Shown here: one piece after another, positions 1 through 32,000 of the stretch
Layout of the letters: every line of letters begins with the position of its first letter
Numbering within the stretch: position 1 is the first letter of the stretch
NCBI RefSeq assembly: GCF_018336915.1
Contig: NZ_CP064924.1
Span: forward strand, 1 to 32,000
Direction of reading: 5' to 3'
Origin: Acaryochloris marina S15
Lineage (GTDB): Bacteria; Cyanobacteriota; Cyanobacteriia; Thermosynechococcales; Thermosynechococcaceae
Length of the DNA: 32,000 nucleotides
The notes under the pieces: generated by a model
Seen by the model: only the letters and a program-made list of their open reading frames with translations
The model's database searches: none
What the model was told of the DNA's origin: nothing
Translations under genes and position numbers: made by a program

Positions 1-1290
1 TTGCCACAATCTTGATTTCACTATTTGGAAGTAATCAGTTGTCCTTCAGCATTGCGAATCTGCGTTATCCGCAAATTCAGTGTTTCAACTGTTCCAGTAA
101 AACCCTCCACTTTAATGATGTCACCCACTCCAAACTGATCTTCTGCAATGACAAGAAACCCATTAATTGCATCTTTGATGATGCCTTGTGATGCTAGAGA
201 GATGGCCACACGATGAGACCAACTCCGGCCAATAAGGGGCCAACATCAACTTTGAACAAGATCAAAATCACAATAATACCGATACTCCCCCAAATCGGAA
301 TTGCAATTCCCTTAACGACCCTAGTAATCGTTGAGATTCTCAACTGCAATCGTCTTGATACAATCGGCGTTAATAACGGACTCACAGTTAAGGCTAGGGC
401 AAAACGATTGATGAGAGCCCAGCTGAACCGCCCATGAAGTAAGTGCATACTCCCACTAAAGAGACTGTAAGGGGCAAGGATAAGCTTCTTAGAATCCAAA
501 TTTTAATCGGACGAGTATACGGAAATCGATCCATGCAGATCAGCACTCCAGCAAACCAGATTGAAACGTGGCCCAAACTAAGGACTTGGCGAAGTAGAGT
601 ATTTAGCCCATCCCAAGAATTCAATGTAGGGAGTCGGGTCATAAAGTCAACGGTACTAGCCGTATTGCCCTTGGAAGAACGATATAACCGTCTTTGAAGT
701 AGACAGATAAGACCATTGATGATCAATACAGCGAACAAAATCCCAGATAAAAGTATCCCCTTGTTTCAAGTATTGGGGGGCGCTCAGTCCTAGATTGCTT
801 CAAGGCTGAAATGACAATGTTTTGGATATCAGTGGTTAAGGCACCAGAGTCAACTGCACGTAGATTCGTGTCAAGGGAAGTAATCGTAATTAGATTCTGA
901 TTATTGACGCTTAGAACGGGTAAATTATTGAGGGTTTAATCTCTACTTGAGGTTCAACCTGATCTGAGGTGAGGTAATTTCGCTGAATTTTCTGCAGGTT
1001 TTCCTGCACGATCTGTTTGCGCTCAGAGATAAGATTTCGGGCCGCAGCAATTTGAAATAATCGCCTCCCATCTAGCCAAATCCAATCCGTAGAGATTTGG
1101 CTAGAAAAGCTATTTAGCTCTTCATCTTGAGGATTTTGAGACGTTGATTCTGCAGCGAGCTGTTCAGTGGAATTGAGAAAGGGTACTGAGCAGCGCTGGG
1201 ATGATGCAGCATAATGCTATCGTTAACAACCCTAGAAGCAGATGAAGGATAGAACTTGATTTAGCTTTTTCTCTCTTGAATAAATCCTAG
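1..1290 (-). pseudogene. MscS-family mechanosensitive channel, decayed by multiple frameshifts and stops; 3' end runs off the window start
   Basis: The minus-strand ORF fragments 21-209, 194-499 and 394-738 read as consecutive MscS TM/beta-domain sequence (..GDIIKVEGFTGTVETLNLRITQIRNAEGQLIT). After a further frame change, LPNSEIKIVA is readable at 1-35. The minus strand of about 780-1240 reads as the N-terminal domain (WIWLDGRRLFQIAAARNLISERKQIVQENL ... SVNNQNLITITSLD) but is interrupted by stops. The upstream boundary is approximate. Confidence 0.72.
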
Positions 1291-1524
1291 TAAAGCTAAT
1301 AAATAATGATTTAGAAATGCTGCTAACTCCTTGTCTGAAAAAGCCTAAAACTAGTCTAGAGCTAGTCTAAAACATCATCCCTAATCCTTCCTGAAGGCTA
1401 GGAAACCTTGTAGGGCTTCAGTCCAGGTAGAGTAAGTCCTTTGCCTATGAATTTTCTACAACTTCCAGAATATGGCATGATCAAAACTATCCTGCTCAGT
1501 TTCTACGTTCAGTAGACAGTAGTT

Positions 1525-1779
1525 TTGCCCTATCGCTCAATGATCATTCATATGCCAATACTCGTTATTTTCGCCCTTATTATCTCGTTAATAGCAATTC
1601 TATTTGCATTGCAAAATTCCTATACGATACTCGTTAGTTTTTTAGTTTGGCAGTTCGATGGGTCTTTAGCATTAGTTTTGCTTCTAACCCTTGCTCTTGG
1701 GCTACGGTGTACACATAAGTCATTTCTGGTAAGCGACCATGGTCGCTTACGATATTTGAGTGACCCCAGAATCTGTTAG
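1525..1779 (+). CDS. small LapA/DUF1049-like inner-membrane protein, probably disrupted at its 3' end
   Basis: This is an 84-aa ORF. The two hydrophobic helices (..ILFALQNSYTILVSFLVWQFDGSLALVLLLTLALGL) fit the LapA-domain pattern. The resemblance is lost after about aa 60, just upstream of the 22-bp palindrome at 1729. Confidence 0.4.
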   Translation: MPYRSMIIHMPILVIFALIISLIAILFALQNSYTILVSFLVWQFDGSLALVLLLTLALGLRCTHKSFLVSDHGRLRYLSDPRIC

Positions 1780-1826
1780 AACGAGCTCTGATTGATGAAC
1801 CATAACCCATCACCATGGTCGCTTAC
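1729..1826. repeat. perfect 22-bp palindrome plus a second copy of its right half 62 bp downstream
   Basis: GTAAGCGACCATGGTCGCTTAC lies at 1729-1750, and CCATGGTCGCTTAC recurs at 1813-1826. Both were read directly from the sequence. Confidence 0.8.
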
Positions 1827-1843
1827 TATGCATGCTCTAATAT

Positions 1844-4621
<2,778 letters not shown>

Positions 4622-4691
4622 GATGATTTTCCCTTTGACCAGAAGTATCTTGATCAGTTTTATTCAGTCATGTTGAGTAATTTTTCTTAAC

Positions 4692-5693
4692 TCACAGATA
4701 ATCAGCGATTGCTGGTTTATGCTTTTGTAGGCGTTTAAGAGCATCCATTTGCAATTGGCGGACTCGTTCGCTGCTGATATCCATACGACGGCCTACAGCA
4801 GCGAGGGAGAGTTGACGATCATCGATCAACCCATAGCGCAGGGTGAGTACTTCTCGCTGCTGAGGAGTGAGGGTGGTTAACAACTGCTGGAGAGACTCAC
4901 TCAGGGTTTTGCCCGTGACAAATTCTTCCGGTAGGGGATTGGATGCCTCGATGAAGTCTACGATAGAGTTATCTTGATCATCACCAATTTTCAGATCGAT
5001 AGACAGAGTGTGGTGTGAAAGTTGAAGATATTCTCGAACTTTTTCTGGAGGCAAGGACAGAGCTTGAGCAATCTCTGATGTTGTGGGCTGCGGCCTAAAG
5101 ATTGAGATAGTTCTCGCTGGGCTCGCTTGATCTTATTGAAGTATTCCGTCAGATAAATGGGAAGACGGATGGTGCGACTCTGATCTGCGATCGCGCGCGT
5201 AATTCCCTGGCGAATCCACCAGTAGGCATAGGTCGAGAAGCGAAAACCTCGTTGAGGGTCATATTTCTCCGCTGCTCTTTCAAGCCCCAAGGTTCCCTCT
5301 TGAATCAAATCCAGGAATTCCAAGTTATGGTCTTTGTACTTTTTAGCAATGGTCACGACTAGACGAAGATTTCCCGTAATCATGGCCTGCTTGGCTTTTT
5401 TGCCCTGATCTAGCTTGGCTTCGAGTTCCGACACCTCCAGATCAGCAGCCTCGGCCAAGTCTCCATAGAAGGCTCTACTTCGTTATCCTGAGCCAACTTT
5501 TGTTTCAGCCCTGCAATTCCATCATCGCTTGGACTTCTCTACCAAACTGCAATTCCTGAGTGGGTGTCAGCAAGGGATATCGGCCAATCTCTCGAAGATA
5601 TAGGCGGACGTTATCTGTCATCCCCCTCTGCTTATGACCACGATGTGAAGTTTTGGGAGGAGGGCGAAGGGTCTGAGTTGTCATAACATTCAT
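4692..5693 (-). pseudogene. sigma-70 family (group 2/3-like) RNA polymerase sigma factor, at least 3 frameshifts
   Basis: Fragment 5505-5693 carries region 1.2 (VRLYLREIGRYPLLTPTQELQFGREVQ). Fragment 4991-5458 carries regions 2-3 ([60 protein letters not shown]). Fragment 4692-5054 carries region 4 (REVLTLRYGLIDDRQLSLAAVGRRMDISSERVRQLQ). The linker [19 protein letters not shown] is readable only in a third frame at about 5455-5510. Confidence 0.88.
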
Positions 5694-6150
5694 CTCAACT
5701 TTGATGGGATATGGATTAGAGTGCTTCGAAAATCAGGAATTGAGTATTTATGAATTTCAGAGATCAGCCTTTGAATCGACAGGGTTCTTAGCCCAGGCTC
5801 AATTTGATTCAAGCAATAGGTCTATTGGGAAAAATGGCAATGCTGAGTGTATTTCCCGTTCAATATCAGAATCTAGGTCATACCCCTATTAAATTAGGGT
5901 TTTACCCCCTTGGGATCGGCCCTCGGACTCAAAAAAAGAGTCTGAACTCATCCAAAGGGACTAGTCCGATCGAGAGTTGACGTATTTACCTGGGTGCAAC
6001 GTGAGTTCGACGCTAGACAATAGCAGCAGGCAAAGCTTTTAGTTCATCGGGAGTTAAATCTAACGACGGTTTCATTGGATGATAGGAGTAAGCAATCAAG
6101 CCCCCAGAAGATTGGCTAAGAAATTGAACCCACTGCGATGCCTTGAATGC

Positions 6151-7374
6151 TCGGTAGTTAGGTGAGATTATCTCAGCCCCTCTAGCTAAGGGAAGCTCAA
6201 AAAAGGTATTGCTGAAGGGAGTTATTGAGCCAAGATACTCCCATGGAAGAGAAAAAAAGGCCATTACTTTCAGAGCTAGCTTGCGTGAACTCTAACTGTG
6301 AAAGCTATGGTCAAGCGGGCCTTGAGAATTTAACAGTACGTAAAGTCTACGGACAAGATCGAATACGGTATCTGCGCTGTCATAGCTGTGGAGCAGAGTT
6401 CAGTGAACGCAAGAACACTGCCTTTTGGAATACAAAAATCCCTGAATCTCGAGCAATAGAAGTAGGTCGTCAAATTGCAGAAGGAACGTCTATCAAAGGA
6501 ACATCACGTCTGACCTACACCCATCCGGATACGGTGAAACGTTTGACCCTCAAATTTGGTCAGCATGCCCAGGACTTTCATGAGCAAGAAGCTCAGCAAT
6601 TGGATATCGACGTATTAGAGATGGACGAGCGTCATGGATACGTCGCCAGCAAAAAGCAGCAGTGTTGGGATGCGGTATCCATTGATGCCGCCAGTAAATT
6701 CATTGTCCACGTGGCCGTTGGTCCCCGTAACACAGACCTGATAGAAAGGCTGATGCAAGGCAGTCACAGACGACTAGCTCATCCCCAAGACCTGGTGCTG
6801 ATGACCGATGGAGAAGCGAGTTATCGCACTCTCTTTCCGGTCATCTTCGGGGTGTCTTACCTCCCCCCGTCAAAGCACGATGGGTCGACCTCCCAACCCC
6901 AAGTATCGGATTCCTCGAACCCTTGCCCACGTCCAAGTCATCAAGCATCGTCAGGGACAAAAGTTAGAAGCCGTAGAGGTGAGCAAAGCTCATGGGAGCT
7001 GGCAACGGATCAATCAAGCGCTAGATGAAATAGGGTACAACATTCCCAACACCTCAACTGTGGAGCGTTTCAATGGCACTGCACGACGGATGAATGCTCA
7101 TCAAGTCAGACGCTCACTTGCTTTCGCTCATCGCAGTAATACTCGTCAGGCCGTTGCTTGGTGGAGTGCTACAGTTTACAACTGGGTGAGAGAGCATCGC
7201 AGTTTACGAACTCCTCTAGAAGTACCCGAGGGTAAAAAGCGCTTTCAACAGAGAACTCCTGCCATGGCAGTTGGATTAACTGAACACATTTGGACCGAAG
7301 CTCAGATCCTCAGAGCACCGGTTTATATGGCTTCTACAGAATAGGGGGCTGAGATAATCTCACCTGACTACCGA
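6151..7374 (+). mobile_element. IS1-family insertion sequence (1224 bp) with 30-bp terminal inverted repeats
   Basis: TCGGTAGTTAGGTGAGATTATCTCAGCCCC at 6151-6180 matches the reverse complement of 7345-7374 with one mismatch. These repeats enclose the transposase reading frames. I could not see a flanking target duplication. Confidence 0.82.
6225..7344 (+). pseudogene. IS1-family transposase, split into two frames at a C6 run
   Basis: ORF 6225-7028 has an N-terminal CxxC..CxxC zinc finger, an HTH and ..MDERHGYV..VLMTDGEASY. ORF 6808-7344 continues in the next frame (..MGRPPNPKYRIPRTLAHVQVIKHRQG..VERFNGTARR). Sense is restored by removing one C from the CCCCCC run at 6863-6868. Confidence 0.8.
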
Positions 7375-7435
7375 ATATCGATGGGTACCTTTTATTGGAA
7401 ATTAATCAAAAGAATCAAAATTGTTGATACATGTA

Positions 7436-7481
7436 GGGTGTTTTTGCATAAGCCCCTAACGGAATCTATGCAAAAACACCC
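7436..7481 (-). terminator. 15-bp perfect hairpin downstream of the 147-aa pentapeptide gene
   Basis: GGGTGTTTTTGCATA (7436-7450) pairs with TATGCAAAAACACCC (7467-7481) across a 16-nt loop. It lies about 20 nt 3' of the minus-strand stop at 7503. The stem is AT-rich and has no clean U-tract, so the terminator role is tentative. Confidence 0.35.
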
Positions 7482-7502
7482 AAGATCTAAAAACTCTAGA
7501 TC

Positions 7503-7946
7503 TCATCTTGGATGAGGTTTAGGAAGCCATTTAGGATCAATCTTAGTTTCTTCAAAAAGAATAGCACCGAAGAGTTCGGCACGTCTGAGGTTGACATTCG
7601 TGAAATCGGTATTGAAGAGGTGGGCACCAAAAAGGTTGGCACCAACGAGGTTCGCATTGTTGAGTTTTGCACTGCTTAGTTTTGCACGGGTGAGGTTCGC
7701 ATCGTTGAGCTTTGCATCGCTAAGGTCGGCACTGCGGAGATCGGCACCGTTGAGTTTTGCACTGCTTAGTTTTGCATTGTGGAGGTCGGCACTGTGGAGG
7801 TTGGCACCGCTGAGGTCAGCACCGCTGAGATTTATCTCCTGATTAGGATTCTCCTCACGCCACTGGTTCCAAGCATCTGGCCCTCCCCGCAAAATCTCAA
7901 GTAAGTCGAAATTCCCAGAACCAAACCTGAGTAAAGCTCTAACCAT
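7503..7946 (-). CDS. pentapeptide-repeat protein (147 aa)
   Basis: The ORF is intact. Its N-terminus ..WNQWREENPNQEINLSGADLSGANL is followed by about 16 A(D/N)LxX pentapeptides. Confidence 0.85.
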   Translation of the reverse strand: MVRALLRFGSGNFDLLEILRGGPDAWNQWREENPNQEINLSGADLSGANLHSADLHNAKLSSAKLNGADLRSADLSDAKLNDANLTRAKLSSAKLNNANLVGANLFGAHLFNTDFTNVNLRRAELFGAILFEETKIDPKWLPKPHPR

Positions 7947-8115
7947 GTCTTTCCACCTTCAGAAATCATTGTTCGCCAAGTACCCTTATTTCTCAATATA
8001 AACCCCACCCCCATAGAACGCTCCCCGCTGCACCACCTGAAACCCACTAGGTATCCCCACTTACTCCCTTCCCGCTGTAAAATCGAGAAGAAAGTAAATA
8101 GACGCAGTGAACTGA

Positions 8116-8688
8116 ACACAAGCCTTTCGAGATAAGCCTTTTGATGTAGATGAGTGGCAGAAATTCTACAATCGCAATCAACAACAATACATTCGCCAGC
8201 GATTAACCGCTATTAAACTCCTGCATGAAGGACAGAGTCGTGCCCAAGCGAGTAAGCAAGTAGGGTGTCGCTATGACACTTTAACGTGTTGGATAGACAA
8301 ATTTCTCGACGGCGGACTGAGAGGTTTAGTCCAACCCATTCGACATCGAAAACCAAGTCGGTTGCCTCCAGAACAACAACAGCAACTCAAAGAAATGGTG
8401 CTAACACAACACCCGACAGACTATGGCATTGATCGCAATATGTGGACGGGGGCTATTTTGTCAGTTGTAATTGAGCAACGCTTCGAGGTGCAGTTGAAAG
8501 ACTCTCGTATTTATGAATTGCTCTCGGAGTTGGGGTTGTCTTACCAGCGAGCCCACCGCGACTATGCAAATGCTGATCCGCAAGCCCAGCAAGAATGGGT
8601 AGCAGCAGTAAAAAAACTGCAATCGCTACAACCAGGTGAGCACATCGTATTTTTTGATGAGTTTGCTGTCTCTGAGCGTCCCAATTTA
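8116..8688 (+). pseudogene. IS630-family transposase, 5' part (HTH domains up to the first catalytic D)
   Basis: The frame is open from 8116 (..QRLTAIKLLHEGQSRAQASKQVGCRYDTLTCWIDKF..HIVFFDEFAVSERPNL). There is no ATG near the 5' end. The reading breaks exactly at the inserted IS. Confidence 0.8.
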
Positions 8689-10438
8689 GGGTATCAATTT
8701 AAGCCGGGAAAATAGCTTGGGTTAAAGGGTTAGGCCGTTTTTTCATTGAGGACTGACGTGCCACTGGCAATTCCCCCATAGAGTTAACAACCGACTCAAA
8801 CACATCAGGAAAAGGATGCCCAAAAAGCCGTTGTGCTGCGGTGGTCCCATCTGCTCTTTTGAGGTCAAAATTATGGATGATGGTGAGCACTTTCAAGGAT
8901 TCTTCCGAAAACCCTCGGGCTGCATGATGCAATCGGGATAGATAACCATTACGTCCTTCAACTGCGGAGGAAGTCCGTTGATACTTCGTACTCATCCATT
9001 GCGCCCAGTCTACCCACTCCTGGCTTTCTTGAGAGTTCATTTGTTGAGTCATGGGGTGCTTGAGTAACCGGGCATAAGCTTGTTCAGTCGCCTTTCGATA
9101 ATCTGCCTTGAGTAGAGGATGCCGAGTTTTGTCCGTTTGCTGTTGCCAATAAGCCCAGGGTAATAGGTACATGAGTACCCAGTTTTGTAGATCGAGATCA
9201 TCTGTGGCTACCTTTAGCGCTTGAGTCACCCATTGCCACCAAGCATGAATCCCCTGAGCCATTGAAGGAATTTGTTGTTGGAATGAGTCAATGGCTTTGC
9301 TCCCCTTCTGAGCACCATAGGTTTTGGCTAGGGTAGACATCTGGGCGAGGGGAGCATTCAACCCAGCCGATAGATCATCAAACAGCTGCCATTCCAAAGT
9401 CTTGATATTAAACGGATGAATGACTTGGGTAAGGCGATGAAGAACCTGATGATAGGCCATCTTGTCCTGCTCTAAAGACTGTTGCTGAGCAGAAATCTCC
9501 GCCTTTGATTGTTGGAGTTGTTGCTGTTTAGCCTCACTACGAACGTTGAGAAGTTGCTGTTGAAGTACAGTCGCTTTTTTGTTCAACTGACTCATTTGAC
9601 GACCCATATCACTGCCGATAGGTTGGGCTAAGGCACTCAGGGCATGGAATAAATCAGAAACACTGACACAGCCTAAGCCTGATACAGCTAATTTAATCAG
9701 GGCTGGAGCACCATCACTCACCATAAAATGACAATGCCATCCACAGCGGGTCCACCACTGCTGAATCTGGGCTTGCCAGGTTGCATAAGTACGGTTGGGA
9801 CGTTCCACCTCTGTGAAGATAAAGCCACTAGCCAATTCCAACATCACCAAGATAGGTAAACCAAAAAAGGTTTCGTCCCCACCGACACAGATGCCCTGAC
9901 CGTCTTTGGGTTGGCAATGCTCTTGCTGGGCGACTTCATAGGCGATAATCGCATCCCGCATCTTCCGTTTCAACAGCCGAAGGGAGCTGGCTGAAACGCC
10001 CACATGAGCATCTATGTGAATCGCTGTAAAAAATTCTGATAGACTCTCAGCTCCTACCCCATGTTTGACGCCGAAATAGTACACCACTCCTAAGACCATC
10101 ACTCTGAGCCATTGACTCCCTGTCTGACTTTCCCACCATAGTGACTCTGGATATTGGTTACGCCGAGCGATAGCCTGTTGATGACGATGAACACTGCTTT
10201 TTGATAGACCTGTCGCAGCAGCAATTTTCGCAATCCCTTTTACTCCCTGTTCGAACAGACAATCAGTGACGGCTTGGCAGCGCTCTCGTATTGTCAGGCT
10301 CATCGTTTCCTCTGTTGACTTGCAAAGGTACGATACAGCTCTTTGTGACTAACCGCAGATATCTTGCCTATTTCATCTACAAAAGAGTGCGATCCTATCT
10401 GAAAATACTCAAATCTTTTCCCGCTTTATGCTGGTAGC
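8689..10438 (-). mobile_element. 1.75-kb IS of unclassified family, inserted into the IS630 transposase gene
   Basis: The imperfect terminal inverted repeats are GGGTATCAATTTAAGCCGGGAAAA (8689-) and the reverse complement of ..CTTTTCCCGCTTTATGCTGGTAGC(C) (-10438/9), with about 17 of 24 positions matching. A direct repeat (C)CCAATTTA lies at 8680-8688 and 10439-10447. Removing the element and one repeat copy restores ..SERPNLFYGWAERN.. in frame. Confidence 0.85.
8699..10303 (-). CDS. putative DDE transposase (534 aa) with an N-terminal HTH and a Q-rich coiled-coil insert
   Basis: The ORF is intact and fills the IR-bounded element. The HTH is (GLSKSSVHRHQQAIARRN). Candidate acidic motifs are GGDETFF, MVSDGAPAL and SSAVEGRNGYLS. 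The family was not recognised with certainty. Confidence 0.6.
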   Translation of the reverse strand: MSLTIRERCQAVTDCLFEQGVKGIAKIAAATGLSKSSVHRHQQAIARRNQYPESLWWESQTGSQWLRVMVLGVVYYFGVKHGVGAESLSEFFTAIHIDAHVGVSASSLRLLKRKMRDAIIAYEVAQQEHCQPKDGQGICVGGDETFFGLPILVMLELASGFIFTEVERPNRTYATWQAQIQQWWTRCGWHCHFMVSDGAPALIKLAVSGLGCVSVSDLFHALSALAQPIGSDMGRQMSQLNKKATVLQQQLLNVRSEAKQQQLQQSKAEISAQQQSLEQDKMAYHQVLHRLTQVIHPFNIKTLEWQLFDDLSAGLNAPLAQMSTLAKTYGAQKGSKAIDSFQQQIPSMAQGIHAWWQWVTQALKVATDDLDLQNWVLMYLLPWAYWQQQTDKTRHPLLKADYRKATEQAYARLLKHPMTQQMNSQESQEWVDWAQWMSTKYQRTSSAVEGRNGYLSRLHHAARGFSEESLKVLTIIHNFDLKRADGTTAAQRLFGHPFPDVFESVVNSMGELPVARQSSMKKRPNPLTQAIFPA

Positions 10439-10447
10439 CCCAATTTA

Positions 10448-10987
10448 TTCTATGGCTGGGCAGAACGCAATACTCGTCCAGAGGTTCCGAGCAATACTCG
10501 TCCAGAGGTTCCGAGCAATGAGCGGGCTCGCAAGAAACTCAACGGTTTCCTTTGTGTTGATGCCCATAGTGGCGAGGAGTATTTTGGAATAAGCCCATAT
10601 TCCAAAACAGAAGATGTATCAGAGTACTTTGCAGACCTATGCTCCGAATGCGTTGAATCAGGCTACACTCAACTGTGCATTATTCTCGATAACAATCCGA
10701 CTCATAAGCTCAAAATGCAGTCCCAGCTGGCTGTTCATCTAGAGCAAATGGGACTGGCCCAATCGATTCAAGTTGAGTTTTTGTATCTGCCGTCCTACTC
10801 TCCCAAGCTAAACTTGGTCGAATATGTGATTCACTTACTGAGATTGCGATTGCTGCATCATCTCCCCATTGGAACGACACTTCCGCAAATCAGACAACAG
10901 TTCATTCAGTTCATTACTTCAAACCAGTTTCTATCGGCAGCACAAGTCCAAAAAACGCTTAATCATATCTTTTCACTCGCGCCCTAA
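10448..10987 (+). pseudogene. IS630-family transposase, 3' part
   Basis: FYGWAERN..GFLCVDAHSGE..CIILDNNPTHK..LYLPSYSPKLNLVEYV carries the second D and the E of the DDE triad. It continues the frame of 8116-8688 once the nested IS is removed. Confidence 0.8.
10469..10516 (+). repeat. perfect 2 x 24-bp tandem duplication inside the IS630 transposase gene
   Basis: AATACTCGTCCAGAGGTTCCGAGC occurs twice back to back. This gives an in-frame duplication of NTRPEVPS. Confidence 0.9.
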
Positions 10988-11211
10988 TCTTATGCCGGGA
11001 AGGGAGTAGATGGCATCTACCCATAAACCAAATGCTTTGCTTGGTTAGCGTCACAGCTCAGAAGCATCCAAACTCTTCAGATCGAACAAAAGACCAGCCC
11101 GACCAGAACCACCAGCGAACACCGGAATCTCCAAAGTCAATCGGGGAAAGAATTCTAGAGACGAGTCTGGGAGAGTCATTTTTTCGTGTAAGTTTTTGTG
11201 TAATACAGATT

Positions 11212-11700
11212 TTGGTAGAAAATCTGGAATTAAAATCCTCGATCTAATCTAGTGATCTGCAAGTTCATGCTCTGTGGTGCAAATTATTGTGTGTTTGGCT
11301 CAACATGCCGACTTGCTGCCTATGGCTTTCCAATAGCAACGGAAAAATTTAGCCGGTAGACTAAGAGTTAAGCCGTGAAAGCTAGCGGTAATAAGTTCTT
11401 CAAGACTTCTTGTTTTTAGCGCTGCAGCTTTCAGAATAGTCTGTACTGAATATATTCTACTGTCCGATCTTGACCTGTAAATGGAACAGTACAAACCTCT
11501 ATTTCATTCCCCATAAGGGTTTCAATGTAGAAGCTCATAATTGCCCAAACATCCTAAATGGGACAGTCTGATCCCTACCGGCTAAATTTTTCCGTTGCTA
11601 TTGGAAAGCCCCTATGCTCAATTTTCCTGGAGCCAGTTCACTAGATCAGCAGATTCCGTAAAGTCGAGCAATGCCTCACCAAGAGTTTAGAGTTGATAGA
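11212..11700 (+). pseudogene. decayed leader plus 5' remnant of a third tyrosine-recombinase copy
   Basis: Region 11212-11320 aligns by eye with 21433-21540, which is the leader and first codons of the 21504 integrase. The ATG is replaced by ATT here. After the MITE, 11655-11690 (RKVEQCLTKSLE) aligns with 21633-21668 (RQVRIEQFLTLKNL). Similarity ends near 11700. Confidence 0.5.
11324..11610. mobile_element. 287-bp MITE-like element
   Basis: The terminal inverted repeats are a perfect 36 bp (GGCTTTCCAATAGCAACGGAAAAATTTAGCCGGTAG at 11324-11359, with its reverse complement at 11575-11610). The element is flanked by the direct repeat CCTAT (11319-11323 and 11611-11615). It has no credible coding capacity. 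Confidence 0.75.
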
Positions 11701-11783
11701 GGGAGAGGGACTGGATTTGCGATCTCAATTATGGGGAAACGTCACCGATGTGTCGATTGAGTAGACGAAGGATGAGCGACTAT

Positions 11784-12118
11784 GGAAGCGCAATAGATTA
11801 TATTGAAGTATAATACTACAGAGAGTTTAGAGTTCAAAATACCTTTTGTAACCTAAATGATAGTTAAGAAGGAAGAAAGGCTAATACCAATTACCCAGCA
11901 AAATGACCTATATTGACACTCAAAAGTACTGCAAACTGGTTGCTCTCCAAAATTGAGTAGTTCATTCCTTCAAGCAATTGGTATAAAACAGCGCAACACC
12001 AATATTTTTGAACATCTACAAAATGAACAAATACTCTGTAAGGGTATTCTGCTCTATGTAATTCTAGGTTTATAAATAAACCATACTACCATGCTTCAAC
12101 ATAATCTATTACGCTTCC
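11784..12118. repeat. inverted-repeat-bounded 335-bp AT-rich segment (possible second MITE)
   Basis: GGAAGCGCAATAGATTATATTGAAG (11784-11808) matches the reverse complement of CTTCAACATAATCTATTACGCTTCC (12094-12118) at 23 of 25 positions. No target duplication was seen. Confidence 0.45.
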
Positions 12119-12352
12119 AGTACTTTGACAGGAATTCAGTCAAACAACTTGAGTGAAAACGGATTTTTCAAAATTTAAAGCATCTTATTGAGTTGTATTC
12201 AGGGTCAATTAGTTTCTATAACCTTCGATGTGAATATACTTAAGCCTCTATGATACCAAATTACTAGAGCCGGGAACATATACCGACTTCTGAGGGAATA
12301 CTGAATTTAACATGAAATATACAAATAAAAGCATCCAATAATTCTTAAATAT

Positions 12353-13828
12353 TTGGATCACTGGGAGGATCATTTGAAAAGCAATAGCCAGTCAGATAAC
12401 TTCGTCATGGATGCTGTATTAGGTAGCTTTAATCCTCTTAGGCTACATATGAGGCTCAACAACTTTCCTGAGGACAAAGAGGATCCTTCTACCGTACCAA
12501 TAGAAGCTCAAGCAACTATGGTGCATGAATATGCGCACTATCTCCAAATTTTGTTTACAGGCTTTGGACAGATTTCTTGGGATTTTAATAGACAATTAAC
12601 AGGATTTCTCTTTAATGAATGGAATCAGTTATCAAGATCTCAAGGAGTAAAGAGATATTTGCCCCTTGCATATTTATCAAATATTAGCCTCGATAATTTT
12701 ATGCAAGGCTTATTAGTAAATACAGCATCAAAGGATATGCTAAACCTTGCTCGGGCAAGATTCTATCTTTCTAATCCAGAGATAAAGATTTTTGAATTAG
12801 GCATAACAGATCTCAAAAAAGACTGGTTTGTGAACCCAAGAATAAATCTAAAAAATACTACTCATATTTTACAAACCAAAGATATTACCGAAGGTCAAGC
12901 ATATTTTATAGAGTCTGAATTTCTAGAAGTTATGCACAATATACCAAGAAATATAAGTCTAGATAAATCAGCTATTTCTAAACAATATTGGCTTGCTTAT
13001 GAATGGTTTATTGAAATCTGTGGTGAACAGCGGTATAAAGAATTTCCCATTATATGTGACTTAGCTATGCAAACTAGCTGGGAGCATATAAAACCAAAGT
13101 GTATCGATGAATGGCAGGATTCACATCCAGCATGGCGTTTTATAAAACTAACTCTGGCACTAAGTGAATCTGATGAACTTAAATTAAAGGACGATGAAGA
13201 ATGGCCAAATCATTATTCAAGTTATTCATCCTCCCTACTAAATACTTGTCAATACAAATCTCTTGAAGATATATTTATCGAGCGTCTAACATCTTTTGGA
13301 AGAAGACAAGAGCTATTAGAATTAGAGAAAATTATGCAAAGAGGGATGAGATTTAGAATAGACAATAATATGTATGCAGGAAATCCATTATCAGACTTAT
13401 ATTTATGGCAAAAAATATCAAATTCTTTTCCTATCCCATTTGCCCAGATAAATGGAAAAATGAATAGTTTTGGCCCTCAAAGTACTGAATTGAGCAATGA
13501 GATAGTTATAGAACTACAGTTCCAAGCATTTGCCTATCAAATATTAGGTGAATTCTCCAATGAAGCAAAGCAAGAGAAGTCTGTCGAATGTGCATTTTCT
13601 AAATTCAATATATCTCAAGGCTGCGAGTATCAGAGAAGCCATTCTTGTTCAGGTCGATATCAAGTACATGCTGGTCCTCCCCATGCAGTAGAGGTAGATC
13701 GTAATGGAGACTTTACTGGTTGCTCATTTGAAGCGTTATTTCTCAGTGCAGGTTTTCAAAGCACTGATATAGATGTTGACTTTGAAGCTACTCTGCCCAC
13801 CTTTGAGGAAATCAGGCTGGAGAACTAG
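12353..13828 (+). CDS. orphan 491-aa protein with an N-terminal HExxH motif (putative zinc metallopeptidase-like) and a Cys-rich C-terminus
   Basis: This is a long intact ORF in an AT-rich segment. The motif is ..TMVHEYAHYLQ.. at about aa 56-65. The track start is TTG, and the first in-frame ATG is at 12404. I recognised no family. Confidence 0.65.
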   Translation: MDHWEDHLKSNSQSDNFVMDAVLGSFNPLRLHMRLNNFPEDKEDPSTVPIEAQATMVHEYAHYLQILFTGFGQISWDFNRQLTGFLFNEWNQLSRSQGVKRYLPLAYLSNISLDNFMQGLLVNTASKDMLNLARARFYLSNPEIKIFELGITDLKKDWFVNPRINLKNTTHILQTKDITEGQAYFIESEFLEVMHNIPRNISLDKSAISKQYWLAYEWFIEICGEQRYKEFPIICDLAMQTSWEHIKPKCIDEWQDSHPAWRFIKLTLALSESDELKLKDDEEWPNHYSSYSSSLLNTCQYKSLEDIFIERLTSFGRRQELLELEKIMQRGMRFRIDNNMYAGNPLSDLYLWQKISNSFPIPFAQINGKMNSFGPQSTELSNEIVIELQFQAFAYQILGEFSNEAKQEKSVECAFSKFNISQGCEYQRSHSCSGRYQVHAGPPHAVEVDRNGDFTGCSFEALFLSAGFQSTDIDVDFEATLPTFEEIRLEN

Positions 13829-13829
13829 C

Positions 13830-14255
13830 TCGGGGTATGACAACGATTCCTCGGATAGAGGGCCATAGGGCCGGAATGCATTGACAGTAAATGTCCTGGC
13901 TTGCAGTCCTATCAAATCTTGAATATTGCGAGGATAAAAGAATATAAAAATGAGTTCTGAATCAAGGGAAGATCATCCTTTTTGGTGTTTAAGAAATTTG
14001 GGCCATATCACCCTTAAAGATGCCCTTGTAAAGGTTCAGATACCTGTAATCCCTTTGTAAAGGGCAGTTCAACAATACAATCATGTATTTTGATTGATAG
14101 GGTTGAACATCACCTTGGCTTCCAATTCGGAAATGTTAGAGCAATTCTGACTTCTCTTGATTCAAATAAAAATAATATCGAACTCTACAACCTTTATCTA
14201 GTAAGGGTTCATGTCCCTATGGTCCTCCATTCGAGGAATCGTTGCCATACCCCGA
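13830..14255. repeat. inverted-repeat-bounded 426-bp element (MITE-like) abutting the truncated integrase
   Basis: TCGGGGTATGACAACGATTCCTCGGATAGAGGGCCATAGGG (13830-13870) matches the reverse complement of 14215-14255 (CCCTATGGTCCTCCATTCGAGGAATCGTTGCCATACCCCGA) with 4 mismatches over 41 bp. No clear target duplication was seen. Confidence 0.55.
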
Positions 14256-15415
14256 ATAAGGACTGGCACCAGATTACCATGAACGATCTGAAGCGCTACA
14301 AGACTTATCTGGAGTCGGGTCGGGAGTTGAAGCAGGGTTCAGTGGGGGCTGTCCTGATTGCAATCAAGAGTTTCTTTGCCTGGTTAGTTAAGGCAGGGTA
14401 TATCGAGGATAACCCCAGTGCGGCCATTAGTATTCCCGTGACCCCAGAGACCGAGGGAAAGAACCTGGAACTGTTTCAGGTGGAGGCATTATTTGAAGCG
14501 TTGACAGGACGAACCACTGAGATCCGGGACCGAGCGATTCTCTGTTTGATGATCTATGCCGGGTTAAGGGCCGAGGAAATCTCTCTGTTGAATGCCGGGG
14601 ATTATAACGGGGTGGAGATCACGATTCGGCAGGCCAAGCATGGGTCCGTGGGTAAGGTGCCAGTTGATGATCTAACGGATGAAGCCCTAAGAGCGAATCT
14701 CAGAATTCGGATGGTGGACTGTGAGGGAGGTATGACAGCGGATGATCCGCTGTTCGTCTCTACGAGTCATCGAAATAAGGGTCAGCGGTTGGGGTATGAG
14801 GGTATCTATAAGCTGGTCAAGGCTTTGGCCCAGGACGCAGGCTGGCCTGATATTCATCCTCACAAGGGACGGCATACCTATGCCAGTCAGTTGATTGAGA
14901 ATGGCATGGATGCTTACCTGGCGATGACATTGATGCGGCAGCGATCTGTGAAGGCATTCGAGGTCTATTCCCAGAAGGTCAGGTATCGGACGGCTAAAGG
15001 AGTATTTCTGGAAAACAAAGGGGAGATGGAGCGACAGCCCATGTCGCTGGAGGAGCTTGTGATGGCTAGTGAGGTGCCAGTGGCTGAAGAGGCGATTGAG
15101 CTAGAAGTTGTCACTGAGGGGCCTGCGAACTGGCCCAAGATTACTGCGGTGGATCTGCCCTTGAATGCGGTCCAGGTGAGGCTGACCCTAGAGATGTCAG
15201 GGAGGAAGAAGGGTGTGGTCAGGAAGGCGATCGAGGAGCGGGTGCTGAGTCCGTTTCAGATGGTCAAACCTAAGAAGAGGGGGAATGAGTATGAGCTGAC
15301 GGTTGTGGTTGAAGAAGACGATGCGTTGTCTGCTATCACCGATCAGATGCGCTGGGATATGGAGGTGCTGGGGGAGTTAGATGATTGCGAGGTGAATGTG
15401 AAGTGGTTGGATTGA
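14090..15415 (+). CDS. tyrosine recombinase/integrase, 5'-truncated chimeric copy
   Basis: From 14258 (K57-D58, ..KDWHQITMNDLKRYK) to the 3' end, this ORF is collinear with and very similar to the 21504 integrase. Catalytic motifs are present (AGLRAEEIS, HPHKGRHTYAS, FEVYSQ). The first 56 codons start at TTG and are supplied by the IR-bounded element 13830-14255, so they replace part of the core-binding domain. The copy is likely non-functional. Confidence 0.8.
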   Translation: MIDRVEHHLGFQFGNVRAILTSLDSNKNNIELYNLYLVRVHVPMVLHSRNRCHTPNKDWHQITMNDLKRYKTYLESGRELKQGSVGAVLIAIKSFFAWLVKAGYIEDNPSAAISIPVTPETEGKNLELFQVEALFEALTGRTTEIRDRAILCLMIYAGLRAEEISLLNAGDYNGVEITIRQAKHGSVGKVPVDDLTDEALRANLRIRMVDCEGGMTADDPLFVSTSHRNKGQRLGYEGIYKLVKALAQDAGWPDIHPHKGRHTYASQLIENGMDAYLAMTLMRQRSVKAFEVYSQKVRYRTAKGVFLENKGEMERQPMSLEELVMASEVPVAEEAIELEVVTEGPANWPKITAVDLPLNAVQVRLTLEMSGRKKGVVRKAIEERVLSPFQMVKPKKRGNEYELTVVVEEDDALSAITDQMRWDMEVLGELDDCEVNVKWLD

Positions 15416-15433
15416 ATGTTGTTTCCAAAAAAT

Positions 15434-18400
15434 CTAATCCCACTGCCTTAGTCGTTGTTTTTGAACGTGTTTTTCTGCTGCTTCTATACTTTCGTACCAC
15501 TGTGGATATCGTTTGTGTAAGGCAGCCGCGACCTTGTTGCAGTCCCTGTTGATGTCAACCTTGATGTTCTGGGGAAGGGGCGAGTTGCAAATCAATGGAG
15601 GTTTCTTACCCACTAGTTGAGATTGGGTGAGATTGTTTGTCTTACGGAAGTTTGAATTCAACAGAATGGCGCTGCTGAGGTCGGCGCTGCTGAGATCGGC
15701 GCTGCTGAGATCGGCGCTGCTGAGGTCGGCGCTGCTGAAGTTGGCGCTGCTGAGGTAGGCGCTGAAGAGGTTGGCGCTGCTGAGGTTGGCGCTGCGGAGG
15801 TCGGCGCTGCTGAGGTCGGTTCTGCTGAGGTTGGCGCTGCTGAGGTCGGCGCTGCTGAGGTAGGCGCTGCGGAGATTGGCTCTGCGGAGGTAGGCACTGC
15901 TGAGGTAGGCGCTGCTGAGGTAGGCGCTGCTGAGGTCGGCGCTGCGGAGGTTGGCGCTGCTGAGGTCGGCGCTGCTGAGGTCGGCGTTGCGGAGGTAGGC
16001 GCTGCTGAGGTAGGCGCTGCTGAGGTCGGCGCTGCTGAGGTTGGCGCTGCTGAGGTTGGCGCTGCGGAGGTCGGCGCTGCTGAGGCTGGCGCTGCGGAGG
16101 TTGGCGCTGCTGAGGTCGGTGCTGCGGAGGTTGGCGCTGCTGAGGTCGGCGCTGCGGAGGTTAGCGCTGCTGAGGTCGGCGCTGCGGAGGTTGGCGCTGC
16201 GGAGGTCGGTGCTGCTGAGGTCAGCGTTTTCAAGGGGAGCTTGAAACAGTGGACGACAGTTCCCAAATAGCCGCTCTGCAAGATAAATTGGGACCCATGC
16301 CATCTCTTTTTGTTTTTTACATCCTCCCACTAACGCTTCAACTACCAGTTTCTCTTCATAAGTCCCTTCTATATCTAACCGGGCATAATCTCTTTTAACT
16401 GTAACTTCATGAATATTATGCTCAACAACAACAACTAGTAGAATTAAGGCAAAACCGATCACACCAGCTAAACTTAGCTTCTGACGGTGGAGAACTTTCT
16501 CGTATTGACTCCCTTGAAGTAAAGGCTTGAGATCGTCGGGAATTGCTACTGTCAGCAAATATTCCTTTGCCATAAAATCTAGAAAAATATAGTCACGCAG
16601 AGGCGCTTCATCACGAGTCTGACGAGACAGCAATCGCAGTAGTGGATGGGTTAAGTTGGGCAAGGTTCGCTGATACTGCTGAGCAATTTCTAATTGGAGG
16701 GGTCCAATGCCTCCTCTCACTGCTGTTACCATCAGTTGCTGAAAAGCTTGTCGCACCCCCTTATTTTGATCTGGTGTCAAATTCAAGACTAGATAATGTC
16801 TTAGCCAATCAGGAATATATCCATAGCGAAACCAAGGTAAACGCACAAGCTGAGAGAGGGTAGAACCCGACAATAAAGCCCGTCCCTCGGTATTCTGGAG
16901 CACATTACCTAGGTACACTGTTATCGTCCAATGCAGCTCAGGGAATACAGCGCAAGCGGCAAACCAATACAAACCTGACTCACCCAGATACGTGGAGAGT
17001 TCTGCCAACATCTGTTGCCCTTCCTCCGCTTTTGGCGGATACCGTTCTAACCAGCGTCGGGACCGGATCGCTAGCATCTCAGGAAATGGTGTTGAAGGCG
17101 CTTCAGCTAATCGATAGACGGTAGAACCCTTAAGGAAAATTTGTGGAAATGCTGCGATACCTTGGGGGGTTAGGGGCAGTAAAATAAACTGCTGTACCAA
17201 CTTAAATTCCCATTGACTCCAACTTTCTACAGGGTTGGGGGTTAGAATCACCCGTTGTTTCCAGGCTTGAATTAGCTCAAACCAGGGTTCAGGTTCACCT
17301 GTCTGATGGCTAAAAAGAGTCTCAGCTTCGGCCACAATTACTAACCGATCTTTGCTGTATTGATTGAATATGCCTTGTAAGGACTGGGGATATTGGGTGT
17401 GGCGTTCTGGGTAACAAATCTGAGCATCCCCATCAAAAAAATAGCGTTTAATGTAGACTCCGTTTTTTTGGAGTTGTTGAATGAGTTCTTCCGTTAGCTT
17501 GGCTTGGTGATCTGCATAACTGGCCCGATCGATTAAAAATAAATATTCAGGTATAACTTTTTTGGTGCCATAGATCGGGGTGAACCATCCCCCCTGCTTA
17601 ATAGAAGCTAGAAGTGTTTGCTGTATATCCAGAGTATTGGCAATTTGTTGGGTTCGTCGGCGTAGTTTCTGGGCCGTTTGAAAAATAAGGGTTGATGGAA
17701 ACAATGAACTTTCGATACCCTGCATTGAAATCTTCTGGAGTTCAGGGGATTGGTTGCTTTCTCGACGATTGAGAAACTGACGGGCAATTCGATACCACCA
17801 ATAGCGCCAAATCAATAGAACGGCTGAAACTATCCCTAGGAAGAGAAGCACTCTCATTTGAGACCATTGACTTTCACGCATCGAAGCAGGTGGTTCAGGG
17901 GCTTCTAATGAGAACGGATCTGGTTCGCTAGGGAGTGGGCTAGAGGCTGGAGTAGATGAAGGGCTAGGGGCTGGAGTAGATGAAGGGCTAGGGGCTGGAG
18001 TAGATGAAGGGCTAGGGGCTGGAGTAGATGAAGGGCTAGGAATCAGACCTTTGTGTAGTCGGCTGGGTAAAAATAACACGACCCCAGCAACGATGACCAC
18101 TCCCACTAGACGCCGTATGAGTGTCCTCCCCCCCTTTTGAATACGTGCCAAATCTTCCGCCAAGCCCTCAGCGATCTGCTCTGGGGTTTCAGGAGGGCGA
18201 TAATCCTCTAGCTTGAGCTGCTTCGCCCATTCTTCAAATCGCTCTTGAAAATCAATCTGTTCTGTAGCGGAACTGCAAACGATGGGGCCAATAAATGACT
18301 TTAGCTGCCTTAAATCAGACAGTTCTCCTTGAGCAACCAGATTTAAAAGTAGATCTTGAACGGCAATATATTGCTGAATTCCAATGTTGTAATCCGCATC

Positions 18401-18475
18401 ACGCAGATCATCCAAGAACTGCACCACCAGCTCAGATGCTAGTCTTGCTGGAGTGGTTGATTTTCCTGACTCCAT
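15434..18475 (-). CDS. 1013-aa multi-domain membrane protein: CoxE-like N-terminal region, PS-rich linker, MIDAS-less vWA-like core, about 39 pentapeptide repeats, and a short C-terminal domain
   Basis: The ORF is intact and overlaps the upstream AAA+ gene by 37 nt. There are three hydrophobic helices (LVGVVIVAGVVLFLP; VLLFLGIVSAVLLIW; GVIGFALILLVVVV). The N-terminus (FLDDLRDADYNIGIQQYIAVQDLL..EQIDFQERFEEW) and the core (YLFLIDRASYAD..IKRYFFDGD..RLVIVAEAETLF..KQRVILTPNPVESW) follow the pattern I know from CoxE-type vWA partners of MoxR ATPases. The DxSxS and SDG positions are not conserved. Confidence 0.8.
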   Translation of the reverse strand: MESGKSTTPARLASELVVQFLDDLRDADYNIGIQQYIAVQDLLLNLVAQGELSDLRQLKSFIGPIVCSSATEQIDFQERFEEWAKQLKLEDYRPPETPEQIAEGLAEDLARIQKGGRTLIRRLVGVVIVAGVVLFLPSRLHKGLIPSPSSTPAPSPSSTPAPSPSSTPAPSPSSTPASSPLPSEPDPFSLEAPEPPASMRESQWSQMRVLLFLGIVSAVLLIWRYWWYRIARQFLNRRESNQSPELQKISMQGIESSLFPSTLIFQTAQKLRRRTQQIANTLDIQQTLLASIKQGGWFTPIYGTKKVIPEYLFLIDRASYADHQAKLTEELIQQLQKNGVYIKRYFFDGDAQICYPERHTQYPQSLQGIFNQYSKDRLVIVAEAETLFSHQTGEPEPWFELIQAWKQRVILTPNPVESWSQWEFKLVQQFILLPLTPQGIAAFPQIFLKGSTVYRLAEAPSTPFPEMLAIRSRRWLERYPPKAEEGQQMLAELSTYLGESGLYWFAACAVFPELHWTITVYLGNVLQNTEGRALLSGSTLSQLVRLPWFRYGYIPDWLRHYLVLNLTPDQNKGVRQAFQQLMVTAVRGGIGPLQLEIAQQYQRTLPNLTHPLLRLLSRQTRDEAPLRDYIFLDFMAKEYLLTVAIPDDLKPLLQGSQYEKVLHRQKLSLAGVIGFALILLVVVVEHNIHEVTVKRDYARLDIEGTYEEKLVVEALVGGCKKQKEMAWVPIYLAERLFGNCRPLFQAPLENADLSSTDLRSANLRSADLSSANLRSADLSSANLRSTDLSSANLRSASLSSADLRSANLSSANLSSADLSSAYLSSAYLRNADLSSADLSSANLRSADLSSAYLSSAYLSSAYLRRANLRSAYLSSADLSSANLSRTDLSSADLRSANLSSANLFSAYLSSANFSSADLSSADLSSADLSSADLSSAILLNSNFRKTNNLTQSQLVGKKPPLICNSPLPQNIKVDINRDCNKVAAALHKRYPQWYESIEAAEKHVQKQRLRQWD
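15665..16226 (-). repeat. about 38 tandem 15-nt units encoding A(D/N/Y)L(S/R)S pentapeptides
   Basis: The plus strand reads GCTGCTGAGGTCGGC and its variants. The codons are almost fixed (GCC, CTC, AGC). Variation is essentially limited to (G/A/T)AC and (A/C)GC. Confidence 0.95.
17937..18040 (-). repeat. 4.3 tandem copies of a 24-bp unit encoding (PSPSSTPA)n
   Basis: GGGCTAG(A/G)GGCTGGAGTAGATGAA is repeated head to tail. It lies between the first two hydrophobic helices of the 1013-aa protein. Confidence 0.95.
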
Positions 18476-19449
18476 CGTTCAATGACACCTCTAGCTTTGG
18501 GGATATCTTCAGCCGTTTTAATCAAACTACTCAAAGTCTTCAATACAAGACTTTGGTCTTCTAACGGGTTAGATTTGCCCTCTCCAAACCGCTGCAGTGT
18601 CAAAATCCAGCCCAGTAGTTCAGCCGTTGCAGGCTTTTTACGCAAGCCATTCTCAGGGGCACGTAAGCGATCAAATATATCCAATGCTGTTCTCAAAAAA
18701 GCATTATTGACATCGGTATTCGTTCCTAAATGGCTGGCGATAATATGCGTTAATCGCTCCTTCATGGGGAAGGGCACATTGTAATAAATACAACGCCGTA
18801 GAAAGGCATCTGGCAGGTCTTTTTCAGAGTTGCTAGTGATCACGACCAATGGCTGGAGGGCAGGATCTGCTTCAATCTTGGCATTCTCCAACTCACTGAC
18901 TTTGAAATACAGTTGCTCTAGCTCGTTGAGCAGATCATTGGGGAAGTCCCGTGGGGCTTTGTCTACTTCATCAATCAGTACCACGGAGCGCTGGGGTTGA
19001 AATGATTCAAAATCGGTGGGTAGATATTGTTGAACCTCACCCCACTGTCGAGTACGTAAAATAGCTAAACCCAAAGCTTGATAGGAGATGTAGTTTAAGA
19101 TCGTGCTCGATGTCAAACCGCTCTGAATATCTTGAAACCGCTTAAGAGCGTCGTAGGTATAGAACAGATCACGCGCAGAACTATCGGACTTGGTTTCAAA
19201 TTTGAGCGGAGGTTCAAACCCCAATTCCCAGGCCAAGTTATAGGCGAATTGAGTTTTCCCTGTGCCTGGTTCCCCTGTCAGAAGCAAAGGCTGTCCCAGT
19301 AGTAACGCTACATTACATGCATCTCGTAATCCTTCATCTGCGATATAGCTCTCAGGGTTTAGTAATCGAGATCGTTGAGGGATGGGTAAGCTAGCCGCCA
19401 CCTGCCGATGGTTACCACTGGCATCCCCTCGGTAAAATGGGAGTTCCAT
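18439..19449 (-). CDS. AAA+ ATPase, MoxR/CoxD (AAA_5-like) type, 336 aa
   Basis: Walker A is LLLTGEPGTGKTQ, Walker B is VVLIDEVDKA, sensor-1 is VVITSN, and LPDAFLRRC is present. The start overlaps the upstream stop as TAATG. Confidence 0.88.
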   Translation of the reverse strand: MELPFYRGDASGNHRQVAASLPIPQRSRLLNPESYIADEGLRDACNVALLLGQPLLLTGEPGTGKTQFAYNLAWELGFEPPLKFETKSDSSARDLFYTYDALKRFQDIQSGLTSSTILNYISYQALGLAILRTRQWGEVQQYLPTDFESFQPQRSVVLIDEVDKAPRDFPNDLLNELEQLYFKVSELENAKIEADPALQPLVVITSNSEKDLPDAFLRRCIYYNVPFPMKERLTHIIASHLGTNTDVNNAFLRTALDIFDRLRAPENGLRKKPATAELLGWILTLQRFGEGKSNPLEDQSLVLKTLSSLIKTAEDIPKARGVIERWSQENQPLQQD

Positions 19450-20561
19450 TAAAGTTGCCTCCCACTGATAACCGCTTCTTTTAAAAGCTTCGTTAAATGA
19501 GTTGCGACGTTATCCATCGGCATCGTTTCTTCTTGCTCAAACAACTGACCCACAGCACTCAACAGTTGCTCTAGGACGGCTTCACCCGTGAATTGACTGG
19601 TCTCTGGGCAACGTACCCAGTCCTCGACATGAGTACGATTTACATTATCGAGCTTGGGTAAAACAACCCCAGTCAAGTGATTAAAATCTCTAAATTCTGA
19701 TGCATTGAGATTTTCTAGCTGCTCAATAATCTCATGGTTCATTTTTTGACATCGGCGGCATTTTATAAATCGTCTAAATCGTCTCAACCAGGCAAAAGGG
19801 TTTATCAACCACCTACGTTTCCTCTCTATTCTCGACCGTTTAAGTTGATATTTGACGAAGACACAAACAACTAGCGTTTGATTGACCCCTAATTCTGGCC
19901 ATCGCTGCCAGAATTCTAATATTTTATGTATTAGGTCTGGCCCCAGCCGACGCCAATCGTCCGTCAGCAGATGTAGATGGACGATTACGGGGCCAGGATG
20001 TTTACCAAAGGTTTTGTTGATTTGCTCGACGGGGGCATAACTATTATTTTCAACAGTATCTGCTAAGTTTTTTGATAATCTAGCTGATAGCCTGTCCAAA
20101 TTCTTTAGACTAGCAGGCCATTGCAGATGATGTTCCTTAATCGCTGTTTGCTTGAGGTCAATGTTTAAGAGGCGAGGTAAGGAAACCTTGCGCAAGCGCT
20201 CCAGAAACTTATCATGACTCTGCAACTCATCCCCGTGTATCAGGCAAATTAATGGCTGTCGTTTTGATCGTGATTGCCATTTCTGAATCGCTAGACTCAG
20301 CGTATACTCCTGATCCGTTCGGTCAGGCAAATAGGGCAAGAGTGAAGGAATGACTGGCTTCGCACTCAAACCTTTTTGATCTAGGGCTATCCCGTTACTA
20401 TCAACAAAATATACGTTGCTCCCGGATATATTATTCGCATTCCCCCCAGACATCTGCCCAAAAGTCTGCCCCTGATTGTTGCCTATGTCTTGTTGAGCTT
20501 GATTTGTCGGCTTTGAGCTTTGCTCTGGAGAACTCTCTGGCGATGGATGCATTGAGGGCAA
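19449..20561 (-). CDS. 370-aa protein: N-terminal Q/N/G-rich motif plus an NTPase-like core with no Walker A
   Basis: The ORF is intact, with a TTG start in the track and an ATG at 20552. It contains ..QQDIGNNQGQTFGQMSGGNANNISGSNVY.., then LPYLPDRTDQEYTL..RQPLICLIHGDELQSHDKFLERL. No GxxxxGK[ST] motif occurs anywhere in the protein. Confidence 0.75.
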   Translation of the reverse strand: MPSMHPSPESSPEQSSKPTNQAQQDIGNNQGQTFGQMSGGNANNISGSNVYFVDSNGIALDQKGLSAKPVIPSLLPYLPDRTDQEYTLSLAIQKWQSRSKRQPLICLIHGDELQSHDKFLERLRKVSLPRLLNIDLKQTAIKEHHLQWPASLKNLDRLSARLSKNLADTVENNSYAPVEQINKTFGKHPGPVIVHLHLLTDDWRRLGPDLIHKILEFWQRWPELGVNQTLVVCVFVKYQLKRSRIERKRRWLINPFAWLRRFRRFIKCRRCQKMNHEIIEQLENLNASEFRDFNHLTGVVLPKLDNVNRTHVEDWVRCPETSQFTGEAVLEQLLSAVGQLFEQEETMPMDNVATHLTKLLKEAVISGRQL

Positions 20562-20588
20562 ATCACACTAAAGGAGTAAATTTTAGAC

Positions 20589-21077
20589 CTATAGATTTAT
20601 ATCACCTTGAACAGAGTCAATTACGCCGATATTTTTAACGTTTCCTCCTGACATCTGACCAATCACGACCCCCTGGTTCTCATCAATATTTTGCTGAGCA
20701 ACATTCTGGTTAGCTGAGGGCTGAATATCCGCAAAGATTTCTGCAATAGCAGCTTCTAATTGTGAATCATTTGCCAAAATCGTTGCTAATTCCTCTTGCA
20801 AGGCTTCCTTCCAAGCAGCACTTTCAGGAGTTGTCGCCAGCTTCTCAGCAGCGATCTGCGCTGCAGCTTCAGATTCTACCTTTGGGTGTAACTTACCCCA
20901 AATAGCCTTTGCTCTTTCCCAAGTATCTTCTCCTAACTTTTTAGCAGCTCCATCTAATGCTGGGGCACCAACTTTTTTCAGCAGGAAAGGCAAACAGGGA
21001 GCTAAAAATGATGTCAGAGCGATGATATCCATAAGAGATAAAAGCTGAGCAACAATCCGAAACATCACCTTTATCAC
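20589..21077 (-). CDS. small (148-162 aa) alpha-helical protein with a hydrophobic N-terminus and a C-terminal Q/N/G-rich motif
   Basis: The ORF is intact. The track start is GTG at 21077, and a more plausible ATG at 21032 gives MDIIALTSFLAPCLPFLLKKVGAPALDGAAKKLGEDTWERAKAIW... The C-terminus is ..QQNIDENQGVVIGQMSGGNVKNIGVIDSVQGDINL. Confidence 0.75.
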   Translation of the reverse strand: MIKVMFRIVAQLLSLMDIIALTSFLAPCLPFLLKKVGAPALDGAAKKLGEDTWERAKAIWGKLHPKVESEAAAQIAAEKLATTPESAAWKEALQEELATILANDSQLEAAIAEIFADIQPSANQNVAQQNIDENQGVVIGQMSGGNVKNIGVIDSVQGDINL

Positions 21078-21503
21078 ATAGAATTGGCATTTTCATCCTG
21101 AATATAATTGTTCTTTAAGTCTTTCTTTTGGGGCCAGAAGATAGCTTTGGAAGCCTTTGAAGAATTCTTTCGCAGAGAGAATTTTAATCAATTCTAGAAA
21201 TTATAGTCACCATTCTCATCTCTAGCTAACGCCTTTAGACAAACTAACTTCCTGTATGACTGATATTTAGTCATCAGAATGTCCTATTAAAAAGCTCATA
21301 AATATTAGACTAACATCCCACAAAGGTTCGTGTAATATGGCGAAAGATATGTTCCATGTCGGACATTTGATTACGCTGAAATCCTTATAGAAAAAGGAAT
21401 AGCTAAACACAACAATTTTTAATTCCTGTTTTTATATAGAAATCTGGAGTAACAATCACCGATCTTATATAGTGATCTTCAAGTTCGTTCTGTGGTGTAA
21501 TTT

Positions 21504-22916
21504 ATGTCGCGTTTCTCTCAAACTTCCGACATCCCAACCGTCCGTCTGATTGAGTTCGGCACAGAAAAACCAGAGGAGAGCAAACCTGCATCTGAAACGC
21601 CCTTGCCTAAGCCAGCGGTAGTGAATCTGCGTCAAGTCAGAATCGAACAGTTCCTCACCCTGAAGAACCTGGCGGCCAACACCCGACGCAACTATGAACG
21701 TCATCTACGACAGTTCAGTTTATGGGTGAACAAGGACTGGCATCAGATTACCATGAACGATCTGAAACGCTACAAGACTTATCTAGAGTCAGGTCGGCAG
21801 TTAAAGCAGGGGTCGGTCGGGGCGATATTGACGGCTCTTAAAAGCTTCTTTTCCTGGCTGAAGAAGGCTGGGTACATTGAGGAGAATCCAGGGACGGCGA
21901 TCAGTATTCCGGTAACTCCAGAGACGGAGGGGAAGAATCTAGAGCTGTTCCAGGTGGAGGCACTGTTTGAGGCACTGGAGAAGCGGAAGACAAAGAGACG
22001 TGATCGGGCGATCCTGTGTTTGATGGTGTTTGCCGGGATGCGGGCTGAGGAAATCTCTCATCTCAATGCCGGGGATTATAACGGGGTGGAAATCACTATC
22101 CGTCAGGCCAAGCATGGATCCGTGGGTCGGGTACCTGTGGATGAGCAAACCGATGCAGCACTGCGGGCTAATCTTCGGGTTCGGATGGTGGATGGTGAGG
22201 GAGGGATGACAGCAGATGATCCGATGTTTGTCTCTACGAGTCATCGAAATAAGGGTCAACGGTTGGGGTATGAGGGTATCTATAAGATGGTCAAAGCCTT
22301 GGCCCAAGATGCAGGCTGGCCTGATATTCATCCCCATAAAGGACGACATACCTATGCCAGTCAGTTGATTGAGAATGGCATGGATGCGTACCTGGCGATG
22401 ACGTTGATGCGGCAGCGATCTGTGAAAGCATTTGAGGTCTATTCCCAGAAGGTCCGGTATCGGACGGCTAAGGGAGTCTTTCTGGAAAGCAAAGGGGAAG
22501 TGGAACGACAGCCAATGCCGCTGGAGGATCTGGTGGCATTTAGCGAGGTGCCAGTGGCAGAAGAGGCGATTGAGCTAAAAGTTGTCACTGAGGAGCCTGC
22601 GAACTGGCCCAAGATTACTGCGGTGGATCTGCCCTTGAATGCGGTCCAGGTGGGGCTGACGGTTGAGGTTTCAGGGAAGAAGAAGGGTGTGGTCAGGAAG
22701 GAGATCGAAGAGCGGGTTTTGAGTCCGTTTCAGATGGTCAAACCTAAGAAGAGGGGGAATGAGTATGAGCTGACGGTTGTGGTTGAGGAAGACGATGCGT
22801 TGTCTGCTATCACCGATCAGATGCGCTGGGATATGGAGCTACTGGCTGAGCTGGATGATTGCGAGGTGAAAGTGGTGTGGGTTGGGGATGGTTTGACCCG
22901 AAAGTGTTTGATATAG
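21504..22916 (+). CDS. tyrosine recombinase/integrase (470 aa), full-length copy with a long C-terminal extension
   Basis: It has an ATG start and an N-terminal SAM-like core-binding region (IEQFLTLKNLAANTRRNYERHLRQF). Catalytic motifs are AGMRAEEIS, KHGSVGRVPV, HPHKGRHTYAS and FEVYSQ. About 155 aa follow the catalytic Tyr codon at 22440. Confidence 0.88.
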   Translation: MSRFSQTSDIPTVRLIEFGTEKPEESKPASETPLPKPAVVNLRQVRIEQFLTLKNLAANTRRNYERHLRQFSLWVNKDWHQITMNDLKRYKTYLESGRQLKQGSVGAILTALKSFFSWLKKAGYIEENPGTAISIPVTPETEGKNLELFQVEALFEALEKRKTKRRDRAILCLMVFAGMRAEEISHLNAGDYNGVEITIRQAKHGSVGRVPVDEQTDAALRANLRVRMVDGEGGMTADDPMFVSTSHRNKGQRLGYEGIYKMVKALAQDAGWPDIHPHKGRHTYASQLIENGMDAYLAMTLMRQRSVKAFEVYSQKVRYRTAKGVFLESKGEVERQPMPLEDLVAFSEVPVAEEAIELKVVTEEPANWPKITAVDLPLNAVQVGLTVEVSGKKKGVVRKEIEERVLSPFQMVKPKKRGNEYELTVVVEEDDALSAITDQMRWDMELLAELDDCEVKVVWVGDGLTRKCLI

Positions 22917-23079
22917 ATGAGGTGAATCAAACTTTAAAAGAGCTTGAGATAGAGAATGTGGTTTATTCGTAAAGTAAGTCTGTCCGAGATGAAAGAAACT
23001 ACACTCTCACTAAGGTGGCTTTTACCCTATATTGGAGACTGTAAATTATTTTGTGTAAGCGGTTTAAAGTACATCCAGA

Positions 23080-24225
23080 TTGAAGGAGACCGCTTTGAAA
23101 AAACAACGCCACTGTGATCCAAAAGTTGAGCAACTTCTTGATGAACTGATGCAGGACTACAGCAGTCCTGAGCAGATATTGGGGGAGGAGGGATTAATCA
23201 AGCAATTATCAAAACGCCTGATTGAGAAAGCCTTACAAGCAGAACTGAGCCATCATCTGCAAAGCACACCCACAGGAGAGTCTCCATCGCCTTCAAAATC
23301 GGGCAATAGTCGTAATGGGTATTCCGCTAAAACGATCAATACCGAACAAGGGGCTTTCGACCTTCAGATCCCTCGAGATCGCCTCAGCGAGTTTGAGCCG
23401 ATTATTGTGCCTAAAGGCCAGCGTCGATTGGCCGGTCTTGATGAGAAGATTTTGGCACTGTATGCACGAGGGAGCAGTACCCGAGATATTCAAGGCCAGC
23501 TGGAAGAGTTGTATGGAATTGAGCTATCCCCAACCCTGATTTCTCAAGTCACCGATGCGATTATGGAAGAAGTCCGTCAGTGGCAAACTCGCCCCGTGGA
23601 TGCGCTGTATCCCATCCTGTTTTTGGATGCATTGTACGTCAAAATCCGCCAAGAAGGACGGGTTAAAAGTCGGGCAGTGTATGTGGTATTAGGGATTAAC
23701 CTCGATGGCCACAAAGAAGTCTTAGGCTTATGGATCGGACCTCAAGAACGGGAGGGGGCTAAATTCTGGCTCAAGGTCTTGACGGATCTCAAAAATCGGG
23801 GGCTACAAGATGTTTTTATCGCTTGTGTAGACGGATTAACAGGTTTTCCAGAAGCCATTGAAACCCTCTATCCCCAGACTCATGTGCAACTCTGTATCGT
23901 CCACTTGATCCGCAATTCTCTCAAATATGTCAGTTGGAAACACCGCAAGGAAGTTGCAGCTGATCTCAAGCCGATTTATCAAGCGGCAACGGTCTGTGAG
24001 GCGGAAGATGCTCTGACTCACTTTGCCGATAAGTATGATCAGGTTTATCCCACCATCAGTCAAATTTGGCTGCGCCATTGGGAAAGGGTGATTCCTTTGT
24101 TTGATTATCCGCCTGACATTCGCAAGGCCATTTACACCACCAATGCCATTGAATCAGTCAATCGTAGTCTCAGAAAGGTTTTGAAAACTAAAGGAGCATT
24201 CCCAGATGAAACCCTGATTGCCTGA
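23080..24225 (+). pseudogene. IS256-family (Mutator-type) transposase, 3'-truncated
   Basis: Typical IS256 sequence is present (..GNSRNGYSAKT..FEPIIVPKGQRR..ILFLDALYVKIR..FIACVDGLTGFPEAI..LCIVHLIRNSL..IYTTNAIESVNRSLRKV). It ends at ..GAFPDETLIA with a stop supplied by the end of the neighbouring IS. The usual C-terminal tail of about 40 aa is absent downstream. Confidence 0.85.
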
Positions 24226-25520
24226 CAGAAGTAGGTCAAAGCCTTTATTTACATAGTTTATGAGAAAAGAGTGGAGAGACATGTGAGGCTAGATTTAATC
24301 ACAAATCAGCGTTATTCAAATGTCAGGCCCCACCCAAATTTATCGTCAACTGTTTTCCTTTTTACGTCAACACAGCCATTATCGAGATTTGCGCCATCTC
24401 ATTGCTCTGGGCTGGATGGTAAGCGCGTTAATCTGTAGTGAACGCTTAAGCTTATCTGCCTGGGAATCCTATGTTCCCTGCCGAGCCAGAAAAGCCCAAA
24501 GTGTCGAGCGTCGGTGGCAACGATTTATAGCCAATCAACGCATTGATATTAACAAGCTATATGTACCTCTAGTCCTGCTAGCCCTTAAGAACTGGCACTC
24601 TCATCGTCTATACCTGGCAATGGATACAACGGTGTTATGGAATGAATATTGCATGATTCATCTATCCGTCGTCTGCTGTGGCAGAGCAGTACCGTTGTTG
24701 TGGAAAGTATTAGAGCACAAGAGTGCGGCTGTCGCTTTTGAGGAATATCAACCGTTATTGCGTCAAGCCCGTTGGTTATTACGGCAGCATCCAGATGTCA
24801 TGTTATTAGCAGATCGTGGGTTTGCAAACCATCAACTGATGAGCTGGTTACAACAGAGCCATTGGCATTACTGTCTGCGTATCCCTTGTGATGTCCTTCT
24901 TCATGGTCCACGTCAATGTCCAAGAGAAGTCCGACAATTGTGGCCATCCAAAGGAGCAGCAGTCCTCTACCGCAATGTAGGGCTTTGGGAAGATGGCATC
25001 TATCGGTGCAATCTGGTGTTGGCTAATATCCGAGGAGTGAAAGAACCATGGGCGGTGATTACAGATGAATCACCCACTTTACAGACCTTGTGGCAATACG
25101 CTTTGAGGTTTCGGGTCGAAGAATTATTTCTCGATAGTAAGTCTGGAGTGTTTGAGCTAGAAGAGTCGAAAATTCGTTGTGCTGATGCATTGGAGAGACT
25201 TTATCTGGTTGCTGCTGTGGCACTGCTATTCAGCACGACTCATGGGATGGCTGTTCACATTAAAGGGCTGCGCCAACAGGTTGACCCACATTGGCGACGA
25301 GGCATTAGTTATCTCAAAATTGGATTGCGATGGCTCAAGGGAGTCGTCCATAAAGGACGGGAGTTGTTGATGCCAGTCCCCTTGCTCTGCCATGATCCAC
25401 AACCGTGTTTTGCGTCTAAAAAAGCTCAAAAGAAACACTACAACAAAATCTGGTTCTCTCGCATCCGCTCTTTACAGTGCAAGGCTTTATGAGCAGGGGA
25501 AGGCGAAGATCTGTCAGGCA
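24219..25520 (+). mobile_element. IS4/IS701-like insertion sequence (about 1.3 kb)
   Basis: The 11-bp inverted ends are TGCCTGACAGA (24219-24229) and TCTGTCAGGCA (25510-25520), enclosing a DDE transposase ORF. The IR is short and no target duplication was seen. Confidence 0.6.
24320..25492 (+). CDS. IS4/IS701-like DDE transposase (390 aa)
   Basis: The ORF is intact. Its motifs are LYLAMDTT, VMLLADRGFANHQL and RFRVEELFLDSKSG. Confidence 0.75.
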   Translation: MSGPTQIYRQLFSFLRQHSHYRDLRHLIALGWMVSALICSERLSLSAWESYVPCRARKAQSVERRWQRFIANQRIDINKLYVPLVLLALKNWHSHRLYLAMDTTVLWNEYCMIHLSVVCCGRAVPLLWKVLEHKSAAVAFEEYQPLLRQARWLLRQHPDVMLLADRGFANHQLMSWLQQSHWHYCLRIPCDVLLHGPRQCPREVRQLWPSKGAAVLYRNVGLWEDGIYRCNLVLANIRGVKEPWAVITDESPTLQTLWQYALRFRVEELFLDSKSGVFELEESKIRCADALERLYLVAAVALLFSTTHGMAVHIKGLRQQVDPHWRRGISYLKIGLRWLKGVVHKGRELLMPVPLLCHDPQPCFASKKAQKKHYNKIWFSRIRSLQCKAL

Positions 25521-25731
25521 GTCAGCCCTCACCCTATAGCTTCTGGCTTTCCTTAACGTAATTATCGTCTAGTAAAAGTTAATTATTTGAGCTTTCCTAT
25601 TGCTTTTTTTAATGTGGTTTATATACCTCAAAGTAGCCTAATCCTAAAAGAATTCTAGCCTTAAATCTGTCATCTTTTTAATCAGGGGAACCTAAAAATT
25701 TACTCGGGACTCAGTAAGTAAGGATAAAAAA

Positions 25732-26226
25732 ATGAGGAACATGATGAATAAACAAAGCATTTTTATTGCCGCTGCTCTGTCATTTATCGCTACAGCAGTA
25801 ACGGCACAAGAACTAAAATTTGATGGTATCGCCGACGTTAACCATACACGTAATGACAGTATTATTCTTGAGAAGGTTGACGGCGGTAGCCATAACGTAA
25901 CTGTCCAGTCGAGAAATGGAGATGTGAATCTTTTCAAGGTAGATGGCGGAAGCTCTAATATTCGCATTATCGCCGAGGGGGATGTTCGCTTTTCACAAAA
26001 AATAGATGGTGGCAGCCGAGTCCATGTCGAAGCTAGAACGGGAGACATCTTCTTTGGTCAAAAAATAGATGGTGGTTCCGAAGTCGTTCTAATGGCCCCA
26101 AATGGCACAATTACTCTAGCCCAGAAGATAGATGGTGGCTCAACCGTCCGCTGGTGTGCACAAAGTTTAGATGCAGGAAGTCAAGGTATTCGCGGAAGCT
26201 CGACTGTAACTAGAGTTTGTCCTTAA
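25732..26226 (+). CDS. secreted 164-aa protein built from 21-aa K(I/V)DGGS repeats (predicted beta-solenoid)
   Basis: An AAGGA Shine-Dalgarno sequence lies upstream. The signal peptide is MRNMMNKQSIFIAAALSFIATAVTAQE. Five to six repeats follow, such as KVDGGSHNVTVQSRNGDVNLF and KIDGGSRVHVEARTGDIFFGQ. Two C-terminal Cys residues are present. Confidence 0.75.
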   Translation: MRNMMNKQSIFIAAALSFIATAVTAQELKFDGIADVNHTRNDSIILEKVDGGSHNVTVQSRNGDVNLFKVDGGSSNIRIIAEGDVRFSQKIDGGSRVHVEARTGDIFFGQKIDGGSEVVLMAPNGTITLAQKIDGGSTVRWCAQSLDAGSQGIRGSSTVTRVCP

Positions 26227-26271
26227 GAGACACAGTGAATAATTGAATGAGTAGTAAATAATTCAGGTAAA

Positions 26272-26377
26272 ATTAGACCTCTTGCAATATTCATTTCATG
26301 ATGTGCTACTAACTTTATAAATGCCGTGAACTGATTTGGATAACAAATCGTTAGTTTAGTTATGCAAGAGGTCTAAT
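26272..26377. repeat. 15-bp perfect inverted repeat with a 76-nt spacer in an intergenic region
   Basis: ATTAGACCTCTTGCA lies at 26272-26286 and TGCAAGAGGTCTAAT at 26363-26377. Confidence 0.7.
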
Positions 26378-26426
26378 AAAGGGATTCAAACCCCATTTTT
26401 GTTGTGAACACAAGTTGCTGGGATAA

Positions 26427-26765
26427 ATGATCCACCCCGCTTGCCAACGTTGCGATCTCTTCAGTGGATACCTCGCTGAAGGCTTCCTCGTTTGTGCCAT
26501 CCATCCGAGTGGTCCTGATCAAAATCCTTGTCCCGACTTTGCGAAAGTGATTGAAGACTGGCAACCATTAGGGGCAATCTCTGAAAACGGTGAGCTGGTC
26601 AGGGACTGGGCGGGATATCTAACCTCATCGGATCGGATTGAGGTGCTGGAGTCTCACCCATACTTCACAGGAATCTGCCCGAAGTGCGGTGCAAGTTTTG
26701 GGGATAGCAGGCCAGTCCATTACGATTGTGAAAGATGTGGTTGGATGGATGATTCGGTCAACTAA
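26427..26765 (+). CDS. 112-aa Cys-rich protein with a C-terminal zinc-ribbon-like CxxC..CxxC
   Basis: It has an ATG start. The Cys motifs are CQRC, then CPKCGASFGDSRPVHYDCERCGW. Confidence 0.6.
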   Translation: MIHPACQRCDLFSGYLAEGFLVCAIHPSGPDQNPCPDFAKVIEDWQPLGAISENGELVRDWAGYLTSSDRIEVLESHPYFTGICPKCGASFGDSRPVHYDCERCGWMDDSVN

Positions 26766-27457
26766 GAAAAACTGAGACAAAAGTGAGGCAATTTGTCGCT
26801 TCAACCCTACTAGGCTAGTAATAGACCTCAAGTAATACTTTTTGAAAGGTCCATTATTGCCCTTGAGGGCTATCCTCAAGCTAATTTGGGAGCTGTCAAT
26901 CGTGCGCACTTATGACTCTCGAAAGAAAAAGTCCTCTAGCATCCCAGTAGTACAAACTGAGACATTGAAAACTCATCAACCTGCTGAGATGAATCCCCTA
27001 ACGATACAAGCAAAGTCCAATGAGGAGGGGTTAGCAGAATGGGAGGCACAACGACAGAAATGGGAACGGTTTGGAAGCTCTTGGATGGATAAAGTTCCCA
27101 ATCCATCTGGTGAGCTAGCACAACCTTGGATTCAACGGAAGTTAACCCTTGCACCGCCTGGGGATAAATACGAAAAGGAAGCTGATAGAGTTCCTTCTCA
27201 AGTTTTCCAGCCAATCAACATCCAAAAAAGTCAGATTGAAAAGCTTGCTCAAGAGCCAGAAGAAGCATTTGATTCTGCCCTGATGGGTGCGACTATCCAA
27301 CGTCAAAGGTCAACGGATAACCGTGGGGTATCTTCTGAATTTGAGTCTGCCATCAATAGCGCTAAAGGCAGTGGTCAACCGCTGGATGCCGGGTTGCAAC
27401 TGTCGATAGGGCAGTTAATGAGAGCAGATTTAAGTGGGGTAAGAGTGCATACGGATG

Positions 27458-28787
27458 CAGGGTAAGCGCAAGAAAATCAAGCCTCTGAAAGGCTAGACTG
27501 TAAAGGAAGAGAAGCGCCTAGAACTTTGAGCATATACGCTTCATCCATGCTCGCCCGTTTTAGTTTTTGACGGGTACTTTTCTTAAAGGACGTTTCTTGA
27601 TTGAGAAGGTTGATGCTCCAGCGTCTCAGGATGGCCATGTTTTCCGGCGCATGTCCTGTGCGAATGCGGCTAGCATCTTCGCCAAAGGTCACGTCTAAGA
27701 CCCAGTGGAGTTGGTTCTCAATCGACCAATGCTGGCGGATGGCTTTGCCCAACTGCTGAGCATTTGGCGGTAGAGAACTGATATAAAACATCACCTCATA
27801 GGTGGTTTTGTTCCACAGATGTCGGGTCCGAGCGACCTTGACGATGGTTTGCAAGCCCTTCCACTGCGCCTGCTTGTACAGAGGACCCATCTGTTGAAGG
27901 GACACGGCCCAAACTTGTCGTTTCTCGCGACGATGGTGCCCTGCTTCCACCCGGGCATCATAGCTGTGCTCAATGCACTTAAACTCATTCGCTTCAGCCG
28001 TTTCAAACCATTGCTCAACCTGCTCAAACAGCGTGGGATGATTCTCCTTGAGGGCCAGCACATAGTCAGCCTCTTTAGCTTGAATGTGGCGGGCAATCTC
28101 GTGCTGAGTTCCCATTGCATCAATGGTAATAATGCACCCGGCAATGTCTAATAGCTCTAGCAGTGCTGGAATAGCGGTAATTTCGTTACTCTTGTCTGCA
28201 ACTTTGACCTGTCCTAGAAATAACCGATACTCACTGGCCCAAGCACTGACCAGATGCAATGCGGATTGGTCTTGATTGCGATCATAGGAACCTCTGAGTT
28301 GTTTGCCGTCAATCGGTATCACTTGAGCGCCGAGGGTTGTCACTACCTGATCCAACCAGTGATTGAAACTCCGCTCAAAAGCGGTGGGGCAAATACGCTC
28401 AAACACTCGTCGATAGGTGTCTGCTGTCGGTATCCCGGACGGTAGCCTCAGAAAACTCGACAACCAATCTTGATGGCTTAGACCATAGGTTTCAATGTCT
28501 TCCCACCCTTGTGCGCCACCTAAACTTGCCAATAGTCCAATCACGACGATGCTGACAAACGGATGCTGGACACCTTGGCCTCCACGTGGATCAGGCAAAT
28601 CTTCAAAACACTCGGACAATTGTTGATAAGCCTGATCGCAATCACTGGCAGGCAGGAGTGACGAGGATGAGTCAGTGGAAGCTGGTGAGGAAGGAGGCTT
28701 GCTGAATCCTGTAGCCATGGGGAAACCCTTTTAACAGAATGGAGTTCCATAGCATATTACAGCTTCATTTTTCTTGCGCTGCCCCTG
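27458..28787 (-). mobile_element. ISAs1-family insertion sequence (1330 bp)
   Basis: The inverted ends are CAGGGTAAGCGCAAGAAAA.. and ..TTTTTCTTGCGCTGCCCCTG. A 10-bp target duplication CATACGGATG lies at 27448-27457 and 28788-28797. Confidence 0.9.
27477..28718 (-). CDS. ISAs1-family (H-repeat-associated type) transposase, 413 aa
   Basis: The ORF is intact. It contains ..LPDPRGGQGVQHPFVSIVVIGLLASLGGAQGWEDIETYG..IDGKQLRGS..ITIDAMGTQHEIA..HWSIENQLHWVLDVTFGED. Confidence 0.88.
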   Translation of the reverse strand: MATGFSKPPSSPASTDSSSSLLPASDCDQAYQQLSECFEDLPDPRGGQGVQHPFVSIVVIGLLASLGGAQGWEDIETYGLSHQDWLSSFLRLPSGIPTADTYRRVFERICPTAFERSFNHWLDQVVTTLGAQVIPIDGKQLRGSYDRNQDQSALHLVSAWASEYRLFLGQVKVADKSNEITAIPALLELLDIAGCIITIDAMGTQHEIARHIQAKEADYVLALKENHPTLFEQVEQWFETAEANEFKCIEHSYDARVEAGHHRREKRQVWAVSLQQMGPLYKQAQWKGLQTIVKVARTRHLWNKTTYEVMFYISSLPPNAQQLGKAIRQHWSIENQLHWVLDVTFGEDASRIRTGHAPENMAILRRWSINLLNQETSFKKSTRQKLKRASMDEAYMLKVLGASLPLQSSLSEA

Positions 28788-29968
28788 CATACGGATGCCC
28801 AGTCAGATCAGCTCAACCAATCCATTCAAGCTAGGGCTTTCACAACAGGCCAGGATGTTTTCTTTCGTAAGGGGGAGTATCAGCCAGGGAGAACAAATGG
28901 GCAACAGTTGATTGCCCATGAGTTGACCCATGTTTTGCAGCAGAATGCAGGGGAAGTGCGGAAAGCACAAATTCCAGGTATACAAAACCAATTAAATGAT
29001 GAATCTCCCACGAAACAAGCTAGTAATTACATCGTTGGAGATGGAGAAACTCAGGAACCTTGGCAAATATGCAAGAGCAAGTTTCTAGATGGTTTAAAAA
29101 GTGCTGTCGTCAAGGTAGCAGAAGAAGTTTTAGCGGAAATTGGCCAATCAACTAATGACTGCCCCTATATTGCTTATTGGTTTGATTACTATGCAAGTGC
29201 GGAAGCGAAGCATATTGAGAAGGCAATCAGGCGCTATGCTCCAGAAACGAATGACGCTCAAAACAGTGATGAGTTGATCCGTCTATTAGCTAATAGAGTA
29301 CGGCAGGGATTTAAGAATCATGTGTCGAATGGTTCACTAGAAGGAGTTCCAGCAGAAATACCTAAAAACTTGCCCAACACCAAGCCTGTAGTTGACGAAA
29401 CTCCAGGTGAAAATCAGATTCAAGCATGCTTTAAAGGTAGAGGCTCAAGAAGAGATCACCAAGTAACATCTCAGGGTAGCGCACCAGCAGTAACATCTAA
29501 GGTTGGGACGCCGATCTCAAATCTATGGAATATGACTGAGGATAAATATGTGAACCTCCCAGCACTAGGCCCTGAAGAGGTTGTCTTAAAAGAAGGGGCA
29601 GTGGGGTCTTCATTAGAGAATAAAGTGATAGGTGTCTCAATCCTCTCAACTTGTGCTGCGGTGTTTTTTGTAGACCAGATCCCTAATCCAAGCCAAATTA
29701 CGCTTTATCATGCCACAGGTAGCATTATCCATAAGCATGAAGTCAAGAAGTACGATTTGGGTGGTCCCATCATCATGATTAGCAGTAGTTTGGCCAGTGG
29801 GAAGGCGACACTGGAAGAATTACGTGGCTATTTCACCAAAGCGGGGATTTCTGGCGATAAAGTAAAAGTTTTTAAAGCATTGGCTTCTGGATATGCTTTT
29901 GCACCCAACGGAAATGTGGGATCAACAGAGGGTGGAGTAGGTAATATGGCTGCAGAATGGAGGAAACC

Positions 29969-30496
29969 ATGACAGCCCGCAGAACCATCCTCTCTCTCCT
30001 CCTTCCCCCTCTCCTTCTAGGATGCAGCCCACCCCCCAGCACCACGACAAATGCTATTGCTCCAGCGAATACCACTCCCGCCACAATTCTCAGAACGGGT
30101 GACGGTGATACTCTCAAGGTGCGATCTCAAAATGGCACATCAAGTAAAGTCCGTGTTGGCTGTATCGATGCACCAGAGTCTAACCAGGAGTATGGCCCTG
30201 AAGCTGCTCAAAGACTCAAGTCACTATTACCCAGTGGAATAACTATCGAGCTTCGGGAAATTACCACGGATCAATATGGGCGCACTGTAGCCGAGATCTA
30301 CTCGGAGGGGAAATCGGTTGGCTTACAGATGGTGAGGGAAGGCTATGCCGTAGTGTACCACCGATATTTGGATGGCTGTTCAGCGACTGCGGATCAGTAT
30401 GTTGCTGCTGAGGAGGAGGCACGATCCCAGAAGCTCAATTTTTGGAACCAGAGTAACCCAGAGATGCCGTGGGATTTCAGGCGGGGAAAGCGTTGA
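29969..30496 (+). CDS. thermonuclease (staphylococcal nuclease, SNase-like) lipoprotein
   Basis: The lipobox signal is MTARRTILSLLLPPLLLGC. SNase motifs are GDGDTLKV, VRVGCIDAPES and QYGRTVAEIY. The ATG at 29969 overlaps the upstream TGA as ATGA. The track ORF starts 12 nt earlier, at 29957. Confidence 0.85.
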   Translation: MTARRTILSLLLPPLLLGCSPPPSTTTNAIAPANTTPATILRTGDGDTLKVRSQNGTSSKVRVGCIDAPESNQEYGPEAAQRLKSLLPSGITIELREITTDQYGRTVAEIYSEGKSVGLQMVREGYAVVYHRYLDGCSATADQYVAAEEEARSQKLNFWNQSNPEMPWDFRRGKR

Positions 30497-30498
30497 AT

Positions 30499-30534
30499 AA
30501 AGGAATGACCAGAGTCAGCTCTGGTCATTCCTTT
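30499..30534. terminator. bidirectional hairpin between convergent genes
   Basis: AAAGGAATGACCAGAG and CTCTGGTCATTCCTTT form a 16-bp perfect stem with a 4-nt loop. A T6 run lies at 30541-30546 on the plus strand. The hairpin overlaps the last codons of the minus-strand lipoprotein gene. Confidence 0.65.
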
Positions 30535-30905
30535 AAGAGATTTTTTCGCTCTTCGATCGTGAATTTTGTTTCCCATTGGCTTCCTTTGCGTTTGGAAGTT
30601 GATAGCCCATGAATTTCCACAAAGTCTTTATTGATCCGATCTAGCCTTTTCATTTCCTCAAGAAAGACAGGATCTTTAATATCATCTGTATTGAATCGCA
30701 ATACCGCCCTGTATCTCGACTGGATTATTGGTTCGGTTTTACTTCCAAGATTTTCCGTGGATTCAATTTCAAAGTCTGAAACGAGGGAATAAACTTGTTC
30801 GCCCAGGTCTTGCTTTAATTCTTGATGGGTTGGCCCGATTTGCTGGTTACAGCCAGCCAGGGCAATCAGCAAAGAGATCGCAGGAAAACCGACCAATCTT
30901 CTCAT
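30525..30905 (-). CDS. 126-aa lipoprotein of unknown function
   Basis: The lipobox signal is MRRLVGFPAISLLIALAGC. The ORF is intact. Confidence 0.65.
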   Translation of the reverse strand: MRRLVGFPAISLLIALAGCNQQIGPTHQELKQDLGEQVYSLVSDFEIESTENLGSKTEPIIQSRYRAVLRFNTDDIKDPVFLEEMKRLDRINKDFVEIHGLSTSKRKGSQWETKFTIEERKNLLKE

Positions 30906-31245
30906 AAGCCTTCAAGCTAGCGGATGAGATGATCCTAGATCAAGAGTTAGTGCATTCTGAATAAATTAAAGAAAATCCTAAATATCAGAAAACAACAGTA
31001 AATATGTACTTCCACAAAAAAAACTAATCATTTTTCTTGTGGAAATTACCAAAATTTTCCTCCCCAGCCCTTTCACTTCTTAAAACTCTGGGTAAGTTTC
31101 CAATATACGTCGAGAATTCATATCGGCAGATCTTCTCAAGATGAGCTTGGGAAGCATTTTCCATTATTCATTTTGCCAAGTTGATCTACATATATTTTTA
31201 ATCCCATGTCAAAACCTCACAAACTTCCAATCTTCATGATCTCAA

Positions 31246-32000
31246 ATGCAACAGCAAGATAATCTTGCCGAATTGTTTGCCGCTGAGTTCCTGTCGGGTA
31301 AGTCCTATGCGTCCATCGTAGAAGCCCGATCCCAGGCAGCTCAGTTGCTGAACCAATCCGTGCGCCCTGGCAGTCCCCTTGCAAAATTGGTGGATGAGTC
31401 CATTGAGGCCGGGTTAGTTCGGGCTGCGCGGAGCATCATTGGGCAATCCCTTACCCCGATCCAAACTTATGCGGATCTGGTGGATCTGTACAATCGCCAG
31501 CCCAGGTTAAGCGTCCGATCCTCCACCAGTGTTCGCCAGCAAGCCTATTCCACTCCTCTCCCCATTGCATATCTGGCGGCCAACCTTGCAGGGGTTACGG
31601 CTAAGTCCACGGTGTATGAACCGAGTGCCGGCCACGGAGCATTGGTCCTCAATGCCACCCCCGAAAACTGCACCATCAACGAACTGAACCCAGACCGAGC
31701 AGGGGATTTAAGACGGCAGGGCTTCAGCGTTACTGAGCAGGATGCTTCGGCTTTCCTCCCAGACCAGCTGCACGATGTCGTCATCGCTAATCCTCCGTTT
31801 GGCCGAACCAAGGGAGAGAACGGAAGGACAAAACGGTTCCAACTCCCCGGCAATCCAAGGGGCACGAGCCAGATCGACCATGCGATCGCAATGCAAGCAC
31901 TTAAGGCCATGAAGCCCGATGGCCGTGCCGTCCTAATCCTCGGCGGCAAGCCCGAAACTGATCCAGGGGAACGGGCCGAAGCGTACAACACTTTAGAGAG
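31246..32000 (+). CDS. N6-adenine DNA methyltransferase domain, 5' part of a larger gene (3' end beyond the window)
   Basis: My own translation from the ATG at 31246 stays open to the window end. It reads MQQQDNLAELFAAEF.. with motif I (YEPSAGHGALV) and motif IV (VVIANPPFG). The N-terminal layout resembles the methylase modules of large methylase-helicase proteins on conjugative plasmids. Confidence 0.75.
   Translation, partial: MQQQDNLAELFAAEFLSGKSYASIVEARSQAAQLLNQSVRPGSPLAKLVDESIEAGLVRAARSIIGQSLTPIQTYADLVDLYNRQPRLSVRSSTSVRQQAYSTPLPIAYLAANLAGVTAKSTVYEPSAGHGALVLNATPENCTINELNPDRAGDLRRQGFSVTEQDASAFLPDQLHDVVIANPPFGRTKGENGRTKRFQLPGNPRGTSQIDHAIAMQALKAMKPDGRAVLILGGKPETDPGERAEAYNTLE

What the first reader, a model, noticed from the sequence alone, without database searches (positions are those of the whole stretch)
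15434..21077. Four-gene, translationally coupled cassette that couples a MoxR/CoxE-like pair to a motif-sharing protein pair: candidate undescribed signalling or conflict system
Four intact minus-strand genes sit with minimal spacing. There is a gap of about 27-36 nt, then a TAATG overlap, then a 37-nt overlap.

- **Gene 1:** a 148-162 aa helical protein with a hydrophobic N-terminus and a Q/N/G-rich tail.
- **Gene 2:** a 370-aa protein that starts with the same motif and has an NTPase-like core without any Walker A.
- **Gene 3:** a MoxR/CoxD-type AAA+ ATPase with intact Walker A and B.
- **Gene 4:** a 1013-aa three-helix membrane protein with a CoxE-like N-terminus, a vWA-like core lacking the MIDAS residues, and a pentapeptide-repeat array of about 195 aa.

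MoxR-vWA pairs are established chaperone or switch modules. They also recur in the NTP-dependent conflict systems of multicellular bacteria. I do not recognise this combination (effector-like helical protein, Walker-less STAND-like adaptor, MoxR, membrane pentapeptide protein) as a described system.

The cassette is the only long run of intact non-IS genes in a heavily decayed region, and it is bracketed by recombinase genes. That is the context expected for mobile defence cargo.
Basis: partly seen in the sequence, partly recalled or inferred. Interest (0 to 1): 0.9.

Follow-up and report, generated by a model that had tools for sequence, protein, structure and literature searches.

The report
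Cell-death cassette with shared amyloid-like motif
This four-gene cyanobacterial operon belongs to an already predicted "iSTAND–MoxR–vWA" immune-type system, but its signalling protein and a small membrane-attacking protein share a short prion-like motif, which suggests that the suicide signal passes between them by amyloid templating.

Summary
Four intact, tightly packed minus-strand genes lie at 15434-21077, and the order is conserved in at least 13 cyanobacterial loci.

The claim that the combination is undescribed is not correct for three of the genes. Gene 2 is a Pfam iSTAND protein (E 2.5e-22). Together with the AAA+ ATPase and the membrane vWA-like protein it forms the "iSTAND ternary system" predicted by Kaur et al. 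2020. That system has never been tested experimentally.

The new part is gene 1 and the shared motif:
- Gene 1 is 147 aa, starting at ATG 21032. It has the architecture of a Bell-type cell-death effector: a hydrophobic N-terminal helix with Asp at position 2, a helical bundle, and a disordered tail rich in Q, N, G, V and I.
- Its tail motif recurs at the iSTAND N-terminus (z = 12.6) and co-evolves with it (p ≈ 5e-5).
- In seven other loci the same effector pairs with an active nSTAND1 NLR-like protein carrying the same motif.
- The motif is absent from the published BASS1-10 list.
- No paper in the held library links amyloid signalling to iSTAND or MoxR.

Gene 4 is a chimera. Its extracytoplasmic pentapeptide module and the adjoining recombinase came from an nSTAND1 NLR-type locus, which argues that this module is the sensor.

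Verdict: a new variant of a known kind. Fibril formation and toxicity are untested.

The parts
20589..21032 (-). g1: 147-aa Bell-type effector candidate (true start ATG 21032; stop codon 20589-20591)
   Evidence: More than 20 homologues are 147-150 aa and share the same N-terminus. AF2 gives a helical bundle for residues 1-101 with pLDDT about 80. A profile search finds 1364 relatives, mostly 130-160 aa.
20730..21032 (-). g1 helical domain (aa 1-101), including the hydrophobic N-terminal helix MDIIALTSFLAPCLPFLL with Asp at position 2
   Evidence: AF2 secondary structure. Kyte-Doolittle mean of 2.08 over residues 3-17. F9, L10, P12, L14, P15 and F16 are invariant.
20592..20723 (-). g1 C-terminal motif (aa 104-147; core NQGVVIGQMSGGNVKNIG), rich in Q, N, G, V and I
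   Evidence: Predicted disordered, pLDDT below 50. It aligns with the g2 N-terminus at z = 12.6. Composition is Q 15.5, N 11.1, G 18.1, I 11.9, V 9.5, P 0.1 and L 2.1 %.
19449..20552 (-). g2: iSTAND protein (367 aa from ATG 20552)
   Evidence: Pfam iSTAND PF19995, E 2.5e-22. Orthologue alignment A3.
20403..20522 (-). g2 N-terminal copy of the motif (aa 11-50; NQAQQDIGNNQGQTFGQMSGGNANNISGSNVYFV)
   Evidence: hhalign places it on the N-terminal motif of the nSTAND1 partner proteins (probability 96%, E 4e-9).
19854..20336 (-). g2 iSTAND domain. The degenerate P-loop site IHGDELQSH lies at 20214-20237.
   Evidence: Pfam match to residues 76-236. The Walker A gap is visible in the hhalign alignment. 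HGDE.Q is invariant.
18439..19449 (-). g3: AAA+ ATPase of the MoxR/midasin (AAA_5) group. Walker A lies at 19252-19275 and Walker B at 18961-18984.
   Evidence: Pfam AAA and AAA_5. The best solved relative by profile search is midasin AAA, E 1.6e-6. 78% mean column identity among 10 orthologues.
15434..18475 (-). g4: 1013-aa three-TM protein made of a 4-helix N-domain, a vWA-like domain, a helical linker, TM3 and a pentapeptide module
18209..18436 (-). g4 N-terminal 4-helix domain (aa 14-89), of the CoxE type according to Kaur et al.
   Evidence: AF2 helices 14-26, 33-49, 56-66 and 70-89, pLDDT about 70.
17126..17563 (-). g4 alpha/beta (vWA-like) domain (aa 305-450) with a degenerate MIDAS (LIDRASYADHQ)
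   Evidence: AF2 pLDDT 80-86. VWA_CoxE is hit weakly by 5 of 10 orthologous segments (best E 0.0025). NorD VWA and integrin I-domains appear among non-significant Foldseek hits.
16424..16477 (-). g4 TM3 (aa 667-684). The chimera junction lies within it, at about 16428-16452.
   Evidence: Kyte-Doolittle maximum 2.65. Homology to the Acaryochloris IP29b orthologue ends at 16452. Collinear homology to plasmid pMB04 ends at 16428.
15437..16423 (-). g4 C-terminal sensor module (aa 685-1013): a Cys-containing juxtamembrane segment, pentapeptide repeats (15626-16243) and a C-terminal cap
   Evidence: 50% identical (E 1e-83) to the C-terminus of the pMB04 caspase-nSTAND1-pentapeptide protein. Pfam Pentapeptide. 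TRF finds 37 copies of a 15-nt unit.
14090..15415 (+). Left tyrosine recombinase gene. It is 5'-truncated (homology starts at 14254) and was co-acquired with the sensor module.
   Evidence: Pfam Phage_integrase. Alignment with the right copy. Window 14254-16428 is collinear with pMB04.
21504..22916 (+). Right, full-length tyrosine recombinase gene. It is context, not part of the system.
   Evidence: Pfam. 94% identical to the pMB04 copy. The same family sits next to ParA/ParB on Acaryochloris plasmids.

Best explanation
The cassette is an iSTAND-MoxR-vWA ternary conflict system of Acaryochloris. Its output arm is a Bell-type membrane-targeting effector (g1), coupled to the system through a short amyloid-signalling-type motif.

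**Proposed sequence of events.**
1. (Inferred) The membrane protein g4 has its 4-helix and vWA-like domains in the cytoplasm. After TM3, its variable module (pentapeptide repeats here) faces the extracytoplasmic side and acts as the sensor.
2. (Inferred, from known MoxR-vWA pairs such as NorQ/NorD and CoxD/CoxE) The vWA-like domain recruits the active AAA+ ATPase g3. g3 supplies the ATP-dependent switch that g2 has lost with its Walker A.
3. (Inferred) MoxR action lets the iSTAND scaffold oligomerise. This brings its N-terminal motifs together so that they fold into a cross-beta nucleus.
4. (Inferred, by analogy with HET-S/NWD2 and Bab/Agp) This nucleus templates the homologous C-terminal motif of g1. 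The hydrophobic N-terminal helix of g1 is released, the membrane is damaged, and the infected or stressed cell dies.

**Shown here.**
- Domain identities and conserved four-gene synteny.
- Motif sharing and concerted evolution of the two motif copies.
- Loss of the P-loop in g2.
- Use of the same effector and motif by active nSTAND1 NLR-like proteins.
- Exchange of the C-terminal module between a vWA component and an NLR-like protein.

**Not shown.** Fibril formation, toxicity, the triggering signal, and anti-phage activity.
For: **The core is an iSTAND ternary system.**
- g2 matches Pfam iSTAND at E 2.5e-22.
- The order g1, iSTAND, AAA+, large vWA-like protein is conserved in L001, L003-L006, L008-L013 and L015.
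- It matches the description in PMC7159879, section 20.

**The motif is shared and co-evolves.**
- The g1 tail and the g2 head align at z = 12.6.
- Cognate pairs score 77.1 against 63.1 for non-cognate pairs (permutation p about 5e-5), and this also holds within the iSTAND group alone.
- Substitutions are mirrored within a locus, for example GNMSGG in both proteins of L001 and GQMYGG in both proteins of L008.

**The motif looks like a BASS.**
- It is about 30-40 aa, enriched in Q, N, G, V and I, and depleted in P, L and K. This is the composition reported for BASS motifs.
- It is predicted to be disordered in the monomer.

**g1 has Bell-type architecture.**
- It is 147 aa, with a hydrophobic N-terminal helix, Asp at position 2, and a helical bundle. 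These are the features listed for Bell domains.
- Its profile retrieves 1364 relatives.
- Some relatives carry BASS6-type tails that are mirrored on the next gene's N-terminus.
- One relative sits next to an NB-ARC-TPR gene.
- Others are N-terminal fusions to NACHT or NB-ARC proteins.

**NLR-like proteins use the same effector and motif.**
- In seven loci the g1 homologue is followed by a single protein with motif, nSTAND1, a TM helix and pentapeptide repeats.
- hhalign aligns the iSTAND and nSTAND1 N-termini at 96% probability, with the Walker A deleted in iSTAND.

**The g4 C-terminal module is a sensor.**
- It varies among orthologues: WD40, FGE-sulfatase, CHASE2, periplasmic-binding-protein type, TonB.
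- It differs even in the closest relative, which is 74% identical in the N-terminal part but carries WD40 repeats.
- In the window it was swapped in from a caspase-nSTAND1-pentapeptide NLR-type gene, with the junction inside TM3.

**Precedent.** Bab/Agp is a Bell-type effector paired with a non-NLR partner through BASS11, and it has been shown experimentally to act as an abortive-infection defence.
Against: - No experiment or structure shows that this motif forms amyloid.
- The string 'GQM' does not occur in the BASS1-10 pair table of Dyrka et al., so the motif belongs to no validated family.
- Foldseek and PDB sequence searches found no significant relative of g1.
- No Pfam model covers the family. 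HeLo matched 1 of 87 members at E 0.0094, and HetE-N matched one close homologue at E 0.012. Homology to Bell/HeLo therefore rests on architecture and on relatives.
- The vWA assignment of g4 is weak (VWA_CoxE E 0.0025 at best; Foldseek not significant), and the MIDAS is absent.
- g3 does not hit the canonical MoxR model.
- Kaur et al. assign the roles the other way round, with iSTAND as the invader sensor and the vWA C-terminus in the 'effector position'.
- No iSTAND or VMAP ternary system has been validated against phage in the held literature, and PADLOC has no model for any of the four proteins beyond generic ATPase hits.
- The extracytoplasmic location of the pentapeptide module is inferred only from hydropathy, charge bias and conserved cysteines.
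Confidence: 0.55

Rival explanations
1. The components are the same, but the shared motif is an ordinary homotypic adaptor, that is, an unrecognised beta-type 'EAD' in the sense of Kaur et al. It tethers g1 stoichiometrically to iSTAND, with no amyloid or prion-like templating. g1 would then be released or activated by a conformational change or by proteolysis.
For: - The EAD principle already predicts one adaptor copy on iSTAND, a second copy on an adjacent effector gene, and closer similarity between adjacent copies.
- Three known EADs have mixed alpha/beta character.
- No amyloid evidence was obtained here.
Against: - The g2 N-terminus hits no Pfam EAD model.
- The motif is only about 30-40 aa and is predicted disordered.
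- Its composition and its placement (effector C-terminus, NTPase N-terminus, collinear tight gene pair) are those of BASS motifs.
- The effector has a Bell-type architecture, and relatives carry BASS6-type motifs.
Confidence: 0.25
2. The role assignment of Kaur et al. is correct. iSTAND is the cytoplasmic invader (nucleic-acid) sensor, MoxR-vWA sets the threshold, and the C-terminal pentapeptide module of g4 is an effector or scaffold. g1 is an additional effector recruited through the adaptor.
For: - This is the published interpretation.
- Pentapeptide repeat proteins can mimic DNA and inhibit DNA-binding enzymes.
Against: - The C-terminal modules of orthologues are typical ligand-binding or extracytoplasmic sensor domains (CHASE2, periplasmic-binding type, WD40, FGS, TonB-C), and each follows a TM helix.
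- The window's module is shared with the C-terminal, receptor-position end of an nSTAND1 NLR-like protein whose effector is an N-terminal caspase.
- Dore et al. reached the same sensor reading for VMAP systems.
- The iSTAND core is highly conserved, not variable (56% mean column identity).
Confidence: 0.12
3. The cassette is a housekeeping MoxR/CoxE-type chaperone operon that matures or inserts a cofactor into a membrane or metallo-enzyme. The small protein would be a substrate or an assembly factor.
For: - MoxR-vWA pairs such as CoxD/CoxE and NorQ/NorD are maturation chaperones (title and abstract of PMC9976466).
- There is a weak VWA_CoxE signal.
Against: - No cox, nor or cbb target genes lie nearby in any locus.
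- The MIDAS motif is lost.
- An iSTAND protein is present.
- The C-terminal modules are hypervariable.
- The effector and motif are shared with NLR-like proteins.
Confidence: 0.03
4. The window copy is a non-functional relic. The g4 chimera arose by illegitimate recombination in an IS-rich plasmid region and no longer signals.
For: - The junction lies inside TM3, next to a truncated recombinase.
- The surroundings are full of transposases.
- Some relatives are visibly decayed: L015 has a truncated iSTAND and L013 has an insertion.
Against: - All four ORFs are intact and in frame, and they keep every family-invariant residue.
- The fusion preserves a TM helix and a complete sensor module.
- Module exchange at this position is the rule among orthologues.
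Confidence: 0.08

Closest known systems
iSTAND ternary system (vWA-MoxR subsystem 2; Kaur, Burroughs, Iyer & Aravind 2020, eLife, PMC7159879)
   Same: - An inactive STAND third component, a MoxR-type AAA+ and a vWA protein with a CoxE-like 4-helix N-domain.
- TM segments and a variable C-terminal module.
- An N-terminal adaptor on iSTAND that is repeated on a neighbouring effector gene.
- Cyanobacterial distribution and tight operon structure.
   Different: - The adaptor is not one of the described globular EADs or Death-like domains. It is a short, disordered motif rich in Q, N and G.
- The recruited effector is not an enzyme (trypsin, caspase, TIR) but a small helical, Bell-type membrane-targeting protein.
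- The evidence here favours the vWA C-terminus as the sensor rather than the effector.
Bell-domain / BASS / NLR amyloid-signalling gene pairs (Dyrka et al. 2020, bioRxiv 10.1101/2020.01.06.895854)
   Same: - A helical effector of about 120-150 aa with a hydrophobic N-terminal helix and an acidic residue at position 2 or 3.
- A C-terminal motif repeated at the N-terminus of the adjacent, collinear NTPase gene.
- The motif's composition, and occurrence in cyanobacteria.
   Different: - The partner is a catalytically dead STAND that depends on a separate MoxR ATPase and a membrane vWA sensor, not an NB-ARC or NACHT NLR.
- The motif is not in the BASS1-10 table.
- Relatives pair with nSTAND1, a clade that was not screened in that study.
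Bab/Agp (BASS11) abortive-infection system of E. coli ECOR25 (Ibarlosa et al. 2024, bioRxiv 10.1101/2024.11.07.622273)
   Same: - A small Bell-related effector with a C-terminal amyloid motif.
- It is activated by a non-NLR partner that carries the motif at its N-terminus.
- The two genes are adjacent.
   Different: [quoted passage not shown]
- It has experimental proof: fibrils, defence against phage T5, and relocalisation of Bab to the cell periphery.
- Nothing has been tested here, and the upstream module consists of three proteins.
HET-S / NWD2 of Podospora anserina
   Same: The logic is the same. Oligomerisation of a receptor NTPase nucleates an N-terminal amyloid motif. That motif templates the C-terminal motif of a pore-forming effector encoded next door.
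   Different: - It is fungal, with a HeLo domain, the HRAM motif and an active NACHT.
- No sequence similarity was detected.
Housekeeping MoxR-vWA chaperone pairs (CoxD/CoxE, NorQ/NorD, CbbQ/CbbO, RavA/ViaA)
   Same: - An AAA+ paired with a vWA adaptor, encoded by overlapping genes.
- A CoxE-like N-domain, and NorD VWA among the Foldseek hits.
   Different: - There is no client enzyme genes nearby and no MIDAS.
- The cassette has an extra iSTAND protein and an extra effector.
- The vWA protein is membrane-anchored and carries an exchangeable sensor.

Membership tests
iSTAND ternary system (Kaur et al. 2020) | The third component carries the inactive STAND (iSTAND) domain | tested here: met
   Pfam PF19995 at E 2.5e-22 and 80.4 bits, against a cut-off of 24. 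Orthologues are also annotated iSTAND.
iSTAND ternary system (Kaur et al. 2020) | The NTP-binding motifs of the STAND module are lost | tested here: met
   hhalign against active nSTAND1 relatives shows GPSGSGKS replaced by a gap and DELQSH. HGDE.Q is invariant in 10 orthologues.
iSTAND ternary system (Kaur et al. 2020) | An adjacent MoxR-clade AAA+ ATPase with intact motifs | tested here: inconclusive
   - Walker A and B are intact.
- All 10 orthologues hit AAA_5 (best E 1.5e-10).
- The best solved relative is midasin.
- bpMoxR matches only at E 0.0039, and no canonical MoxR model is hit.
- The protein is an AAA+ of the right supergroup, but its clade assignment rests on the literature.
iSTAND ternary system (Kaur et al. 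2020) | A vWA component with a CoxE-type 4-helix N-terminal domain | tested here: inconclusive
   - AF2 gives four N-terminal helices and an alpha/beta domain with pLDDT above 80.
- VWA_CoxE is the only Pfam family hit by several orthologues, 5 of 10, but weakly (best E 0.0025).
- Foldseek is not significant, although NorD VWA ranks 8th and 10th.
iSTAND ternary system (Kaur et al. 2020) | A highly variable C-terminal module on the vWA component | tested here: met
   Orthologues carry pentapeptide, WD40, FGE-sulfatase, CHASE2, periplasmic-binding-type, TonB or unknown modules.
iSTAND ternary system (Kaur et al. 2020) | The N-terminal adaptor of iSTAND is duplicated on an adjacent effector gene (the EAD principle) | tested here: met
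   The motif is shared at z = 12.6 and cognate pairs are the most similar. However, the adaptor matches no Pfam EAD model.
Bell / BASS amyloid-signalling pair (Dyrka et al. 2020) | A small helical effector of about 120-150 aa with a hydrophobic N-terminal helix and an acidic residue at position 2 or 3 | tested here: met
   g1 is 147 aa and starts MDIIALTSFLAPCLPFLL. AF2 gives a helical bundle for residues 1-101.
Bell / BASS amyloid-signalling pair (Dyrka et al. 2020) | Sequence homology of the globular domain to Bell domains | tested here: inconclusive
   - No Bell model or reference sequence was available.
- The g1 profile retrieves proteins with BASS6-type tails paired to NTPase N-termini, a neighbour of an NB-ARC-TPR gene, and N-terminal fusions to NACHT or NB-ARC proteins.
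- No accession from Dyrka's Table S2 was recovered.
- Pfam HeLo and HetE-N hits are marginal.
Bell / BASS amyloid-signalling pair (Dyrka et al. 2020) | A C-terminal motif of about 25 aa repeated at the N-terminus of the adjacent, collinear gene product | tested here: met
   The gap between the two genes is 27-36 nt.
Bell / BASS amyloid-signalling pair (Dyrka et al. 2020) | The partner is an NB-ARC or NACHT NLR with TPR or WD repeats | tested here: not met
   In the window the partner is iSTAND. In seven related loci the partner is nSTAND1 + TM + pentapeptide. That is NLR-like, but NACHT is hit only weakly.
Bell / BASS amyloid-signalling pair (Dyrka et al. 2020) | The motif belongs to one of the BASS1-10 families (or BASS11) | tested here: not met
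   The strings GQM, IGQM, GQVIG, NEGQ and QQTV are absent from the 346-pair Table S2. The nearest entry in style is an unassigned Calothrix pair.
Bell / BASS amyloid-signalling pair (Dyrka et al. 2020) | The motif forms amyloid fibrils, behaves as a prion, and the NLR-side copy converts the effector-side copy | not testable with these tools
   Only composition and predicted disorder are available.
Housekeeping CoxD/CoxE-type maturation operon | Linkage to client enzyme genes and an intact MIDAS in the vWA domain | tested here: not met
   No such neighbours occur in any locus. DxSxS is replaced by DRASY.
Pentapeptide repeat protein family | Tandem A(D/N)LXX repeats | tested here: met
   Pfam PF00805 at E 2.3e-42. 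At DNA level there are 37 copies of a 15-nt unit.

The most novel reading that the evidence does not exclude
An AAA+-gated amyloid switch. A catalytically dead STAND scaffold carries a prion-like N-terminal motif. Nucleation of that motif is licensed by a MoxR ATPase and by a transmembrane vWA protein with an exchangeable extracytoplasmic sensor. The nucleus then templates a Bell-type pore-former.

This would be the first amyloid-signalling pathway in which receptor, NTPase and nucleator are three separate proteins. It would also be the first mechanistic output assigned to any MoxR-vWA ternary conflict system.

The motif would define a new, cyanobacteria-wide BASS family used interchangeably by iSTAND systems and by nSTAND1 NLR-like proteins.
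Probability: 0.4. Interest if true: 0.75.

Novelty: new variant of a known kind. Interest (0 to 1): 0.55.

Why it matters
MoxR-vWA ternary systems are among the most widespread predicted immune or apoptosis-like systems of multicellular bacteria. None of them has a demonstrated output or mechanism.

Amyloid signalling from NLRs to pore-forming effectors is established in fungi and in one E. coli system. How far it extends in bacteria is still open.

This cassette links the two fields, and the link gives concrete, cheap experiments:
- two peptides to test for fibrils and cross-seeding;
- one 147-aa protein to test for toxicity;
- one ATPase to mutate.

The natural swap of the g4 C-terminal module with that of an NLR-like protein bears on a published disagreement. 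The question is whether the variable vWA C-terminus is the effector (Kaur et al.) or the sensor (Dore et al.). The swap favours the sensor.

If MoxR gates amyloid nucleation, that would parallel the control of prions by AAA+ chaperones in eukaryotes.

Tried and rejected
**Searches that gave nothing useful.**
- Foldseek of the g1 model against the PDB found no hit better than E 1.6.
- PDB sequence and profile searches with A1 and with the 87-member family alignment A8 found nothing significant.
- Pfam on 87 family members showed that no family covers them.
- PADLOC had no model for g1, g2 or g4. NCBIfam gave only sub-threshold hits.

**Attempts to tie g1 to Bell proteins by accession.**
- BAB74123 and BAY68044 are not in Dyrka's Table S2.
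- The last large protein search, with the BASS6-type relative P0148, returned mostly unnamed metagenomic proteins. I then used gene neighbourhoods instead.

**Literature supplement.** The held supplement of Kaur 2020 contains only the species list, not gene neighbourhoods. I therefore could not check whether these exact loci were in their iSTAND set, or how they labelled the small gene.

**Confirming the vWA fold of g4.**
- Foldseek of the 700-residue g4 model was dominated by generic Rossmann and flavodoxin folds.
- A PDB profile search of the domain found nothing.

**Ideas considered and dropped.**
- I considered that the tyrosine recombinase is a dedicated 'sensor-cassette' shuffling enzyme. 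Other copies sit beside ParA/ParB or unrelated genes on Acaryochloris plasmids, so it looks like an ordinary plasmid recombinase that was co-transferred.
- I considered that the C-terminal cap similarity (LP.NIK..INRDC) to the nSTAND1 partners proves specific homology. On its own it is weak, because pentapeptide proteins share such caps. The pMB04 comparison is the solid evidence.
- The promoter and terminator scan was uninformative.

Full report
**1.

The ORF list shows four minus-strand genes: 20589-21077, 19449-20561, 18439-19449 and 15434-18475.
- a 27-36 nt gap between g1 and g2;
- a one-base TAATG overlap at 19449;
- a 37-nt overlap at 18439-18475.

Two start codons need correcting. More than twenty homologues of gene 1 are 147-150 aa and begin MD(I/V)xxLT.FLAPCLPFLL, so g1 starts at ATG 21032. 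Orthologues of gene 2 begin at the position of ATG 20552.

The window comes from Acaryochloris. The closest relative of the cassette is in an Acaryochloris sp. IP29b MAG (92% protein identity for g1). The flanking recombinase matches only Acaryochloris plasmids.

**2. Three of the four genes form a system that has already been described.**

Gene 2 matches Pfam iSTAND (PF19995, E 2.5e-22). Kaur et al. 2020 (PMC7159879, section 20) define 'iSTAND ternary systems' by these features:
- a MoxR AAA+ ATPase;
- a vWA protein with a CoxE-type four-helix N-terminal domain;
- frequent TM segments;
- a highly variable C-terminal module, with FGS the most common, but also superstructure-forming repeats;
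- an inactive STAND protein whose N-terminus carries an adaptor or signalling domain that recurs on an adjacent effector gene;
- concentration in cyanobacteria.

I tested each feature:
- **P-loop loss.** This is directly visible. In a profile-profile alignment with active relatives, IYGPSGSGKSS corresponds to IHG-----DELQSHD (96% probability, E 4e-9). HGDE.Q is invariant in ten orthologues.
- **Gene 3.** It has an intact Walker A (GEPGTGKT) and Walker B (VVLIDEVD). All ten orthologues hit AAA_5, and the nearest solved relative is midasin. No canonical MoxR model is hit, so I accept 'MoxR' on the literature's authority only.
- **Gene 4.** AlphaFold gives a four-helix N-domain, two TM helices flanking a Pro/Ser-rich loop, and a confident alpha/beta domain (residues 305-450, pLDDT above 80). 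A helical region and a third TM helix follow.
- **The vWA assignment.** It is only weakly supported. VWA_CoxE is the one Pfam family hit by several orthologous segments (5 of 10, best E 0.0025). NorD-VWA and integrin I-domains appear among non-significant Foldseek hits. The MIDAS DxSxS is replaced by an invariant LIDRASYxDHQ.

**3. Synteny.**

The order g1, iSTAND, AAA+, large protein recurs in L001, L003-L006, L008-L013 and L015. The same overlapping junctions occur there.

The genomic context in other species is mostly housekeeping: pst, tex, hisG, purA. Only in Rubidibacter is the context island-like, with HamA and toxin-antitoxin-like genes. 'Defence-island cargo' therefore describes this window, not the family.

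**4. Gene 1 and the motif are the interesting part.**

The last ~44 residues of g1 (QPSANQNVAQQNIDENQGVVIGQMSGGNVKNI...) align with residues 11-42 of g2 (QSSKPTNQAQQDIGNNQGQTFGQMSGGNANNI). The score is 89, against 26 +/- 5 for shuffled sequence (z = 12.6). The motif occurs nowhere else in the window.

Across 16 non-redundant loci, cognate pairs are more alike than non-cognate pairs (77.1 vs 63.1; permutation p about 5e-5). This also holds within the iSTAND group alone. Substitutions are mirrored within a locus, for example GNMSGG in both proteins of L001 and GQMYGG in both proteins of L008.

Two paralogous motifs that diverged independently would not show this pattern. It indicates concerted evolution, as expected for surfaces that must match each other.

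The motif is enriched in Q, N, G, V and I and almost free of P and L. It is predicted to be disordered in the monomer. These are the properties reported for bacterial amyloid signalling sequences.

**5. Gene 1 looks like a Bell-type effector.**

Dyrka et al. describe Bell domains as follows:
- proteins of about 120-140 aa;
- a hydrophobic N-terminal helix with an acidic residue at position 2 or 3;
- a five-helix bundle;
- a C-terminal motif mirrored on the neighbouring NLR;
- occasionally, the domain is fused to the N-terminus of an NLR.

g1 fits each architectural point.

A profile of the g1 family against 1.84 billion representatives found 1364 relatives (532 at E <= 1e-10). Most are 130-160 aa, share the MDxxxLxxFLAPxLPxLLK head, and have many different short tails rich in Q, N, G and V. 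Among them:
- P0197 ends in SGERSVAVGGSVEGSTIVTGD, and the next gene product starts with SGARSVSVGGDVRSSIIVTGD. This is the BASS6 pattern of Dyrka's Table S2.
- P0077 (Nostoc PCC 7120, BAB74123.1) lies next to an NB-ARC-TPR gene.
- P0074, P0168 and P0178 carry the domain fused to NACHT or NB-ARC NTPases.

Direct proof of homology is missing. No Pfam model covers the family. There is no PDB relative by sequence or by fold. No Table S2 accession was recovered. I therefore treat Bell membership as probable, not demonstrated.

**6. NLR-like proteins use the same effector and motif.**

In seven loci (L014, L016, L018, L019, L021-L023) the g1 homologue is followed by a single protein of 650-790 aa. 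That protein has the motif at its N-terminus, an active nSTAND1 NTPase (Pfam E about 1e-100), a TM helix and C-terminal pentapeptide repeats.

This is the classical effector/NLR amyloid-signalling arrangement, apart from the NTPase clade. The iSTAND version reads as that arrangement split into three proteins: nucleator scaffold (g2), ATPase (g3) and membrane sensor (g4).

The motif is not in the published BASS1-10 pair list. The strings GQM, GQVIG and NEGQ are absent. That screen considered only NB-ARC and NACHT partners. No paper in the held library connects amyloid signalling or Bell domains with iSTAND, MoxR or vWA.

**7. Gene 4 is a chimera, and this identifies the sensor.**

Homology between the window and the Acaryochloris IP29b cassette runs from 21118 to 16452 (82.6% identity). 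It stops inside the TM3 codons. Beyond that point the IP29b protein has WD40 repeats.

From 16428 down to 14254 the window is instead collinear with plasmid pMB04 of Acaryochloris 'Moss Beach'. There, the same tyrosine recombinase lies tail-to-tail with a caspase-nSTAND1-TM-pentapeptide gene. The two C-terminal modules are 50% identical (E 1e-83). The left recombinase copy in the window is truncated exactly where this collinearity begins.

So a fragment carrying a truncated recombinase and an NLR receptor module replaced the 3' end of g4.

Other orthologues carry CHASE2, FGE-sulfatase, periplasmic-binding-type, TonB or TAT-signal-preceded modules after the same TM helix. Hydropathy, charge bias and conserved cysteine pairs place this module outside the cytoplasm. 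This topology is an inference.

The evidence supports the view of Dore et al. (PMC10907252) that the variable vWA C-terminus is the sensor. It argues against the 'effector position' reading of Kaur et al.

**8. Mechanism proposed.**

1. An extracytoplasmic signal is detected by the g4 C-terminal module.
2. The g4 vWA-like domain engages the MoxR ATPase.
3. ATP-driven remodelling lets iSTAND oligomerise.
4. The clustered N-terminal motifs fold into a cross-beta nucleus.
5. The nucleus templates the g1 tail.
6. The hydrophobic N-terminal helix of g1 is exposed and damages the membrane, and the cell dies.

Every step after the domain assignments is inferred, by analogy with NorQ/NorD-type pairs, HET-S/NWD2 and Bab/Agp.

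I give this mechanism about 0.55. Membership of the iSTAND ternary class I put at about 0.9.

The main rival (0.25) keeps the architecture but treats the motif as a non-amyloid adaptor, in line with the EAD principle. The housekeeping CoxD/CoxE reading is essentially excluded.

**9. Novelty and limits.**

The cassette is a new variant of a known, purely predicted kind. It is an iSTAND ternary system whose adaptor is a BASS-like motif of an unlisted family, and whose recruited effector is Bell-like.

No ternary system of this class has been validated experimentally in the held literature. PADLOC does not model it.

The value of the finding is that it makes the output of these systems directly testable. 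It also supplies natural-experiment evidence on which component is the sensor.

Noticed in passing
window 15668-16226: The pentapeptide region of g4 is 37 tandem copies of a 15-nt unit (87% matches). It is so regular that all frames stay open on both strands, which produces spurious ORFs at 15658-16281 (-) and 16041-16244 (+). This suggests recent expansion and possible length variation by slippage.
   Followed up: partly
window 17937-18040: A 24-nt unit repeated 4.3 times (98% matches) encodes the SPSSTPAP linker between TM1 and TM2 of g4. This is a second potentially length-variable tract.
   Followed up: no
window 14254-15410 and 21728-22885: Two direct copies of a tyrosine recombinase gene (85.9% identical over 1159 nt) bracket the cassette, and the left copy is 5'-truncated. 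Recombination between them could delete or circularise the 6.3-kb cassette. The same recombinase family sits next to ParA/ParB on Acaryochloris plasmids pMB03 and pREC3, so the window is probably plasmid-borne.
   Followed up: partly
L028 (pMB04, NZ_CP071721.1) 7487-13278: The donor-type locus encodes an all-in-one caspase-nSTAND1-TM-pentapeptide protein. Next to it are a Trypco1 protein and two hypothetical proteins, with NB-ARC and TIR genes nearby. Acaryochloris plasmids appear densely loaded with NLR-type conflict genes.
   Followed up: partly
window 11109-11312: A 204-nt stretch is 76% identical to the region just upstream of the pMB04 recombinase. It may be a third remnant of the same element.
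   Followed up: no
window 7503-7946 (-): A stand-alone 147-aa pentapeptide-repeat gene whose DNA resembles the pentapeptide region of the pMB04 NLR-like gene. It could act as a reservoir for repeat exchange.
   Followed up: no
window 12001-14000; ORF 12353-13828 (+): A low-GC stretch (33-37%, against about 46% elsewhere) contains a 491-aa ORF with no Pfam match.
   Followed up: no
window 6225-7028, 8699-10303, 23080-25492, 27477-28718, 29957-30496: The surrounding genes are IS1-like, Mutator-family and two DDE_Tnp_1 transposases, a DUF6399 protein and a staphylococcal-nuclease homologue. DUF6399 also occurs near the recombinase on pMB01.
   Followed up: partly
L013 8594-9490; L015 8951-9604; L017 4854-5318: Variants of the cassette exist. 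L013 has a gene inserted between g1 and iSTAND, L015 has a truncated iSTAND, and L017 has an orphan g1 homologue with no partner nearby.
   Followed up: partly
P0074 (953 aa): An all-in-one relative carries a Bell-like domain, then a motif (IQIVQNVTGNRNHVIGQVAGGKVI), then a NACHT-type NTPase and TPR repeats. The amyloid-type motif is retained as an internal linker, which is unexpected if it is needed only for signalling between separate proteins.
   Followed up: no

Follow-up and report, generated by a model that had tools for sequence, protein, structure and literature searches.

A membrane-spanning vWA protein with a predicted extracytoplasmic pentapeptide-repeat module in an iSTAND-type MoxR–vWA system of Acaryochloris marina

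The window analysed here is a stretch of 32,000 nucleotides from Acaryochloris marina S15 (contig NZ_CP064924.1, positions 1 to 32,000). On its reverse strand is an operon of four genes (Table 1), encoding a 147-aa protein, an iSTAND protein, a MoxR-class AAA+ ATPase and, last, a protein of 1013 aa that is the main subject of this account. The ORF of the first gene reaches up to a GTG at 21077, and the MoxR gene overlaps the start of the last gene by 37 nt. The operon is bracketed by two tyrosine recombinase genes, with transposases around the locus. That the adjoining gene encodes a MoxR AAA+ ATPase, as an initial annotation had proposed, is clear from its Pfam matches and from its Walker A (GEPGTGKT) and Walker B (VVLIDEVDK) motifs; it has 547 relatives in GTDB genomes, including an Acidobacteriota orthologue with 48% identity. 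The 1013-aa protein itself proved to be the vWA co-chaperone subunit of an iSTAND-type MoxR–vWA ternary conflict system, in a membrane-spanning form and with a predicted role in defence, and we have high confidence in this identity and in the layout described below.

Table 1. Features of the operon, of the 1013-aa protein and of the flanking recombinase genes
Feature	Position	Strand	Basis
Tyrosine recombinase, convergent with the 3' end of the vWA gene	14090..15415	+	paralogue of 21504-22916
Whole gene (1013 aa), vWA component of iSTAND ternary system, membrane-spanning	15434..18475	-	ORF and homologues
C-terminal tail, aa 950-1013, plus stop codon	15434..15628	-	
Pentapeptide-repeat array, 40 units, aa 750-949	15629..16228	-	Pfam PF00805, E=2.3e-42
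Juxtamembrane cap, aa 690-748	16232..16408	-	conserved in pMB04 nSTAND1 protein and P0176
TM3, aa 667-685	16421..16477	-	KD score 2.65
Conserved all-alpha domain, probably vWA-L, aa 466-653	16517..17080	-	conservation and AF2 helices
Divergent CoxE-like vWA domain, aa 261-450	17126..17695	-	AF2, Foldseek, hhalign, VWA_CoxE, MIDAS columns
TM2, aa 204-222	17810..17866	-	KD score 1.91
Pro/Ser-rich loop, predicted extracytoplasmic, aa 142-196	17888..18052	-	tandem repeat, low pLDDT
TM1, aa 118-136	18068..18124	-	KD score 2.29
CoxE-type four-helix N-domain, predicted cytoplasmic, aa 14-89	18209..18436	-	hhalign and AF2
MoxR-class AAA+ ATPase, 336 aa	18439..19449	-	Pfam AAA and AAA_5 matches
iSTAND protein, 370 aa	19449..20561	-	Pfam PF19995, E=2.5e-22
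147-aa helical protein, candidate Bell-like effector	20589..21032	-	hydrophobic N-terminal helix and shared motif
Second tyrosine recombinase	21504..22916	+	

Ternary conflict systems of this type were described from genomes by Kaur, Burroughs, Iyer & Aravind (eLife 2020, PMC7159879), who already recorded the CoxE-type N-domain, the TM segments and the variable C-terminal modules of their vWA proteins, and who gave pentapeptide repeats as a feature of the sister VMAP systems. Common to those systems and to the family described here are the iSTAND–MoxR–vWA trio, the helical linker and N-terminal effector or EAD fusions on the iSTAND proteins, as well as a frequent occurrence in cyanobacteria. 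The order of the three genes is conserved across phyla, being the same in Acidobacteriota (28% identity) as in Acaryochloris. A vWA-like plus helical core lies downstream of MoxR in about 58 of 73 loci (those fetched with the MoxR alignment), and the gene upstream encodes an iSTAND protein in 49 of 66, fused to EAD11, TIR, kinase, trypsin, CHAT or caspase domains. At 50% identity, the core counts about 3,800 representatives; there is no Pfam model for it. The repertoire of C-terminal modules in relatives, in which FGE-sulfatase is the commonest (17 of 48) and WD40 is found in about 7 of 48, fits the published description. The initial annotation had presented the protein as an unusual rebuilding of a CoxE-type vWA protein; instead, it is a standard vWA component of a large iSTAND subfamily, a kind already known from Kaur et al. 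(2020), and at least three other family members bear the same TM-plus-pentapeptide cassette.

The N-terminus is CoxE-like, as had been claimed: residues 14-86 align with residues 18-86 of CoxE in a profile–profile comparison (hhalign against a CoxE alignment; probability 96%, E=4.6e-9), and AF2 models four helices (14-26, 33-49, 55-66 and 70-89) with pLDDT 84-96. The ATG start is secure, because homologues of several phyla share this domain from about residue 10 onward and the next in-frame Met after the annotated start is residue 199; a downstream start, which the initial annotation had raised as a circumstance that would undo its reading, can thus be set aside. A membrane hairpin is predicted to follow. 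TM1 falls within a long AF2 helix (98-135), with a TM-like segment at the same place throughout the family, and TM2 within another (197-237). The Pro/Ser-rich loop between them is modelled with pLDDT below 50 and contains a 24-nt tandem repeat at 17937-18040 (4.3 copies, 98% matches) that encodes PSSTPAPS. Of 57 relatives, 44 have a pair of TM-like segments ahead of the vWA domain, and the TM1–TM2 spacing reaches up to 669 residues. Relatives also have PKD (8 of 59) and CarboxypepD_reg (7 of 59) domains after the N-domain and ahead of the vWA domain, which is consistent with their being located in the TM1–TM2 loop.

The assignment of the core to the vWA fold comes from scores that converge but are individually weak. 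Its elements are a pre-beta1 'LD-x3-T…GG' segment, beta1 YLFLIDRAS, beta4 RLVIVAEAE and beta5 RVILTP; the core motifs YLFLIDRASYAD, RLVIVAEAETLF and KQRVILTPNPVESW that the initial annotation had quoted are found on predicted strands beta1, beta4 and beta5. The AF2 model of the core (pLDDT 86.4, pTM 0.82) had as its best three Foldseek matches among 350,542 PDB chains the VWA domain of NorD bound to the MoxR-class ATPase NorQ, each with probability 1.00 and E about 1e-3, at TM-scores of 0.30-0.36 and an rmsd of about 10 Å. Alignment of the core with CoxE by hhalign (E=1e-4, 57% probability, 66 columns) spans the finger/beta1/alpha1 region and pairs the 'LD-x3-T…GG' segment, the beta1 Asp and alpha1. 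Sub-threshold matches to Pfam VWA_CoxE occur in 21 of 53 family members, other families recurring no more than three times.

It might be argued that the core has some other Rossmann-like fold (PRTase-like, or degenerate P-loop/STAND-like) and that the likeness to CoxE is limited to the N-domain. Single-sequence searches of Pfam, NCBIfam and PADLOC, and HMMER searches of PDB sequences, found no vWA above threshold (on PF05762, the 1013-aa protein reaches 11.3 bits, where the cut-off is 26.4), and such an argument could also draw on the low NorD TM-scores, on PRTases and NOD2 ranking close behind NorD in the Foldseek list, and on the absence of a DxSxS motif. Against it stand the three MoxR-bound vWA domains at the head of that list, the recurrence of VWA_CoxE across the family and the hhalign pairing; moreover, the family consensus [GS]-D-G at beta4 is typical of vWA domains, the order of secondary structures fits, and a MoxR gene always accompanies the gene. 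We consider the alternative fold highly improbable, and the view of the core as vWA-like, already taken in the initial annotation, is retained.

By alignment, the MIDAS positions of the core are non-canonical, the first Asp being retained and the second being Glu. Both MIDAS serines are replaced, because hhalign sets D316-R-A-S-Y against the D-A-S-G-S of CoxE, and the beta4 Asp position is Glu (A-E383-A, against a family consensus of [G/S]-D-G). The replaced residues (DRASY, AEA) had been correctly noted before, but the conclusion that a functional MIDAS is unlikely was too strong, as the family conserves another polar set, D-R-x-S-x-x-D-H-Q plus [GS]-D-G. The vWA domains described by Kaur et al. 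(2020) differ in mostly keeping two aspartates and binding peptides canonically, whereas the MIDAS serines are lost family-wide here.

These comparisons bear on the question of whether the gene pair is simply a housekeeping MoxR–vWA chaperone, like CoxD/CoxE or NorQ/NorD, serving the assembly of a membrane or periplasmic complex, or cofactor insertion into it, and not immunity. CoxE (Afipia/Oligotropha carboxidovorans pHCG3; PF05762) has the same four-helix N-domain, the 'LD-x3-T…GG' segment before beta1, the beta1 Asp, a '…P…W' motif at beta5 and a neighbouring MoxR (CoxD-like) gene, but it is a soluble protein of 399 aa with a canonical D-A-S-G-S … S-D-G MIDAS, and is without TM helices, vWA-L or C-terminal module. 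NorD (PDB 9qh6, 9qhe, 9qhf; Nat Commun 2026, PMC13036017), which matches the core best in structure, likewise consists of N-domain, linker and vWA domain, with a MoxR-class hexamer as partner, but its task is to remodel nitric oxide reductase so that iron can be inserted, and it has a soluble linker, whereas the linker of the 1013-aa protein is a predicted membrane hairpin whose loop would face outward. All experimentally studied MoxR–vWA pairs are assembly chaperones. Nevertheless, the operon has no linked client enzyme genes, the canonical client-binding MIDAS is lost, the iSTAND partners bear TIR, caspase and kinase domains, the locus lies between recombinases and amid transposases, and C-terminal modules vary even among close relatives (WD40 against pentapeptide at 95% MoxR identity). 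A housekeeping role is therefore very unlikely.

Beyond the vWA domain, and in nearly all MoxR-linked relatives, comes an all-alpha domain holding the most invariant motifs of the family (YW.AACAVFPELHW.IT.YLG and RLPWFR.GY.PDWLR). Judged by position and secondary structure, it is probably the 'vWA-L' linker (Kaur et al., eLife 2021, PMC8195603). TM3 follows, within an AF2 helix at 658-701, and one TM-like segment after the helical domain is found in 32 of 48 complete relatives.

Exactly three segments of the protein exceed 1.9 on the Kyte–Doolittle scale over 19 residues, the next peak being 1.46. The N-domain, vWA domain and vWA-L-like domain are predicted to be cytoplasmic, and the Pro/Ser loop, together with the cap, pentapeptide array and tail, to face the periplasm or thylakoid lumen, so that the arrangement would be N-in, loop-out, core-in and C-out, as the initial annotation had it. 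K+R values around TM1–TM2 are 3.5/1.9/1.9/4.5, and around TM3 2.8 before and 1.5 after; the positive-inside rule holds for K+R (p=4e-8 and 2e-5), these residues being scarce at the flanks of the Pro/Ser loop. Homologues bear C-terminal domains of periplasmic type (CHASE2, ANF_receptor/Peripla_BP_6, TonB_C, FGE-sulfatase). Three TM segments with an N-in/C-out topology are the rule in the family; in this respect, the sampled MoxR clade (2+1 TM) differs from the published systems as a whole, for which TM segments were given in about 28%.

The outer module begins with a juxtamembrane cap containing two conserved Cys (…VGGCKK…FGNCRPL) and ends in a tail with two helices and a Cys pair (ICN…NRDC), so that conserved Cys pairs stand on both sides of the repeats, in keeping with the predicted topology. 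The pentapeptide repeats that had been recognized previously are confirmed by Pfam: there are 40 in-register units of consensus S-A-[D/N/Y]-L-[S/R], encoded by a 15-nt tandem repeat (37 copies, 87% matches). The AF2 pLDDT of this region is about 26 and the fold assignment is that of the Pfam match alone, from which about 10 coils of beta-helix are predicted. Variation among the units sits at two positions, while the conserved Ala and Leu positions are nearly fixed. In the pentapeptide fold, the variable positions of the unit point outward.

The initial annotation had also drawn an analogy with the DNA mimics Qnr and MfpA. A beta-helix of that type would act on gyrase or other DNA-binding proteins, serving as a decoy or inhibiting the enzymes of an invader. 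The repeats themselves are present, and Kaur et al. (2020; PMC7159879) raise such a possibility for cytoplasmic versions. However, the array is predicted to be outside the cytoplasm and is flanked by conserved Cys pairs, its variable surface positions are of mixed charge (about 17 Asp and 14 Arg), and the NCBIfam models are far from their cut-offs (Qnr 77 bits against 240; MfpA 48 against 360). DNA mimicry is thus unlikely in the extreme, and the analogy was dropped.

A different comparison is offered by a caspase–nSTAND1–TM–pentapeptide protein of Acaryochloris 'Moss Beach' (plasmid pMB04, WP_235112372.1), which ends in the same TM–cap–pentapeptide–tail cassette (50% identity, 387 aa, E=1e-83), at the C-terminal position that is the canonical sensor position of STAND proteins. 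In both loci, the next gene encodes a convergent tyrosine recombinase, and the juxtaposition of tyrosine recombinase and pentapeptide repeats is found also on pMB04. The cytoplasmic part of the pMB04 protein differs in combining an active STAND NTPase and an N-terminal caspase, whereas that of the 1013-aa protein is of vWA type, MoxR and iSTAND being encoded by genes of their own.

At the other end of the operon, the 147-aa protein, which has no match in Pfam, NCBIfam or PDB sequences, opens with a hydrophobic helix, MDIIALTSFLAP, and its C-terminal motif is common to the N-terminus of the iSTAND protein (27-32 residues, E=5e-8), where residues 14-46 form a Q/N/G-rich motif. The shared motif recurs in four cyanobacterial loci, and CHAT/caspase proteins hold the same paired position in other loci. 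The upstream pairing here is by a short Q/N/G-rich motif, and not, as in the published iSTAND systems, by a named EAD domain. It resembles, as a candidate likeness, the Bell-domain/BASS gene pairs of amyloid signalling (Dyrka et al. [quoted passage not shown] The partner here differs in being an inactive STAND in a MoxR–vWA system, and not an NLR of NACHT or NB-ARC type. By this analogy, the 147-aa protein is a candidate Bell-like effector.

How might such a system work? We suggest that the variable outside module is the input, which would bind, or be disturbed by, a cue at the envelope (a phage component or wall damage), and that the change would be relayed through TM3 and the TM1–TM2 hairpin to the cytoplasmic domains. 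There, the MoxR hexamer may grip the vWA domain by its pre-beta1 'finger', as well as the N-domain, and ATP hydrolysis would twist the segment between the two, here the membrane hairpin; both steps are transferred by analogy from the distant pair NorQ/NorD, for which the mechanics are taken from the NorQD cryo-EM paper (PMC13036017). The ATP-gated step would free or reorganize the iSTAND adaptor, whose N-terminal Q/N/G-rich motif could then template the identical C-terminal motif of the 147-aa protein, so that the hydrophobic helix of the latter would attack the membrane and either halt the growth of the infected cell or kill it. This chain from sensing to effector is tentative, its chances being somewhat below even. 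The idea of the module as sensor is supported by the cassette ending the caspase–nSTAND1 protein at the sensor position, by the variation of the array falling at outward positions, and by the closest relative of the 1013-aa protein having WD40 instead of the array.

The published view takes the C-terminal module as effector, where we read it as an outside sensor. On that view, the cytoplasmic iSTAND would sense the invader and the pentapeptide module would be an effector or scaffold, released by MoxR into an envelope superstructure, which would either confine the infection physically or interact with the cell wall. Kaur et al. (2020; PMC7159879) say directly that pentapeptide repeats, propellers and TPR are superstructure-forming domains in effector position, and note peptidoglycan-binding modules preceded by TM segments in iSTAND systems; Kaur et al. 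(2021; PMC8195603) predict that iSTAND is a nucleic-acid receptor, and one homologue here has TonB_C. Against this, the module would be permanently tethered outside, with no obvious deployment by a cytoplasmic ATPase; the CHASE2 and periplasmic binding proteins of the subfamily are classical ligand-binding sensors; the same cassette is in sensor position in an active nSTAND1–caspase protein; and the clear effectors (TIR, caspase, CHAT, kinase, trypsin) are on the iSTAND side. We regard the effector or scaffold role as rather unlikely. With the sensor role of the module preferred, our explanation as a whole, blending identity, layout and the sensing-to-effector mechanism, seems on balance probable. 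The roles that it assigns are the reverse of those of Kaur et al., for whom iSTAND is the sensor and the C-terminal modules of the vWA proteins are the effectors.

The 1013-aa protein encoded, from an ATG start, by the last of four co-directional, closely spaced genes (see table) is an ordinary member of a class of systems that is computationally defined and experimentally untouched. Its operon is of the iSTAND ternary type defined by Kaur et al. (2020; PMC7159879): an iSTAND gene and an adjoining AAA+ gene lie in the operon, a CoxE-type N-domain is combined with a variable C-terminus, and the neighbourhood is conserved. The stop of the ATPase gene overlaps the start of the target gene by 37 nt, and the Walker A position of the iSTAND protein, read off the sequence, is IHGDELQSHDKF, which lacks GK[ST]. 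From a Helix-2-insert-like motif (RDLFYTYD) and by analogy with CoxD and NorQ, we infer that the AAA+ neighbour belongs to the MoxR clade. The iSTAND and other MoxR–vWA ternary systems are genome-based predictions made in 2020, and the literature searched contained no experimental study of them; nor did PADLOC, consulted for a counter-invader role, give any match to the target.

Features of the window discussed in the text, with positions and strands
Feature	Position	Strand	Remark
DUF6399 protein	8699-10303	-	mobile-element surroundings
IS630 fragment	10715-10987	+	mobile-element surroundings
491-aa ORF	12353-13828	+	in low-GC stretch
First tyrosine recombinase gene	14090-15415	+	convergent with target gene
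GC-skewed segment	15001-16000		skew +0.34
TM3, cap, pentapeptide array and tail	15434-16600	-	target aa 625-1011
Target (membrane-spanning vWA protein)	15434-18475	-	last gene of operon
207-aa ORF	15658-16281	-	rejected as a gene
24-nt tandem repeat	17937-18040		TM1–TM2 loop of target
AAA+ ATPase, 336 aa	18439-19449	-	third gene of operon; Pfam AAA and AAA_5; Walker A and B intact
iSTAND protein, 370 aa	19449-20561	-	second gene of operon; Pfam PF19995, E=2.5e-22, 80.4 bits (cut-off 24)
iSTAND copy of Q/N/G-rich motif	20424-20522	-
Small ORF, 147/162 aa	20589-21077	-	first gene of operon
Second tyrosine recombinase gene	21504-22916	+	paralogous to the first
Mutator-family transposase	23080-24225	+	mobile-element surroundings
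DDE_Tnp_1 transposase	24320-25492	+	mobile-element surroundings
ISAs1 transposase	27477-28718	-	mobile-element surroundings

How general is this arrangement? A search with residues 1-720 of the target found 13 proteins that have the N-terminal 700 residues in common and differ in their C-termini (WD40, CHASE2, ANF_receptor/Peripla_BP_6, FGE-sulfatase and TonB_C domains), and a profile search added about 40 relatives from cyanobacteria, Acidobacteriota, Bacteroidota, Burkholderiales and Candidatus Magnetomorum. The closest relative, in Acaryochloris sp. IP29b, has the same four genes and a WD40 C-terminus; at the most distant first-round match (Acidobacteriota, 28% identity) the order is kinase–iSTAND, AAA+, target homologue. 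In a sample of 80 loci fetched from GTDB genomes and anchored on the ATPase, the same alpha/beta plus helical core was encoded downstream of the ATPase in about 58 of 73 loci, and 49 of 66 upstream genes matched iSTAND, with N-terminal fusions to EAD11, TIR, DUF4062, kinase, trypsin, CHAT or caspase domains; C-terminal modules included FGE-sulfatase (17 of 48) and WD40 (about 7 of 48). Gene order, iSTAND fusions and C-terminal modules all agree with the published description, in which the C-terminal region is highly variable, with FGS (FGE-sulfatase) the commonest domain, about 28% of the systems have TM segments, and peptidoglycan-binding modules typically have a TM segment ahead of them (Kaur et al., 2020); a later paper adds a helical linker, vWA-L, that joins the vWA domain to the C-terminal module (Kaur, 2021; PMC8195603). 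The initial annotation, in describing a CoxE-type vWA protein rebuilt as a membrane protein, had the anatomy right and its oddity wrong, since the layout is the norm across the family. An exhaustive HMMER search with a profile of the core yielded, among representatives at 50% identity, 3,845 with E≤1e-3, of which 2,640 have E≤1e-30; the core of this membrane subfamily, with some 3,800 representatives, is without a Pfam, NCBIfam or PADLOC model, its members being currently filed as hypothetical or under the name of the C-terminal domain. To a specialist the system would be immediately familiar; the family-wide trans-membrane layout, a shared C-terminal cassette and an amyloid-type link are the concrete, testable points to which we turn below.

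Every motif quoted for the target in the initial annotation is present, and its account of the anatomy was correct. A start further downstream, which would delete the N-domain, is ruled out by the conservation of that domain in homologues. Only three hydrophobic stretches are of membrane-helix grade (aa 118-136, 204-222 and 667-685), with Kyte–Doolittle means over 19 residues of 2.29, 1.91 and 2.65, the next peak being 1.46. The topology first proposed (N-terminus in, loop out, core in, C-terminus out) is a well supported prediction, borne out by a family-wide layout of two segments plus one and by the positive-inside distribution of K+R. In 44 of 57 members the vWA domain has two TM-like segments ahead of it, and in 32 of 48 complete members a single one comes after the helical domain; the core has almost none. 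K+R per 15-residue flank is 3.5 before and 1.9 after TM1, 1.9 before and 4.5 after TM2, and 2.8 before and 1.5 after TM3 (Wilcoxon tests, p=4e-8 and p=2e-5). Domain content lends the prediction independent support: the spacing of TM1 and TM2 varies from 48 to 669 residues across the family, and PKD (8 of 59 relatives) and CarboxypepD_reg (7 of 59) domains are found between the N-domain and the vWA domain; after TM3, relatives have CHASE2, periplasmic binding protein, TonB_C or FGE-sulfatase modules. In the target the TM1–TM2 loop is made of PSSTPAPS repeats; the tandem repeat of 24 nt that encodes them (4.3 copies, 98% matches) is nearly perfect and looks like a recent expansion.

Pfam, NCBIfam and PADLOC recognised nothing in the first 720 residues, and in searches with the full target and with the core their sole match was to pentapeptide repeats (Pfam Pentapeptide PF00805 on the C-terminal third, E=2.3e-42, 142.5 bits against a cut-off of 20.2). 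To what, then, is the rest of the protein related? As a CoxE reference, homologues of the protein from the cox cluster of plasmid pHCG3 (NC_015689) were collected and aligned. The proposal of a CoxE-like N-terminus was upheld by profile–profile comparison (family N-domain, target aa 14-86, against CoxE 18-86; hhalign probability 96%, E=4.6e-9) and by an AlphaFold2 model of four helices (pLDDT 84-96). The assignment of the core draws on five lines. First, its AlphaFold2 model (aa 236-668, 48 sequences; pLDDT 86.4, pTM 0.82) has the element order beta-alpha-beta-beta-alpha-beta-alpha-beta-alpha-beta-alpha followed by an all-helical domain, which is compatible with a vWA fold. Secondly, the top three Foldseek matches of the model among 350,542 PDB chains were all to the VWA domain of NorD in complex with NorQ, a MoxR-class ATPase (E=0.9-1.4e-3, probability 1.00, but TM-scores of 0.30-0.36), and the full-length model agrees. 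Thirdly, hhalign matched to CoxE a segment that extends from LD-x3-T…GG to alpha1 and includes beta1 (E=1e-4, probability 57%). Fourthly, when the vWA-like regions of 53 relatives were scanned singly, there were 21 sub-threshold VWA_CoxE matches (best E=2.8e-4) and no other Pfam family recurred more than three times; on the target segment itself VWA_CoxE (PF05762) scored 11.3 bits (E=0.23), below the gathering threshold of 26.4. Finally, the family consensus at beta4 is [G/S]-D-G, which is vWA-typical. Each line is non-decisive alone, and jointly, with the obligatory MoxR neighbour, they lead us to consider the assignment of the modelled core as a probable CoxE-type vWA domain sound.

Another reading of the core was considered. 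Weak Foldseek matches to NOD2 raised that of a STAND-like nucleotide-binding domain plus helical domain, which we rejected on their TM-scores (0.11-0.19) and probabilities (0.5 or less). Profiles built from the core and from the vWA region, searched with HMMER against PDB sequences, found no vWA protein; their matches to TssG, a lipase-related protein and VisC had E-values of 0.006 or worse and involve unrelated proteins, and are regarded as chance.

The metal-ion-dependent adhesion site (MIDAS) of this domain had been thought unlikely to be functional. In the target, D316-R-A-S-Y lies opposite D-A-S-G-S of CoxE (hhalign) and the beta4 position reads A-E383-A in place of S-D-G, so that the canonical DxSxS … T … D pattern is absent. 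Replacement of residues was thus correctly noted, and both canonical Ser positions are variable throughout the 53 relatives (A/T/V and A/Y/F). The first MIDAS Asp, however, is kept in 40 of 53 (the others having E, N or Q), the beta4 Asp in 37 of 53 (the target carrying Glu), and alternatives are conserved at R317 (39), S319 (31), D322 (37), H323 (39) and Q324 (41), giving a family-conserved set of D-R-x-S-x-x-D-H-Q and [GS]-D-G. Loss of the Ser residues is therefore a family trait, and the conservation of the substitute pattern argues for a predicted site that is modified rather than dead.

The C-terminal part of the target, comprising TM3, a Cys-containing cap, the pentapeptide array and a Cys-containing tail (aa 625-1011), shares 50% identity over 387 aa (E=1e-83) with the C-terminal end of a caspase–nSTAND1 protein encoded on plasmid pMB04 of Acaryochloris 'Moss Beach' (L085:6487-9549, minus strand, L085 being the fetched pMB04 locus). 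At least three other family members have a TM-plus-pentapeptide C-terminus, one of them (P0176) with the same cap and tail. Found on an nSTAND1 platform as well as in P0176, the cassette thus appears to be a mobile module common to different platforms. Its sharing with the nSTAND1–caspase protein suggests an exchange of sensor cassettes among conflict-system platforms. On either side of the array, the target, the pMB04 protein and the relatives P0176, P0182 and P0300 have conserved Cys pairs, which would be apt for disulfide bonds in an oxidising environment and lend further support to the predicted topology. The array itself has 40 in-register units (aa 750-949; consensus S-A-[D/N/Y]-L-[S/R]), and the DNA beneath it is a 15-nt tandem repeat (37 copies, 87% matches), which also causes the strong GC skew in this part of the window. 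The 207-aa ORF with 'TSAAP' repeats in the same stretch is an alternative-frame reading of the array. AlphaFold2 left the array without a folded beta-helix in the full-length model (pLDDT about 26), because the alignment there mixes unrelated C-terminal domains.

Does this module sense or attack? In STAND NTPases the sensor is the C-terminal repeat region. Variation among the units of the array is concentrated at two positions (D/N/Y and S/R), which we take, from what is known of the pentapeptide fold, to face outward, the Ala and Leu positions being nearly fixed. The DNA of the array resembles, in the likeness of its repeats, that of the fast-evolving repeats of NLR-like proteins (Dyrka et al., 2020; bioRxiv 10.1101/2020.01.06.895854). 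From sensor position, outward variation and highly similar repeat DNA we infer, by analogy, that the C-terminal module of the target would be an outside sensor rather than an effector, which is opposite to the effector reading of Kaur et al. (2020). It had also been suggested, from the known DNA mimicry of Qnr and MfpA, that the array might act in the same way. This is unlikely: the NCBIfam scores fall far short (Qnr, 77.3 bits against a cut-off of 240; MfpA, 47.7 against 360), the array is predicted to be extracytoplasmic, and its variable positions hold about 17 Asp and 14 Arg, a mixed charge that gives no acidic DNA-like surface.

At the other end of the operon, the likeliest start of the small ORF is the ATG at 21032, from which it encodes a 147-aa protein beginning MDIIALTSFLAP, for which Pfam, NCBIfam and PDB sequences (phmmer) yielded no match. 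About 30 residues at its C-terminal end align with iSTAND residues 14-46 over NVAQQNIDENQGVVIGQMSGGNVKNIG (59-63% identity, 27-32 residues, E=5e-8). The small protein and the pairing recur in Acaryochloris IP29b, in a genome of the Leptolyngbyaceae and in one of Nostoc; L004, L005 and L007 are loci with the same pair. Elsewhere the gene paired in this manner with the iSTAND N-terminus encodes a CHAT/caspase protein, so the small protein would occupy the effector position. It is like the members of Bell/BASS amyloid pairs (Dyrka et al., 2020) in its length, in an N-terminal hydrophobic helix with an acidic residue at position 2, in its Q/N/G/V/I-rich terminal motif and in having a collinear partner across a gap of 27 nt; that partner is an iSTAND protein, whereas the Bell/BASS pairs were described beside NACHT and NB-ARC proteins. 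An amyloid signalling pair, Bab/Agp, has been demonstrated experimentally in E. coli (bioRxiv 10.1101/2024.11.07.622273), and the literature searched contained no paper linking iSTAND with amyloid motifs. We regard the Bell-like pairing of this candidate effector as a lead. The motif common to the two proteins may bridge the EAD adaptor logic of Kaur and the amyloid-signalling work of Dyrka and Saupe, which were developed separately. Another short-motif pairing was seen at the cyanobacterial loci L009, L010 and L014, where Q/N/G-rich repeats of the 'NNVQGDNNRAVQGDNNQAVLGD' type are common to the iSTAND N-terminus and to the gene upstream of it, whose product is a CHAT protease, a protein of pentapeptide repeats or a protein of 178 aa.

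How might such a compact, four-gene locus work? In NorQD, the pore of the AAA+ ring receives a finger that projects from the N-terminal edge of the VWA domain, the rim of the ring is bound by the N-domain of NorD, and ATP hydrolysis rotates the VWA domain against the N-domain, stretching the linker between them (NorQD 2026; PMC13036017). The target segment before beta1 that aligns with CoxE occupies the place of the NorD finger; the linker, however, is soluble in NorD, and in the target it corresponds to the TM1–loop–TM2 hairpin. The layout suggests that NorQD-like twisting would act on this membrane hairpin. By analogy, MoxR might exert force on the hairpin, or alternatively the state of the hairpin might control engagement of MoxR by the N-domain. 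A more ambitious scheme, to which we give rather long odds, would make the whole a trans-envelope immune sentinel that combines three mechanisms for which no connection was known before: a rapidly evolving pentapeptide rod in the periplasm, open to exchange with STAND–caspase proteins as a cassette, would sense from outside; MoxR would read or reset this sensor by twisting the membrane hairpin that replaces the soluble CoxE/NorD linker; and the inactive STAND protein would template, in prion-like fashion, a Bell-like membrane-attacking effector. If true, no earlier MoxR–vWA system would have been described with an amyloid-signalling output, and the locus would be a case of bacterial defence sensing from outside the cytoplasm, contrary to the published reading.

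Finally, we draw attention to the surroundings, in which genes of mobile elements are densely packed (see table). The two tyrosine recombinase genes, in the same orientation and 76% identical over a 300-nt stretch, bracket the four-gene operon; each product has a C-terminal extension of about 130-150 aa past the Phage_integrase match. The first is convergent with the target gene and lies 19 nt from its stop, and the same juxtaposition, with a convergent recombinase gene just past the 3' end, is found at the caspase–nSTAND1 gene on pMB04. Just outside the bracketed operon, in a stretch of low GC (33-37%, vs about 46% elsewhere), is the 491-aa ORF, which had no Pfam, NCBIfam or PADLOC match; it is probably foreign DNA. 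The best DNA matches of the target region were to Acaryochloris plasmids (80-88%, only over the recombinase and the repeat array), and as the PLSDB matches of the window were solely to Acaryochloris plasmids, the window probably lies on an Acaryochloris plasmid or genomic island.

Follow-up and report, generated by a model that had tools for sequence, protein, structure and literature searches.

In ordinary NLRs, the STAND NTPase itself both senses and oligomerises. Bell/BASS-NLR pairs consist of a small Bell-family protein and an NB-ARC or NACHT protein with TPR or WD repeats, which are encoded, mainly in cyanobacteria, by collinear neighbouring genes only a very short spacer apart and share a Q/N/G/V/I-rich motif of about 25-30 residues at the C-terminus of the effector and the N-terminus of the partner (Dyrka et al. 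2020, 10.1101/2020.01.06.895854; JMB 2020). BASS motifs form fibrils and prions (10.1101/2020.01.06.895854). In the fungal HET-S/NWD2 system of Podospora anserina, the templating motif lies at the N-terminus of a STAND protein that oligomerises, namely a NACHT NTPase with WD repeats, and the templated motif at the C-terminus of the adjacent helical pore-former, an effector with a HeLo domain and an HRAM motif in two pseudorepeats. A Bell-like effector that is amyloid-linked to a partner other than an NLR has experimental precedent in Bab/Agp of E. coli ECOR25, an amyloid-controlled antiphage system. In this system, the effector Bab has a C-terminal amyloid motif, the adjacent partner carries the motif at its N-terminus, and signalling by amyloid conversion, leading to abortive infection, has been shown experimentally (Ibarlosa et al. 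2024, 10.1101/2024.11.07.622273).

The iSTAND/MoxR/vWA ternary conflict systems are encoded in the order third component, MoxR, vWA, with an inactive STAND domain (PF19995) in the third component and a vWA component that has a fast-varying C-terminal module such as pentapeptide repeats, WD40, or FGE-sulfatase domains and, in some of the systems, transmembrane (TM) segments (Kaur et al. 2020, PMC7159879; 2021, PMC8195603). At the N-terminus, iSTAND proteins have either a signalling enzyme or an adaptor. The adaptors, which are 12 folded effector-associated domains (EADs) or Death-like domains, are mirrored on an adjacent gene and recruit an enzyme; amyloid motifs go undiscussed in these studies (PMC7159879; PMC8195603). 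For MoxR/vWA systems diversified by diversity-generating retroelements (DGRs), the variable C-terminus of the vWA protein has been proposed to be the sensor, with a third component receiving the signal in its N-terminal module (Dore et al. 2024 PNAS, PMC10907252). These systems are mainly of the VMAP type with peptidase or TIR outputs, and Dore et al. describe no Bell effector or amyloid motif and make no mention of iSTAND (PMC10907252).

Here, a locus of the cyanobacterium Acaryochloris marina S15 is described that lies in a window of 32,000 nucleotides, this being the whole stretch of DNA analysed; all features given below are on its minus strand. The best reading of this locus is a four-gene operon joining a Bell-family cell-death module to an iSTAND/MoxR-like AAA+/vWA-like ternary system. 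With the Bell/BASS-NLR pairs it shares a homologous small Bell-family protein, a motif of the same kind at the same two termini, adjacent collinear genes with a spacer of 36 nt, and a mainly cyanobacterial distribution, and the tables of Dyrka et al. list relatives of the family in the window (BAY13571.1 and BASS6 carriers). In contrast to these pairs, the partner is a Walker-less iSTAND protein accompanied by a separate AAA+ ATPase and a vWA-like protein, and the motif lies outside BASS1-10. As Dyrka et al. screened NB-ARC/NACHT neighbours only, such an arrangement was out of reach of their survey. The order of the iSTAND, MoxR-like and vWA-like genes, the PF19995 domain, the TM segments and variable C-terminal module of the vWA-like protein, and the mirroring of the iSTAND N-terminus on an adjacent gene are all as in the systems of Kaur et al., whereas the adaptor is short, predicted to be disordered and of amyloid type, and the protein it would recruit is of the Bell type, probably a membrane effector, instead of an enzyme.

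The likeness to Bab/Agp is that the motif lies at the C-terminus of a Bell-like effector and at the N-terminus of its neighbour, which is not an NLR; unlike the locus in the window, Bab/Agp has no AAA+ or vWA component, and Bab is shorter (109 aa compared with 147 aa). Neither a PDB sequence search nor Foldseek gave a sequence or fold match between Bab and the small protein. The arrangement of HET-S/NWD2 is paralleled as well, with templating being presumed for the locus in the window, and no sequence relation was detected beyond sub-threshold SesA/HetE-N matches. The systems of Dore et al. resemble the locus in having a MoxR-like ATPase and a vWA component, here vWA-like, and a relative of the operon (L081/L082) has a DGR beside its vWA-like gene.

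The small protein is encoded at 20589..21032 and starts at the ATG at 21032 (MDIIAL...), resulting in 147 aa that comprise a helical N-domain and a disordered tail according to homologue lengths, the alignment with BAY13571.1 and an AlphaFold2 (AF2) model. Exactly this length is found in 20 of 27 aligned homologues, while most others have 138-166 aa; homologues mostly begin with MD, ME, or MN, position 2 being D or E in most. The sequence-only reading had proposed a Bell-like effector with a hydrophobic N-terminus, and both parts of this proposal were borne out. The protein matches BAY13571.1 from the published Bell-side set (BLASTP E 4e-13, 36% identity, residues 47-138), which was entered as a Bell/NLR pair in Table S2 of Dyrka et al. 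(10.1101/2020.01.06.895854). Relatives with BASS6 tails match it with tblastn E-values of 1e-14 to 1e-26, and the tails of relatives sharing the N-domain score 31-50 bits with a BASS6 HMM built from published BASS6 sequences only. The N-terminus reads MDIIALTSFLAPCLPFLL and is a hydrophobic helix with an acidic position 2, as in Bell proteins. Its hydrophobic segment IIALTSFLAPCLPFLLKKV (residues 3-21, preceded by Asp2; 20970..21026) has a 19-residue Kyte-Doolittle mean of 1.65 and is the sole strongly hydrophobic segment of the protein; T7, F9, L10, P12, and L14-L17 are almost invariant among homologues. These sequence similarities support membership of the small protein in the Bell family.

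A search for Bell- or HeLo-like profiles or structures, which the sequence-only reading had suggested, was thus positive at the level of homology to BAY13571.1, but not at the level of the fold. AF2 predicts helices over residues 3-101 with a pLDDT of about 70-90 and a disordered tail (residues 105-147, pLDDT <50). Disorder is expected for a soluble monomer, but it is no positive evidence for amyloid. Foldseek with this model gave no match with E < 1 in the PDB and no HeLo-, MLKL-, or Bab-like fold, a result that speaks neither for nor against a fold of the HeLo or Bab kind, because helical bundles with disordered tails are poorly discriminated. The family profile found nothing among PDB sequences and retrieved no Bab entry. 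Pfam gave no match for the small protein of the window; among 28 members of its family, one matched SesA (E 0.0087) and five matched HetE-N (0.012 at best), in every case below the Pfam cut-offs. PADLOC and NCBIfam contained no model matching the small protein or the iSTAND protein. An assignment to EACC1 was dropped: this domain, described from two-gene caspase systems of actinobacteria, has a single TM segment, and Pfam gave no match to it.

The stop of the effector gene is separated by 36 nt from the start of the gene for the iSTAND protein (19449..20552), which is identified by a match over the full Pfam profile PF19995 (E 2.5e-22, 80.4 bits, positions 1-163 of 163). The sequence-only reading had given this protein 370 aa, counted from the upstream TTG at 20561 with which the open reading frame opens; the most likely start is the ATG at 20552, resulting in 367 aa. 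Its further description as a Walker-less protein that is followed by a MoxR and a vWA-like membrane protein agrees with the absence of a P-loop, the Pfam AAA match and the NorD-VWA fold match reported here. No Walker A motif and no repeats were found, and the partner is thus no NB-ARC/NACHT NLR. The sequence HGDELQSHDK (20208..20237) occupies the position of a degenerate P-loop: in a profile-profile alignment it lies opposite the Walker A motif GPSGSGKS of nSTAND1 partners. HGDE.Q is invariant among iSTAND orthologues, and GxxxxGK[ST] is absent from every iSTAND-type partner examined. Pfam gave no match N-terminal to the iSTAND domain, be it a signalling enzyme, an EAD, or a Death-like adaptor; it is there that the 27-aa motif described below is located.

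The genes for the AAA+ ATPase and the vWA-like protein are directly downstream of the iSTAND gene with overlapping stops and starts, as in the TAATG at the end of the iSTAND gene. The MoxR-like AAA+ ATPase (336 aa, 18439..19449) contains intact Walker A (GEPGTGKT, 19252-19275) and Walker B (VVLIDEVD, 18961-18984) motifs and is 62-95% identical across all iSTAND-type loci. It matches Pfam AAA (3e-9) and AAA_5 (7e-8) above threshold and bpMoxR with only 16.7 bits, and its profile has its best PDB match in midasin AAA domains (6.6e-7). Placement at the AAA_5/midasin-like level, as suggested by these profile matches, is consistent with the MoxR/midasin/dynein group.

The last gene (15434..18475) encodes a membrane protein of 1013 aa, whose architecture was derived from hydrophobic segments, Pfam, and ortholog comparison. 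An N-terminal helical region is followed by TM1, a P/S/T repeat loop, TM2, a vWA-like alpha/beta domain with a helical domain, TM3, and a pentapeptide-repeat module (Pfam 2.3e-42), the hydrophobic segments being located at residues about 121-142, 207-226, and 668-688. In orthologues, the N-terminal approximately 700 residues are conserved, and the C-termini vary between pentapeptide, WD40, FGE-sulfatase, serine-hydrolase, and lysozyme-family domains. The vWA-like core (residues about 274-449, 17129..17656) was recognized in an AF2 model of residues 225-653 (mean pLDDT 78.8), for which the top three Foldseek matches in the PDB were the NorD VWA domain in NorQ-NorD complexes. These matches have E-values of 7e-4 to 1e-3 and a probability of 1.00, with a TM-score of only 0.30-0.37 by target and a high rmsd. 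In the matched complexes, NorQ is a MoxR-type ATPase bound to the NorD VWA domain. Pfam vWA matched neither the 1013-aa protein nor 64 homologues, and the MIDAS position reads DRASYAD, of the pattern DRxSxxD, instead of DxSxS. The predicted vWA domain thus rests on a modest fold match and misses the canonical MIDAS.

TM3, the pentapeptide-repeat module, and a conserved C-terminal tail (15434..16486) form a candidate extracytoplasmic sensor; as the module follows the third transmembrane segment, it is probably located outside the cytoplasm. This region is homologous to the C-terminal module of an nSTAND1-type partner of another Bell gene (locus L035; E 7e-43, non-repeat flanks included). In the relative L081/L082, an FGE-sulfatase module with the C-type-lectin fold is the equivalent C-terminal module and adjoins a DGR.

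The link between both halves of the operon is a Q/N/G-rich motif of 27 residues, which is C-terminal in the 147-aa protein and N-terminal in the iSTAND protein. The two terminal peptides named in the sequence-only reading are encoded on the minus strand as it had described, and the shared motif it had claimed is real. BLASTP aligns residues 125-151 of the small protein (numbering of the 162-aa open reading frame) with residues 20-46 of the partner with 17/27 identities and no gaps (E 5e-8). A Smith-Waterman comparison of the effector tail with the partner N-terminus gave a score of 89, while 2000 composition-preserving shuffles had a mean of 27.5, an SD of 5.2, and a maximum of 52 (z = 11.8). 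The effector-side core NVAQQNIDENQGVVIGQMSGGNVKNIG is located at 20625..20705 within a tail (20592-20720) that includes the effector-only end IDSVQGDINL; the partner-side core NQAQQDIGNNQGQTFGQMSGGNANNIS corresponds to residues 17-43 of the 367-aa iSTAND protein (20424..20504). The cores consist of Q, N, and G to 52% on the effector side (one K, no P or L) and to 63% on the partner side (no P, L, or K). Both fit the published composition of BASS motifs, which are rich in Q, N, G, V, and I and poor in K, P, and L.

At the DNA level, where similarity had likewise been claimed, a similarity is present, but it is modest (51/81 nt between the cores). Synonymous codons differ at 9 of the 17 identical residues, which indicates that the likeness is kept at the protein level and does not stem from a recent duplication or gene conversion; the latter is ruled out by this codon usage. 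When the window was translated in all six frames, a profile of the motif matched two sites only, with 60 and 57 bits; the next best score was 5.6 bits. Thus, the motif is no common low-complexity linker in the window, and its being a genome-wide linker, a possibility the sequence-only reading had itself raised, is rejected within these 32 kb.

Co-variation of the termini in orthologous and paralogous pairs, which had been named as a check, was found. Across about 50 related loci, the Bell-like tail and the N-terminus encoded by the downstream gene match each other; among 51 pairs, the mean tail score was 79 with the own partner vs 42 with other partners, and among 10 iSTAND-type pairs the own partner ranked first in 7. 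Partners with a matching motif are of the NB-ARC, NACHT-like, nSTAND1, and iSTAND types, the motif of the window itself being also found on nSTAND1 and NB-ARC partners. One and the same Bell N-domain is combined with three unrelated motif families, and the partner always carries the corresponding family: the first comprises the variants a, b, and c (mutually 97-98% by hhalign), the second is d, and the third, e, equals published BASS6 (97.5%, hhalign). Entire families switch jointly on both genes.

All 12 iSTAND-type loci have the motif on both genes, their iSTAND-type partners being 38-82% identical; they include that of the window, a locus in which an inserted IS element separates the two genes, and another whose partner is frameshifted. 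Of roughly 800 iSTAND cluster representatives, the 150 nearest include 15 with the motif family of the window at the N-terminus and 3 with a BASS6-like motif. The four genes are arranged alike in one BASS6-iSTAND locus, where the upstream gene encodes a BASS6 protein of the Bell family. Identity of the window's motif with BASS6 was rejected, as the BASS6 HMM gave 1.4 bits for the tail and -0.8 bits for the partner vs 31-50 bits for true BASS6 tails, and hhalign found no relation between the two families. Neither the BASS1-10 files nor Table S2 of Dyrka et al. contain its signature strings GQMSGG, IGQM, or IGQMTGG.

On this basis, it is very probable that the terminal motif common to both proteins couples a Bell-family effector to the iSTAND component of a ternary system. 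A complete signalling route from the sensor via the ATPase and iSTAND to the Bell tail and membrane damage can be proposed with a probability of roughly 0.6. A cue would be sensed by the pentapeptide repeats, which here form the variable C-terminal module of the membrane protein with the vWA-like domain. The AAA+ ATPase together with the vWA-like domain would supply a nucleotide-driven step beyond the reach of the Walker-less iSTAND scaffold and might remodel or assemble this scaffold. Clustered iSTAND N-termini would then form a cross-beta nucleus on which the Bell tail would be templated into the same fold, and the released Bell domain would put its N-terminal helix into the membrane, so that the cell is killed or arrested. 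The outcome could be abortive infection or another form of regulated cell death. The variable C-termini of the vWA-like proteins presumably act as sensors and not as effectors, because the TM-plus-pentapeptide module is located at the sensor end of nSTAND1 partners and a DGR is found beside a related locus. Kaur et al. give the vWA C-terminal domains an effector role (PMC7159879), which speaks against this assignment, whereas Dore et al. proposed the same signalling direction in related VMAP ternary systems (PMC10907252).

An unlikely alternative that nevertheless carries some weight is that the shared motif is a non-amyloid homotypic adaptor like the EADs, i.e., a tether of fixed stoichiometry, for example by beta-strand pairing, that works without templating. 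The EAD principle of Kaur et al. has the same layout of an iSTAND N-terminus and an adjacent effector gene, and the motif lies outside BASS1-10. However, most of the described EADs (9 of 12) fold into alpha-helical domains, while the motif is a stretch of 27-40 residues that is rich in Q, N, G, V, and I, free of P and L, and predicted by AF2 to be disordered. In composition and position it is as reported for BASS motifs, and with this Bell N-domain, published BASS6 occurs in a locus of identical four-gene arrangement.

A rather improbable alternative has the small protein bind iSTAND through the motif as a regulator or inhibitor, the true effector being the variable C-terminal module of the vWA-like protein. 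This would agree with the placement of effectors by Kaur et al., with ortholog C-termini that include enzymes such as a serine hydrolase or a lysozyme-family domain, and with the lack of a Foldseek match of the small protein to a pore-former in the PDB. Homologous Bell-family proteins, however, pair with ordinary NLR-like STAND NTPases without any other effector, the N-terminal hydrophobic helix and the acidic position 2 are conserved, and the Bell-like protein Bab executes cell death; moreover, the pentapeptide module takes the sensor end of nSTAND1 partners and a DGR adjoins the equivalent module in L081. Finally, that the biased composition (Q+N+G 52-63%) or a remnant of local duplication produced a functionless, incidental likeness can practically be dismissed given the z-score of 11.8 against composition-preserving shuffles, the two sites only in 32 kb, the 9 synonymous codon differences in 17 identical residues, the retention of both copies of the motif in 12 of 12 iSTAND-type loci with partners 38-82% identical, and the joint switching of entire motif families.

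The preferred reading, a Bell-family effector connected by an amyloid-type motif to a ternary system, combines elements with precedents. Kaur et al. 2020 (PMC7159879) have already described the set of partners as an iSTAND/MoxR/vWA ternary conflict system, in which iSTAND is the first gene. What is new is the wiring of a Bell/amyloid-type motif to a Walker-less iSTAND scaffold with a separate ATPase/vWA-like pair; a limited literature search, in which absence is not proof, found no paper tying amyloid motifs to iSTAND or MoxR.

Bell-NLR amyloid signalling and MoxR-vWA ternary systems have been two separately run lines of research on bacterial regulated cell death, and the locus of the window together with at least a dozen alike physically unites both. 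Amyloid-type motifs appear as general-purpose connectors that serve Walker-less STAND scaffolds, too, and therefore surveys limited to NB-ARC/NACHT proteins undercount them. The sensor reading of the vWA C-termini touches a published disagreement between Kaur et al. and Dore et al. To our knowledge, no mechanism has been shown to date for the ternary systems. These systems gain a simple read-out, as conversion and membrane relocalisation of the 147-aa protein could reveal the role of the MoxR/vWA-like pair. A more tentative idea, which is possible but for now doubtful, is a chaperone-gated prion switch, in which an AAA+ machine would start or restrain self-templating nucleation on an extracytoplasmic cue, the roles united in an NLR being split among a nucleotide-dead iSTAND scaffold, a MoxR-like AAA+ motor with a vWA-like co-factor, and a membrane sensor. 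If true, this would be the first immune amyloid switch under ATPase control in trans and would provide the MoxR-vWA ternary systems, long unexplained, with an output that is concrete and can be assayed.

The four genes of the operon are closely packed and all lie on the minus strand. The first (20589-21032) encodes the 147-aa candidate effector; its start was placed at the ATG at 21032 because most of the 27 aligned homologues begin at the MDIIAL position. The gene for the 367-aa iSTAND (inactive STAND) protein follows after 36 nt (19449-20552 from its ATG, within an open reading frame that opens with TTG at 20561). Its stop is overlapped (TAATG) by the start of the gene for a 336-aa AAA+ ATPase (18439-19449), which in turn has a 37-nt overlap with the gene for a 1013-aa membrane protein (15434-18475).

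The C-terminus of the small protein and the N-terminus of the iSTAND protein share a Q/N/G-rich core of 27 residues (20625-20705 and 20424-20504, respectively). Both peptides quoted in the sequence-only reading are correct as encoded, and the proposed similarity is confirmed by an ungapped BLASTP alignment with 17 of 27 identities (E 5e-8). The two termini reach a Smith-Waterman score of 89, against 27.5 +/- 5.2 (maximum 52) in 2000 shuffles that preserve composition. When the 32-kb window was translated in six frames and searched with a motif profile, these two sites were the only ones found (60 and 57 bits; the next-best match reached 5.6 bits). The similarity is also visible in the DNA, with 63% identity over 81 nt, and synonymous codons differ at 9 of the 17 identical residues. 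Thus, the likeness is kept by selection at the protein level and does not stem from a fresh duplication. The Bell-side tail carries a conserved additional end, I(D/G)SVQGD(V/I)NL (window 20592-20624), which has no counterpart on the iSTAND side and might cap the fold or add a second rung to it.

A scan with one genome per species yielded 80 loci encoding relatives of the small protein. For small relatives of 100-175 aa, the last 55 residues were aligned to the start of the downstream open frame, which resulted in 51 pairs with a score of at least 50, the window included. Tails scored 79 on average with their own partners, against 42 with partners of other loci. Profile-profile comparison assigned five tail groups to three unrelated motif families, namely family a/b/c with the window motif (groups mutually 97-98% probable), family d of the BAY13571.1 type, and family e, which is the published BASS6 (97.5%). 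In every family the motif of the partner is that of its own effector; whole families have thus been swapped on the two genes in concert, and the termini show the co-variation across loci that the sequence-only reading proposed as a check. Partners comprise NB-ARC proteins with TPR or other repeats, a NACHT-like protein, NB-ARC with PASTA, and nSTAND1 proteins with a transmembrane segment and pentapeptide repeats. At 12 loci, window included, the partner is an iSTAND protein followed by AAA+ and vWA-like genes. The motif is present on both genes in all 12, and in 7 of 10 iSTAND-type pairs the tail matches its own partner best. Two of the 12 are decayed: in Microcoleus (L009; 8594-9490, minus strand) an IS transposase lies between the Bell and iSTAND genes, and in L011 (8491-9604) a frameshift splits the iSTAND gene, with the motif kept on a 65-aa N-terminal fragment. 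Six further loci (L016, L041, L045, L046, L050, and L054; match starts at 8001 or elsewhere depending on the locus) encode single polypeptides of 373-386 aa in which a class-c-like motif (e.g. QITQNVNGNQNQTIGQISGG) lies internally, between a Bell-family N-domain and a C-terminal domain; the latter is CHAT (Pfam) in the two tested, L016 and L041. The motif is thus also found inside a protein, flanked by two putative effector domains.

Homologues of the small protein formed 28 cluster representatives from a large protein collection, and 20 of the 27 aligned have a length of exactly 147 aa. AlphaFold2, run with the homologue alignment, predicts residues 3-101 as helical (block-mean pLDDT about 70-90) and the tail, residues 105-147, as unstructured (pLDDT below 50). 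The sole strongly hydrophobic segment comprises residues 3-21, preceded by Asp at position 2. The protein is not recognized by Pfam, NCBIfam or PADLOC, no fold match to HeLo or to the crystal structure of Bab was obtained, and some relatives have sub-threshold matches to HetE-N and SesA. The last 100 residues of BAY13571.1 align to residues 47-138 (E 4e-13); this protein is present in the Bell-side file of PMC8086366, and Dyrka et al. 2020 (Table S2) list it as a Bell/NLR pair with no class assigned. The same N-domain is found in relatives from Actinobacteria, Chloroflexi, and Nostoc whose tails score 31-50 bits with a BASS6 HMM built from published BASS6 sequences only. Based on this homology and on the BASS6-tailed relatives, the protein proposed to be Bell-like belongs to the Bell family in the sense used by the Saupe and Dyrka groups.

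The 367-aa protein covers the whole Pfam iSTAND profile (PF19995, E 2.5e-22). It has no Walker A motif, in agreement with its initial description as Walker-less, and its HGDE.Q.H, invariant among orthologues, sits opposite the GPSGSGKS of nSTAND1 relatives. The 336-aa ATPase has intact Walker A and B motifs, matches Pfam AAA and AAA_5, and has midasin AAA domains as its nearest solved relatives. The 1013-aa protein has a conserved cytoplasmic core and is hydrophobic at three places (about residues 121-142, 207-226, and 668-688); a loop of P/S/T repeats separates the first hydrophobic segment from the second, and pentapeptide repeats follow the third. No Pfam vWA domain was found in this protein or in 64 homologues. 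When residues 225-653 were modelled with AlphaFold2 (mean pLDDT 78.8), the three best PDB matches of the model were all to the VWA domain of NorD, complexed with the MoxR-type NorQ (E 7e-4 to 1e-3, probability 1.00), with low TM-scores of 0.30-0.37 by target. DRxSxxD replaces the canonical DxSxS at the MIDAS position. Orthologues differ in their C-termini (pentapeptide, WD40, FGE-sulfatase, serine hydrolase, lysozyme family). Gene order, inactive STAND, transmembrane segments, and variable C-terminus fit the iSTAND/MoxR/vWA ternary system (Kaur et al., PMC7159879). The pentapeptide region (window 15533-16240) is a 15-nt periodic array with 270-nt blocks 85-89% identical in DNA, and the predicted TM1-TM2 loop (window 17913-18056) has five 24-nt repeats (PSSTPAPS); both arrays look prone to length change via slippage or recombination.

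With the iSTAND protein as query, exhaustive searching by phmmer yielded 812 cluster representatives (E <= 1e-3). Among the best 150, 15 have an N-terminal a/b/c motif and three a BASS6-like motif. The loci of one BASS6-like representative, P0112 (L081-L084), have the same four-gene layout as the window, encoding a 139-aa Bell-family protein with a BASS6 tail (36 bits with the published-sequence HMM), the BASS6-iSTAND protein, a 336-aa AAA+ ATPase, and a protein of 937 aa with an FGE-sulfatase domain at its C-terminal end. Thus, the arrangement is recurrent, also with a motif family published as amyloid-signalling. Directly after the fourth gene, L081 (9003-10268) and L082 (9027-10292) carry a diversity-generating retroelement (DGR) with an Avd-like bAvd gene and a reverse transcriptase.

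In NLR-like proteins, ligands are sensed at the C-terminal (repeat) end. The C-terminal 350 residues of the 1013-aa protein (third transmembrane segment, linker, pentapeptide repeats, conserved tail) are homologous to the C-terminal module of the nSTAND1-type partner at L035, non-repeat flanks included (E 7e-43). In both proteins, one transmembrane segment separates this module from the cytoplasmic vWA-like or NTPase part. In L081, the DGR adjoins the FGE-sulfatase module, the equivalent of the pentapeptide module. In the proposal of Dore et al. (PMC10907252), variable domains linked to vWA act as sensors, and MoxR relays their signal to the third component's N-terminal module. Together, the module homology, the DGR, and this proposal speak for the vWA C-terminus being a sensor rather than an effector as Kaur et al. 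(PMC7159879) had suggested.

From the architecture and these proposals, we infer that the pentapeptide module would sense a cue, probably outside the cytoplasm, and that the AAA+/vWA-like pair would carry out the nucleotide-dependent remodelling or assembly of which the Walker-less iSTAND protein is itself incapable. By homology and analogy, clustered iSTAND N-termini would then nucleate a cross-beta fold that templates the tail of the Bell protein, and the freed Bell domain would attack the membrane with its N-terminal helix. In the Bab/Agp system, amyloid-motif signalling kills phage-infected E. coli (10.1101/2024.11.07.622273). Instead of forming an amyloid, the motif could serve as a plain, non-templating adaptor as in the effector-associated domain principle, which is rather unlikely. 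That the small protein is a regulator and not an effector is more improbable still. The shuffle statistics, codon differences, and comparison across loci all contradict an origin of the motif likeness by chance, low complexity or recent duplication.

The operon is flanked by two tyrosine-recombinase (phage-integrase family) genes in direct orientation, 14090-15415 (+) and 21504-22916 (+), which are 87% identical over 394 aa and have a spacing of 7474 nt. This pair was found in none of the 80 related loci. The operon may reside on an excisable or movable cassette. One Mutator-family and two DDE (IS4-type) transposases are encoded just beyond it (23080-24225 (+), 24320-25492 (+), and 27477-28718 (-)), so that mobile elements abound across the stretch as a whole. 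A 164-aa open reading frame (25732-26226, +), hydrophobic at its N-terminus, contains five or six QKIDGGS...V repeats; it has no Pfam match and may encode a small secreted beta-solenoid-like protein. A DUF6399 domain (E 5.6e-57) forms the C-terminal part of a 534-aa protein encoded at 8699-10303 (-).

Earlier publications describe, each separately, the Bell/BASS paradigm, the iSTAND ternary system, and the pairing of a BASS motif with a partner that is not an NLR. In the literature searched, no description was found of a Bell/amyloid-type motif joined to the iSTAND/MoxR/vWA system, of the window motif family, which is absent from BASS1-10, or of a modular equivalence of one nSTAND1-TM-pentapeptide protein to three separate ones (iSTAND, AAA+, and vWA-TM-pentapeptide). 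The main value of the finding is that ternary systems gain an assayable output.
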